Of a stretch of DNA of 45,917 bases, positions 1 through 45,917 are shown piece by piece (within the stretch, counting starts at the first letter, position 1; every line of letters begins with the position of its first letter). This stretch comes from Stellaceae bacterium. GTDB taxonomy: Bacteria; Pseudomonadota; Alphaproteobacteria; ATCC43930; CGMCC-115725. Under the pieces are notes generated by a model that was given only the letters and a program-made list of their open reading frames with translations, did no database searches and had not been told where the DNA came from. Both the position numbers and the translations under genes were made by a program. Location: positions 1 to 45,917 of the forward strand of contig DATJUL010000274.1 in NCBI GenBank assembly GCA_035502295.1. Direction: 5' to 3'.

Positions 1-276
1 CAGCACCAAAAACGCTGCCAGCGCCAGCAGTTGCAACAGCAATAAGGGTCGCAGGCTGGAGATTCCGGCCTGTTCGAGAGCGCCCGCCAGCAGGCGCGTC
101 AGCAGCAGCACAAGCATGAAGACCGGGACCGCCAGGATGTAGGAGAATACGGCAGGGTTGCCGGCGACGAGATGGGCCGCCAGCACGACCAGATTGCCGG
201 TGATGTGGGCCGTGAAGAGCCCGCTCATGCCGAGGAAACCGATCGTGTCGGTCGCGCCGGCGATGCCGCTGAGCAC
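1..276 (-). CDS. DUF1275/YoaK-family inner-membrane protein, partial (C-terminus lies beyond the left window edge)
   Basis: Manual minus-strand translation gives (V/M)LSGIAGATDTIGFLGMSGLFTAHITGNLVVLAAHLVAGNPAVFSYILAVPVFMLVLLL..., which is the hallmark N-terminus of DUF1275 proteins. A GTG lies at 274-276. An in-frame ATG at 313-315 has a GAGGAA Shine-Dalgarno but is separated from the GTG by a TGA at 277-279 (see findings). Confidence 0.6.
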   Translation of the reverse strand, partial: MLSGIAGATDTIGFLGMSGLFTAHITGNLVVLAAHLVAGNPAVFSYILAVPVFMLVLLLTRLLAGALEQAGISSLRPLLLLQLLALAAFLVL

Positions 277-413
277 TCACGGCAAGGCGCTGGCGAGCCG
301 CTCGACCGCCGGCATGTCTGGGCTTCCTCGGACTAACGATCGCGCGGCAGTGCTTCTCATTGCAGGCACCGGCTCGACCTTGGTCTCGGCTCCGCTTGTG
401 AATCGGGCCCCGT

Positions 414-1859
414 TCAATCTCCCCGGCTCGCGATATACTGTTTGACCATTTTTGCCGGATCGACGACGCGGTCGAATGTCGCCTCGTCGACAAAGCCGAG
501 CTGCAGCGCCGCCTCTTTCAGCGTCAAATCGGTGTTCATTGCGTGGTGCGCGATCGCGGATGCCTTGTCGTAGCCGATCACCGGCGCCAATGCCGTCACC
601 AGCATCAGCGAGCGGTCTACGTATTCAGCGATCTTCTTGCGGTTCGGCCGCGCGCCTTCGACGAGGAACTGGCGGAAGTTGGTGCAGCCGTCGGCCAATA
701 GCGTGATTGACTGGGCGAGATTGGCGATCATCAGCGGCTTGTAGACGTTCATCTCCAGATAGCCGCCGGCCCCGCCGAACCCGACCGCGACGTCGTTCGC
801 CATGACCTGCACGGCGATCATCGTCAGCGCTTCCGCCTGCGTCGGATTGACCTTACCGGGCATGATCGACGAGCCGGGCTCGTTTTCCGGGATCGAGAGC
901 TCGGCGAAGCCGGCGCGCGGCCCGCATGACAAGAGCCGGATGTCGTTGCCGATCTTGTAGAGCGAGACCGCCAGCGTGCGCAGCGTGCCGGACAGCTGGA
1001 CGAGCGCGTCGTGCGCGCCTTGGACGGCGAATTTGTTCGGCGCGCTGACAAACGGCAGTTCGGTGAGCCGGGCGATTTCGGCGGTAGCCGTCTCGGCGAA
1101 ACCGGGCGCGGCATTGATCCCGGTGCCGACCGCGGTGCCGCCGAGCGCGAGCCGGTAGATGCCCTTCAGCGCCGCATCGATCCGTTCGAGGTCATCGGAC
1201 TGCATGCCCGCATAGCCGGACCATTCCTGGCCCAAGGTCAGCGGCGTCGCGTCCTGCATGTGGGTGCGGCCGATCTTGACGATGTCGTCCCATTCCGCGG
1301 CCTTGGCGGCGATCGCGTCGCGCAGCGTCGTCAACGCCGGAACCAGTCGCTGCTTCACATTGACCGCAGCCGCGATATTCATTGCCGACGGGAAGGTGTC
1401 GTTCGAGGATTGCGACATGTTGACTTGGTCGTTTGGATGCACCGGCTGCTTGCTGCCGAGCGGCGTTCCCGCCAGCTGGCAGCAGCGGTTCGAGATAACC
1501 TCGTTGACGTTCATGTTGAATTGTGTGCCGCTGCCGGTCATCCATACGTGCAGCGGGAACATGTCGTGGTGTTGGCCGGCGAGGATCTCGTCGCAGACCC
1601 GCAGGATGAGGTCGTGGATCTGGCCGTCGAGGCGGCCGCCGGCGTAGTTGGCCGCGGCCGCAGCGCGCTTCAGAACCGCGTAGGCGGTGATCATCTCGCG
1701 CGGGATCAGGTCGTGGCCGATGCTGAAGTGCTGCAGCGAGCGCTGCGTTTGCGCTCCCCAGAGCTTGTCGGCGGGGACCTCGATCTCGCCCATCGAGTCG
1801 CTCTCTCGTCGTGTCCCGGTCGCGGAAACGTCAAGGTTTGGATGCGCCGCATCGTTCAT
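414..1859 (-). CDS. fumC: class II fumarate hydratase
   Basis: 481-aa ORF. It has the N-terminal [22 protein letters not shown] and the [13 protein letters not shown] signature of the fumarase/aspartase family. ATG at 1857-1859 with a GGAGGA SD about 8 nt upstream. Confidence 0.95.
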
Positions 1860-2242
1860 ATCGCCGCTCCTCCGATGTCATTGGGATACTTAATGCAGCT
1901 CCACCGGCGGACCGATCCGACGCGACAGACCGCGTGCCAGCAAGTCCAATACGGCGGCCGGGTACCTTGCAAGGCCTGCTCGCGCAGCATGCGCGAACGA
2001 GCGGTACATGAGCCCGGCAAAGAGACCCTCGATGAAGAAGCCAAGAGGAAGCCCATCATGTCAGACCACAAGCCGCTGCGGAATGGGCTGCGCGGCAGCC
2101 AACCGGTCACCTGGCCGAGGGTCCACAAGATCGCAACGAGCGCGACCGTCGACCAGTGAAACCAGACCGTGGCCGCATCGTAGTGCTCGTCCCGTCGCGT
2201 TTGTGCACACGGCGCCGAACGAACGATCCCTGCGGGTGGCAT
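1856..2242 (-). CDS. hypothetical protein. The N-terminal ~50 aa resemble the first helix region of cytochrome b561 family proteins. Possibly degraded.
   Basis: 128-aa ORF whose stop overlaps the fumC ATG (ATGA). The segment [25 protein letters not shown] resembles the cyt b561 N-terminus, but the rest is Arg/Cys-rich and not membrane-like. An alternative frame (..[16 protein letters not shown]..) looks more protein-like, which suggests a frameshift. Confidence 0.3.
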
Positions 2243-2265
2243 TGGATGGCGCTCCGGGTTCTACG

Positions 2266-3912
2266 TCACTCCCGGTAGACGGGCCGGTAGGCCTGGGCGC
2301 GGATCAACGCGCCGACATCATCCGGTCGCGGCACGCGAGCAAGGCCGTTGTCGAAGATATAAGCGGCGACCCGCTCGGCGACATGCAGCGAGGCTTCCAG
2401 GATGTGGCTCTGCGGCGGATAGATGAGCCCCGTCGCGAGGTCCTCTTCGGTCACCTGTTCGGCAACCGCCCTTGCCGCGATGATGAACATCTCCTCGGTG
2501 ACCCGCATCGCTTCGGTGGCGAACACTGCCATGCCCATCGCCGGAAAGATGTAAACGTTGTTTCCCTGGCCCGGCACGAACTTGTGGCCGGCGATCTCGA
2601 CCGGCGGGAACGGGCTGCCGCTGGCGAAAACCGCCCTGCCGTCGGACCAGCGATATGCCTCTTCGGCCGTGCATTCGGAGCGCGAAGTCGGGTTCGAATA
2701 GGGAAAGACGATCGGCCGCTCGTTGATCTGGGCCATCGCTTCGATGACCTCGCGCGTGAACAGTTTCGGCACGGTGCTGACGCCGATGATGCCGGTCGGC
2801 CGGATCGCCCTGACGGCTTCGACAAAGGTCGACACCGCGGGCCGATCCTGCGCGAACGGCTTCTGGAAATCCGCCAGATCGGTCCGCGAGGTGACAAGCA
2901 GGCCATTGATGTCGAACAGGGCGTTGCGCTGCCGCGCCTCGGCGATGTCCATGCCCTCCATTGCTATGGCCTGGCTGATCAATTCGGCAATGCCGGTTCC
3001 CGCCGAACCGCCGCCGAGAAAGAGGAAGCGCTGCTCGGTGAGTTTCTGTTTGGTGATGCGCAATGCGGCGAAGATGCCGGCCAGCGCGATTCCCGCGGTT
3101 CCCTGGATGTCGTCGTTGTAGGTGCAGATCCTGTCGCGATAGCGCCCGAGGATCGGGACGGCGTTGATGTTGGCGAAATCCTCCCACTGGATGCAGCATT
3201 TCGGATAGAGCGTCTCTGCCGCATCGACAAACTCGTCGACAAAGGCCAGGTACTCGTCGCCGCGGACACGGTGCCGGCGCAGGCCGAGATAGAGCGGGTC
3301 CTCGAGCAGCTGCTCGTTGTTCGTGCCGACATCGAGGACGACCGGCAAAGCGTATTGCGGCGGTACGCCGGCGCAGGCGGTGTAGAGCGCCAATTTGCCA
3401 ATTGGGATGCCCATGCCGCCGGCGCCCAGGTCGCCGAGGCCGAGGATCCGCTCGCCATCCGTCACGACGATGAAGCGCACATCCTGTTCCGGCCAGTTGC
3501 CGAGGATCTCCTTGACCCGACCGCGCGCGCTGATCGGCAAATACATACCCCGCGCCGAACGGAAGATATGGGCAAACTTCTGGCACGCCTCGCCGACCGT
3601 CGGGGTATAGACGAGCGGCATGTAAGTCGCCGGATCGGACATCAGCACGGCGTAGAACAACGTCTCGTTGCGCGCCTGCAAGTCGGACAATACGAGGTAT
3701 TTCTGCAGATCGTCATCGAGATTGGCGATCTCGCTGTGCCGGCGCGCGATCTGCAAATCGATGTTCGTGACGGCCGGGGGCAGCAACCCTTCGAGGCCGT
3801 ATTTCCGGCGCTGTTCCAGCGTGAAGGCGGTGCCTTTGTTGCGTCTCGGGTCGTGCAGCAGCGCTTGGCCGTGAAGACCTTCGGGGGTCCGAGTGTCGAT
3901 CGTATGGGGCAT
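2266..3912 (-). CDS. maeA: NAD(P)-dependent malic enzyme (SfcA/MaeA type, no PTA-like domain)
   Basis: 548-aa ORF. Contains LLHDPRRNKGTAFTLEQRRKYGLEGLLPP, the VVTDGERILGLGDLG motif and the NAD-binding FLGGGSAGTGIA. ATG with a GGAGA SD. Confidence 0.92.
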   Translation of the reverse strand: MPHTIDTRTPEGLHGQALLHDPRRNKGTAFTLEQRRKYGLEGLLPPAVTNIDLQIARRHSEIANLDDDLQKYLVLSDLQARNETLFYAVLMSDPATYMPLVYTPTVGEACQKFAHIFRSARGMYLPISARGRVKEILGNWPEQDVRFIVVTDGERILGLGDLGAGGMGIPIGKLALYTACAGVPPQYALPVVLDVGTNNEQLLEDPLYLGLRRHRVRGDEYLAFVDEFVDAAETLYPKCCIQWEDFANINAVPILGRYRDRICTYNDDIQGTAGIALAGIFAALRITKQKLTEQRFLFLGGGSAGTGIAELISQAIAMEGMDIAEARQRNALFDINGLLVTSRTDLADFQKPFAQDRPAVSTFVEAVRAIRPTGIIGVSTVPKLFTREVIEAMAQINERPIVFPYSNPTSRSECTAEEAYRWSDGRAVFASGSPFPPVEIAGHKFVPGQGNNVYIFPAMGMAVFATEAMRVTEEMFIIAARAVAEQVTEEDLATGLIYPPQSHILEASLHVAERVAAYIFDNGLARVPRPDDVGALIRAQAYRPVYRE

Positions 3913-3930
3913 CGCGTGTTCTCCGCTGGA

Positions 3931-4542
3931 TTAGGGGGACAAATGGCCGGCGCCGAGCGCGAGCGGCAGGACGCACAGCGAGCGCACGCCCTGCGCGCCG
4001 TGGATCAACACACCTTCGATGTCCGCGGTGGCCGACGGGCCGGTGTGGAATGCGGCATAGCGACGGTTGCGCAATTCGGGCCGGCGATAGGCGTGGTGCA
4101 GGTTGACGACGATGTAGGCGGGGTCGAGCAGGACGATCAGGTGCTGCGCTAGATAAGCGAGCGCATTGATCTGGAGATCCGCGTCGGTCAGCAGCACCGA
4201 GCCGGTCTCGGCGACGGCGAAGGCGGCGCGGACGATCGCGACATCGACGTCCGCCAGATCCTGCGGCCGTCCGACGCTGCCGATGGCGCGGCTGCCGACG
4301 ATCTCCGGCACGATCGAGCATACAACCTTGGCAGCGGCAATCTTGTCGCGCACCGGCATGAGCGGATCACCCGCTGCGGGCGGATGGAGAAATGCGCCGC
4401 CCATTCGCTGCAGGCTGTCCTTGAACATCCACAGCAACAGCGGCCGCGGCTTGCCGTCGAACAGCGGTACGTCGGGGAGCGGCCGATCGAGCCGCGGCCG
4501 GTTTTGCCGGACCGACGCCAGGATATCGTCGCGGCTCGTCAT
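3931..4542 (-). CDS. lutC: lactate utilization protein C (LUD domain, YkgG family)
   Basis: C-terminal 203 aa of the 3931..5010 ORF, starting MTSRDDILASVRQN. Contains AVAETGSVLL, typical of the LUD domain. Its ATG overlaps the lutB stop (ATGA at 4539-4542). Confidence 0.85.
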   Translation of the reverse strand: MTSRDDILASVRQNRPRLDRPLPDVPLFDGKPRPLLLWMFKDSLQRMGGAFLHPPAAGDPLMPVRDKIAAAKVVCSIVPEIVGSRAIGSVGRPQDLADVDVAIVRAAFAVAETGSVLLTDADLQINALAYLAQHLIVLLDPAYIVVNLHHAYRRPELRNRRYAAFHTGPSATADIEGVLIHGAQGVRSLCVLPLALGAGHLSP

Positions 4543-6077
4543 TCTTTTGCTCCGCGGTTCGCCTGGTACCAGCCGTGAAAAGTCTCTTTCGGCGGATGCG
4601 GCACCTCGCGATGGCGGCCCCAGGCGTTGAGGCCGTTGTAAATGACGAAGCGCGGGAGATGAGCGAGCGCCGTATCGGCGGCGGCAATCGCAGCGCGGTA
4701 GGCCGCGGGATGCGACAGCAATTCGCCGGCCGCCTTCATTGCCACGCGCTTTGCCAGCGGCACCTCGTGCCGCTTCACCAGTTCGCGGCGCCAGGCGTAG
4801 ATCTGCTCGTGGATGTTGATCTTGACCGGGCAGACATTGCTGCAGCTGCCGTTCAATGTCGAAGCGAACGGCAGATTGCTGTATTTGTGCGCATTGAATG
4901 TCGGATCGATGATCAGGCCGATCGGCCCCGAATAGGTGGCGCCGTAGCTGAGACCACCGCTGCGCCGATAGACCGGGCAGGTATTCATGCAGGCGCCGCA
5001 GCGGATGCATTTGAGTGAAGTCCAGAATTCTTCCATGCCGAGGCGGTCGGACCGGCCGTTGTCGACCAAGACGAAATGCATCTCGCCGCCTTCTCGCGGT
5101 CCCCTGAAGTGCGAGGTGTATTGCGTGATCGGCGAGCCCAATGCGCTGCGCGACAACAGGCGCACGAATACCGCCAGATCGTCGAGGCGCGGTATGATCT
5201 TCTCGATGCCGATCGAAGCGATGTGCAGTTTCGGCACATTGGCCGAGAGGTCGGCATTGCCCTCGTTGGTGCAGACGACGACGCTGCCGGTCTCGGCGAC
5301 CGCGAAATTGCAGCCGGTCATGCCCGCATCGGCGGCGAGGATCAGCGGCCGCGTCGCTTGGCGCTGCGCCTCAGCCAAGTAGTGCACGTCGCTGTTGTCG
5401 GGATCGGTGCCGATCGTCCTGGCGAACACCTCGGCGACATCGGTCCGCAGTTTGTGGACTGCGGGCACGACGACATGGCTCGGGTCCTCGTTGTCGAGCT
5501 GCTGGATGCGCTCGCCGAGATCGGTCTCGACGACGTCGATGCCGACCGAGGCCATGTAGGGCCGGAAGCCGCATTCCTCGGTCAGCATCGACTTGCTCTT
5601 GATCAGCGACTTGGCGCCGTGATCCTGCAGGATGCCGTGGACGATGCGGTTGTGCTCGGCGGTGTCCTTCGCCCAATGCACATGAACGCCGTTCGTGCGC
5701 GCATTGGCCTCGAACTGTTCGAGATACTCGTCAAGGCGCGTCAGCGCATGCTCCTTGATCGCCGCGGCCAGCTCGCGCAATTCCTCCCACTCGTCGATGC
5801 CGTGCATCTCTCGGTCGCGCTTCTGCCGCAGGTCCCATAGGCGCTCGTCATGCATCATCTCGTGCGCGGGCGCGGCGATGAAACGCGCGGCGGCTTCCGC
5901 CTGATCGATCGGGCGCCGACCATGGGCCTCGGCGCCGCGCGGCTGCGGCTCGGGGCGCGGCCGCAGCGGCTTCGAAGCCGCCTCGGCATGATCGAGGCGG
6001 CGGCCGTCGCGGACGATTGCCTCGGCGTCATCCGATGCCAGCAGCTCGGGGTGCAGCATCGGCTCAGGGGCGGTCAT
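4539..6077 (-). CDS. lutB: lactate utilization iron-sulfur protein LutB (YkgF family)
   Basis: Starts at MTAPEPM inside the 583-aa ORF. Contains the 4Fe-4S motifs CIRCGACMNTCPVY and CSNVCPVKI plus a LUD domain (FAVAETGSVVV). Its start overlaps the lutA stop (ATGA). Confidence 0.9.
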   Translation of the reverse strand: MTAPEPMLHPELLASDDAEAIVRDGRRLDHAEAASKPLRPRPEPQPRGAEAHGRRPIDQAEAAARFIAAPAHEMMHDERLWDLRQKRDREMHGIDEWEELRELAAAIKEHALTRLDEYLEQFEANARTNGVHVHWAKDTAEHNRIVHGILQDHGAKSLIKSKSMLTEECGFRPYMASVGIDVVETDLGERIQQLDNEDPSHVVVPAVHKLRTDVAEVFARTIGTDPDNSDVHYLAEAQRQATRPLILAADAGMTGCNFAVAETGSVVVCTNEGNADLSANVPKLHIASIGIEKIIPRLDDLAVFVRLLSRSALGSPITQYTSHFRGPREGGEMHFVLVDNGRSDRLGMEEFWTSLKCIRCGACMNTCPVYRRSGGLSYGATYSGPIGLIIDPTFNAHKYSNLPFASTLNGSCSNVCPVKINIHEQIYAWRRELVKRHEVPLAKRVAMKAAGELLSHPAAYRAAIAAADTALAHLPRFVIYNGLNAWGRHREVPHPPKETFHGWYQANRGAKE

Positions 6078-6817
6078 GCGCTGGCTCCATTCAGGATCTG
6101 GGCGATGTGGATGAATTTGATCGGCACGCCGATTCGCTCGGCGCAACCCTGCTGATGCATCAAGCAGGAGCTGTCGGCCGAGACGATGTACTCGGCGCCC
6201 GCGCGGGCATGGTCGCTGACCTTGTCGTAGCCCATCTCGGTCGACACGACCTCCTCGAAGACCGAGAAGGTGCCGCCGAAACCGCAGCATTCGTCGGGGC
6301 GCGCCGGGGTAACGAACTCGATCCCCTCGACTTTCGACAGCACGTCCAAGGGTTTCGAGTAGAACGGCTCGTGCAGTTCCGAGGGTGTCGCGTGCTTCAG
6401 CCGCCGCAAGGTGCCGCAGCTGTTATGCAATCCGACCCGATGTGGAAACCGCGCCCACGGAAAAGCTTCGACCTTCAGGATGTCGTGCAGGAATTCGACC
6501 AATTCGTAGGTGCGCGCACGGACTTCCCGTACTTCGGCGGTCTGTTCTATCGCGTCGAAATTGTCGCGCACGTGGTGGACGCAGCTGCCGGACGGCGCGA
6601 CGACGTAGTCGAAGCCGGCAAAATTGCGCACGAACAGCGCCTCGGTATCGGCGCACTCGGCGTTGAACCCGCTATTAGCCATCGGCTGGGCACAGCAGGT
6701 CTGGTCGCCCGGATAGATGACCTCGTGGCCGAGGCGCTCCAGTAATTCGAGCGTGGCAACGCCGACCTCCGGAAAGAAGGCATCGATGTAACAGGGGATG
6801 AAAAGCCCGATGCGCAC
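6074..6817 (-). CDS. lutA: lactate utilization Fe-S oxidoreductase LutA (CCG-domain, YkgE family)
   Basis: 247-aa ORF. Starts MRIGLFIPCYIDAFFPEVG and has two CCG-type cysteine motifs (DQTCCAQP, DECCGFGG). GTG start with a GAGGTGA SD. Confidence 0.9.
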   Translation of the reverse strand: MRIGLFIPCYIDAFFPEVGVATLELLERLGHEVIYPGDQTCCAQPMANSGFNAECADTEALFVRNFAGFDYVVAPSGSCVHHVRDNFDAIEQTAEVREVRARTYELVEFLHDILKVEAFPWARFPHRVGLHNSCGTLRRLKHATPSELHEPFYSKPLDVLSKVEGIEFVTPARPDECCGFGGTFSVFEEVVSTEMGYDKVSDHARAGAEYIVSADSSCLMHQQGCAERIGVPIKFIHIAQILNGASA

Positions 6818-6845
6818 GCGTCACCTCGTTCAAAATGGTCGTCCC

Positions 6846-8051
6846 TCACGCAGCTAGGCGGAGGTGTGGGCCTTGCCAAACCTCGGCCAGGGCATCGACG
6901 AGCGCATCGATGTCGGCATCGCTGTGCAGCGGTGTCGGTGTCAGCCGTAACTTCTCGGTACCACGCGGTACCGTCGGATAGTTGATCGGCTGGATATAGA
7001 TGCGATGCTGGTGCAGCAGCTGGTCCGAGGCTGCTTTGCAGCGCGCCGCATCGCCGATCAGCACCGGCACGATATGGCTCTGCGACGGCATGACAGGCAA
7101 TCGGGCCGCGATTAAACGCTGCTTCACCAGCACAACGCGCTCCTGATGGCGCTGACGCTCCTCCCCGCTCTGCTTTAAATGGCGCACCGCGGCGAGCGCG
7201 CCGGCCGTCAGGGCGGGCGGCAGTGAGGTCGTGAAGATGAAGCCCTGAGCATGACTGCGCACATAGTCGACGAGTGCGGCCGAGCCGGTGATGTAGCCGC
7301 CCATCACGCCGAACGCCTTGGCCAGCGTGCCCTGAATCACGGTCGGGACGCGCGCGACGCCGTCGCGCGCGGCGATGCCGCTGCCGCGCGGGCCATAGAG
7401 GCCAACGGCGTGAACCTCGTCGAGATAGGTCATTGCGCCGTATCGCTCGGCGACGTCACACAGCTCGGCGATTGGCGCGATGTCGCCATCCATCGAGTAG
7501 ACCGACTCAAAGCAGACGAGCTTCGGCCGCTCGGCAGGCAGCCCGGCGAGGATGCGGGCCAGGTCATGCGGATCGTTGTGTTGGAAAATGTGCTTCTCGG
7601 CGCGGCTGTTGCGGATGCCGGCGATCATCGAGGCGTGGTTCAGTGCGTCCGACACGACGATCATGCCGGGTATCGTTTGCGCCAAAGTCGACAGCACCGC
7701 TTCGTTGGCGACATAGCCGGAGGTAAAGACCAGCGCCGCCTCGCGCCGGTGCAGGTCGGCGAGTTCGGCTTCCAGCAGCAGGTGCAGATGGGTGTTGCCC
7801 GAGATGTTGCGGGTGCCGCCGCTGCCGGCGCCGAACTTGCGGGTGGCGCCGATCATCGCCTCGACCACCGCCGGGTGCTGGCCCATGCCGAGATAGTCGT
7901 TCGAGCACCAGACCGTGACTTCGCCGCCGACGCGGTGATCGAAGGCGCGCGGAAAGCGGCCGCAACGCCGTTCGAGATCGGCGAACATGCGGTAGCGGCC
8001 CTCTGCGCGAAGACCGTCGAGGCGCTCTTTGAAAAAGCCTTCGTAGTCCAT
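6846..8051 (-). CDS. hemA: 5-aminolevulinate synthase
   Basis: Starts [28 protein letters not shown]. The [13 protein letters not shown] and SMDGD regions are typical of alpha-oxoamine synthase/ALAS. The start was chosen at the internal ATG (8049-8051), which has an AAGGTGA SD. The ORF track extends to 8090. Confidence 0.92.
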
Positions 8052-8184
8052 CTTCGTCACCTTCTCTTCGCTCGGCGCCAGGGCACTCACGAGACACTGT
8101 TCTTGTAGGCAGACCCCGCCGAGAACCCTGCCGCGGCAGCGGGAGGCTGAGGGGCGAACACCGTAGAGATCGGAGCCTGCACCC

Positions 8185-8964
8185 TCACCCGCGCTCGGCC
8201 ATCATTCGCTTGGTATTGGCGATCGCGCGCGCCGGGTTGAGCCCCTTTGGGCAGGCGCTGGTGCAGTTCATGATCGTGTGGCAGCGATAGAGGCGAAACG
8301 GGTCCTCGAGCCGGTCGAGGCGCTCGCCGGTGCGCTGATCGCGGCTGTCGGCGAGCCACCGGTAGGATTGCAGCAGGATCGATGGGCCGAGATACTTGTC
8401 GGGATTCCACCAATAGCTCGGACACGAGGTCGAGCAGCAGAAACACAGGATGCACTCCCACGACCCGTCGAGCTGGGCCCGCTCCTGTGGTGACTGGCGG
8501 CGCTCGCGGTCGGGCGGCGGCTGGTCGCTTTGCAGCCAAGGCTCGATCAGTTCGTACTGCGCGTACAATCCCGTGAGATCGGGGACGAGGTCTTTCAGCA
8601 CCGTCATATGCGGCAGCGGCGTGATCCGGCTCGTCCCTTTCTTCAGATCGTCGATCGGGGTCAGACAGGCGAGCCGGTTCTTCCCGTCGATGTTCATCGC
8701 GCAGGAGCCGCACACGCCCTCCCGGCACGACCGCCGGAAGGACAGTGTCGGGTCGATCTGGTCATTAATCTTGATCAATGCGTCGAGCACCATCGGCCCG
8801 CAGTGATCGCGATCGATGTCGAACGTATCCATCTGCGGGTTGGCATTCTTTTCCGGGTCCCAGCGATAGATCCGAAAGCTCTTGACATGCTCGGCGGGTT
8901 TCGGCAGCGCCCAGTGCTTGCCTTCGCCGACCTTCGAGTTTGCGGGGAGGGTGAATTCGGACAT
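8185..8964 (-). CDS. sdhB: succinate dehydrogenase iron-sulfur subunit
   Basis: Starts [11 protein letters not shown]. The Fe-S cluster motifs [27 protein letters not shown] and [15 protein letters not shown] are present. Confidence 0.95.
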
Positions 8965-8983
8965 TGCGGTGGCCTCGTTCGTC

Positions 8984-10777
8984 CTAGTGGGTGCGCTCGG
9001 CGGGTGGGAAGCTCGGCGCCTCGTTGGAGAGCGCATGGAGGTGCACCGGGCGGTAGGCGAAGCGAACGTTCCAGTCCGCGTCCTTCCACGCGCAGGTGTG
9101 TTTCAGCCAGTTCTCGTCGTCGCGCTTGTGGTAATCCTCGCGCGCATGCGCGCCGCGCGACTCGGTGCGTGCACAGGCGGAATGCGCAATGACGACCGCC
9201 TGATCTGCGAGATTGGCGAGTTCAAGAGCCGAGACCAACGCCACATTCCACATCAGCGACGGGTCGTCGACTGTGACGCGCTCCAGCGGGTCGCGCAGGG
9301 CTTCGAGCTTCTGCAAGCCCTCCTGCAAGGTATCGCCGCGGCGAAAGACGGCGAAGCCCGCTTGCATCGTTTCCTGCATCAACGGCCGGATCTCGCCGGG
9401 CTTGTTGCCGCCCTTGCTGTGGCGCATCCGGTCGAAGCGCTCGATGGCGCGCTCCTGCGAATGGCCATTGGCCTCCGGCACCCGCGATCCCGGCTTGACG
9501 ATCTCGGCCGCGCGCAATGCCGCGGCGCGCCCGAAGACGACCAGGTCCAACAGGCTGTTGGTGCCGAGCCGGTTGGCGCCATGTACCGAGACGCAGGCCG
9601 CTTCGCCGATCGCCATCAGCCCCGGCACCACCGCGTCCGGGTCGTCCTTGGTCGGGCAGACGACCTCCGCCCTGATCGTCGTCGGGATGCCGCCCATCAC
9701 GTAATGGACGGTCGGGATCACCGGGATCGGCTGCTTATGCGCATCGACGCCGGCAAATATGCGCGCCGTCTCGACAATGCCGGGCAGGCGCTGATCGAGG
9801 ACCTCCGCCGGCAGTTGCTCGAGGTGCAGGTAGATGTGGTCCTTTTTCTCGCCGACGCCGCGCCCCTCGCGGATCTCGATCGCCTCGGCGCGGCTGACGA
9901 CGTCGCGAGAGGAGAGATCCTTCTCGCGCGGCGCATATTTGGGCATAAAGCGCTCACCCGTGCTGTTGGTCAGATAACCGCCCTCGCCCCGCGCGCCCTC
10001 GGTGATCAGGCAGCCGGCGCCGTAGATGCCGGTCGGGTGGAACTGGATGAATTCCATGTCCTGCAACGGCAGCCCGGCGCGCAATACCATCGCATTGCCG
10101 TCACCGGTGCAGGTGTGCGCGGAGGTGCAGGATTGGTAGACCCGGCCGCACCCGCCGGTCGCAATGACCGTCATATTGGCGCGGAAGCGATGGATCGATC
10201 CGTCTTCCAGACACCAGGCCAGCAATCCATGGCAGGCGCCATTCTCGTCCATCAGCAGGTCAGTGGCAAAATACTCGATAAAGAAGCGCGCCTGGTGCTT
10301 CAGGCATTGCTGGTAGAGCGTGTGCAATATCGCGTGGCCAGTGCGGTCCGCGGCGGCGCACGCCCGATAGGCCATGTCGCCCTTCGCATATTCGGTCGTG
10401 TGCCCGCCGAAGCGGCGCTGATAGATCGTCCCGGCCTCGGTGCGGCTGAACGGCACGCCCAAATGCTCGAGCTCGATGACCGCGGGGATCGCCTCGCGGC
10501 ACATGTATTCGATGGCGTCCTGGTCGCCGAGCCAGTCCGAGCCCCTGACCGTGTCAAACATGTGCCAGCGCCAGTCGTCCTTTTCCATATTGCCGAGCGC
10601 GGCACTGATGCCGCCCTGCGCGGCGACGGTGTGGCTGCGGGTCGGGAACACCTTGGTGACGCAGGCGGTGTTGAGGCCCGCCGCGACGATGCCGAGGGTT
10701 GCGCGCAATCCGGCCCCTCCGGCGCCGAGGACGACGACGTCGAATGAATGATCGATGATGTCGTAGCTGTTGGGCAT
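8984..10777 (-). CDS. sdhA: succinate dehydrogenase flavoprotein subunit
   Basis: Starts [26 protein letters not shown]. Contains [10 protein letters not shown] (the covalent FAD histidine region) and HGANRLG. The upstream 109 codons of the ORF are Arg/Ala-rich and non-coding-like. Confidence 0.96.
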
Positions 10778-10788
10778 TGTTGGCCTCC

Positions 10789-11205
10789 CTATCGACCGAG
10801 GAACAGCTTGAGGACAGCGAGCACGCTGGCGCCGGCCAGCACGATCGCAGTAGCGCGCACCAGCAGCTCGGCGGCGACCAGCCGGGCGCGCGCGTGCATG
10901 TAGTCGACGAGGACCGAGCGCAACCCGACGACCGCATGCGCGAACAACGCCAGCACAAAGAGGATGGTCAGCAGCGCCGGCACCGGCGAACTCAGCCATT
11001 GCGCCGCGGTCACTTGGTCGGATCTGGTCAGCCGCAGCATCGAGGCCACGAAATAGAGCCCCAACGGAATGAGTGCCAGCGCTGTGCGACGCTGCAACCG
11101 CCATTCCCGCAGGCCGTCACGGGCACTGCCTAGATGGCGCACGCGGCGCAGCACGTTTTCGTCGCGCAGTGCGGTCGCATTCGGCAAAGAGCGTGTGTTT
11201 GCCAT
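10789..11205 (-). CDS. sdhD: succinate dehydrogenase membrane anchor subunit
   Basis: 138-aa C-terminal part of the 10789..11625 ORF, starting MANTRSLP. It has three hydrophobic helices and sits between sdhC and sdhA. Confidence 0.85.
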
Positions 11206-11216
11206 CGCAACCTCCG

Positions 11217-11597
11217 TTAGATCAGCCATACTGAGAGCCAGGCGAGCAAAGTCAGCAGGACCGTCGCCACGAGCACGGCATAACCGCTGAGATGAGCCTT
11301 GCGGATTTCGAACCCGTAGCCGGCGTCGCAAACGAGGTGCCTGATGCCATTGCACAGATGGTAGAAGAATGCGACCGACCAAAGAAACAACAGCAGCACC
11401 CCTACCGGCGAGGCGATCAAGGCGTGCGTCGCCGCGAAGACTCGGCCGCCCGCCGCCACGGCAATGAGCCACCAGGCGAGCAGAATCGAGCCCACAGCCA
11501 GTGCAATACCGGTGAGCCGATGCAGGATCGACAGGCCGGACGTGATCTGAAAGTGGTACCACGTCGGAAACATGAACGGCGACAATGGGCGTTCCAT
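11217..11597 (-). CDS. sdhC: succinate dehydrogenase cytochrome b556 subunit
   Basis: Starts MERPLSPFMFPTWYHFQITSGLSILHRLTG. It has three TM helices and a GAGGAG SD upstream of the ATG at 11595-11597. The start is supported by the paralogous relic at 15185, which begins at the same ATG. Confidence 0.85.
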   Translation of the reverse strand: MERPLSPFMFPTWYHFQITSGLSILHRLTGIALAVGSILLAWWLIAVAAGGRVFAATHALIASPVGVLLLFLWSVAFFYHLCNGIRHLVCDAGYGFEIRKAHLSGYAVLVATVLLTLLAWLSVWLI

Positions 11598-11676
11598 GGC
11601 TATGCTTGCTCCTCGCTTTTTCCAAGATGTGGAGAAGGACCCCGATCCTTTAGGCACCCGTAGGAAGCCTCTACTC

Positions 11677-12588
11677 CTATTGCAACGCGTGGCGCCATCG
11701 GCGCAGCGAAGCGAGGGTCGCCCATTGATGCGGCGGCGCCTCGATGACGACGGTGGCAGTCATGCCGGAGCTGACCAGCACACCCTTGGGCACCTCGTCG
11801 ATATGGATGCGCACCGGGATCCGCTGCGCGAGCCGGACCCACTCGAAGGTCGGGTTGGGATTGACGAGGAGCTCGGGCCCGGCGAGATTGTCGCGATCGG
11901 TAATGCCGCGAGCGATGCTCTCGACATGACCACGTAGTGCGGACGAGCCGTCCAGCAGATAGATCTCGGCCTGTTCACCCACCTTTACGGCCGGCATCTT
12001 GGTTTCCTCGAAAAAACCCGTCACCCGGTAGGAGTCGCTGTCGATCAGCGCCATGACCCTGGTGCCGACCGAGGCGTAATTGCCTGGCTCGAGGGTCAGG
12101 TTGGTCACAAACCCGTTGACGGGGGCGCGCAGGACGGTGCGGTCGAGGTTGAGCTGGGCGGTCGAGCGGTCCGCGACCGCCTGCTGGTAGGTGGCGGCTG
12201 CCGAGTTACCTTTAAATATGGCGTCCTCGCGCGCATCATCGGAGATCGCGATCGTCGTCAGCTTGGCCCGCCGTGCGGCTTGCTGCTCGGCGTTTTCCAT
12301 GTCCGCCTTGCGGGCGGCGACAGTCGCATCTGCCATGGCGAGGGCCCGCAGATAGCGGGCTCGATCGATGACGAGCAGCACATCGCCTTTGTGGACGAAT
12401 TGGTTGTCTTTGACCCGAACCTCATCGACAAAGCCGGCTACGTCAGGCGCGATGGTCACGACGTCGGCTTGCACCCGGGCGTCACGGGTCCATGGCGAGA
12501 ACAGGTAGTAGTTCCAGAGCTCATACCCGCCGACGCAGCTGGCGGCGACGACGACGAGGGTCAGCAAGACGCGCGCGATTTTTTTCAT
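11677..12588 (-). CDS. HlyD-family efflux membrane fusion protein (AaeA-like)
   Basis: 303-aa ORF with an N-terminal TM anchor. The TRDARVQADVVTIAPDVAGFVDEVRVKDNQFVHKGDVLLVID biotinyl-lipoyl-like hairpin is typical of MFPs that pair with FUSC pumps. Confidence 0.85.
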   Translation of the reverse strand: MKKIARVLLTLVVVAASCVGGYELWNYYLFSPWTRDARVQADVVTIAPDVAGFVDEVRVKDNQFVHKGDVLLVIDRARYLRALAMADATVAARKADMENAEQQAARRAKLTTIAISDDAREDAIFKGNSAAATYQQAVADRSTAQLNLDRTVLRAPVNGFVTNLTLEPGNYASVGTRVMALIDSDSYRVTGFFEETKMPAVKVGEQAEIYLLDGSSALRGHVESIARGITDRDNLAGPELLVNPNPTFEWVRLAQRIPVRIHIDEVPKGVLVSSGMTATVVIEAPPHQWATLASLRRWRHALQ

Positions 12589-12600
12589 AAGGACGTTCCC

Positions 12601-12801
12601 TCAGGGTCTCGTCAACAGAACGAGTCCAGAAAACAGGCAGACAAAAAGGGCGAGCCGCACCAGGGGCGGATGCCAGACGAATCGATAGAGGCCGATAGGG
12701 GATAGCAGCCGGTCGATTACCAGGAACAACACGATGGCCGCCAGGAAATAAAGCAGGAGCGAGGGCGCCAGTCCGCCGAAGAGGTCGACTTCACGCAGCA
12801 T
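12601..12801 (-). CDS. DUF1656 small membrane protein (AaeX-like)
   Basis: 66-aa C-terminal part of the 12601..13062 ORF (MLREVDLFGGLAPSLLLYFLAAIVLFLVIDRLL...). It has two TM helices and lies between the FUSC and MFP genes, as in aaeXAB-type operons. Its start overlaps the FUSC stop. Confidence 0.7.
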   Translation of the reverse strand: MLREVDLFGGLAPSLLLYFLAAIVLFLVIDRLLSPIGLYRFVWHPPLVRLALFVCLFSGLVLLTRP

Positions 12802-15025
12802 CGGAATGCGCTCCTTCGAGTCTTCCGCCGGTGAGCAACGGGCCGCCGCGCTCGAGCTCGTCTCGAATGGCAGCAAAGGCGACCACCTTGCGCGTAGCGG
12901 ACCCCGCTTGCGCGGCGGCGACCTCGTCGTCGCGCAGTTCGGCAAGGCACTTCGCGGCCGCTTCCTCCGCGGTGCGTCGAGCGCGGTCGAGCCACTGCGT
13001 GGGCTGATTGCCGGCAAGCTCAGCGATATCGAGTTCGAGGGCGGCCGTCGTAGAGGACGCACGATCGTCGCGTACCCGGATCAGGTCGCGACCGGCGTCA
13101 AACAGCGCGATGGCGGCCTCATACACCGCAATGTCATCGGGTTGATCCGATCGGAGTTGGTTCCGCAGCTGGCCAAGAGCTTCGGTCATCGCGGTTTCGA
13201 ATTCGGCGAGTCGGATGCGCCAGTGGCGCGCCGCGATCCTCGGCAGCGCCCGGCGCGCGGCGCGGACGAAGCGACCGCGCGCGGCTTCCGGCGTTGCCGG
13301 TGCGATGATGGCCCAGAGCACCATCGCAGTCGCTGCGGCTACGACGGCGGCAATCGAGGTGTTGATGAAGCCCACGGGGTCGTAGACCATCCGGTCCACG
13401 AACCCGCCAGCCGAGGCGAAGAGCAGCGCGGACAAGTATCCGATGAGCATCGTCTTTTTGTGCGCAATCAGAAAAGCGCACAAAAAGAGCATCGGTGCCA
13501 CGGCGAGGGCGAACATCCCGAACCCATCGGCGAGGGGCAGCAGCACTTCGACGGTTATGAAGGCGGGGATCGTTGCGAGCGCAAAGATCAAGGTCGCCCC
13601 GACCGCAATCGGCACGGCGGGCGCCATCGTCGCCAGCCGCGCCGTCGCCACGGCGCCGAGGACCGCCGCCGTCGATCCGTGCGCCCAATTGGTCAGGATC
13701 CAGAAGCTGCTGACGAGGAAGACAGCAAGAGCGGCGCGCAGTCCGGTCCACAGCGCCCCCGCCAAGTCGTTGGAGTGAGCGAAGCCGATCCGGCGCGGCT
13801 CCGGTTTTGCGCCCGAAACAACGGCTTCGTAAGCCTCGGCATAGGCGGTCAATGCCGTGAAGAATTCGCGCAGCCTGGCGATGACCGCAATCCGCCCGAT
13901 CACCTCCTCGTCGGGCGCCGACTGATCGCGGCATAGCTGTCGGACGAGAGGGAGGCACGCTCGTGCTCGAACGAGACCCCGCTCGAGCCCGGAGGCGTCG
14001 AGCGAAGCGGCGCGCCATGCCTTGATCGAAACGGTGGCTTTGGCGATGGCGTCACCGAGCCCCGCTTCCGCCAGTGGACCAGTTCCGCCGAGCGCATCGA
14101 GCGCCCGGCGCAGGAGTTGTGCCGTACCGACGGCATTGATCAACGCCAGGTCGAGGAGCCGCATGGCGTTGCTCCGGGCACGGATCTGACGATCCTCGAA
14201 AATTGCCGAAGCGCGCAAATTCTCGATTTCTATCGCCAGGCCCAACAATTTCGTCCGCAACGTTGCGGTGTCGCCGGCACCGAAGAGCGCAACGGCGTAG
14301 TCGGCGAGCCCCGCTTGAGCGCCGGCGACCGCTCGCCATAGCGAGGGGACCAGCGAGGTCGGCACGACGACGTGGCTGACCGTCGCCGCCACGATGATGC
14401 CCAGGCTGATCTCGGTGACACGCCCTGTGGCGATGTAAAACGCATTCCCGGCATCGAGCGCGGCCGGGATGCCGACGATCGCCACGGTGTAACCGGAAAG
14501 CACGAAGCTATAGGCGGCCCAGTTTCTCGCGTATTGCGAGCCAAAGGCGCAGAGCCCGATCCACAGGGCGAGAGCGCCGAGAAAGAGGACGCGCTCCTGC
14601 GCGCAGAGGCCGATGAGAATGAGCGCCATGGCGGCGCCGATCACTGTCCCGATAACGCGATAAAAGCTCTTCGCCAAGACCTGCCCGCTCTGCTGCGGCT
14701 GCGAGACTATAAAGACCGTCAGCAATGCCCAATACGGCTGGTCGAGGTTGAAGGTGAAGGCGACGAGCAGGGCGATCAGCCCCGAAGCCGTGGTTTTTGC
14801 TGCAAATATCCATGGCACCCAGTTGCTCCGGGGAACTGTTCCTTTCAGGTCGAACCGGGGTTTGGGTAAGACGACCGTCGAGACGTCGTGGCGCTGCACG
14901 CGTCCCGCTAGAACCAGGTCAGGCGGCGGCATCAGCCGCGCTTGTCGACCGTAAGCGCTATTTGCATATCCCGGCATCACCAAGTTCTCAGAACTGAGCC
15001 GGAGTATCTCCCACGGATGGGTCAC
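12791..15025 (-). CDS. FUSC-family (fusaric acid resistance / AaeB-like) efflux transporter
   Basis: 744-aa ORF. The motif FNLDQPYWALLTVFIVSQPQQSGQVLAKSFYRVIGTVIGA is typical of FUSC, and the membrane domain is duplicated. The start is uncertain: GTG at 15025, or ATG at 14977 or 14932. Confidence 0.85.
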   Translation of the reverse strand: MTHPWEILRLSSENLVMPGYANSAYGRQARLMPPPDLVLAGRVQRHDVSTVVLPKPRFDLKGTVPRSNWVPWIFAAKTTASGLIALLVAFTFNLDQPYWALLTVFIVSQPQQSGQVLAKSFYRVIGTVIGAAMALILIGLCAQERVLFLGALALWIGLCAFGSQYARNWAAYSFVLSGYTVAIVGIPAALDAGNAFYIATGRVTEISLGIIVAATVSHVVVPTSLVPSLWRAVAGAQAGLADYAVALFGAGDTATLRTKLLGLAIEIENLRASAIFEDRQIRARSNAMRLLDLALINAVGTAQLLRRALDALGGTGPLAEAGLGDAIAKATVSIKAWRAASLDASGLERGLVRARACLPLVRQLCRDQSAPDEEVIGRIAVIARLREFFTALTAYAEAYEAVVSGAKPEPRRIGFAHSNDLAGALWTGLRAALAVFLVSSFWILTNWAHGSTAAVLGAVATARLATMAPAVPIAVGATLIFALATIPAFITVEVLLPLADGFGMFALAVAPMLFLCAFLIAHKKTMLIGYLSALLFASAGGFVDRMVYDPVGFINTSIAAVVAAATAMVLWAIIAPATPEAARGRFVRAARRALPRIAARHWRIRLAEFETAMTEALGQLRNQLRSDQPDDIAVYEAAIALFDAGRDLIRVRDDRASSTTAALELDIAELAGNQPTQWLDRARRTAEEAAAKCLAELRDDEVAAAQAGSATRKVVAFAAIRDELERGGPLLTGGRLEGAHSDAA

Positions 15026-15032
15026 AATGACT

Positions 15033-15185
15033 TCACCGGCTTCGGGTCAATAAATCGGCTTTGAGGTTTGAGATCGAGCCGATCGCCAGCGCAATGCCGG
15101 CTAGCCGGTGCAGGACCGACAAGGCCGACGTGATCTGAAAGCGGGACCGCTTCGGAAGCATGAATGACAACAGTCGCCTTTCCAT
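15033..15185 (-). pseudogene. relic of an sdhC 5' end (about 38 homologous codons, then divergence and a stop)
   Basis: Manual translation gives MERRLLSFMLPKRSRFQITSALSVLHRLAGIALAIGSISNLKADLLTRSR*. This aligns with SdhC MERPLSPFMFPTWYHFQITSGLSILHRLTGIALAVGSILL, and the nucleotides are roughly three quarters identical by eye. It starts 4 nt after the sdhE stop. Confidence 0.6.
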
Positions 15186-15188
15186 AGG

Positions 15189-15491
15189 TCATCTCTTCCT
15201 CTGATGGCAGTTCGAGGAGCGCAGCATGCGCATCACGTCGTGGTCGTGTGCCGGCGGCGGCGCGGCGCGGCCGGTGACCCAATCGAACAAATCGGTGTCG
15301 GAGCAGTCCATCAAGGCTTCGAACCGGTCCAACTGCGCGGTACTGAAACCAGCGAGAGAGGTCTCGGCGAACGAGCCGAAAATCAGGTCGATTTCCTGTG
15401 TGCCGCGGTGCCAGCAACGGAACAGGAGCCGCCTGCGGCGGATTTCGGCGTCGTCGGTTCGCGGGCCCGGAGCGCTGCCGATATCGATCAT
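15189..15491 (-). CDS. sdhE: FAD assembly factor SdhE (SDHAF2/DUF339)
   Basis: Contains RRRRLLFRCWHRGTQEIDLIFGSFAE...FEALMDCSDTDLFDWV, which includes the RGxxE motif. ATG chosen at 15491 (MIDIG...). The ORF-track start at 15509 is a TTG that overlaps the cydB stop. Confidence 0.85.
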   Translation of the reverse strand: MIDIGSAPGPRTDDAEIRRRRLLFRCWHRGTQEIDLIFGSFAETSLAGFSTAQLDRFEALMDCSDTDLFDWVTGRAAPPPAHDHDVMRMLRSSNCHQRKR

Positions 15492-15505
15492 GATCGTTTT
15501 CCCGC

Positions 15506-16492
15506 TCAATAGTGGCCTGCCGTCGGTTTGACCTTGCCGCGAAAGACGGCGAGGCTGATCGCGGTGTAGACGAGCATCAGCGGGAAAACGATGATGCCCG
15601 CTCCCCAGAACATAAAGGCGAGGCTCGAATGGGGTGCTGCAGCCTCATCGAGCGTGATCGAGAACGGGATCATGTACGGCCAGAACGAGATCGCCAATGT
15701 GCCGAAGGCGGCCGCGAAAATCAGCGCGACCATGGTGAACGGAACTCTATCCCGGCGGCGACGAACGCTCTCGGCCGCCACCAGCGCCGCAATCACACCG
15801 ATCGCCGGGAAAGCAAACAGATACGGGCGCTCGAGCCATCGGTGCACGACCCGAAGGTTCTCGGCTAACGCATAGGCGAAGACGACGACCAGGAAAGCGA
15901 GCAGGGCGACGGCCAGATAGGGGATCACGCGGTAGGCTGCGTCGCGAACCTCGCCTTCGCACTTCCTGACGAGCCAGCAGGCGCCGAGCAAGGTATAGCC
16001 GAGGCAGAGACCGATGCCGCACAACACGGCAAAGGGACTGAACCAGCCGAATTCGCCGCCGGTATACTGGCCGTTGGCTATCGGCAACCCCTCCACCAGG
16101 GCGCCGACCGCCATGCCTTGGATAAACGCGGCGACGAGCGATCCTCCGGCAAAGCCGGCGTCCCAGACCCAGCGCAGCCGCTCGGTCTTGTAGCGATACT
16201 CGAACGCCACGCCGCGCAGGATCAGTCCCGCCAGCCCTAGCAGAAGGGGGAGATAGAACGCCGAAAGCAGCGTCGCATAGACGACCGGAAAGGCCCCCCA
16301 CAGGACCACGCCGACGACGACGAGCCAGGTCTCGTTGCCATCCCAGATCGGCGCCACCGCGCTCATCATCGCGCGCCGCCTCGTCTCGTCCTGCGTCAAG
16401 CCGAAGAGGATGCCGACTCCGAGATCGAACCCGTCGAGCATCACGTAAAGGAGTACGCTGACGGCCAGTATCGCCACCCAGAACATGACCAT
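15506..16492 (-). CDS. cydB: cytochrome bd-type quinol oxidase subunit II (CioB-like)
   Basis: 328-aa part of the 15506..16843 ORF, starting MVMFWVAILAVSVLLYVMLDGFDLGVGILF. Contains APIWDGNETWLV. Confidence 0.9.
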   Translation of the reverse strand: MVMFWVAILAVSVLLYVMLDGFDLGVGILFGLTQDETRRRAMMSAVAPIWDGNETWLVVVGVVLWGAFPVVYATLLSAFYLPLLLGLAGLILRGVAFEYRYKTERLRWVWDAGFAGGSLVAAFIQGMAVGALVEGLPIANGQYTGGEFGWFSPFAVLCGIGLCLGYTLLGACWLVRKCEGEVRDAAYRVIPYLAVALLAFLVVVFAYALAENLRVVHRWLERPYLFAFPAIGVIAALVAAESVRRRRDRVPFTMVALIFAAAFGTLAISFWPYMIPFSITLDEAAAPHSSLAFMFWGAGIIVFPLMLVYTAISLAVFRGKVKPTAGHY

Positions 16493-16494
16493 GG

Positions 16495-17913
16495 CTATTC
16501 TCCCGCCGGGACACGGCCAGCGGCCGACGCGATATGGTGCTCGTCGACGACCGACATCGGGCGATTGGGAACTGCCGCAGCCGGTGGCAGAACCAGGCGC
16601 CCTTCCGGTCCAGCCCGCAGCAGGCGGTAGATGTAGAGAAGGCCGAAGACGAAGATGAAGGTATAGATCGCGCAGAAGACGACGAGCGAGATCGCCGCCG
16701 CACGCGCCGTCAGAAACGGCGTCATCGCGTCGGCGGTCCGCAAGACCCCATAAACCGTCCAGGGCTGGCGCCCGACCTCGGCGGTGAACCAGCCGGTCAA
16801 TATTGCAATGAACGGCAGTGGGAAGCTGAGGAACGTCGCCCACAGCAGCGGCCGGTACTGTTCGATGCGGGCCTTGTAGGTCAGATAGGATCCAACCCAG
16901 GCGAGGAACAGCATGACGAGCCCGCAGCCGACCATGATACGGAACGTGAAGAACGGGATCAGCACCGGCGGCCGATCCTGCGGCGGGATGCTGTCGAGCC
17001 CGACCTCCGCCGCAGTGAGGCTGTCGGAGTCGATCAGGCTGCCCAACGGCGCCGGCAGCGTGATCGGGAAGAGGTTGCGCCCGTTTGCAACGTCAGGCCA
17101 AGCGAGCAGCACCTCGGACGCCGGCTGCTCGTCGTGCCACCGCGCTTCGATGGCGGCCATCTTCGACGGCTGGTGGTGAACGACATACTCGCCGCAGAGG
17201 TGTCCGAAGACGAGCTGGGCCGGCATCAGCACGGCTGCGAGATAGAGGCCCATGCGCAGCATGACGCGCGCCTCCGCCGCGAACAGTCCGCGCAGCAGAT
17301 ACCAGGCGCCGGTCGCGGCGGCGCAGAACGCGCCGGTCAAATAGGAGGCGAGCAGCATGTGCGGAAAGCGCACCCAGACGACCGGGCTGAAGAGGATCGC
17401 GGCCCAGTCGTTCGGGACGAAGGCGCCATTCTCGACGACATAGCCGACCGGCACCTGCATCCAGCTGTTGTTGACCATGATCCAGAAGGCCGAGAACGTG
17501 GTGCCCAAAGCGACCATTGCGGTCGAGAACAGGTAGAACCACGGCGGCACACGCGAGCGGCCGAACAGCAGCACGCCGAAAAAGCTCGCCTCCAGCGCAA
17601 AGGCGGTGAACGTCTCGTAAGCAAGGAGCGGGCCCTGGATCGGGCCGGACATGCGCGCCAATACGCTCCAGTTAGAGCCGAACTGGAACGCCATGACGAT
17701 GCCGGAGACGACGCCGAGGCCGAAGGCGACGCCGAAAATCTTGAGCCAGAACTCGAAGACGAGCCGGTAGGTCGGCCGCCCGGTCGCGAGATAGAGCGCC
17801 TCGAGTACGGTCAGCCAAGCGGCCAGCCCGATCGTGAAAGACGGGAAGATGATGTGGAACGAGACGGTAAACGCGAACTGCAGTCGCGATAGAAGCAGCG
17901 CCGTTAGGTCCAT
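16495..17913 (-). CDS. cydA: cytochrome bd-type quinol oxidase subunit I (short Q-loop, CioA-like)
   Basis: 472-aa part of the 16495..18492 ORF, starting MDLTALLLSRLQFAFTVSFHIIFPSFTIG. Has a GAGG SD. Its length fits the cyanide-insensitive short-Q-loop class. Confidence 0.9.
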   Translation of the reverse strand: MDLTALLLSRLQFAFTVSFHIIFPSFTIGLAAWLTVLEALYLATGRPTYRLVFEFWLKIFGVAFGLGVVSGIVMAFQFGSNWSVLARMSGPIQGPLLAYETFTAFALEASFFGVLLFGRSRVPPWFYLFSTAMVALGTTFSAFWIMVNNSWMQVPVGYVVENGAFVPNDWAAILFSPVVWVRFPHMLLASYLTGAFCAAATGAWYLLRGLFAAEARVMLRMGLYLAAVLMPAQLVFGHLCGEYVVHHQPSKMAAIEARWHDEQPASEVLLAWPDVANGRNLFPITLPAPLGSLIDSDSLTAAEVGLDSIPPQDRPPVLIPFFTFRIMVGCGLVMLFLAWVGSYLTYKARIEQYRPLLWATFLSFPLPFIAILTGWFTAEVGRQPWTVYGVLRTADAMTPFLTARAAAISLVVFCAIYTFIFVFGLLYIYRLLRAGPEGRLVLPPAAAVPNRPMSVVDEHHIASAAGRVPAGE

Positions 17914-17927
17914 TGGAAGCCTCGCTG

Positions 17928-19664
17928 TCAGCGCCATAGGTTGGTTCGGGCGAGGTCGATCAGCTCGTCGCCGCGGCCGCTCATCACCGCCTTCACCATG
18001 TAGAGGGTGAAGCCTTTCGCCATCTCCAGCGTGACGGAAGGCGGCATCGCCAGCTCGGTGCGGTTCACCACCGCATCGACCAGGACGGGCCCATGATGCG
18101 CGAGCGCAGCGGCGATCCCGTCGGCAACCTCGCCCGCGTCTTCGAGCCGGATCCCGCGGATGCCGACGGCTTCGGCCATCGCCGCAAAATTCGGGTTCTT
18201 GAACTCGGTGCCGAACGGGAGAAAGCCGGTCGATTTCTGCTCGAGCTCGATAAAGCCGAGCGTGCCGTTGTTGAATACGACGACCTTCACCGGCAGGCCG
18301 AGTTCGGTGAGGCTGAGAAAGTCGCCCATCAGCATCGCGAACCCGCCGTCGCCCGACAGCGAGATCACCTGGCGTCCCGGGAATGCCGCCTGCGCTCCGA
18401 TCGCCTGGGCCATCGCATTGGCCATCGAGCCGTGCCAGAACGAGCCGAGCAGGCGCCGCTTGCCGTTCATCGCCAGATAGCGCGCGGCCCACACTGTCGG
18501 CAGCCCGACATCGCAGGTGAAGACAGCGTCCTCCGCGGCCTGGTCGCTGATTACCTTGGCGACTTGCTGCGGATGGATGAGGCCTTTACCGGGCGAGCCG
18601 ACCCCTAGATCGTCGAGCGCCTGGCGCGCCTTGGCGTAATGCGCGCGCGCCTGCGCCAGATGCGCCCCGTCGCGCTTCTGCTGCAACAGCGGCAGCAGCT
18701 CGCGGATCGTGGCGCCGACATCGCCGACGATGCCGAGATCGACCGCCGCGCGGCGCCCGATGTGCTCGGCGCGTAGCTCGACCTGGGCGATGCGCACGCC
18801 GGCACCCTGCGGATAGAACTGGCGATACGGAAAATCGGTGCCGAGCATCAGCAGCACGTCGCAATCGAGCATCGCGTAGTAGCCGGAGGAAAATCCGATC
18901 AGCCCGGTCATGCCCACGTCGTACGGGTTGTCCCACTCGACGTGCTCCTTGCCCCGCAGCGCATGCACCATCGGCGCTTTGAGGCACTCGCCGAGCGTGA
19001 GAAGCTCGGCATGCGCTCCGGCACAGCCGGAGCCGCAGAGGATCGTTACGCGGCCTTCGCCGTTCAGCAGCGCGGCGAGCCTGTCCAGATCGCGCTTCTC
19101 GGGCGTGACGACCGGCGCCGGCGGCAGCAGGGCGGCGGGTTTTGCCGGCGGCGCGTCGGCGGCCGGTTGCAGCGCCACGTCGCCGGGGATCACAATCACC
19201 GAGACGCCGCGCTTGGCGACGGCCTCGCGGATCGCGACCTCGAGCGTGCGCGGCATCTGATTGGCGCCGGAGACTAGCTCGCAATAGTGGCTGCACTCGC
19301 GAAAGAGCTGCTGCGGATGGGTTTCCTGGAACTAGCCGGCGCCGATCTCGGCGGAGGGGATCTGCGCCGCGATTGCCAGCACCGGCACGCGCGAGCGGTG
19401 ACAGTCGAAGAGACCATTGATCAGGTGCAAATTGCCCGGGCCGCAACTGCCGGCACAGACCGCGAGTTCGCCAGTCAGATGCGCCTCGGCGCCGGCCGCG
19501 AAGGCGGCTACCTCCTCGTGGCGGACATGCAGCCACTCGATCTTTCCCTGCCGGCGAACGGCATCGGTAATGCCGTTGAGGCTGTCGCCGACGATGCCGA
19601 AGATGCGTCTGACGCCAACCGTGGCGAGGGTCGCGGCGAATTGATCGGCAACGGTCTCTGCCAT
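17928..19664 (-). pseudogene. poxB: pyruvate dehydrogenase (quinone) / pyruvate oxidase PoxB, interrupted by one in-frame TAG at 19332-19334
   Basis: ORFs 19332..19664 and 17928..19256 are in the same frame, and the whole span is 579 codons. Together they are collinear with E. coli PoxB from recall (..[26 protein letters not shown].., ..[10 protein letters not shown].., ..GSMANAM.., ..GDGGF..). The sequence reads [21 protein letters not shown] where PoxB has [10 protein letters not shown]. Confidence 0.85.
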
Positions 19665-19776
19665 TGTGCGCTCCTGCAGCGAAATAACGGGGCCAAAACC
19701 TCTCAGCGAGTTGCGACAAACCCGAGGCGTTCAGCAACGCCATCCCCATTTCGCGCAATGGCCGATCCAGCGTCGT

Positions 19777-19866
19777 AAGCGGGTAGCGGTGCGCATCGGC
19801 ATAGGCGAAGATGCGGAATTGCAGCATCTTGTCGGGAGAAAAGCTGAAGCCGGACACTGGGCCGAA
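19777..19866 (-). pseudogene. catalase gene relic (proximal heme-ligand region only)
   Basis: Translation gives FGPVSGFSFSPDKMLQFRIFAYADAHRYPL. RIFAYADAH fits the catalase proximal heme-ligand pattern R-x-F-x-Y-x-D-[AST]-[QEH], and SPDKMLQ is the conserved preceding motif. It is bounded upstream by a TAG and loses similarity downstream. Confidence 0.55.
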
Positions 19867-19899
19867 CTAATCGGAACAAGGGGGTTCATCCACAGCTCT

Positions 19900-20379
19900 C
19901 TAAGTGCGGAAGCCGAGAAACACAAGCATGAGTCCAATCAAGAAAGTGACCCCATAGACCACCAACCACAGCACGTGCAGTCTAAACCGATGAAAAACAG
20001 GATGCTGGGCGTTATGCGCTATGGAACAGTCAGAATTAATTTGATCCAAGCCTTTCGTGATCCCGTGCTCAAAGGCCGATCTAAAACCTCTAAGCTGCCT
20101 CAGATGAAATTCATATCTCTCATAGTGCTTGTGGGCAACTAATGCGCCGACGATACTACTACCGCAAATCGCAAGTCCAGCGACCCATACATGCCGATAG
20201 TCGCCGCCTCCTCCAACGGCAAACGCCAACAAACCGGCAATGAGCGCCATAAATAGCGCAGTTGCCGTGCCCCGGAACTCCTGGTGTTTTCGCGCTTGCT
20301 CGGCGTTTTCTTCGTACATCATCCGCAAGTACTCCCGATCCTCGGGAGTCGGTAGTACCCCCTGACCGCTCGCCATCAT
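19900..20379 (-). CDS. hypothetical membrane protein (3 predicted TM helices), orphan gene in a low-GC patch
   Basis: 159-aa ORF. Local GC is clearly lower than the flanks (about 47-50% by eye against about 65%). I recognised no family. Confidence 0.6.
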   Translation of the reverse strand: MMASGQGVLPTPEDREYLRMMYEENAEQARKHQEFRGTATALFMALIAGLLAFAVGGGGDYRHVWVAGLAICGSSIVGALVAHKHYERYEFHLRQLRGFRSAFEHGITKGLDQINSDCSIAHNAQHPVFHRFRLHVLWLVVYGVTFLIGLMLVFLGFRT

Positions 20380-20428
20380 CGCCTCCCGTCACAACTACGC
20401 GCGCGGAGCTGTATAAGGACGTTTTCAG

Positions 20429-21811
20429 CTATCGAGGCGCGTTAGTGACCGATCGGCTCTCGGGGATGAGGCGCGAACTGCGCTGCCCGGTCAGGTACGA
20501 CCAGAGCCATTGCCGCTCGACGCGCAGCCGGTTTTGCAGCTGCGGCAGAAACAGCAGATGCACGAACGCCCAGACAAACCAGGTCGTAAAACCGCTCAAC
20601 CGGAGCCGCCGCGTTTCGAGAACGGCAAAATTCTTACCGACGACTGCCATGTTGCCCTTGTCGAAGTAGCGGAAGGGGCGGGTTGGCGCGCGGCCGATCC
20701 TGATTTGCGCGTCAATGAACCGACCCGCATACCGACCTTGCTGGATCGCGACCTGGGCGACCCCCGGCAATGGGCGGCCGTTCTTCCGAGTGAGCATGGC
20801 GGCATCGCCGACCACGAACACGAACGCGTGATCCGGCAGCGTGAGGAATGGGGTGACACAGACGCGTCCGGCGCGATCGGTCTCGGCATCGAGCAGCTTC
20901 AGGATCGGCGAGGGAGCGACGCCGGCGGTCCATAATACCGTCGCGCTTTCAATCCGCTTTCCCGCGACGATGACGCCCTCTTCGTCGATCTGGTCGACCA
21001 GCGCCTCGGTGAGGATCTTTACGCCAAGCCGCTCGAGCCGTTTTGCCGCTTTTCTCGACAGCGACTCCGCAAAGCTCGGGAGGATGCGCTTGGCGCCGTC
21101 CAGCAGCAGGATCGAGGTTTTCGCGGGGTCGATTTGCCGGAAATTCGAACGCAGGGTGAGTGTCGCCATCTGCGCGACCGACGCCGCGAGCTCGACGCCG
21201 GTGGGCCCCGCGCCGACGAGGACGAAGCTCAGCAGGCGGGCACGTTCGGCGGGGTCCTCCGTCAGCTCCGCCTTTTCGTAGGCGCTAAGGATCTTCCCCC
21301 GGATGGTCTCTCCATCAGTAATGGTCTTGAGGCTCGGGGCGTATGCAGCGAACTCGTCGTGCCCGAAATAGCTTGCCTGCATGCCGGGCGCGAGAACCAA
21401 GTAGTCGAACGGAACAATCCTCGTCCCGACGCCGGCGCTGCCAATGGTGACCGAGCGGGATTTCAGGTCGATGCCGGTTACTTCGGCCAGCATCACCGAC
21501 AAATTCTTCTGCTTGCGGGCAAGCTGTCGGATCGGCGCCGCCACCTCGGAAGGCGACAGGACCGCAGTTGCCACCTGATAGAGCAGCGGCTGAAAGATGT
21601 GATGGTTGCGCCGATCGATCAGAGCGACTTCGGCATCGCTCTTGCGCAGTGCCCGCGCCGCGGCCACGCCGCCGAAACCGCCGCCGATGATGACAATTCG
21701 CGGCTTGCGCTCGGGGTGCGCCGCTAGGGCAGCGGCTTCCGAACGGGGTTGAGCAGCGGTCGGGGTGTCGTCCGCGCCAAGCGGGGGCGACCGCGAGACA
21801 ATTTCGCTCAT
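20429..21811 (-). CDS. ndh: type II NADH:quinone oxidoreductase (NDH-2)
   Basis: Starts MSEIVSRSPP, with an AAGGAG SD. It has two Rossmann motifs, RIVIIGGGFGGVAAA and FVLVGAGPTGVELA, and the C-terminal hydrophobic tail typical of NDH-2. Confidence 0.88.
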   Translation of the reverse strand: MSEIVSRSPPLGADDTPTAAQPRSEAAALAAHPERKPRIVIIGGGFGGVAAARALRKSDAEVALIDRRNHHIFQPLLYQVATAVLSPSEVAAPIRQLARKQKNLSVMLAEVTGIDLKSRSVTIGSAGVGTRIVPFDYLVLAPGMQASYFGHDEFAAYAPSLKTITDGETIRGKILSAYEKAELTEDPAERARLLSFVLVGAGPTGVELAASVAQMATLTLRSNFRQIDPAKTSILLLDGAKRILPSFAESLSRKAAKRLERLGVKILTEALVDQIDEEGVIVAGKRIESATVLWTAGVAPSPILKLLDAETDRAGRVCVTPFLTLPDHAFVFVVGDAAMLTRKNGRPLPGVAQVAIQQGRYAGRFIDAQIRIGRAPTRPFRYFDKGNMAVVGKNFAVLETRRLRLSGFTTWFVWAFVHLLFLPQLQNRLRVERQWLWSYLTGQRSSRLIPESRSVTNAPR

Positions 21812-21892
21812 CTCTGTCACTCCTTCGCGCAATTGCGGTCGCAACCTGGGCGTTGCGTGGGGCTCGACCGCACTTTTCTCCAAACGGTTCCC

Positions 21893-22696
21893 TCACCGGC
21901 CGTGGAAGTCGGGAGCCCGCTTGGCGAGGAAGGCCGAGGTGCCCTCGACCTTGTCCTCGGTCGCAGCGCACAGCCCGAACAGCGAAGCTTCGAGCGATAG
22001 GCCCTGGTCCTGGGTCGCCTCGAGACCCTGGTTGACGGCGTCGAGCGCGAACTTGACGGCCAGCGGCGCGTTGGCGCCGATCTGCCGCAAAACGGCTTCT
22101 GCGCGGGGAATCAGCTGGTCCCTGGGCACGATCTCGTTGACGAGCCCGATGCGGTAGGCTTCCTGCGCCGAGATCATCTCGCCGGAAAGGATCAGCTGCA
22201 GCGCCAGCCCCTTCCCGACCAGCCGCGGCAGCCGCTGCGTGCCACCGCCGCCCGGGATCAGGCCCAACCTAACCTCGGGCTGGCCGAACCACGCCTCCTC
22301 GACGGCAAGCCGGATCGTGCAGGCCATCGCGGTCTCGCAGCCCCCGCCCAGGGCAAAGCCGTTCACCGCCGCGACAACAGGCTTGCCGAGGTTCTCGATC
22401 AGGTTCAGCACGTCTTGGCCGTGGCGGGCCGTCTCGAGCGCTTCGACTACCGTGGCGCGCGCGAGTTCATTGATGTCCGCCCCGGCGATGAAAGCCTTGT
22501 CGGCGGCGCCGGTCAGAATGACACCTTTGACTGCGGGATCGGCGCCGGCGTCTGCGAACGCCGCGCCCATTTCGGTAAATGTCGCCCGGTTGAGCGCGTT
22601 CAGCACTTTGGGGCGATTGACCGTGACATACGCCACGTCCCCCTTCTTTTCGTAAAGGAGGTTTTCAAAGACCTGTGCCTCTGTAGCTTGTGCCAT
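21893..22696 (-). CDS. enoyl-CoA hydratase/isomerase (crotonase family)
   Basis: Contains MAQATEAQVFENLLYEKKGDVAYVTVNRPKVLNAL, ..AFIAGADI.. and ..AVNGFALGGGCE.. . An alternative GTG start lies at 22735. Confidence 0.88.
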   Translation of the reverse strand: MAQATEAQVFENLLYEKKGDVAYVTVNRPKVLNALNRATFTEMGAAFADAGADPAVKGVILTGAADKAFIAGADINELARATVVEALETARHGQDVLNLIENLGKPVVAAVNGFALGGGCETAMACTIRLAVEEAWFGQPEVRLGLIPGGGGTQRLPRLVGKGLALQLILSGEMISAQEAYRIGLVNEIVPRDQLIPRAEAVLRQIGANAPLAVKFALDAVNQGLEATQDQGLSLEASLFGLCAATEDKVEGTSAFLAKRAPDFHGR

Positions 22697-22764
22697 CGCT
22701 TTTTTCTCTCGTATGAGTAGGTCGGTCTCGATCACACGGAGCGGAATCAGGCGTCGCTCGGCGG

Positions 22765-23670
22765 CTACGGAAGTTCCGCGTAGGCGATGCCGGTCAGGTT
22801 CCCTTCGGCGAAGAGCAGCAGCTTCTTGCTCGAACCATCGAGGTTGGCGCTGTAGACCGAGCCGGCGAAGTCGGTGACGAACATCCGTCCGCCGTTCAGG
22901 TCCAAAGCCAACCCGATGCCTTCCATCAAATGAGAGAAGACAATCTCGGGGTCTTTGCGATGGTCTGGCGTTGGATCTATCGGCGCCCGATTGACGGTAT
23001 TGCCGCGCGGGGGGTCGCCGCGATCAGTCCAATACATCAGCCGGTTGGCGACATCGAGCTCCAGATCGATCGGCTCCGGCAGGTTGTCGTAAAGCAATTC
23101 AATGTCTTGACGATTTGCCGGAGTCTGGTCCCTCGGAAGCTCGATATTGCCGCGGAAAATGCGCCCTTCGCCGGCGTCGTCGCTGCCTTTCTGCGTCCAA
23201 TAGAATTTGCCGCCAACGGTGTCCACGGCAATGCCGACGCACCATTTGCGCGCATCGGGGCCCGGACGCGGATCGCCCTGGCTCGTGTCGACGAGGGTCT
23301 CGATGTTCGAACCATCGACGTTGGCTCGCATCACCCGCATGCCTTCGCGATCCGACCAATAGAGCTTGCCGCTCTGCCTATCCAGCTGGAGCTGCTTCGG
23401 GGTATGCGTGCCACCCGGCGGAATGGCGAACGTGCGGTTCTTGCCGTCGAGGTCGCAGCGCTCGATCGAGCCGTCGTTCGCTTTGAAATTGCCCATGTTG
23501 GTCCAGTAGATGTGGCCGCGCGCGGCATCCACGACCACGCCATCCGGATATGGCCCCTGACCCTCGGTCAGGACCGTTTTCAGATCGGAGCCGTCGGGAT
23601 TCACCGACAGGATGCGCCCGGCGCCGAGGTCGAGGAAGAAGAGGCGCCCGGAACTGGATTTGCTTGACAT
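22765..23670 (-). CDS. six-bladed beta-propeller protein with YWTD-type repeats, no signal peptide
   Basis: 301-aa ORF with about six repeats marked by IYWTN, LYWSD, FYWTQ, MYWTD and MFVTD. Each is followed by a ..DGS/DGK.. turn. GGGAG SD. Confidence 0.75.
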   Translation of the reverse strand: MSSKSSSGRLFFLDLGAGRILSVNPDGSDLKTVLTEGQGPYPDGVVVDAARGHIYWTNMGNFKANDGSIERCDLDGKNRTFAIPPGGTHTPKQLQLDRQSGKLYWSDREGMRVMRANVDGSNIETLVDTSQGDPRPGPDARKWCVGIAVDTVGGKFYWTQKGSDDAGEGRIFRGNIELPRDQTPANRQDIELLYDNLPEPIDLELDVANRLMYWTDRGDPPRGNTVNRAPIDPTPDHRKDPEIVFSHLMEGIGLALDLNGGRMFVTDFAGSVYSANLDGSSKKLLLFAEGNLTGIAYAELP

Positions 23671-23705
23671 GACACTTACTCCCGTATCGCCGATGCGGAT
23701 CGCTG

Positions 23706-24656
23706 CTACGCGGGTTGCGAGGTACCGGTCACGGTACGCAGAGCGAGGAGGCCGATAAGTATGCGGTCGCGCTCTTCGGCGAGTTCCTGGATCGAGCGCG
23801 ATCCCACTTCGGCATTAACGCCGTCGATGAGCTTTTGCCGCAGTTCGGGTGTCAGCTCGGGCGACCCGAGGGCCTTCCACCAGGCGGTAATCGGTCCAGT
23901 GAACTGGTCCAGGAAGTGCGCCATGCCGCCCTCGCCGCCCCCCAGGTGGTTGAGCAGAACCTGCCCCATGATCCCCCACCGCAGCCCCGGCCCCCAGCAC
24001 AGCGCCGTATCGACGTCGGCGACGCTCAGGACGCCCTCGCCGACGAGGTAGTAAACCTCACGCATCACGGCCGCCTGCAGGCGATTGGCAACGTGTCCGG
24101 ATAGCTCTTTGTGAAGGCGGACGGTGCGTTTGCCGATCGAGGTGTAGAATTGCGCCGCACGGTCGATCGTGTCTTCCGAGGTCTTCGATCCGCCGACGAT
24201 CTCGACCAGCGGGATCAGGTGCGGCGGATTGAAGGGGTGGCCGATGACGCAGCGCTCCGGGTGCAGCTTACAGCCCTCCTGGATGCTGCTCATCGTCAGC
24301 CCGGACGAGCTCGACGCAATGATCACATCGGACGGCAACAACTCGTCGAGCTGGCGATAGAGGTTCTGCTTGAAGTCAACGCGTTCCGGGCCGTTTTCCT
24401 GGACGAGGTCGGCGTCCGCGACGCAGGTGGCGAGGTCGATCGTGAATGTCAGGTTCGACTGCGATGCGCCTGGGGTCAGCCCCAATTGCTCGAGCGCAGG
24501 CCAAGCCGACTCCACGTAATGCCGCAGCGCCTTCTCGGCTGCCGGCGCGGGGTCAGTCGCCGCCACTTTGAGGCCCTTGGCCAAAAAGAGTGCAGCCCAG
24601 CTGGCGCCGATAACGCCGGTGCCGATGATGGCGATGCGATTGATCGGTCGGTTCAT
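23706..24656 (-). CDS. 3-hydroxyacyl-CoA dehydrogenase family protein (NAD-binding)
   Basis: 316-aa part of the 23706..24974 ORF, starting MNRPINRIAIIGTGVIGASWAALFLAKGLKV (Rossmann fold). Contains HPFNPPHLIPLVEIV, typical of the HADH/carnitine-dehydrogenase-like family. Confidence 0.85.
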   Translation of the reverse strand: MNRPINRIAIIGTGVIGASWAALFLAKGLKVAATDPAPAAEKALRHYVESAWPALEQLGLTPGASQSNLTFTIDLATCVADADLVQENGPERVDFKQNLYRQLDELLPSDVIIASSSSGLTMSSIQEGCKLHPERCVIGHPFNPPHLIPLVEIVGGSKTSEDTIDRAAQFYTSIGKRTVRLHKELSGHVANRLQAAVMREVYYLVGEGVLSVADVDTALCWGPGLRWGIMGQVLLNHLGGGEGGMAHFLDQFTGPITAWWKALGSPELTPELRQKLIDGVNAEVGSRSIQELAEERDRILIGLLALRTVTGTSQPA

Positions 24657-24706
24657 CGAAGTGGTACCTCGGTTAGAGGAAGTAACGGCGTGTGCTTGAC
24701 CGCCAG

Positions 24707-25924
24707 CTACACGAAAGCGCTGAGCCCGGTGACGGCCTTTCCTACAATCAGGTTCTGCATCTGATAGGTCCCTTCGTAGGAGTAGAGCGCTTCCGCGTCG
24801 GTGAAGAAGCGTGCGACTTTGTAGTCGGCGACGATGCCGTTGCCGCCCAAGAGCTCGCGGGCCCATGCGACGGTCTCGCGGGACTTGGCCGTGCAAAACG
24901 CTTTCGCGAGCGCCGCATGCGCGTCCGTCAATTTGCCTTCGGCATGCAGCTGCGCCTGGCGCATGACCAGGCACTGCGACGCCGTGATGTTGGCGATCAT
25001 CCTGGCGAGGAGATCCTGCACCAGCTGGAACGAGCCGATCGGTTTACCGAACTGCAGGCGCTCCTGGGCATATTTGAGTGCAGCCTCGTAGGCGCCCATT
25101 GCACATCCCGTCGCCATCCACGCGACGGCATAGCGCGTCATCTTCAGCACTTTCGCCGTGTCACGAAACGAGTTGCCCCCTTGGAGGCGGTTCGCTTCCG
25201 GCACCAGGACATCCTGCATCGTGATGTGGCCGTTCTGCACGACCTTGAGCGCGATCTTGTTTTCGATCTTCTCGACACTGAAGCCGGGTGTCGTCTTGTT
25301 CTCGACGATGAAACCCTTGACCTGGTTGTCGGCGAGGTCGCGCGCCCAGATGATTGACAGGTCGCACCACGGTGCATTGCCGATCCACCGCTTCTCGCCG
25401 TTGAGGATCCAGCCGTCGCCGCTGCGTTTCGCGGTCGTCTGCAGGCCGCCTGAGGCGCCGGAGCCGACCAACGGCTCGGTGAGGCCGAAGCAGCCGATCT
25501 TCTCCAAGCGCGCCATCGGCGGAAGCCACTTCTCTTTCTGCTCTTCCGACCCGTCGATGTAGATGGAGCCCATCGCCAGGCCGCTGTGCACGGCCACGAA
25601 CGTCGTGAACGACGGGTCTATGCGCGCCATCTCCATTAGCACAAAGCCCAGCAGCGCCAGGCTGCCGCCCGCGCAGCCGTAGCCGTGCATTGCCAGCCCA
25701 CCAATGCCCAACTCCTTCACTGCCGGCAGCAGCTCGAACGGAAAGGCGTCCTTCACCCAGTACTCGGTGATAACGGGCGCGACCTTAGCTTCCATGAACG
25801 CGCGCACCCGCTTCACGGTGGCGAGTTCCTCAGCGTTCAAGGTTTCATAGACCTCGTAGAAGTCGCTATTCGGCGCCGGCAACGGGCGCTGGGGGCGGGC
25901 TGGAATGGGGTTGGATGCGGCCAT
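24707..25924 (-). CDS. acyl-CoA dehydrogenase (glutaryl-CoA dehydrogenase-like)
   Basis: Starts MAASNPIP. The regions ..FGLTEPLVGSGASG.., ..WIGNAPWCD.. and ..YEGTYQMQNLIVGKAVTG.. are typical of ACADs. GAGGAA SD. Confidence 0.9.
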   Translation of the reverse strand: MAASNPIPARPQRPLPAPNSDFYEVYETLNAEELATVKRVRAFMEAKVAPVITEYWVKDAFPFELLPAVKELGIGGLAMHGYGCAGGSLALLGFVLMEMARIDPSFTTFVAVHSGLAMGSIYIDGSEEQKEKWLPPMARLEKIGCFGLTEPLVGSGASGGLQTTAKRSGDGWILNGEKRWIGNAPWCDLSIIWARDLADNQVKGFIVENKTTPGFSVEKIENKIALKVVQNGHITMQDVLVPEANRLQGGNSFRDTAKVLKMTRYAVAWMATGCAMGAYEAALKYAQERLQFGKPIGSFQLVQDLLARMIANITASQCLVMRQAQLHAEGKLTDAHAALAKAFCTAKSRETVAWARELLGGNGIVADYKVARFFTDAEALYSYEGTYQMQNLIVGKAVTGLSAFV

Positions 25925-25980
25925 TTCAGGTTCCTCGTTTGGCTGGAAAAGGAAGGGCAACTCGCGGTCTTATTCCGCGG

Positions 25981-27207
25981 TCATTCCTTGAACGGCGGGA
26001 CGGCGCCGCTGTCGTACAGGCGGCCGATCTCGGCGTCGGTAAAGCCCAATTCCTTGAGGATGCTGGCGCCGTGTTCGCCGAGCCCCGGAGCGCGCCCTGG
26101 CGCTACTTTGGCAACCCCCGTCACCTGAATTGGGCTATTGACGGTGAGGGTGGCCGCGCCGTTCGGTTCGGCCATTGGCACCAGGATATCGTTTGCCAGC
26201 ATTTGCGGGTCGTGAACGATCTCTTCCTCGTTCTGGACGACACCGAAGATGACGCGGCCGGCATCGAGCGCCTCTTTCCAATGTGCCAGCTTCTGGCTCT
26301 CGAACAGCGGGTCGAGGATTTCCACCAGCTGTGCGGCGTTGGCGGCGCGCTGCTGGGGGTCGGCGAAACGCGGGTCCTGCAAGAGCTGCGGCATGCCGAT
26401 CGCCTTGACGAAACCGGGCCAATCCTTTGGCTGCGCCGCCACCAGCAGCAGCCAGCGGTTGTCGGCCGTGCGGTAGGGGTTGAGCAGCGCATTCGGCGGC
26501 GCCTTGCGATCGTGCTGACCGAAGAAATGCGCCTTGTTCAGGGCGCCCTCGATCCAGGCGGCCGCCGCCCAAGCACCCTCGGCGATTAGCGAGGTCGAGA
26601 CATGGGTGCCCTTGCCGGTGCGCTCGCGCAGATAGAGGCCGGTGACGATCGCTGAATAGAGCGTCGAGCCTGTCGCGTGGTCGCCGATCCCCGGGATCGG
26701 CAGGGTCGGCGGGCTGCCGGCATCGTGCGTGACTTCCATCAGGCCGGTGCGCGCCCAATAGGCGGTGATGTCGAACCCCGGCTTGTCGGCCTCCGGACCG
26801 GCCGCCCCGTACCCCGTGATATCTGCATAGACCAGCCGCGGATTGATCGGGCGAACCGCCTCGTAGGTGAGGCCGAGCGCGCTCTTCACCTTCGGCGGAA
26901 AGTTGGTGACCATTACGTCGGCCCATTGGACCAGGCGCTGCAGCACCGGCTTTGCCTGCGCGGATTTGAGATCGAGCGCGATGCTCCGCTTGTTGCGGTT
27001 CGTCAATTGCCAGGCGTAATTGGTGTCAGAGACAGGGTTCGGTGGCATCCTGTAGAAATAACGATAAGGATCCCCGATCCCCGGCGGCTCAACCTTGATG
27101 ACGTCCGCGCCGAAATCGGACAGGATCGTCGTCGCCGCCGGGCCGGCGATGAAGCTCGCAACGTCGAGGACCTTCAGGCTGGAAAAGATGTTGGCGGACT
27201 CCGCCAT
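25981..27207 (-). CDS. family III CoA-transferase (CaiB/BaiF family)
   Basis: Contains MAESANIFSSLKVLDVASFIAGPAATTILSDFGADVIKVEPP and ..NKRSIALDLK.. . AGGAGG SD. Confidence 0.9.
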   Translation of the reverse strand: MAESANIFSSLKVLDVASFIAGPAATTILSDFGADVIKVEPPGIGDPYRYFYRMPPNPVSDTNYAWQLTNRNKRSIALDLKSAQAKPVLQRLVQWADVMVTNFPPKVKSALGLTYEAVRPINPRLVYADITGYGAAGPEADKPGFDITAYWARTGLMEVTHDAGSPPTLPIPGIGDHATGSTLYSAIVTGLYLRERTGKGTHVSTSLIAEGAWAAAAWIEGALNKAHFFGQHDRKAPPNALLNPYRTADNRWLLLVAAQPKDWPGFVKAIGMPQLLQDPRFADPQQRAANAAQLVEILDPLFESQKLAHWKEALDAGRVIFGVVQNEEEIVHDPQMLANDILVPMAEPNGAATLTVNSPIQVTGVAKVAPGRAPGLGEHGASILKELGFTDAEIGRLYDSGAVPPFKE

Positions 27208-27438
27208 AGAGCACCTCCTGTCCAAGTGTTCATCCGCCGGCTGCGAATTGGGTCGCTGGCGGTAGTATGCGAATAAGGTGCGAAGATCGCGGGAAAGCGG
27301 GGCTCAGAGAATGCAGCTGCCTTATTATCTGAGCGTGGACGTCGTCCGGGCGTATCCCCCGGGCGGGGGATCGATGGAGGCGTGTCGGGGGATCGAAGCA
27401 TCCTCGGGGTGCGGGCAAGGCCGACGATTGCCGCGGCC

Positions 27439-28092
27439 TCATGACGCCGCGGCCAGGTTCCGGGTCAGTAAGTCGACCTTGCGGTTCAATGCCATGATCA
27501 AACCGTCAGCGCCTTCGCGCTGAAGGATCGAATGAAATTCCGACCGTTGCGTCGCGAGCTGGCTGATCGAGCCGTCGAGGTATACGTCGGCGATTTGCCA
27601 ACAGCTCCCGTTTTGGCGCATCCGGTAATTGAGGTTCACCGTATCCCCTGTTGACTTGACGATCCTGGTTTGGACGATCACCTCCGTCGCGTAGGGCTGC
27701 TCGCCGATGACCTGCAGCTGCTCGCCCGAATAGCTGTCGAACCGGTCAGCATAGGTCGCCGCGATGTAGTGTCCGAAAGCCTCAGTCACCTGCTGCTGTT
27801 GGGCCGGAGAAAGCGTGGCCCAGGACGGGCCCACCGCGAGCCGGGCCATCAGGGAAATGTCGAATAACCTCATCACCACTGGCGCCAGCCTTGCATACCG
27901 GCCGCTTTGTCCAAGGGTCGGACCGCCCTTCATCGTGGTTAGCAAGGTATCGTAAAAGCTGTGCACGCTGTCCTCCGGGCTCAGGGACAGTGCCGCGGTA
28001 GACTCCGCGGACATCGCAAATGTCAGCAATAAAGATAGGCCCATGCCCGCGACCTTATGCGCTTGAAGAGATGGCCTGATTGGCTTGCTCAT
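27439..28092 (-). CDS. MlaC/Ttg2D-family periplasmic lipid-binding protein (orphan, no MlaDEF nearby)
   Basis: 217-aa ORF with a signal peptide. The regions ..LAPVVMRLFDISLMARLAVGPSWATLSPAQQQQVTEAF.. and ..YRMRQNGSCWQIADVYLDGSISQLATQRSEF are typical of the Ttg2D/MlaC fold family. Confidence 0.72.
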   Translation of the reverse strand: MSKPIRPSLQAHKVAGMGLSLLLTFAMSAESTAALSLSPEDSVHSFYDTLLTTMKGGPTLGQSGRYARLAPVVMRLFDISLMARLAVGPSWATLSPAQQQQVTEAFGHYIAATYADRFDSYSGEQLQVIGEQPYATEVIVQTRIVKSTGDTVNLNYRMRQNGSCWQIADVYLDGSISQLATQRSEFHSILQREGADGLIMALNRKVDLLTRNLAAAS

Positions 28093-28161
28093 GGTTCGCG
28101 CTCCTCACCCACCCCAAGAATCGCCGCTGCGGGCGCGTCCCGAAATCCCCGTGGTTCCGGG

Positions 28162-29163
28162 TCACCAACCCGAATGGTCTGGCAGCGCATTCGGCGCCGC
28201 CTTGCACTCATGCTGGCCGAAGGAAGGCGCCTTGTTCAGCGCGCCGTCGGTCCAGGCGGCCGCTGCCCACCCGCCCTCGACGATCGGCGAGTCGATCAGC
28301 AGCCGTCCTTGCCAAGGAGCGACTGCGTGAGCATGGTCGCAGCCCAGGTCACTGCCGGTGTCCGGCCGATCCAAGGGCTCGGATTTCCGGGCCGGGCTCC
28401 AGCGCGTGCTCAACGCCGGAATCTTGACCGTAAGGACAGAGCCGCGCCCTTCGGCAGAACGAACTTCGATGCGATGCCCAAGGAGATCGGCAGCGCGCTT
28501 CGCAATGGAGAAACCCAGTTCGAGACCGTCGGCTCGGCTCTCGTCGGCTCTCTCAGAGGCGCCGAAGATTGTGGACAACGCTTTGGGGCGTATGCCGATA
28601 CCCGTGTCTCGGACATAGATGCACAGCTCCGGGTCGCGTCGGTGGGAGCTGACGAACACGGAACCGTCGGGAGGCGTGTAGTCGATCGCGTTCCGTATCA
28701 GGTTTCTGAGGATGCTGGCGAGCAACAGAGGGTGACTTAAAGCGGCGCCCCCCGTGCACGCAACCCGGAACGTGATCCCCTTGCGGCGCGCCGGTTCGTC
28801 GAACTCTGCGGTCAAATCATCAAGAATGGGCCTCACCAGGACAGGACGTCTGAAGCCTTCGCGTGGTCGCTCGTACAGCTGCAGAGCCCCTACAAGCTGG
28901 CCCAGCATTCTGGCCAGTTGCGCCGTCACATTCGCGGCCTGCACCAGCTGTCGCTGCTGCTTCCCGGACAGGCGCAAGGTCGCGAGGCCATCATGGACGT
29001 CGGTAATCAGCTGCAGCGGCTGGCGTAGATCATGGCCGGCCATTGCCACCATCCTTGCGAGAAAAGCGCTATCCGCCGGCGCTGAGGGCAGGCTGACCGG
29101 CTTGCCGATCTTCGAGGTTTTCTGATTGGCATGCGGAACGCTGGGATTGGTGAACTCGGTCAT
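28162..29163 (-). CDS. histidine kinase core (HisKA + HATPase_c) without a recognisable sensor or TM domain
   Basis: Starts MTEFTNPS. H-box MVAMAGHDLRQPLQ lies only about 35 aa from the N-terminus. N-box LRNLIRNAIDYT, G1 VRDTGIGI and G2 GLELGFSIAKR are present. The C-terminal ~90 aa are non-kinase (see relic). Confidence 0.85.
   Translation of the reverse strand: MTEFTNPSVPHANQKTSKIGKPVSLPSAPADSAFLARMVAMAGHDLRQPLQLITDVHDGLATLRLSGKQQRQLVQAANVTAQLARMLGQLVGALQLYERPREGFRRPVLVRPILDDLTAEFDEPARRKGITFRVACTGGAALSHPLLLASILRNLIRNAIDYTPPDGSVFVSSHRRDPELCIYVRDTGIGIRPKALSTIFGASERADESRADGLELGFSIAKRAADLLGHRIEVRSAEGRGSVLTVKIPALSTRWSPARKSEPLDRPDTGSDLGCDHAHAVAPWQGRLLIDSPIVEGGWAAAAWTDGALNKAPSFGQHECKAAPNALPDHSGW
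28165..28305 (-). pseudogene. relic of a second family III CoA-transferase gene, now read as the 3' tail of the histidine kinase ORF (approximate bounds)
   Basis: The HK tail SPIVEGGWAAAAWTDGALNKAPSFGQHECKAAPNAL aligns with residues SLIAEGAWAAAAWIEGALNKAHFFGQHDRKAPPNAL of the intact transferase (around 26480-26600). Nucleotide similarity is visible in the same orientation. Confidence 0.5.
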
Positions 29164-29384
29164 CGGCGTCTCTCGTTGTTCCGGCTCCTGCCTCCGGGGA
29201 GGCGACACGGCTCGAGCTTTTGAGTGGGTTCCGAAATTGCGATCGGTCGCCGGGCAGGTCGTCCCGCCGCCGTCAAAGCTAGGCAGCGATGTCTGGCGTT
29301 TCTTTGGGCGCGACGCGAAATAACCTGGAAAATTCGTACGCAGCCCGCTTGGTCTGTCGCGGGCGAAGCATTTCCTGGAAAAAT

Positions 29385-29413
29385 CTGAAATTTCCTGACG
29401 CGCACGCTATAGT
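29385..29413 (+). promoter_or_regulatory. candidate sigma70-type promoter giving a leaderless or near-leaderless transcript for the first STAND regulator
   Basis: CTGAAA (29385-29390), a 17-nt spacer, then TATAGT (29408-29413). The ATG at 29421 is 7 nt downstream and has no Shine-Dalgarno. Prediction by eye only. Confidence 0.3.
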
Positions 29414-29420
29414 GCAAGCG

Positions 29421-32291
29421 ATGGGCCCCGCCTCCGAAGCCTCAGCGGGCGTCGCGTTTGGGCGTTTCCGCGTGTTCCCGCACCGCCGTGAGCTGCTTGC
29501 CGACGGCCGGCCGGTGAAGCTCGGCGGGCGTGCCTTCGACGTGCTGATGGCGCTGATCGAGGCGCGCGGTGCCGTTCTCGGCAAGGATGCGCTGATGGCG
29601 CGCGTTTGGCCCGATCGGGTTGTCGAGGAAAACAATCTACAATCCCAGATCGTGGCCTTGCGCAGAGTCTTCGGCGCGGAGCGCGAGTTGATCCGCACCG
29701 TTTCCGGACGGGGTTACCAGTTCACCGGTGACGCCCGTATCCTACGACAGCTTGCGGACGATCACGTTCGTGCCGCGCTGGTTCCTGCGCAGCTGGGTTC
29801 GACACTGCCGCTGACCAACCTGCCGCACGCGGTTTCCGCGCTGATCGGCCGGGACGAGGAGCTCGGCGAGATCCTGAACTTGGCCGCTGCGCACCGGCTC
29901 GTCACGCTGACGGGCGCCGGCGGCATCGGCAAGACACGGCTTGCCCTTGCATTGGCTCGCGAGCTGCTGCCGCATTTTGCCGACGGGGTCTGGGTCGCCG
30001 AGTTGTCGTCGCTCGCCGATCCCGGGCTGGTTCCCGCCACGGTCGCCGCCGCAGTCGGGCTGGAGCTCGGGGGCCGCGAGGCTTCGCCGCAGCGTGTGGC
30101 GCAGGCGCTCGCCGCGAAGCGGCTGTTGGTGGTCTTCGACACTTGTGAGCATGTGATCGCCGCCGCGAGCGCGCTGGCCGAGGCCGTGTTGCGGGCCGGT
30201 TCGGCGGCGTGCATCATCGCGACCAGTCGCGAATCCCTCCGGGCAGAGGGCGAGTGGATCTATCCGTTGCCGCCGCTCACCGTGCCGGCGGAAGATCCCG
30301 CGGAAGCGGACGATCCGCAGCGCTACGCCGCGGTTCGCCTGTTCCTCGATAGGGCGCGGGCGGCGGAACCGCGTTTTGCGCCGGACCGGCACGCTATCTC
30401 GACGATCGCGGCAATCTGCCGGCGGCTCGACGGGATCCCGCTGGCTATTGAGCTGGCGGCGGCGCGGGCCGCTGCGCTCGGCATCGAGGAGCTTGCCGCC
30501 CGACTCGGCGATCGCTTCCGGCTGCTTACCGGCGGCCGGCGTACGGCGCTGCCGCGGCACCAGACGTTGCGGGCGACGCACGATTGGAGCTACGAGCTGC
30601 TGCTCGAGCCCGAACGGGTGATCCTGCGCCACCTGGCGGTCTTCGCCGGCGCTTTCAGCCTGGAGGCGGCCGGCGCGATCGCACCCGGCGCCGATTTCTC
30701 ACAGTCGGAGGTCGTCGACAGCCTCTCTAGCCTAATCGCGAAATCGCTCGTTGCGGCTGAGACCGGCACCACAATCGCGCGCTATCGCTTGCTCGACACG
30801 ACACGGGCCTACGCGCTCGAAAAGCTTGCCGAAAGCGGCAAGGCTAATGCGATCTGGCGACGCCATGCCGAATACTATCGAGACTTGCTCCAAGCCGCCG
30901 CCGACGATAAGGCGGCCATTGACGACTGGCCTGCCGTGTACGCGGCCGAGATCGACAACATTCGTGCGGCGTTGGCGTGGGCCTTCGGCTCCGGGGGCGA
31001 TGCGTCGATCGGCGTGGCGCTGGCCGCGGCTTCGGTTCCGATCTGGCTTGAGACTTCGCTACTCGGCGAGTGCCGCGGCTGGATGGAGGCAGCGATAGCC
31101 GGCCTCGATGACGCTGCGGCTTTAGCAACGCGCGACGAGATGGTGCTGCAGTGTGCCTTTGGCTACTCGCTCGTCGATACTCAGGGTTGGAGCGATAAGG
31201 CGCGCGCGGCGCTGCTAAGAGCCAGCGAGCTTGCAGATAGCTTTCAGGACATCGACTATCAAGTGCGAACACTTGCCGGTCTGGCTATTCTTTGCACTCG
31301 AGCCGAAGACTACCAGGCTGCCCTTACTCTCGGTCGCCGAGCCGAGGCGATTATCGCGGGTTCTGTCGACCCGATCGCTGTTTCGATAGCGGACTGGATG
31401 CTCGGTGTCGCGCTTCATTTGCTGGGCGATTATGCCGAGGCGTTGGCCCACGCCCAGCGCGCAACCGACACAACTGCTGCATCTTTCGTGCGACGAAGCC
31501 ATATCGTGCGCCTGGGGAGGGACAGTTTCATTTTGTCCCGTGGCACTGTGGCGCTCATTCTTTGGGCGCAGGGCCTGCCCGACCAATCGGCCCAAACCGC
31601 GCGGGAAGCTCTGGCCGATGCCGAGGTCGGGGAATCTTCTCTGTCGCGATGTCTCGCGCTGACTTGGTGCGGATGCGTGGTTTCGCTCTGGCTCGGGGAT
31701 ATCGAGACCGCCGAACGTTCGACTGCTTTGCTGAAAGATCTGGCTGGGAAATACGACTTGAGCAGCTACTATGCTTATAGTCTCTGCTTTGAAGGTCAGC
31801 TGTCCGCCAGACGCGGCGATGTCGCGGACGCCGAACGGATGCTTCGCGCGGGTCTCGCTGGATTGCGCCGTGCCCAATCTGAGGGCCACTATACAGCATT
31901 CCTCGGCGACCTGGCCGAGATTCTGATGATGTCGGGTCAGCTCGGCGAGAGCCTCGCCGCAGCCGACGAGGCGCTACAGCGGACCGAACGCAGCAATGCG
32001 CTCTGGTGGATGCCCGAAGCGCTTCGCATCAAGGGCGAAGTCCTACTCGTGTGCAATGGCGATGGAGGCGCGGCGGAAGACCATTTCCTCCGATCGCTGG
32101 ACCTGGCACATCGGCAGGGGGCTCTGTCCTGGGAGTTACGCGCTGCCGCGAGCCTAGCTCGGCTGCTGCGTAGTCAGGGCCGTTCCGCGGATGCGATAGC
32201 TTTACTCCAGCCGGTCTACGACCGGTTCACCGAGGGGTTCGAGACGGCCGATCTCAAAGCCGCAAAAGCGCTTCTCGGCGCTCTGCGATAG
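29421..32291 (+). CDS. winged-helix (OmpR/CadC-type) - NB-ARC/STAND P-loop NTPase - TPR transcriptional regulator, paralogue 1
   Basis: 956 aa from MGPASEASAGVAFGRFRV. wHTH FGRFRVFPHRRELLADGRPVKLGGRAFDVLMALIE...IRTVSGRGYQF. Walker A GAGGIGKTRLA, Walker B-like LLVVFDTCEHV, and a GIPLAIELAAAR motif. The C-terminal half is helical-repeat and ends YDRFTEGFETADLKAAKALL. The ORF track starts at 29289, but paralogues 2 and 3 begin at the equivalent Met. Confidence 0.88.
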   Translation: MGPASEASAGVAFGRFRVFPHRRELLADGRPVKLGGRAFDVLMALIEARGAVLGKDALMARVWPDRVVEENNLQSQIVALRRVFGAERELIRTVSGRGYQFTGDARILRQLADDHVRAALVPAQLGSTLPLTNLPHAVSALIGRDEELGEILNLAAAHRLVTLTGAGGIGKTRLALALARELLPHFADGVWVAELSSLADPGLVPATVAAAVGLELGGREASPQRVAQALAAKRLLVVFDTCEHVIAAASALAEAVLRAGSAACIIATSRESLRAEGEWIYPLPPLTVPAEDPAEADDPQRYAAVRLFLDRARAAEPRFAPDRHAISTIAAICRRLDGIPLAIELAAARAAALGIEELAARLGDRFRLLTGGRRTALPRHQTLRATHDWSYELLLEPERVILRHLAVFAGAFSLEAAGAIAPGADFSQSEVVDSLSSLIAKSLVAAETGTTIARYRLLDTTRAYALEKLAESGKANAIWRRHAEYYRDLLQAAADDKAAIDDWPAVYAAEIDNIRAALAWAFGSGGDASIGVALAAASVPIWLETSLLGECRGWMEAAIAGLDDAAALATRDEMVLQCAFGYSLVDTQGWSDKARAALLRASELADSFQDIDYQVRTLAGLAILCTRAEDYQAALTLGRRAEAIIAGSVDPIAVSIADWMLGVALHLLGDYAEALAHAQRATDTTAASFVRRSHIVRLGRDSFILSRGTVALILWAQGLPDQSAQTAREALADAEVGESSLSRCLALTWCGCVVSLWLGDIETAERSTALLKDLAGKYDLSSYYAYSLCFEGQLSARRGDVADAERMLRAGLAGLRRAQSEGHYTAFLGDLAEILMMSGQLGESLAAADEALQRTERSNALWWMPEALRIKGEVLLVCNGDGGAAEDHFLRSLDLAHRQGALSWELRAAASLARLLRSQGRSADAIALLQPVYDRFTEGFETADLKAAKALLGALR

Positions 32292-32360
32292 CTCGACGCC
32301 TGGCGGCAATGTTCTCGCCGGAGACCGCGGAATGACGGCGAAAGCGAAATCGGGCAATCG

Positions 32361-35231
32361 ATGAATTCGGCTTCCGAAGCACCGGCAGCCGTCGTGTTTG
32401 GGCGTTTCCGCGTGTTGCCGCAGCGCCGCGAGCTGATCGCCGACGGCGAGCCTGTCAAGCTCGGCGGCCGCGCATTTGACGTGCTGATGGCGCTGATCGA
32501 GGCGCGCGGCGCGATCGTCTCCAAGCATGCACTGATGGCGCGCGTGTGGCCCGGCCGGATCGTAGAAGAAAACACGCTGCAATCCCAGATTGTGGCGTTG
32601 CGCCGCGTGTTGGGGGCGGACCGCGACCTGATCCGTACGGTCTCCGGGCGGGGCTACCAGTTCACCGGCGAGATCTGGACCGTGTCGGCAAGCGCCGACG
32701 AAGAAGCCAGCGACGCAGCGGCGACGTCCGAGACGACATCGCAGCCGTCGAACTTGCCGCTATCGGTCTCCGAACTGATCGGCCGGGACGGCGAGTTGAG
32801 CGAGATCCTGGGCCTCGCCGCCGCGCATCGGCTCGTCACGCTGACCGGCGCCGGCGGCATCGGCAAGACGCGCCTCGCCCTCGCGGCGGCGCACCGGCTG
32901 CTGCCACAATTTCCCGACGGGGTCTGGGTCGCCGAACTGGCGCCGCTCGCGGAACCCGGCTTCGTTCCCGCTGCCGTTGCGGCGGCGATCGGGCTCGATC
33001 TCACCGCCGGCGCAGTCTCACCCGAACGGGTCGCGAATTCGCTGAGGGAGAGACAGCTGCTGCTCGTGCTCGACAATTGCGAGCATGTGATCGCTTCCGC
33101 GGCGATGATGGCCGAGGCATTGATGCGCGTGAATCCGGCGGCGCATGTCATCGCCACGAGCCGCGAGCCGCTCAAGGCCGACGGGGAATGGATCTATTCA
33201 GTGCCGCCGCTCGCCGTGCCGCCAGGAGATGCCGAGGCAGCGCACGACCCGCTACGGTACGGCGCCATTCAACTGTTCGTGGAAAGGGCGCGGGCCGCGG
33301 AGCCGCACTTTGCACCCGACCCCCGCCGAATGGCGATCATCGCGGCGATCTGCCGACGGCTCGACGGCATCCCGCTGGCGATCGAGCTGGCGGCGACGCG
33401 CGCCGCTGCGCTCGGCATCGAGGCGCTTGCCGCCCGCCTCGACGATCGCTTCCAGCTGCTGACCGGCGGGCGGCGGATGGCATTGCCGCGGCACCAGACG
33501 TTGCGGGCGACGCTCGACTGGAGCTACGAGCTGCTCTCCGAGCCCGAACGCGTCATCCTGCGCCGCCTGGCGGTTTTCGTCGGCGCCTTCAGCCTGGAGG
33601 CAGCCAGCGCGGTCACGGCGAGCCCCGAGATCACGCAACCGGAGGTCGTCGACTACCTTTCCAGTCTGGTCGCGAAATCGCTCGTCGGTACCGAGATCGA
33701 CGGTGCCGTCACGCGCTACCGCTTACTCGACACGACGCGGGCCTACGCACTCGAAAAACTGGGCGATAGCGGCGAGCTGCAAGTGGTCGCGCGACGCCAC
33801 GCCCACTACTGCCGCGATCTATTTGAGCGGGCCGAAACCGAATCGGAGGTGCAGCCCGTAACCGAATGGCTTTCCGGTTACGGACGCGAGATCGACAATC
33901 TGCGCGCGGCGGTCGATTGGGCTTTATCGCCAGACGGTGACGCGTCGATCGGCGTCGCCTTAACGGCCGCCGCGGTGCCCCTATGGATGCAATTATCGCT
34001 GCTGGAGGAGTGCCGCGGCAATGTAGAGCGAGCGCTCGCCGCCGTCGAAACCGGCGGCCATCGGCATCCACGCCGGGAAATGAAGCTCCACGCCGCATTG
34101 GGTTCATCGCTGGCGTCTTCCAGGGGAACGGTTCCTGAAATCGCCGCAGCTTGGTCGAAGGCGCTCGAGATTGCGCAGAGCCTTGACGATGCTGGGTACC
34201 AATTACGTTCGCTTTGGGGGCTGTGGCTGTTTCACAGCACCAGCAGTCAGCATCGCGCCGCTCTGGCGCTGGCGCAAAGATTCAGCAGCGTGGCGGCGCA
34301 GAGCCACGACCCGAATGATCGGCTGGTTGGTGAGGGAATGCTCGGCGTCTCGCGACATTTCTTGGGCGATCAGTCCACTGCGCGGCACCACATCGAGCGC
34401 ATGCTTAGCAGCTATCTTGTCCCCAATGAGCGGCTGCACATAATTCGCTTCCAGACCGACCAGCGGGTGGTGGGGCGCGCCTTCCTAACGCGGATCCTAT
34501 GGCTGGAGGGATACGCGGATCAGGCGATGCGCGCCGTCCGCACCGGCGTCGAAGCGGCGCGCGCTACCGACCATGCCGTGTCGCTGTGTTACTTTTTGGT
34601 GCGGGCGGCATGCCCGATCGCGCTTTTGGTCGGCGATTTGGCCGCGGCTGAAATTTACGTAGAAATGCTGCTCGACCACTCGAAAAGGCATGCGCTGGCG
34701 CTTTGGCACGCGTTTGGCCGCAGCTATCAGGGTGTGCTCATAATCCGCCGCGGGGATACTGCCGCAGGATTGCGGGTGCTGCATGCCGGCCTGAATGAAC
34801 TCGGCAACGCCAAGTACGCGGCCTTGCGGCTTGTCAGCTTCTTTGTTGCGGGAGCCTTGGCTCGTGCCGGGCAGATCATCGACGGGTTGACCATAATCGA
34901 GGAGGCGGTCGCTCGCTCTCAGGCCACCGAAGAGCGCTGGCTGATCGCCGAATTGCTGCGCCTGAAAGGCGACCTTCTTTTGTTGCAGGGCGCGCTAGAA
35001 ACCGCGGCCGAGGCCGAAATTCTTTTCCGGCAGGCGCTCGACTGGGCGCGCCGGCAAGGCGCGCTGTCCTGGGAACTGCGCGGCGCCACGAGCCTCGCGC
35101 GGCTGCTTCGCGATCGAGGCCGTTCCGCCGAGGCGACGGCGCTCCTCCAGCCGGTCTACGACCGGTTTACCGAGGGATTCGACACGGCCGATCTCAAAGC
35201 CGCAAAGGCGCTGCTCGACGCTCTTCGATAG
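32361..35231 (+). CDS. winged-helix - NB-ARC/STAND NTPase - TPR transcriptional regulator, paralogue 2
   Basis: 956-aa ORF with the same architecture: GAGGIGKTRLA, LLLVLDNCEHV, GIPLAIELAATR and a C-terminal YDRFTEGFDTADLKAAKALL. Confidence 0.9.
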   Translation: MNSASEAPAAVVFGRFRVLPQRRELIADGEPVKLGGRAFDVLMALIEARGAIVSKHALMARVWPGRIVEENTLQSQIVALRRVLGADRDLIRTVSGRGYQFTGEIWTVSASADEEASDAAATSETTSQPSNLPLSVSELIGRDGELSEILGLAAAHRLVTLTGAGGIGKTRLALAAAHRLLPQFPDGVWVAELAPLAEPGFVPAAVAAAIGLDLTAGAVSPERVANSLRERQLLLVLDNCEHVIASAAMMAEALMRVNPAAHVIATSREPLKADGEWIYSVPPLAVPPGDAEAAHDPLRYGAIQLFVERARAAEPHFAPDPRRMAIIAAICRRLDGIPLAIELAATRAAALGIEALAARLDDRFQLLTGGRRMALPRHQTLRATLDWSYELLSEPERVILRRLAVFVGAFSLEAASAVTASPEITQPEVVDYLSSLVAKSLVGTEIDGAVTRYRLLDTTRAYALEKLGDSGELQVVARRHAHYCRDLFERAETESEVQPVTEWLSGYGREIDNLRAAVDWALSPDGDASIGVALTAAAVPLWMQLSLLEECRGNVERALAAVETGGHRHPRREMKLHAALGSSLASSRGTVPEIAAAWSKALEIAQSLDDAGYQLRSLWGLWLFHSTSSQHRAALALAQRFSSVAAQSHDPNDRLVGEGMLGVSRHFLGDQSTARHHIERMLSSYLVPNERLHIIRFQTDQRVVGRAFLTRILWLEGYADQAMRAVRTGVEAARATDHAVSLCYFLVRAACPIALLVGDLAAAEIYVEMLLDHSKRHALALWHAFGRSYQGVLIIRRGDTAAGLRVLHAGLNELGNAKYAALRLVSFFVAGALARAGQIIDGLTIIEEAVARSQATEERWLIAELLRLKGDLLLLQGALETAAEAEILFRQALDWARRQGALSWELRGATSLARLLRDRGRSAEATALLQPVYDRFTEGFDTADLKAAKALLDALR

Positions 35232-35315
35232 TCGGCTGCCGCCGCAAGTTGTTGGCAACGTTTTTTTCTGGAGACGAATGGTGGCGAAGGCAAAATCGGT
35301 TTGTGACGGTGATCG

Positions 35316-38195
35316 ATGAATTCGGTTTCCGAACCACCTTCGGCCACAGCTTTCGGGCGTTTCCTCCTGTCGCCGCAGCGCCGCGAACTGCTCGCCAACG
35401 GCCGGCCGCTGAAGCTCGGTGGCCGCGCCTTTGACGTGCTGCTGGCGCTGCTCGAGGCTCGCGGCGCCGTCGTCTCCAAGGACGCGCTGATGGCGCGCGT
35501 CTGGCCCGACCGGATCGTCGAGGAAAACGCGCTGCAATCCCAGATCTCGGCGTTGCGCGCTGCGTTGGGCGCCGACCGCGAGTTGATCCGCACGGTGTCC
35601 GGGCGCGGATATCAGTTCACCGGCGGGATCCGCGTTCTGCCGGCCATTTCCGATGAGCGCGCCGGCGCCGGTATGGCAATGACCGAGCGCAAAGCGACGC
35701 CTCCGCCGACAAACTTGCCGCAGCCGGTTTCCGAGCTGATCGGTCGGGACGAGGAGCTTGCCGAGGTCCTGAACCTCGTCGCCGCACATCGGCTCGTCAC
35801 GCTGACCGGCGCCGGCGGCATCGGCAAGACCCGGCTTGCCCTCGCGCTAGGACGCGAGCTGCTGTCGCATTTTTCCGATGGGGCCTGGGTCGCCGAACTG
35901 GCATCGCTGTCTGATCCCGACCTTGTCCCGGTGACTGTCGCAGCCGCGCTCGGGCTCGAATTCACGGCGGGTACGGTATCGCCCTTGGCCGTTGCAAATG
36001 CCCTCCGCTCAAAGCAGCTCGTTCTGGTGCTAGACAATTGCGAGCATGTGATCGACGCGGCAGCGTCGATGGCCGAGGCATTGTTGCGCGCCAGCCTGGC
36101 GGTACGCGTGATCGCGACCAGCCGCGAGCCGCTCCGAGCAGAGGGCGAGTGGCTTTACCCGGTACCGCCGCTCGCTGTTCCCACCGAAGGTGGCCCGGAC
36201 GGCGAGGACCCGCTTCGCTACGGTGCCGTCCGGCTGTTTGTCGAACGAGCACGCGCGGGCGCGCCACATTTTTCGCCTGGCGCGCGCGCTGCGGCCGCGA
36301 TCGGCCGAATTTGTCGTCGCCTGGACGGTATCCCGCTGGCAATTGAGCTTGCGGTGGCGCGGGTAGCGACCCTTGGGGTAGAGGGCCTTGCGGCCGGACT
36401 CGACGACCGTTTCCGCCTCCTCGCGGGGGGCCGCAGGACCGCACTGCCGCGGCACCAGACCTTGCGGGCGACGCTCGACTGGAGCTACGAGCTGCTCACC
36501 GAGGCCGAACGCGAGATCCTGCGTCGTCTGGCGGTCTTTGCCGGCGCCTTCAGCCTGGAAGCGGCGGACGCGGTCGTGGCGAGCCTCCAAATCGCGTCGT
36601 CTGATGTCCTTAACGGCCTTTCCGATCTGGTTGCGAAATCGCTCGTCGCGATGGAGGTCGACGGCACCATCGCGCGTTACCGGCTGCTCGACACGACGCG
36701 GGGCTACGCGCTCGAAAAGCTCGGCGAGAGCGGCGAGCTTGAAGCGGCCGCGCGCCGCCACGCCGAATATTACCGCGGTGTTTTCGCACGGGCCGAAGCC
36801 GAGTGGGAGACGCGACTCATAGCCGAATGGCTGGCCGATTATGGCTCGAAGATCGACAATTTGCGGTCGGCGCTCGACTGGGCTTTTTCGCCGGGCGGCG
36901 ATCCGCCGATTGGGGTGGCGCTGACGGCTGCCGCAGTGCCCCTATGGATGCACCTGTCCCTGATGGAGGAATGCCGCAGCCGCGTCGAGCGGGCGCTTTC
37001 CGCTGTCGAGCGCGGGGCCAGCCCGGACGCGCGCCGTGAGATGCAGCTCCAAATCGCATTGGGCACAACTCTTGTAAATACGACGGCTGTGACCAGCCCC
37101 GAGGTCGGCGGAGCCTGGACGAAGGCCCTCGAGCTCGCCGAGAGCCTTGACGATGCCGAGTACCAGTTGCGCTCGCTCCGGGGCCTGTGGACCTTTAACC
37201 TAAACGGCGGTCGGCATCGCGTTGCTCTGGCACTGGCGCAACGGTTTTGTACTCTGGCTGCGGACCGGACCGACCCGAACGACCGGCTGCTCGGCGAGCG
37301 CATGATCGGCGTCGCACAGTTTTACCTGGGCGATCAAGAGAACGCGCGTCGCCATATCGAACGCGTGCTCGCCGGTAGCGGCACTCCTGACGCCGGGTCA
37401 CACATCATTCGCTTTCAACTTGACCTGCGGGTGGCGGCGCGCACGTTCCTTGCGTGGATTTTGTGGCTGCAAGGATTTCCGGATCGGGCGATGCGTGCAG
37501 CCGAAAGCACCTTCGAGGACGCTCGGGCGACCGATCACGCACTCTCAATTTGTTACGCTCTGGCCCGGGCGACATTCCCGATCGCCTTGCTGGTCGGCGA
37601 TCTGGCCGCTGCGGAACATTATGTCAGGGTGCTGATCGATTATTCGACAAGGCACGCACTGGGGCACTGGCAGGCCATTGGCCGCTGCCATCAGGGAGCG
37701 CTCGCTATCAAGCGCAGCGATGTCGTCACCGGATTGCGGCTGCTGCGCGCCGGATTGGGCGAACTCGGCGAAGCCAGGTCCCCAGTCTTGCGTCTGATCG
37801 GGTTCCTGATGGGAGAAGCGTTGAGCCGTGCGGGGCAGATCGTCGACGGGCTTGCCGCGGTCGAGGAGGCGCTCGCATGGACCGAACGCAGCGAAGAACG
37901 CTGGGCGATTGCCGAGTTGCTGCGGAGCAAGGGCGAGCTTCTGCTGTTGCAGGGCGCGCCCGGAGCCGTGGCGGTGGCCGGGGAGCATTTCGGGGAAGCC
38001 CTCGAGTGGGCCCGTCGGCAAGGCGCGCTCGCCTGGGAACTGCGCGCCGGCACGAGCCTCGCCCGGCTGCTTTGCGATCAGGGGCGTTCCGCCGATGCGA
38101 AGGCGCTCCTCCAGCCTGTCTATGACCGGTTCACCGAGGGGTTCGACACGGCCGATCTCAAAGCCGCAAAAGCGCTTCTCGGCGCGCTCGTATAG
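35316..38195 (+). CDS. winged-helix - NB-ARC/STAND NTPase - TPR transcriptional regulator, paralogue 3
   Basis: 959-aa ORF with the same architecture: GAGGIGKTRLA, LVLVLDNCEHV, GIPLAIELAVAR and a C-terminal YDRFTEGFDTADLKAAKALL. Confidence 0.9.
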   Translation: MNSVSEPPSATAFGRFLLSPQRRELLANGRPLKLGGRAFDVLLALLEARGAVVSKDALMARVWPDRIVEENALQSQISALRAALGADRELIRTVSGRGYQFTGGIRVLPAISDERAGAGMAMTERKATPPPTNLPQPVSELIGRDEELAEVLNLVAAHRLVTLTGAGGIGKTRLALALGRELLSHFSDGAWVAELASLSDPDLVPVTVAAALGLEFTAGTVSPLAVANALRSKQLVLVLDNCEHVIDAAASMAEALLRASLAVRVIATSREPLRAEGEWLYPVPPLAVPTEGGPDGEDPLRYGAVRLFVERARAGAPHFSPGARAAAAIGRICRRLDGIPLAIELAVARVATLGVEGLAAGLDDRFRLLAGGRRTALPRHQTLRATLDWSYELLTEAEREILRRLAVFAGAFSLEAADAVVASLQIASSDVLNGLSDLVAKSLVAMEVDGTIARYRLLDTTRGYALEKLGESGELEAAARRHAEYYRGVFARAEAEWETRLIAEWLADYGSKIDNLRSALDWAFSPGGDPPIGVALTAAAVPLWMHLSLMEECRSRVERALSAVERGASPDARREMQLQIALGTTLVNTTAVTSPEVGGAWTKALELAESLDDAEYQLRSLRGLWTFNLNGGRHRVALALAQRFCTLAADRTDPNDRLLGERMIGVAQFYLGDQENARRHIERVLAGSGTPDAGSHIIRFQLDLRVAARTFLAWILWLQGFPDRAMRAAESTFEDARATDHALSICYALARATFPIALLVGDLAAAEHYVRVLIDYSTRHALGHWQAIGRCHQGALAIKRSDVVTGLRLLRAGLGELGEARSPVLRLIGFLMGEALSRAGQIVDGLAAVEEALAWTERSEERWAIAELLRSKGELLLLQGAPGAVAVAGEHFGEALEWARRQGALAWELRAGTSLARLLCDQGRSADAKALLQPVYDRFTEGFDTADLKAAKALLGALV

Positions 38196-38199
38196 GAGG

Positions 38200-38217
38200 C
38201 CGCTGCTCACGCAGCGG
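38200..38217 (+). terminator. candidate stem-loop terminator after paralogue 3
   Basis: ccgctgc-tcac-gcagcgg (7-bp stem, 4-nt loop) begins 5 nt after the TAG stop. The U-tract is weak (..ggttctt..). Confidence 0.3.
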
Positions 38218-38573
38218 ACGCGCGGTTCTTGACCCGCAATGCCCCGCGACTGGTCTTGCCGGCCAGCCGCAGGTGTTTCTTCGGCGAGCAATTTGCGGCG
38301 GGAGCGAACTACTTCTGCCGCCGCGCTTTGGGGTTAGTGGCGCTTTTCGGTTACTCGCCTGGCCAATTTTTACGCTCGTGTCCCATTGCTAGCCGTCTCT
38401 TGGGGGATGCGAGAAAAGCGAACGGCGGAGCCGCGCCTCCGGCAATGCCGGTGAGGGGACTTGCCGGGGCAGCCCCGGCCCATCATTCTTCGCGGGCCGA
38501 GCGGCTGATCCCCCTGACGGGGGATCGGTGAAATGAGTGCCATAATGGCACTCGATGGTTTCCGGGAGGTTTC

Positions 38574-41324
38574 ATGTCGCCGGTTGGCGTGGACCACATG
38601 ATTGCCGGCAAACAGCCACAGCTCCTTGCCACCAAAATCCTGCCGCCACGCGGTTCGGCGGGGCTGATCGACCGGCCCCGGTTGGTGGGCCTGACCGCCC
38701 AACTGCAGGAGAAGCAGCTCACCGTGATCAAGGCGGCTGCCGGGTTTGGCAAGACGTCTCTCGCGCTCGCCTGGGCGGATGATCTTCGGCAGAGCGGGAA
38801 CTCGGTCGCATGGCTTGCCCTCGACCCCGACGACAACGAGCCGACCCGATTTCTCTTCTATGTGGCCCACGCGTTGCGGCGCGGCTGCAACGGCGTCGGC
38901 GAAGCGGTCATCAGCCAGATCTCCGAATTTTTCTTCTTAGTACCGGTAAATACGATCGTTGCCACTTTGATCAACGAGCTGGCCGACAGCGAAGATGAAA
39001 TCTATTTGTTCCTGGACGACTATCACTGGGTAACCCATCGTGAAATACATGACGCCTTGTCGTTCTTGCTGCAACATGCCCCGAGCCAATTTCATCTCGT
39101 GCTGACCACGCGCACGGAGCCGCCTCTCCCTCTGGCTCGACTACGCGCCCAAAACCGGTTTTTGGAGATCGACCCGGCGGCACTGCGCTTTGACCTGGAC
39201 GAGACGCGTCGCTTTCTCGAACACGCGAATCTCGGCACGCTGGAGCCGTCCGATATCAGGCTGTTGTGCGCGAAGACCGAGGGTTGGCCCGCGGTCCTTC
39301 GGATCATCGCTTCCACCTCCTCGCAGTCGGGACAAGATTTCGAGCAGTACGTGCACGCGCTGTCCAGCGCGCTACGCCCAATCGGCGCCTATCTCGACGA
39401 GATGCTCGACATCCTTCCGCGTAACATGATCGAGTTCATGATGCGGAGCGCCATCCTCGACCGCCTTTGCGCCCCCCTATGCCAAGCGGTGACGGGCACG
39501 GGGTCGGACCGGAATGTGCTGGAATCGATAGAGGTGCGCCAGTTGCTGCTGGTTCCCCTCGATCAGGAACGGCGATGGTACCGCTATCACCCGCTGCTGG
39601 GTGGTCATCTCCGGCAAAGGCTCGATGCTCAACTCAATGACGAAATTCCCGAACTGCATCGGCGCGCGTACCGCTGGTACGCCTCCCAAGAGTTGTGGAC
39701 GGATGCGGTCCAGCACGCGATAGCGGCAGGTGACACGGACCTGGCCATCAGCTGGATCGAGAGCTGCGCCATGGCTCTGGTCAAGAAGGGCGATTTGCTG
39801 ACCCTGCTCGGCTGGCAGCGATTGTTTCCGACTGAATTGATCCGCAGCCAGATCAGGGTCAGGCTTGCGATCGCCTGGGGACTGGCGCTCGCAATGCGGT
39901 TCGAGGAATCGCTGCAGCTACTGGCAAATATCGAACACGACAATGACGGCGGTGATACACAGGAGGTAGAGGTTCTCAGATACGAATGCCAGACTATACG
40001 CGCGGTTGTAGCCGCTTTGAGCGACGACACCCGGACAGCGCTGCCTCTCGCCGAAGCCTGTTTCCGGCAGCCGCCGACGGATCCTTGGACTACCAATGTC
40101 GCTTCGAACGTAGCCCGCTTATGTCACTGGAAGGCGGACGATCTAAAAAGTTTTTATGCGACGCCATGGATACCTTACTCCGATGAGGAGGACAGATGGA
40201 ACGTCTTCTCATCGATCTATCGGCTCTGTTTCCAAGGTTTGGTCGAGTTCCAGCAGCTTCGGGTCGCCGCGGCGGAAGGCTATTACCTCGACGCCATGCG
40301 GCTGGCGGAACAGCATGTCGGGCCGAACTCGGTAGCGGCAGCCTTGCCCGCAAGCCTAATCGCCGAGATACGTTATGAACAGGGCCGGTTGGACGAAGCG
40401 GAAGCCTGTGTTGTCGACCGGATCCCGATCATTATCGCCACCGCAATGCTGGAATGCGTATCGCGGACGTTCATCGTATTGGCGCGAATTGCTGCTCGCC
40501 GCAATAACATTCGGCGAGCCTACGCGCTGTTGCAACAAGCGGAGAATTTAGGCGACACGCGCAAATGGGGTCGGTTGGTCGCCGGCGCTCTGTTGGAACG
40601 GCTCAGGTTCAATCTCGCGGAAGGTCGAACCGGCGAGGCCAGCGCATGCCTAGATCGCCTCGAGCGGATTGCAGCCGAATATCCGACCCCGATACGTTGC
40701 GCCTGGTCCGAAATCCATTACTACACCGCGCTCGCGCGCGCTCATATGGCCCAGGCCGAAAATCGTCTCTGGGATGCGGCTGCCATCTTTGCAGAGCTGC
40801 ACCGGGAGGCCGAAGTCACCCACAATGATTACCTGGCACTGCGCACCGGTGCGCAGCTGGTCGCGGTTTTGCTCGGTGCGAACCAGCCAGCCGAAGCCGC
40901 GAATGCGTTTCGCAGGCTCCTTAGCGCGGCTGCACCGGCCGCGATCTATCAGACTATTCTGGATCAGGGCCCGGCGATCGGCACGATGTTGATGCGCTTT
41001 GAGGAGAAAGCCAAACGCACCGGTATTCCCCAAGAGCTCCTACCCTACCTCGACAGTCTCATTGCACGCGGGCGCGACCGCTACCAATGCGGACTGGCGT
41101 CGAGCCCGTCAGCGGTGATCCCCGAGTCGGTGAGCGCTCGCGAACGTAATGTTCTCGAGTTGATTGGGCAAGGCCAGTCCAACAAAGAAATCGCCCGAGA
41201 GCTCGGCATTACACCCGAGACGGTTAAATCTCACGTCAAGAGCATTTTTGCGAAGCTCGCGGTGCAACGGCGTGCGCAGGCGCTCTCTCGCGCCCAGAGC
41301 CTCGGGCTGATCCGGATGCAATAG
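38574..41324 (+). CDS. MalT-like LuxR-family STAND transcriptional regulator (P-loop NTPase + helical repeats + C-terminal LuxR/GerE HTH)
   Basis: 916-aa ORF. N-terminus LATKILPPRGSAGLIDRPRL, Walker A AAAGFGKTSLA, Walker B IYLFLDDYHWV. The C-terminal SARERNVLELIGQGQSNKEIARELGITPETVKSHVKSIFAKL is the LuxR HTH. GGGAGG SD 5 nt upstream of the ATG. Confidence 0.9.
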   Translation: MSPVGVDHMIAGKQPQLLATKILPPRGSAGLIDRPRLVGLTAQLQEKQLTVIKAAAGFGKTSLALAWADDLRQSGNSVAWLALDPDDNEPTRFLFYVAHALRRGCNGVGEAVISQISEFFFLVPVNTIVATLINELADSEDEIYLFLDDYHWVTHREIHDALSFLLQHAPSQFHLVLTTRTEPPLPLARLRAQNRFLEIDPAALRFDLDETRRFLEHANLGTLEPSDIRLLCAKTEGWPAVLRIIASTSSQSGQDFEQYVHALSSALRPIGAYLDEMLDILPRNMIEFMMRSAILDRLCAPLCQAVTGTGSDRNVLESIEVRQLLLVPLDQERRWYRYHPLLGGHLRQRLDAQLNDEIPELHRRAYRWYASQELWTDAVQHAIAAGDTDLAISWIESCAMALVKKGDLLTLLGWQRLFPTELIRSQIRVRLAIAWGLALAMRFEESLQLLANIEHDNDGGDTQEVEVLRYECQTIRAVVAALSDDTRTALPLAEACFRQPPTDPWTTNVASNVARLCHWKADDLKSFYATPWIPYSDEEDRWNVFSSIYRLCFQGLVEFQQLRVAAAEGYYLDAMRLAEQHVGPNSVAAALPASLIAEIRYEQGRLDEAEACVVDRIPIIIATAMLECVSRTFIVLARIAARRNNIRRAYALLQQAENLGDTRKWGRLVAGALLERLRFNLAEGRTGEASACLDRLERIAAEYPTPIRCAWSEIHYYTALARAHMAQAENRLWDAAAIFAELHREAEVTHNDYLALRTGAQLVAVLLGANQPAEAANAFRRLLSAAAPAAIYQTILDQGPAIGTMLMRFEEKAKRTGIPQELLPYLDSLIARGRDRYQCGLASSPSAVIPESVSARERNVLELIGQGQSNKEIARELGITPETVKSHVKSIFAKLAVQRRAQALSRAQSLGLIRMQ

Positions 41325-41550
41325 GTCTGAGATCCTGCACCGGCAATGGCGCGCTCTCGTGGCGTTAACGCGGCGCACGTACGCGGAAGTGCAGCTTCGC
41401 GTTGAATACGTGATTATAATCGGATTAAGATGGGAAAGGGCCTGGAGCGATCTCGCTCAGGTCCTCAAAGGGGCAATCCGGCCTTTCAAGCGCGGCAGCG
41501 AACCGCGGATTCGGGTCGAAGTTGGGAATTCCGGGGAGGTTCGGCGGCGC

Positions 41551-42489
41551 TCACGCGCCGCCCTCGGTGAAGCGCCACACCGGAATGCCGAACCGCCGGG
41601 CCTTGTCGGCGAGGTTGTCCTGGATGCCGGTGCCGGGGAAGACGATGACGCCGATCGGCATCGCGTCGAGCATCTGGTCGTTGCGTTTGAACGGGGCAGC
41701 CTTGGCGTGCCGGGTCCAGTCGGGCTTGAAGGCGATCTGCGTCACCTCGCGGCTGTCGGCCCAGTAGGCGGCGATGCGCTCGGCACCCTTCGGCGAGCCG
41801 CCGTGCAGCAGCACTATGTCGGGGTGCTTGACATGGACCTTGTCGAGCGTGTCCCAGATCGCGCGGTGGTCGTTGCAGTCGAGCCCGCCGGTGAAGGCGA
41901 TCCTGGGGCCGACGGGGAGCAGCACCTCGTTGTCGGCGCGGCGTTTGGCGGCGATGAAATCGCGGCTGTCGATCATCGCCGCGGTCAGGGTGCGGTGATT
42001 GACAAGCGATCCCGAGCGCGGCCGCCATGCCGAGCCGGTGTGGCGTTCGAACTGTTCGGCGGCCTGGTCGCGGAAGAACTCCATCGCATTGCGGCGCTCG
42101 ATGAGAGTCAGGCCTTGTGCGGTCAGGCGCTCGAGCTCGACCGATCGGATCTCGGAGCCGTCCTGCTCTTTCTGGCTCTTCCGCTGTGCCTGCTCGTTGT
42201 CGTCGAGCGAGCGTTCGATGCGGCCGACGGTGCGGTGGAAGAGGTTGACCGCCGACCACATCAGGTCTTCGAGGTCGGGTTCGAGGCGAGTGTCGGCGAG
42301 GGTGGCGACGAGGGCGTCGAAGATGTCGGCGACGGCGCCGCCGACGGCGTTGGCTTCGGGCAGTGGTCGCGGGTCGGGCTCGTCCTCGAACGGGTGGTAG
42401 CCGTAGAGCTGCAGCTCGGCGAGGACGTGGTCGGTCGGAGAGGAGGTGTGCGCTTCGTCGAGGTCGAGGTCGTCGCGATCGGTCGTCAT
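41551..42489 (-). CDS. DUF2493 (SLOG-like) domain protein typical of conjugative/integrative elements
   Basis: Starts MTTDRDD inside the 323-aa ORF. The C-terminal IAFTGGLDCNDHRAIWDTLDKVHVKHPDIVLLHGGSPKGAERIAAYWA...FKRNDQML matches my recollection of DUF2493 proteins, which sit next to Toprim and strawberry-notch genes in alphaproteobacterial ICEs. Confidence 0.78.
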   Translation of the reverse strand: MTTDRDDLDLDEAHTSSPTDHVLAELQLYGYHPFEDEPDPRPLPEANAVGGAVADIFDALVATLADTRLEPDLEDLMWSAVNLFHRTVGRIERSLDDNEQAQRKSQKEQDGSEIRSVELERLTAQGLTLIERRNAMEFFRDQAAEQFERHTGSAWRPRSGSLVNHRTLTAAMIDSRDFIAAKRRADNEVLLPVGPRIAFTGGLDCNDHRAIWDTLDKVHVKHPDIVLLHGGSPKGAERIAAYWADSREVTQIAFKPDWTRHAKAAPFKRNDQMLDAMPIGVIVFPGTGIQDNLADKARRFGIPVWRFTEGGA

Positions 42490-42857
42490 CGTGATGTCCC
42501 TTGCCGGATCGGCCGCGCCCATCGCGGCCTTCAGGCGGTCACCAGGCGGTGGGCGGGGCGGGCCGGCACCGCCGAGCGCAGCGACGGCGGCCGGAGCAGC
42601 GCGGAGGACAGCGGTCCCGCTTTCTTGTCTCGCGAGGAATGCCGGCGATCCGGGGTCCCCGCCACGCTTACGTGGCGGGGTGGTGGCGGCAGGGGAAGAA
42701 AGCAGAAGGACCGCCGTTGCCGGCCCGGCGCGTCTGCCGTCCGATCGCCATCTCGAAGGCCGGGCGCCGGCCTCTACGGCAAGAGTGCGTCAACGGCGAT
42801 CCGATGTGACGGCCGACCTTCGGAGAGGCTGAAGCCTCATTCCGTTCACGGCCTCGG

Positions 42858-43889
42858 TCAGAGCAGGAAACGGACGACGTCCTCCGGTGCGAGCATGATC
42901 CGCAGTGCGGTACGCAGCTCCTCGATGCCGAGGCGGCGCAGGTCTTCGTTGAAGTCCGAAAAGCGCGGCGTCAGCGCGATCGCATCGATGCCCGCCCGAT
43001 GCGCTCGGTCGGCGAGTGCCTTCGTCGCAGTCTCGCCGGCCAGGTCACGGTCGCGCGCGATATAGAGGCGCTGCAATGCCGGGGGGAACAGGATCGCGGC
43101 GAGGTGGTTGGCCGAGAGTGCGGCCAGCATCGGCATGCCGGGCAATGCCATGCGTAGAGACAGCATGGTTTCGATGCCTTCGCCGGCGGCCATCGTGTCA
43201 CTCGCCACGCCAAAGCGGACGCCGTGGCCGAGGAGGTGACCCATCGCGCGGCGCGGCGTGTCGATCGGCGCCTTGGCGCAGCCGGACGGGTCGAGCCAGG
43301 TGCGGTGCACGCCGGTGATCCAGCCGTCGAGGTCGGTGACGGCGGCGATCAATGCCGGCCAGATCTCGGTCGGAGAGTGCGGGTCGGAGCGATAGAAGCA
43401 GCGCGGGTGGAAGCGCAGGGCTTCGGTTCCGGCGACCACGGTTATTCCGCGCTCGCGCAAATAGGCCTCGGCAACGGTGTCGGCGATCGGCCGCGACATC
43501 GCGAACAGGCGCCGGGCGGATTCCGGGTAACCGGTAGATGCCGAGGTCGAGCGATGGACCCGGTCGAGATCCGCTGCCGGCCGCGGCAGGCGCAGGAAAG
43601 CGCGGGCCTCGTCGAGCGTGTCATGCAGATGGTCGAGGCCGCGGTTGAGCGCGATCAGATCGAGCAGATCGCCATACTGACCCGAGGCAGCGTCGGTCCA
43701 ATTGCCCGCAGCACCCTTGCCGGATTCCGGTCCGGTCAGCCGGACGAAGAGGCTGCGGCCCGGCGTGTTGCCGACGTCGCCGACGAGCCAGTAGCGGCCG
43801 CTGCGCCGGCCGTTCGACAGGCAATGGCGGCACACCGCCTCGGCATCGCGCGCGAGGCACCGCGCCAGTTCGGCAGCAAGGGAGGACAT
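42858..43889 (-). CDS. Toprim-domain protein (DUF7146 / P4-alpha zinc-binding-like N-terminus), ICE-associated
   Basis: Starts MSSLAAELARCLARDAEAVCRHCLSNGRR. Continues ..GSVFVRLTG-like, then ..AAGEGIETMLSL.. and ..YIARDRDLAGE.. Toprim acidic motifs. It begins 7 nt after the sbno stop. Confidence 0.78.
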   Translation of the reverse strand: MSSLAAELARCLARDAEAVCRHCLSNGRRSGRYWLVGDVGNTPGRSLFVRLTGPESGKGAAGNWTDAASGQYGDLLDLIALNRGLDHLHDTLDEARAFLRLPRPAADLDRVHRSTSASTGYPESARRLFAMSRPIADTVAEAYLRERGITVVAGTEALRFHPRCFYRSDPHSPTEIWPALIAAVTDLDGWITGVHRTWLDPSGCAKAPIDTPRRAMGHLLGHGVRFGVASDTMAAGEGIETMLSLRMALPGMPMLAALSANHLAAILFPPALQRLYIARDRDLAGETATKALADRAHRAGIDAIALTPRFSDFNEDLRRLGIEELRTALRIMLAPEDVVRFLL

Positions 43890-43896
43890 CGCCGTC

Positions 43897-45435
43897 TCAT
43901 GCCGCCTGCCTGCCGGCAAGGCGGACGAGCGGGAAGCGGTCCAGAAGGGTGCCGAGGATTGTCGGCCCGGCATCCCCGGTCGGCACGAACAGCCTGAGCT
44001 TCCAGGTGATGATCTCGGAAACGAGGCCCATCGCCTTCAGGCGGTCGACCAATCCGCTCGTAAAGCCCGAGAGCTCGACGCGGTATTCGCCCATGACCCG
44101 GACGCGGCGGAGCTCGAGCCCGTCCTGCAACTGCAGAATGGTCCTGCCGCCGAGCACGGCGTTCCACGCGTCGGCGGGGGCCAGGGCCGGCGTGTCGGTG
44201 GCGGCCTGCGCGACCCAGGCAGGCGAGACGAGGCGGCCGATGACGCGTTCGCCGTCGTCCGTCTGCAGCCGGTAGACGCGGCAGTGTTCGTCGGGCAGTC
44301 GCCGCCAGATTGGCAACAGCAGGCCGGTGACAATGTGCAAATCGCTATCGGTGAAGACCGGGATCTCGGCGAGTTCTGCCTCCCAGGCGCAGGCAAAGCT
44401 TTCCCGATCGGCCTTCTGCCAATGGGTCTGGGCGAGTCGATCCAGCGGGATCGCCGTGCGGTCCATCGGCCGCAGCAGGCGCACGCGGCGCTCGACGCGG
44501 CCGTCGTCGAGCATCAGGCTCGGCGCCGGCACCTGGACCGCTGCGCGGCCGGATTGGGTATTAACGAGCAGGACGGCGCGCGGATCGCCGGCGCGGTCGA
44601 GCGCGGCTTCGAGGGTCATCGGCCGGTTACGCTCGCGCCGCCGGATCGTGAAGATCTCCGTTTCGGCGCCGGTCTGTGGATGGACATAGAGCGTCCGCCG
44701 GCCTGCGATGGTCAGGCTCTCGGCGGTCAATGTCTCGACGCCGAGATCGTAGGTGCCGGAGGCGATCGCGCCCTCGATCTTTGCCTGCAGGAGGTCGTCG
44801 AAGACGCCGAAGAGCCGGTTCTGCAGCTCGATCGTCAGCGCCAGCAGGCGGTTGAGGAAGGTCGTGACCGGCGGCAGGTCCTCGCGCAGGCTGCCGTCAT
44901 TGCCGGTGAGCTTGAGCCCCGTCGCGTCCTCGAAGGCCTGCAGCGGGCACTCCTCGATCTTGCCGGAATAGAGCAGCACGTAGAGCTGGCGCAGCGCGGC
45001 GCGGGCATAGACCGATTCGAGGTTGTCGTCGGCGCGGAACAGCCCGTGCCCGCCGGTCTGGCGCTGGCCGCGGGTGATCGCACCCAAGGTGTCGAGCCGG
45101 CGCGCGATCGTCGACAGAAAGCGCTTCTCAGCCTTGACGTTGGTCGCGATCGGCCGGAACAGCGGCGGCTGCGCCTGGTTCGTCCGGTTGCTGCGCCCGA
45201 GGCCCTGAATCGCCGTGTCGGCCTTCCAGCCGGCCTCGAGCAGGTAATGGACGCGCAGCCGCCGGTTCTTGGCCGCGAAATCGGCGTGGTAGCTGCGGCC
45301 GGTGCCGCCGGCGTCGCTGAAGACGAGGATCCGCTTCTCGTCCTCCATGAAGGCCTGCGCCTCGGCGAGGTTGACCGAAGCGGCGCGGCTCTCGACGCAG
45401 AGCCGCTCGTTCTTGCGGACGCATGCGCCGTACAT
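43897..45435 (-). CDS. strawberry-notch-family helicase, C-terminal ~512 aa only (5'-truncated; full-length genes are about 1400+ aa)
   Basis: Contains ILVFSDAGGTGRSYHAD...LLEAGWKADTAIQGLGRSNRTNQAQPPLFRPIATNVKAEKRFLSTIARRLDTLGAITRGQRQTGG, which is the helicase C-terminal motif region plus the Sbno C-terminal domain. A stop lies 4 codons upstream of the first Met. There is no helicase N-lobe or methyltransferase part. Confidence 0.8.
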   Translation of the reverse strand: MYGACVRKNERLCVESRAASVNLAEAQAFMEDEKRILVFSDAGGTGRSYHADFAAKNRRLRVHYLLEAGWKADTAIQGLGRSNRTNQAQPPLFRPIATNVKAEKRFLSTIARRLDTLGAITRGQRQTGGHGLFRADDNLESVYARAALRQLYVLLYSGKIEECPLQAFEDATGLKLTGNDGSLREDLPPVTTFLNRLLALTIELQNRLFGVFDDLLQAKIEGAIASGTYDLGVETLTAESLTIAGRRTLYVHPQTGAETEIFTIRRRERNRPMTLEAALDRAGDPRAVLLVNTQSGRAAVQVPAPSLMLDDGRVERRVRLLRPMDRTAIPLDRLAQTHWQKADRESFACAWEAELAEIPVFTDSDLHIVTGLLLPIWRRLPDEHCRVYRLQTDDGERVIGRLVSPAWVAQAATDTPALAPADAWNAVLGGRTILQLQDGLELRRVRVMGEYRVELSGFTSGLVDRLKAMGLVSEIITWKLRLFVPTGDAGPTILGTLLDRFPLVRLAGRQAA

Positions 45436-45652
45436 CGCCTGTGACTACGCTTGTCCTGATCCGGCCACGCAGGTTGCTTCCCGATGCCGCCCTTTCCCGG
45501 AGAGCCTGAAGCGAAATCAATTCGAGCTCACCGATTTCATAGCTCGTGCCATTGATCCGAGAGCAGAGTCTCCCGCTCGTGACTTCAAGCCGGGCACGGG
45601 TTTCCTCGTAACCGTCTTCTCGAAACCCGGTGAGCGTTTCGAACCAATCCAT
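45436..45652 (-). pseudogene. N-terminal ~70 codons of an unidentified conserved protein, truncated at the junction with sbno
   Basis: MDWFETLTGFREDGYEETRARLEVTSGRLCSRINGTSYEIGELELISLQALRERAASG..VVTGDVRRM looks like genuine coding sequence. Beyond about 45440 the ORF (45128..45652) merely reads the sbno gene out of frame. Confidence 0.4.
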
Positions 45653-45813
45653 CGGCGACCCCCTTTTCTCAGCACGCTGTCGAGCGAAGACTGAGGACGT
45701 ACTCTTCTTGCTCGGATGTCCTCTCGGTCCTCAGCTCCCAGGACTGGGTACGGCCGCCTGGCAGCACAGCAGCGTGCGACACCACCAGCCGCTTCAGCGC
45801 TTCCCATTCCGAG

Positions 45814-45917
45814 ATGGCGCCCGCGCGAGGGCCGGTGCTCCTCAAGGTCAATTACGGCGGCGACCTCAACCTCACCCAGCTGGCACACGGCACCGGTGTT
45901 CTCGACGAGCGCTACGC
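45814..45917 (+). CDS. possible 5' end of an unidentified gene running off the right edge
   Basis: The plus frame MAPARGPVLLKVNYGGDLNLTQLAHGTGVLDERY.. has strongly G/C-biased third positions, unlike the antisense frames. There is no clear SD and I recognised no family. Confidence 0.25.
   Translation, partial: MAPARGPVLLKVNYGGDLNLTQLAHGTGVLDERY

Follow-up and report, generated by a model that had tools for sequence, protein, structure and literature searches.

Three tandem winged-helix STAND regulators with different sensors in a Stellaceae contig, members of a large family of putative ATP-switch transcription factors

The window, by which we mean the whole stretch of 45,917 nucleotides analysed here (contig DATJUL010000274.1, Stellaceae bacterium, a soil alphaproteobacterium), carries four consecutive STAND NTPase regulator genes read in the same direction. 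The locus raises the question of whether these genes form one array, generated by a recent triplication, in which a single DNA-binding output is coupled to diversified sensors in the manner of NLR proteins. This was the proposal of a preliminary description, made from the sequence of the window alone.

Gene layout and domain organization

29421..32291, + strand: copy 1, 956 aa, winged helix (wHTH), STAND NTPase, type-A helical/TPR sensor
32361..35231, + strand: copy 2, 956 aa, wHTH, STAND NOD, type-B helical solenoid sensor
35316..38195, + strand: copy 3, 959 aa, architecture as in copies 1 and 2, type-B sensor
38574..41324, + strand: gene 4, 916 aa, MalT-like STAND/LuxR regulator

Three intact paralogues occupy positions 29421-38195 of one strand, each combining an OmpR/CadC-type winged helix, a STAND NTPase, and a TPR-like sensor, and the ORF and domain analyses agreed with the preliminary description on the number, lengths, and shared architecture of these genes. 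The ORF of copy 1 has alternative starts at 29289 and 29421; we retained the latter, which gives 956 residues and an end at 32291, because of the N-terminal alignment with homologues and the presence of a conserved promoter inside the longer ORF. The flanks were also as first described, with a sensor-less histidine kinase on the left (333-348 aa, DHp and catalytic domains only) and a mobile-element remnant on the right, comprising conjugative-element-type genes (YspA-SLOG, DUF7146 plus Toprim, and Strawberry-notch helicase C). The array is present in two independent assemblies, at loci L004 (identical) and L001 (98%, Stellaceae MAG). An Rfam scan gave no matches and a tRNA scan found none.

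Gene 4 contains a Walker A motif (AAAGFGKTS), a Walker B motif (LFLDDYH), and TPR_MalT and C-terminal GerE HTH domains that score above the Pfam cut-offs (73 and 64 bits, respectively). It aligns end to end with the NCBIfam MalT model PRK04841 (17-910 on 2-896; E 2e-116), and its score of 390 bits is below the 537-bit equivalog cut-off, indicating that it is MalT-like or LAL-type rather than a MalT orthologue. No similarity to copies 1-3 was detectable (E 2.4), the GC content is lower (~0.60), and no counterpart is adjacent to the related arrays in L002 or L005-L010. Thus, the type and orientation initially assigned to gene 4 were upheld, whereas its membership in an "array of four" was not: gene 4 is an independent regulator, juxtaposed rather than duplicated, at the edge of the conjugative-element-like region.

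Searches of Pfam identified Trans_reg_C (PF00486) at aa 29-101 of copies 1, 2, and 3 with 52.2, 62.4, and 60.1 bits, respectively (gathering cut-off, 26.2), and PDB sequence matches of the wHTH were to the DNA-binding domains of OmpR, PhoB, and CadC. The wHTH begins at approximately residue 10, and Pfam gave no Response_reg match, and thus no receiver (REC) domain, for copies 1-3. BTAD was not found in these copies at E<=0.01 in Pfam, and the NCBIfam AfsR model gave 33.5 bits against a cut-off of 1430. TPR_12 scored 60 bits in copy 1 and was weak in copies 2 and 3. The P-loop families AAA_16, AAA_22, NB-ARC, and nSTAND1/3 matched weakly and below cut-off, except for AAA_16 in copy 3 (33.1 bits). 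The domain content first anticipated was therefore recovered for Trans_reg_C and for the TPRs of copy 1, and only in part for the P-loop. The motifs themselves, which had been quoted correctly, are intact in the three copies: GAGGIGKTRLA (Walker A), (F/L)D(T/N)CEH (Walker B), and GIPLAIELA (GxP).

The AF2 model of copy 2 (pLDDT 85.7) comprises a wHTH (aa 10-108), a linker (111-126), an NBD (143-280), a helical domain (301-368), a WHD (376-470), and an all-helical solenoid (473-955). The wHTH and the NOD are separated by ~30 residues of low pLDDT that are predicted to be disordered. With this model as the query, Foldseek returned as best match the STAND-TPR crystal structure 6mfv (E 1.7e-10), followed by Apaf-1, CED-4, and the wheat resistosome; structural matches of the sensor include TPR proteins and domain III of MalT. 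At the level of a predicted structure, the STAND fold of NBD, helical domain, WHD, and solenoid was confirmed, as the preliminary description had expected. Pfam HTH_77 (PF25872) appears in precomputed annotation of the homologues.

The WHD motif of the copies reads RYRLLDTTR, versus RYRFHDLVR in AfsR, and places a leucine at the position of the MHD/HD histidine. This leucine (L455/L456) is nearly invariant across homologues, in which the aspartate is retained. The histidine is typical of NB-ARC NLRs but not of all STANDs. Since it is replaced, the switch may work differently in these proteins. A more radical reading is that the copies are DNA-binding scaffolds with a degenerate NTPase and without a nucleotide switch, the helices serving for protein-protein interaction as in HilA-type wHTH-TPR proteins and the copies being largely redundant. 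The weak P-loop profile scores, the lost histidine, and the resemblance of the N-terminus to HilA/EilA in NCBIfam (E 1e-12 to 1e-14) are consistent with this reading. We consider it quite unlikely, since Walker A (GxGGxGKT), Walker B (hhhhD), GxP, and WHD motifs hardly vary among 76 homologues, distant ones included, which is unexpected for a dead NTPase, and since the divergence of the sensors is too great for the copies to be redundant. We favor, with a probability of roughly 70%, the reading that copies 1-3 are one-component ATP-switch transcription regulators composed of a wHTH output, a NOD acting as switch and oligomerization module, and a TPR-like solenoid sensor.

Identity mosaic, sensor exchange, and family distribution

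38010..38192, + strand: conserved C-terminal tail (...LLQPVYDRFTEGFDTADLKAAKALL) of copy 3; equivalents at 32106-32288 and 35046-35228, from the identity profile
33801..35045, + strand: copy 2, aa ~481-895, sensor cassette swapped between lineages

Identity is not uniform along the three genes. In the wHTH it is 80% between copies 1 and 2, 74% between copies 1 and 3, and 78% between copies 2 and 3; the strong conservation noted previously was thus borne out, the value of ~84% for copies 1 and 2 being corrected to 80% over aa 1-105 and 83% over aa 31-90. The NTPases are 69-70% identical. The sensor of copy 1 is 31-41% identical to those of copies 2 and 3, which share 61%, in line with the weak similarity and the ~60% given at first. 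The last ~60 residues, overlooked in that account, show 83-87% identity between the copies and hardly vary in the family as a whole.

Pairwise dS among the copies is 0.76-1.0 overall and dN/dS is 0.19-0.55 in every domain-length segment; the comparisons that involve the sensor of copy 1 are uninformative on selection because synonymous sites are saturated. Copies 1-3 are old and under purifying selection. Recent gene conversion inside the array was rejected, the longest identical run being 44 nt, and so was positive selection on the sensors, at the resolution of domain segments. The nearest foreign full-length homologues are ~70% identical to copy 2, versus 67% for copy 3. Based on the dS values, the lack of long conversion tracts, and the proximity of these foreign homologues, the triplication is not a recent event, contrary to the initial proposal. 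Of the NLR-style expansion, the part that holds is one output with differing sensors, because copies 1-3 have one and the same recognition helix (EENxLQSQIxALR) and wing (RTVSGRGYQFTG); diversifying selection is not part of it.

Over aa 482-885, the sensor of copy 1 shares 36-39% identity with copies 2 and 3, and 45-63% with the same span of another wHTH-STAND subgroup, in a homology search that did not list copy 1 itself. By sequence comparison, this sensor is of a different type (type A), with its closest relatives in other wHTH-STAND genes, and copy 1 is for that reason not simply a diverged copy. An origin from an effector-less family was discarded, as the "wHTH-less" relatives are frameshifted full-length genes in long-read assemblies.

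The sensor of copy 2 has a distinct history. Its cassette is identical to that of L002a, a gene from another MAG, at 1180 of 1237 nt (95.4%), versus 57% identity upstream and 76% downstream, and the N-terminal half of L002a is 48% identical to copy 2 at the amino acid level. Between the two genes, dS falls from 1.29 in the N-terminal half to 0.117 in the cassette and is again high in the tail (1.06); the FUSC orthologue next to them has a dS of 0.65. On its 3' side, the exchanged segment is delimited by the conserved C-terminal tail. The alignments thus clearly point to a swap of the copy 2 sensor between lineages. This exchange rests on one pair of genes, since a metagenome scan for the cassette gave nothing above 66% identity, and the copy 2 partner of this pair is seen again in L001 and L004. 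The number of cassette-bearing genes is not countable from a search with the copy 2 sensor alone, which missed both the protein of copy 2 itself and L002a. An assembly chimera was rejected as the source of the mosaic, because two further assemblies contain copy 2 as well and the L002 contig spans 228 kb. At L006, the neighbours L006a and L006b share a conversion tract of ~1.2 kb (99-100% identical) covering the wHTH and NOD, while their sensors are ~65% identical. Judged from these comparisons, the family appears to evolve modularly, with cassettes between the WHD and the C-terminal tail swapped by recombination, and gene conversion can, it seems, homogenize the N-terminal halves of tandem neighbours. 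The swap points defined by the natural chimeras (aa ~481 and ~895) may guide the engineering of chimeric sensors.

At E<=1e-30, the family comprises 64,245 cluster representatives (clustering at 50% identity). The homologues are collinear, full-length, and very widely distributed; in the records of some rhizobial plasmids and chromids, a single replicon carries several of them, among ordinary metabolic genes. Tandem pairs or triples were found in approximately half of the adequately flanked loci examined, recurring in L002, L006, L007/L008, L010, and L020; the other half are single-copy loci (L005, L009, L014, L017, L024, L025, L030, L031, and L048). The survey of relatives suggested in the preliminary description thus revealed variation in copy number and no role for gene 4 as a shared neighbour. 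Copies 1-3 are members of a very large, annotated alphaproteobacterial family, and because this family is commonly tandem the array itself is ordinary. In the literature, we found no ligand, regulon, or biochemical study of the family or of a close orthologue, in keeping with the earlier statement that no characterized regulon could be assigned, but only work on AfsR/SARP regulators and one in silico description. Among the uncharacterized groups of bacterial transcription regulators, this family counts as one of the larger.

The STAND and TPR architecture, the diversified and horizontally exchanged sensors, and the conjugative-element genes nearby could also suggest that the array acts in conflict or anti-phage defence in the manner of NLRs, comparable to Avs or bNACHT systems, on the margin of a mobile element, and that its TPR sensors recognize invader proteins. 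This is highly unlikely. PADLOC models gave no match to copies 1-3 at E<=0.01 and matched gene 4 via its LuxR HTH only; the effector is a winged-helix DNA-binding domain rather than a nuclease, protease, or pore; selection is purifying throughout; the family is multi-copy amid the metabolic genes of rhizobial replicons and occurs also in L002 and L005-L007; and the MalT-like gene stands between the array and the mobile-element genes.

Candidate operator and proposed mechanism

29385..29413, + strand: sigma-70-like promoter CTGAAA-17-TATAGT, from a promoter scan
29374, 29384, and 29394 (span 29374..29399), + strand: candidate operator of three YCTGRA repeats with a 10-nt period, overlapping the -35 region
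29324-29335, + strand: distal repeat copy, upstream of the candidate operator

The -10 box of the promoter preceding copy 1 ends 7 nt upstream of the ATG at 29421, so that the copy 1 mRNA is probably leaderless. The arrangement TATAAT-7/9 nt-ATG is also found 5' of homologues in L006, L007, L010, and L024. The pattern CTGRAA-N4-CTGNAA-N4-CTG occurs at a single site in the window with two mismatches allowed, yet at least one match is found in 23 of 100 shuffles, and the lone pattern is therefore not statistically exceptional. The repeat pattern is conserved 5' of family genes in L007, L010, and L006. We infer that the repeats are a candidate operator bound by the winged helices; they could also simply be a conserved promoter or UP element. 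A sigma-54 promoter reading of the CTGG motif was rejected, as the spacing, judged by eye, does not fit. A PWM scan for further operators returned family promoters and otherwise weak matches in AT-rich regions, kept as leads.

No promoter of the copy 1 type was found upstream of copies 2 and 3, and on this basis the three genes are assumed to form an operon; the intergenic gaps between the copies (70-85 nt) contain no terminator-like site. Because the only such operator in the window sits in the promoter of copy 1, the c1-c2-c3 unit may be autoregulated, and the real targets would lie elsewhere in the genome.

By analogy with AfsR, MalT, and the PH0952-type STAND-TPR structure, copies 1-3 are likely to be ligand-gated activators that oligomerize in an ATP-dependent manner. 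Without a signal, each protein would be a closed, autoinhibited monomer. Binding of a ligand or partner by the sensor would release the NOD, ATP would displace ADP, and the protein would oligomerize, so that clustered winged helices could bind the 10-bp-spaced direct repeats over the -35 region and activate transcription. Since the recognition helix is the same in copies 1-3, these proteins probably address the same type of operator in response to different signals.

The conservation of NOD and wHTH would also allow the tandem copies to co-assemble as a hetero-oligomeric unit, like paired or networked NLRs, with the differing sensors providing AND/OR logic on one operator. In favor of such co-assembly, tandem pairs and triples are a recurrent feature of the family, similarity is maintained between the N-terminal halves (those of L006 having been homogenized by conversion), the recognition helices of the three window copies are identical, a three-repeat operator would fit a multimer, and copies 2 and 3 are without a promoter of their own type. 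We regard it as rather unlikely, since about half of the adequately flanked loci are single-copy and the window copies share just ~69% identity in their N-terminal halves, so that co-assembly interfaces are not obviously shared; we know of no STAND transcription factor for which hetero-oligomers have been observed directly. A more elaborate and similarly doubtful scheme is combinatorial, recombination-driven sensing, in which paralogues would co-assemble on the three-repeat operator and cassettes would swap via WHD and tail homology arms, within and between genomes. If true, bacteria would possess a counterpart of NLR sensor diversification outside immunity, offering plug-and-play ligand inputs on one transcriptional output in soil bacteria. 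For the preferred reading of copies 1-3 as ATP-switch regulators, the shared recognition helix, the conserved candidate operator in a leaderless promoter, and the natural chimeras are handles for first experiments.

Comparison with known systems

The closest comparison is provided by AfsR, the "large" SARP of Streptomyces coelicolor (PDB 8k60/8jke), which like the copies has an OmpR-type winged helix, an NB-ARC-type NOD, and an arm/TPR sensor. The OmpR-type domain of AfsR recognizes direct repeats that are spaced by 11 or 22 bp near the -10 element, and its C-terminal NOD and TPR domains are autoinhibitory, ATP being the activator (PMC10936776). Its HD-switch histidine is functional (bioRxiv 10.64898/2026.09.02.748808). 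The profile of the family aligns to residues 261-612 of AfsR, in the NOD (E 2e-10), a similarity seen only with the profile. AfsR is actinobacterial and differs from the proteobacterial copies by the presence of BTAD between wHTH and NOD, in place of the disordered linker, and by the histidine that is a leucine in the copies.

In E. coli MalT and LAL-type proteins, a STAND NTPase and a helical-repeat sensor control a DNA-binding domain via ligand- and ATP-dependent oligomerization. The DNA-binding domain of MalT is a C-terminal LuxR/GerE HTH, unlike the N-terminal wHTH of copies 1-3. PDB 6mfv shares with the copy 2 model the combination of NOD and TPR sensor over 702 aligned columns, with 14% sequence identity and global TM-scores of 0.29/0.38, the relative orientation of the domains in the model being uncertain. 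The tandem arrays, the conserved NOD with variable sensor repeats, and the reshuffling of sensors by recombination recall plant and fungal NLR clusters; the resemblance is one of analogy only, as the copies are without positive selection, their sensors are not highly repetitive internally, and the output is transcription rather than cell death.

The same three-part architecture is found, by description, in PSPPH_2539 from the T3SS-2 cluster of Pseudomonas syringae pv. phaseolicola, which has been reported in silico only to combine a PhoB-type DNA-binding domain, a COG3903 ATPase, and C-terminal TPRs (PMC3574062); the T3SS cluster context is absent from the window. Finally, residues ~316-914 of copies 1-3, which cover the rear half of the NOD (helical domain onward) together with the sensor and the greater part of the tail, align with the C-terminal 560 residues of TIGR03903, a TOMM kinase/cyclase fusion (E 1e-14 to 7e-24; 51-84 bits versus a cut-off of 706). 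In TIGR03903 and in cyclase-ATPase-TPR proteins, a kinase or cyclase takes the place of the wHTH as output, and the alignment therefore indicates that the same chassis is used with other outputs.

Domain architecture and fold

Positions 29421 to 41324 were occupied in an ORF scan by four long ORFs on one strand, of which the first three encode copies 1, 2, and 3.

Genes of the array and its flanks
27439-28092 (-): MlaC-like gene passing the HpnM model TIGR03481 (189 bits; cut-off, 160), hopanoid associated
28162-29163 (-): histidine kinase with DHp and catalytic domains only (333-348 aa), divergent from copy 1
29421-32291 (+): copy 1, 956 aa
32361-35231 (+): copy 2, 956 aa
35316-38195 (+): copy 3, 959 aa
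38574-41324 (+): gene 4
41551-42522 (-): YspA/SLOG protein, conjugative-element type
42858-43973 (-): DUF7146+Toprim protein similar to the TraI C terminus, conjugative-element type
43897-45435 (-): Strawberry-notch-type helicase C-terminal domain, conjugative-element type

Pfam searches of copies 1 to 3 placed a Trans_reg_C winged helix (wHTH; aa 29 to 101) over the cut-off, detected no receiver domain, and returned weak P-loop matches (AAA_16, AAA_22, NB-ARC, and nSTAND1/3) together with TPR matches, in line with the preliminary description. The motifs quoted there, GAGGIGKTRLA, (F/L)D(T/N)CEH, and GIPLAIELA, were all found in the three copies; that the NTPase is degenerate and the proteins act as a scaffold appears distinctly unlikely. 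Copy 2 was modeled with AlphaFold2 from 76 homologues (mean pLDDT, 85.7); the model comprised a wHTH (aa 10 to 108), a disordered linker (111 to 126), an NBD (143 to 280), a helical domain (301 to 368), a WHD (376 to 470), and an unbroken helical solenoid (473 to 955). Its closest match in the PDB was the STAND-TPR crystal structure 6mfv (E = 1.7e-10), other top matches being Apaf-1, CED-4, a wheat resistosome, and MalT domain III, and the family profile matched the AfsR NOD (E = 2e-10). Thus, the STAND assignment is sound despite the weak sequence-profile matches, and the fold proposed at the outset was recovered by structure prediction.

Gene 4 scored over the Pfam cut-offs for both TPR_MalT and GerE, gave an end-to-end alignment to the MalT model (390 bits; cut-off, 537 bits), and carries AAAGFGKTS as Walker A and LFLDDYH as Walker B. 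It is a MalT-like regulator, as previously proposed for the gene behind copy 3. The "array of four" stands for the three related copies and not for gene 4, which displayed no detectable similarity to copies 1 to 3, has a lower GC content, and had no homologue beside related arrays elsewhere. Copy 3 and gene 4 are separated by 379 nt (38195-38574), in which short inverted repeats lie at 38295-38324 and 38535-38553 and a 17-nt direct repeat occurs in tandem at 38323-38356; Rfam returned no match for this spacer.

Age and modular evolution of the copies

Protein identity (copies 1-2; copies 1-3; copies 2-3)
wHTH: 80%; 74%; 78%
Linker: 25%; 33%; 39%
NOD: 69%; 69%; 70%
Sensor: 31-41%; 38-40%; 61%

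The strong conservation of the wHTH (74 to 80%) and NTPase (NOD, 69 to 70%), the divergence of the copy 1 sensor (31 to 41%), and the roughly 60% identity between the copy 2 and 3 sensors (61% measured) were as first described. The final ~60 aa were 83 to 87% identical in every pair. Overall dS among the copies was 0.76 to 1.0 and the longest identical run was 44 nt, indicating that they are old paralogues, so that "tandem triplication" is misleading if taken as recent. Values of dN/dS were 0.19 to 0.55 in each domain-length segment of the pairs, giving no sign of diversifying selection of the NLR kind. This purifying selection, the lack of a PADLOC match, the nontoxic effector, and a genomic distribution of the housekeeping type make it very improbable that copies 1 to 3 are a defense system.

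The copy 2 sensor (aa ~481 to 895; 33801-35045) was identical at 1,180 of 1,237 nt (95.4%) to that of the gene L002a, located on a 228-kb contig from a different alphaproteobacterial MAG, whereas the N-terminal halves were 48% (protein) and 57% (nucleotide) identical and the tails 76% (nucleotide). The dS between the two loci was 0.117 in this cassette versus 1.29 in the N-terminal half, 1.06 in the C-terminal tail, and 0.65 in a FUSC-family efflux gene (82% nucleotide identity), the sole other gene common to both loci, indicating that the cassette is far younger than the split of the lineages. The window (64% GC) matched MAG contigs named Stellaceae bacterium (Alphaproteobacteria, Rhodospirillales); contig L001 was 98% identical to it and ENA contig L004 identical, and the same copy 2 structure in both argued against an assembly chimera. 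Since the exchange, the cassette has remained under purifying selection (dN/dS, 0.22). L002a is the likely recipient, since its N-terminal half groups with its neighbor L002b (67%). In the tandem neighbors of contig L006, nt 77 to 1280 (wHTH and NOD) were 99 to 100% identical and the sensors ~65% identical, a homogenization of the output half by gene conversion. This modular evolution is new in the present analysis.

The copy 1 sensor shared 36 to 39% identity with those of copies 2 and 3 and 34 to 41% with those of the 120 closest copy 2 relatives listed; its aa 482 to 885 came closer to a separate family subset, at 45 to 63% identity (BLASTP, up to 66%). The copy 1 NOD was similar alike to both groups (about 70 to 75%). 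Copy 1 is best read as a family member with a type-A sensor on the common chassis; because synonymous sites are saturated, a true chimera is not provable. Apparent wHTH-less relatives in the subset proved to be full-length genes with frameshifts. Frameshifts in family genes of long-read MAG assemblies (L009:5571-8415 and L010:5331-8193) yield fragments called wHTH-less "predicted ATPases," so that effector-less architectures are overcounted in databases.

Family, neighborhood, and candidate operator

A word-indexed search scored at least 7,999 relatives at E ≤ 1e-10, essentially all full length and 61 to 71% identical among the 120 matches listed; JGI labels relatives [quoted passage not shown] When 1.84 billion cluster representatives were searched exhaustively, 64,245 matched at E ≤ 1e-30; of the 150 listed, most were collinear across essentially the full length. 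Relatives occurred in 539 PLSDB plasmid/chromid records, mainly from Sinorhizobium and Rhizobium, at as many as 6 to 7 places each (e.g., RL_RS30425 on pRL11 of R. johnstonii 3841). No experimental study of a family member emerged from our literature search; PSPPH_2539 has been described in silico only, as a PhoB-type domain with a COG3903 ATPase and TPRs (PMC3574062).

Family genes occurred in pairs (L006, L007/L008, and L010), in at least three copies (L020), as two copies separated by an MFS gene (L002), or singly (L005, L009, L014, L017, L024, L025, L030, L031, and L048). The tandem arrangement is typical of the family, and copies 1 to 3 are ordinary members, so arranged, of a huge, annotated, but uncharacterized family. 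That tandem copies work as hetero-oligomeric pairs is rather unlikely.

To the left of the array lie the divergent core-only histidine kinase, whose closest similarity is to the NahK/ErcS-type C-terminal core, and then HpnM/MlaC-like, CoA-transferase, acyl-CoA dehydrogenase, and enoyl-CoA hydratase genes. The kinase lacks a sensor domain, and no response regulator was found nearby. In several arrays, its place is taken by a short stand-alone Trans_reg_C gene (~190 aa) divergent from the first gene (L006:9390-9673, L007:716-1288, L008:617-1189, and L031:3004-3300, all on the minus strand). L006 also has an MlaC-family gene upstream of its pair. The conjugative-element-type genes to the right (41551-45917, minus strand) still run at the window end, and searches there within the window detected neither a tRNA nor an att repeat. 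No conserved neighbor hinted at the regulon of the window's copies. On two independent contigs (L005:13025-16300 and L015:1718-4210), a family regulator adjoins a MIP (aquaporin)/catalase operon, accompanied in L005 by an HD-domain gene. Upstream of the operon lie a weak motif resembling the operator (TCTAAAATTTYC...) and, in that same region, a conserved downstream block. This may be a regulator-target pair in that orthologue group, perhaps for a peroxide response.

Promoter elements upstream of copy 1
29324: fourth YCTGRA copy, 50 nt upstream
29374, 29384, 29394: three YCTGRA repeats, 10-nt spacing, over the -35 region
CTGAAA-17-TATAGT (+): promoter from the promoter scan, -10 box ending 7 nt before the ATG

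The promoter position implies a leaderless copy 1 mRNA and supports the start at 29421. No such promoter precedes copy 2 or 3; their upstream gaps of 70 and 85 nt contain no terminator-like site, making cotranscription of the three copies plausible. The same layout of repeats, TATAAT, 7 to 9 nt, and ATG precedes family genes in L006, L007, L010, and L030. The top operator-like PWM match outside the training set (L024:506-560; 23.8 bits) also has a leaderless TATAGT-7 nt-ATG layout; it precedes a small ORF, without a Pfam match, 1.5 kb upstream of the L024 family regulator. The repeat pattern occurs once in the window even at two mismatches and is by itself statistically unremarkable (at least one match in 23/100 shuffles); support for a candidate operator comes from conservation across loci rather than from single-pattern statistics. 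Since OmpR domains of the SARP type recognize direct repeats at intervals of 11 or 22 bp near the -10 element (PMC10936776), we read the YCTGRA repeats as a candidate operator. This element and the clear-cut natural instance of an exchanged sensor cassette are the chief points of interest.

Proposed mechanism and known systems

Copies 1 to 3 have identical recognition helices (EENxLQSQIxALR) and wings (RTVSGRGYQFTG) and diverged sensors, so that the reading of one output with several sensors is reasonable and now better supported. Fold, motifs, sequence conservation, and this common helix with divergent sensors were computed here. By analogy, copies 1 to 3 most likely act as STAND transcription factors, for which we infer every dynamic step: an autoinhibited ADP-bound monomer would bind a signal at its helical sensor, exchange nucleotide, and then oligomerize, enabling the winged helices to bind direct repeats cooperatively and activate transcription. 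AfsR and plant NLRs possess an MHD/HD histidine, which is an activation switch in AfsR (bioRxiv 10.64898/2026.09.02.748808), whereas the family of the copies has a conserved leucine.
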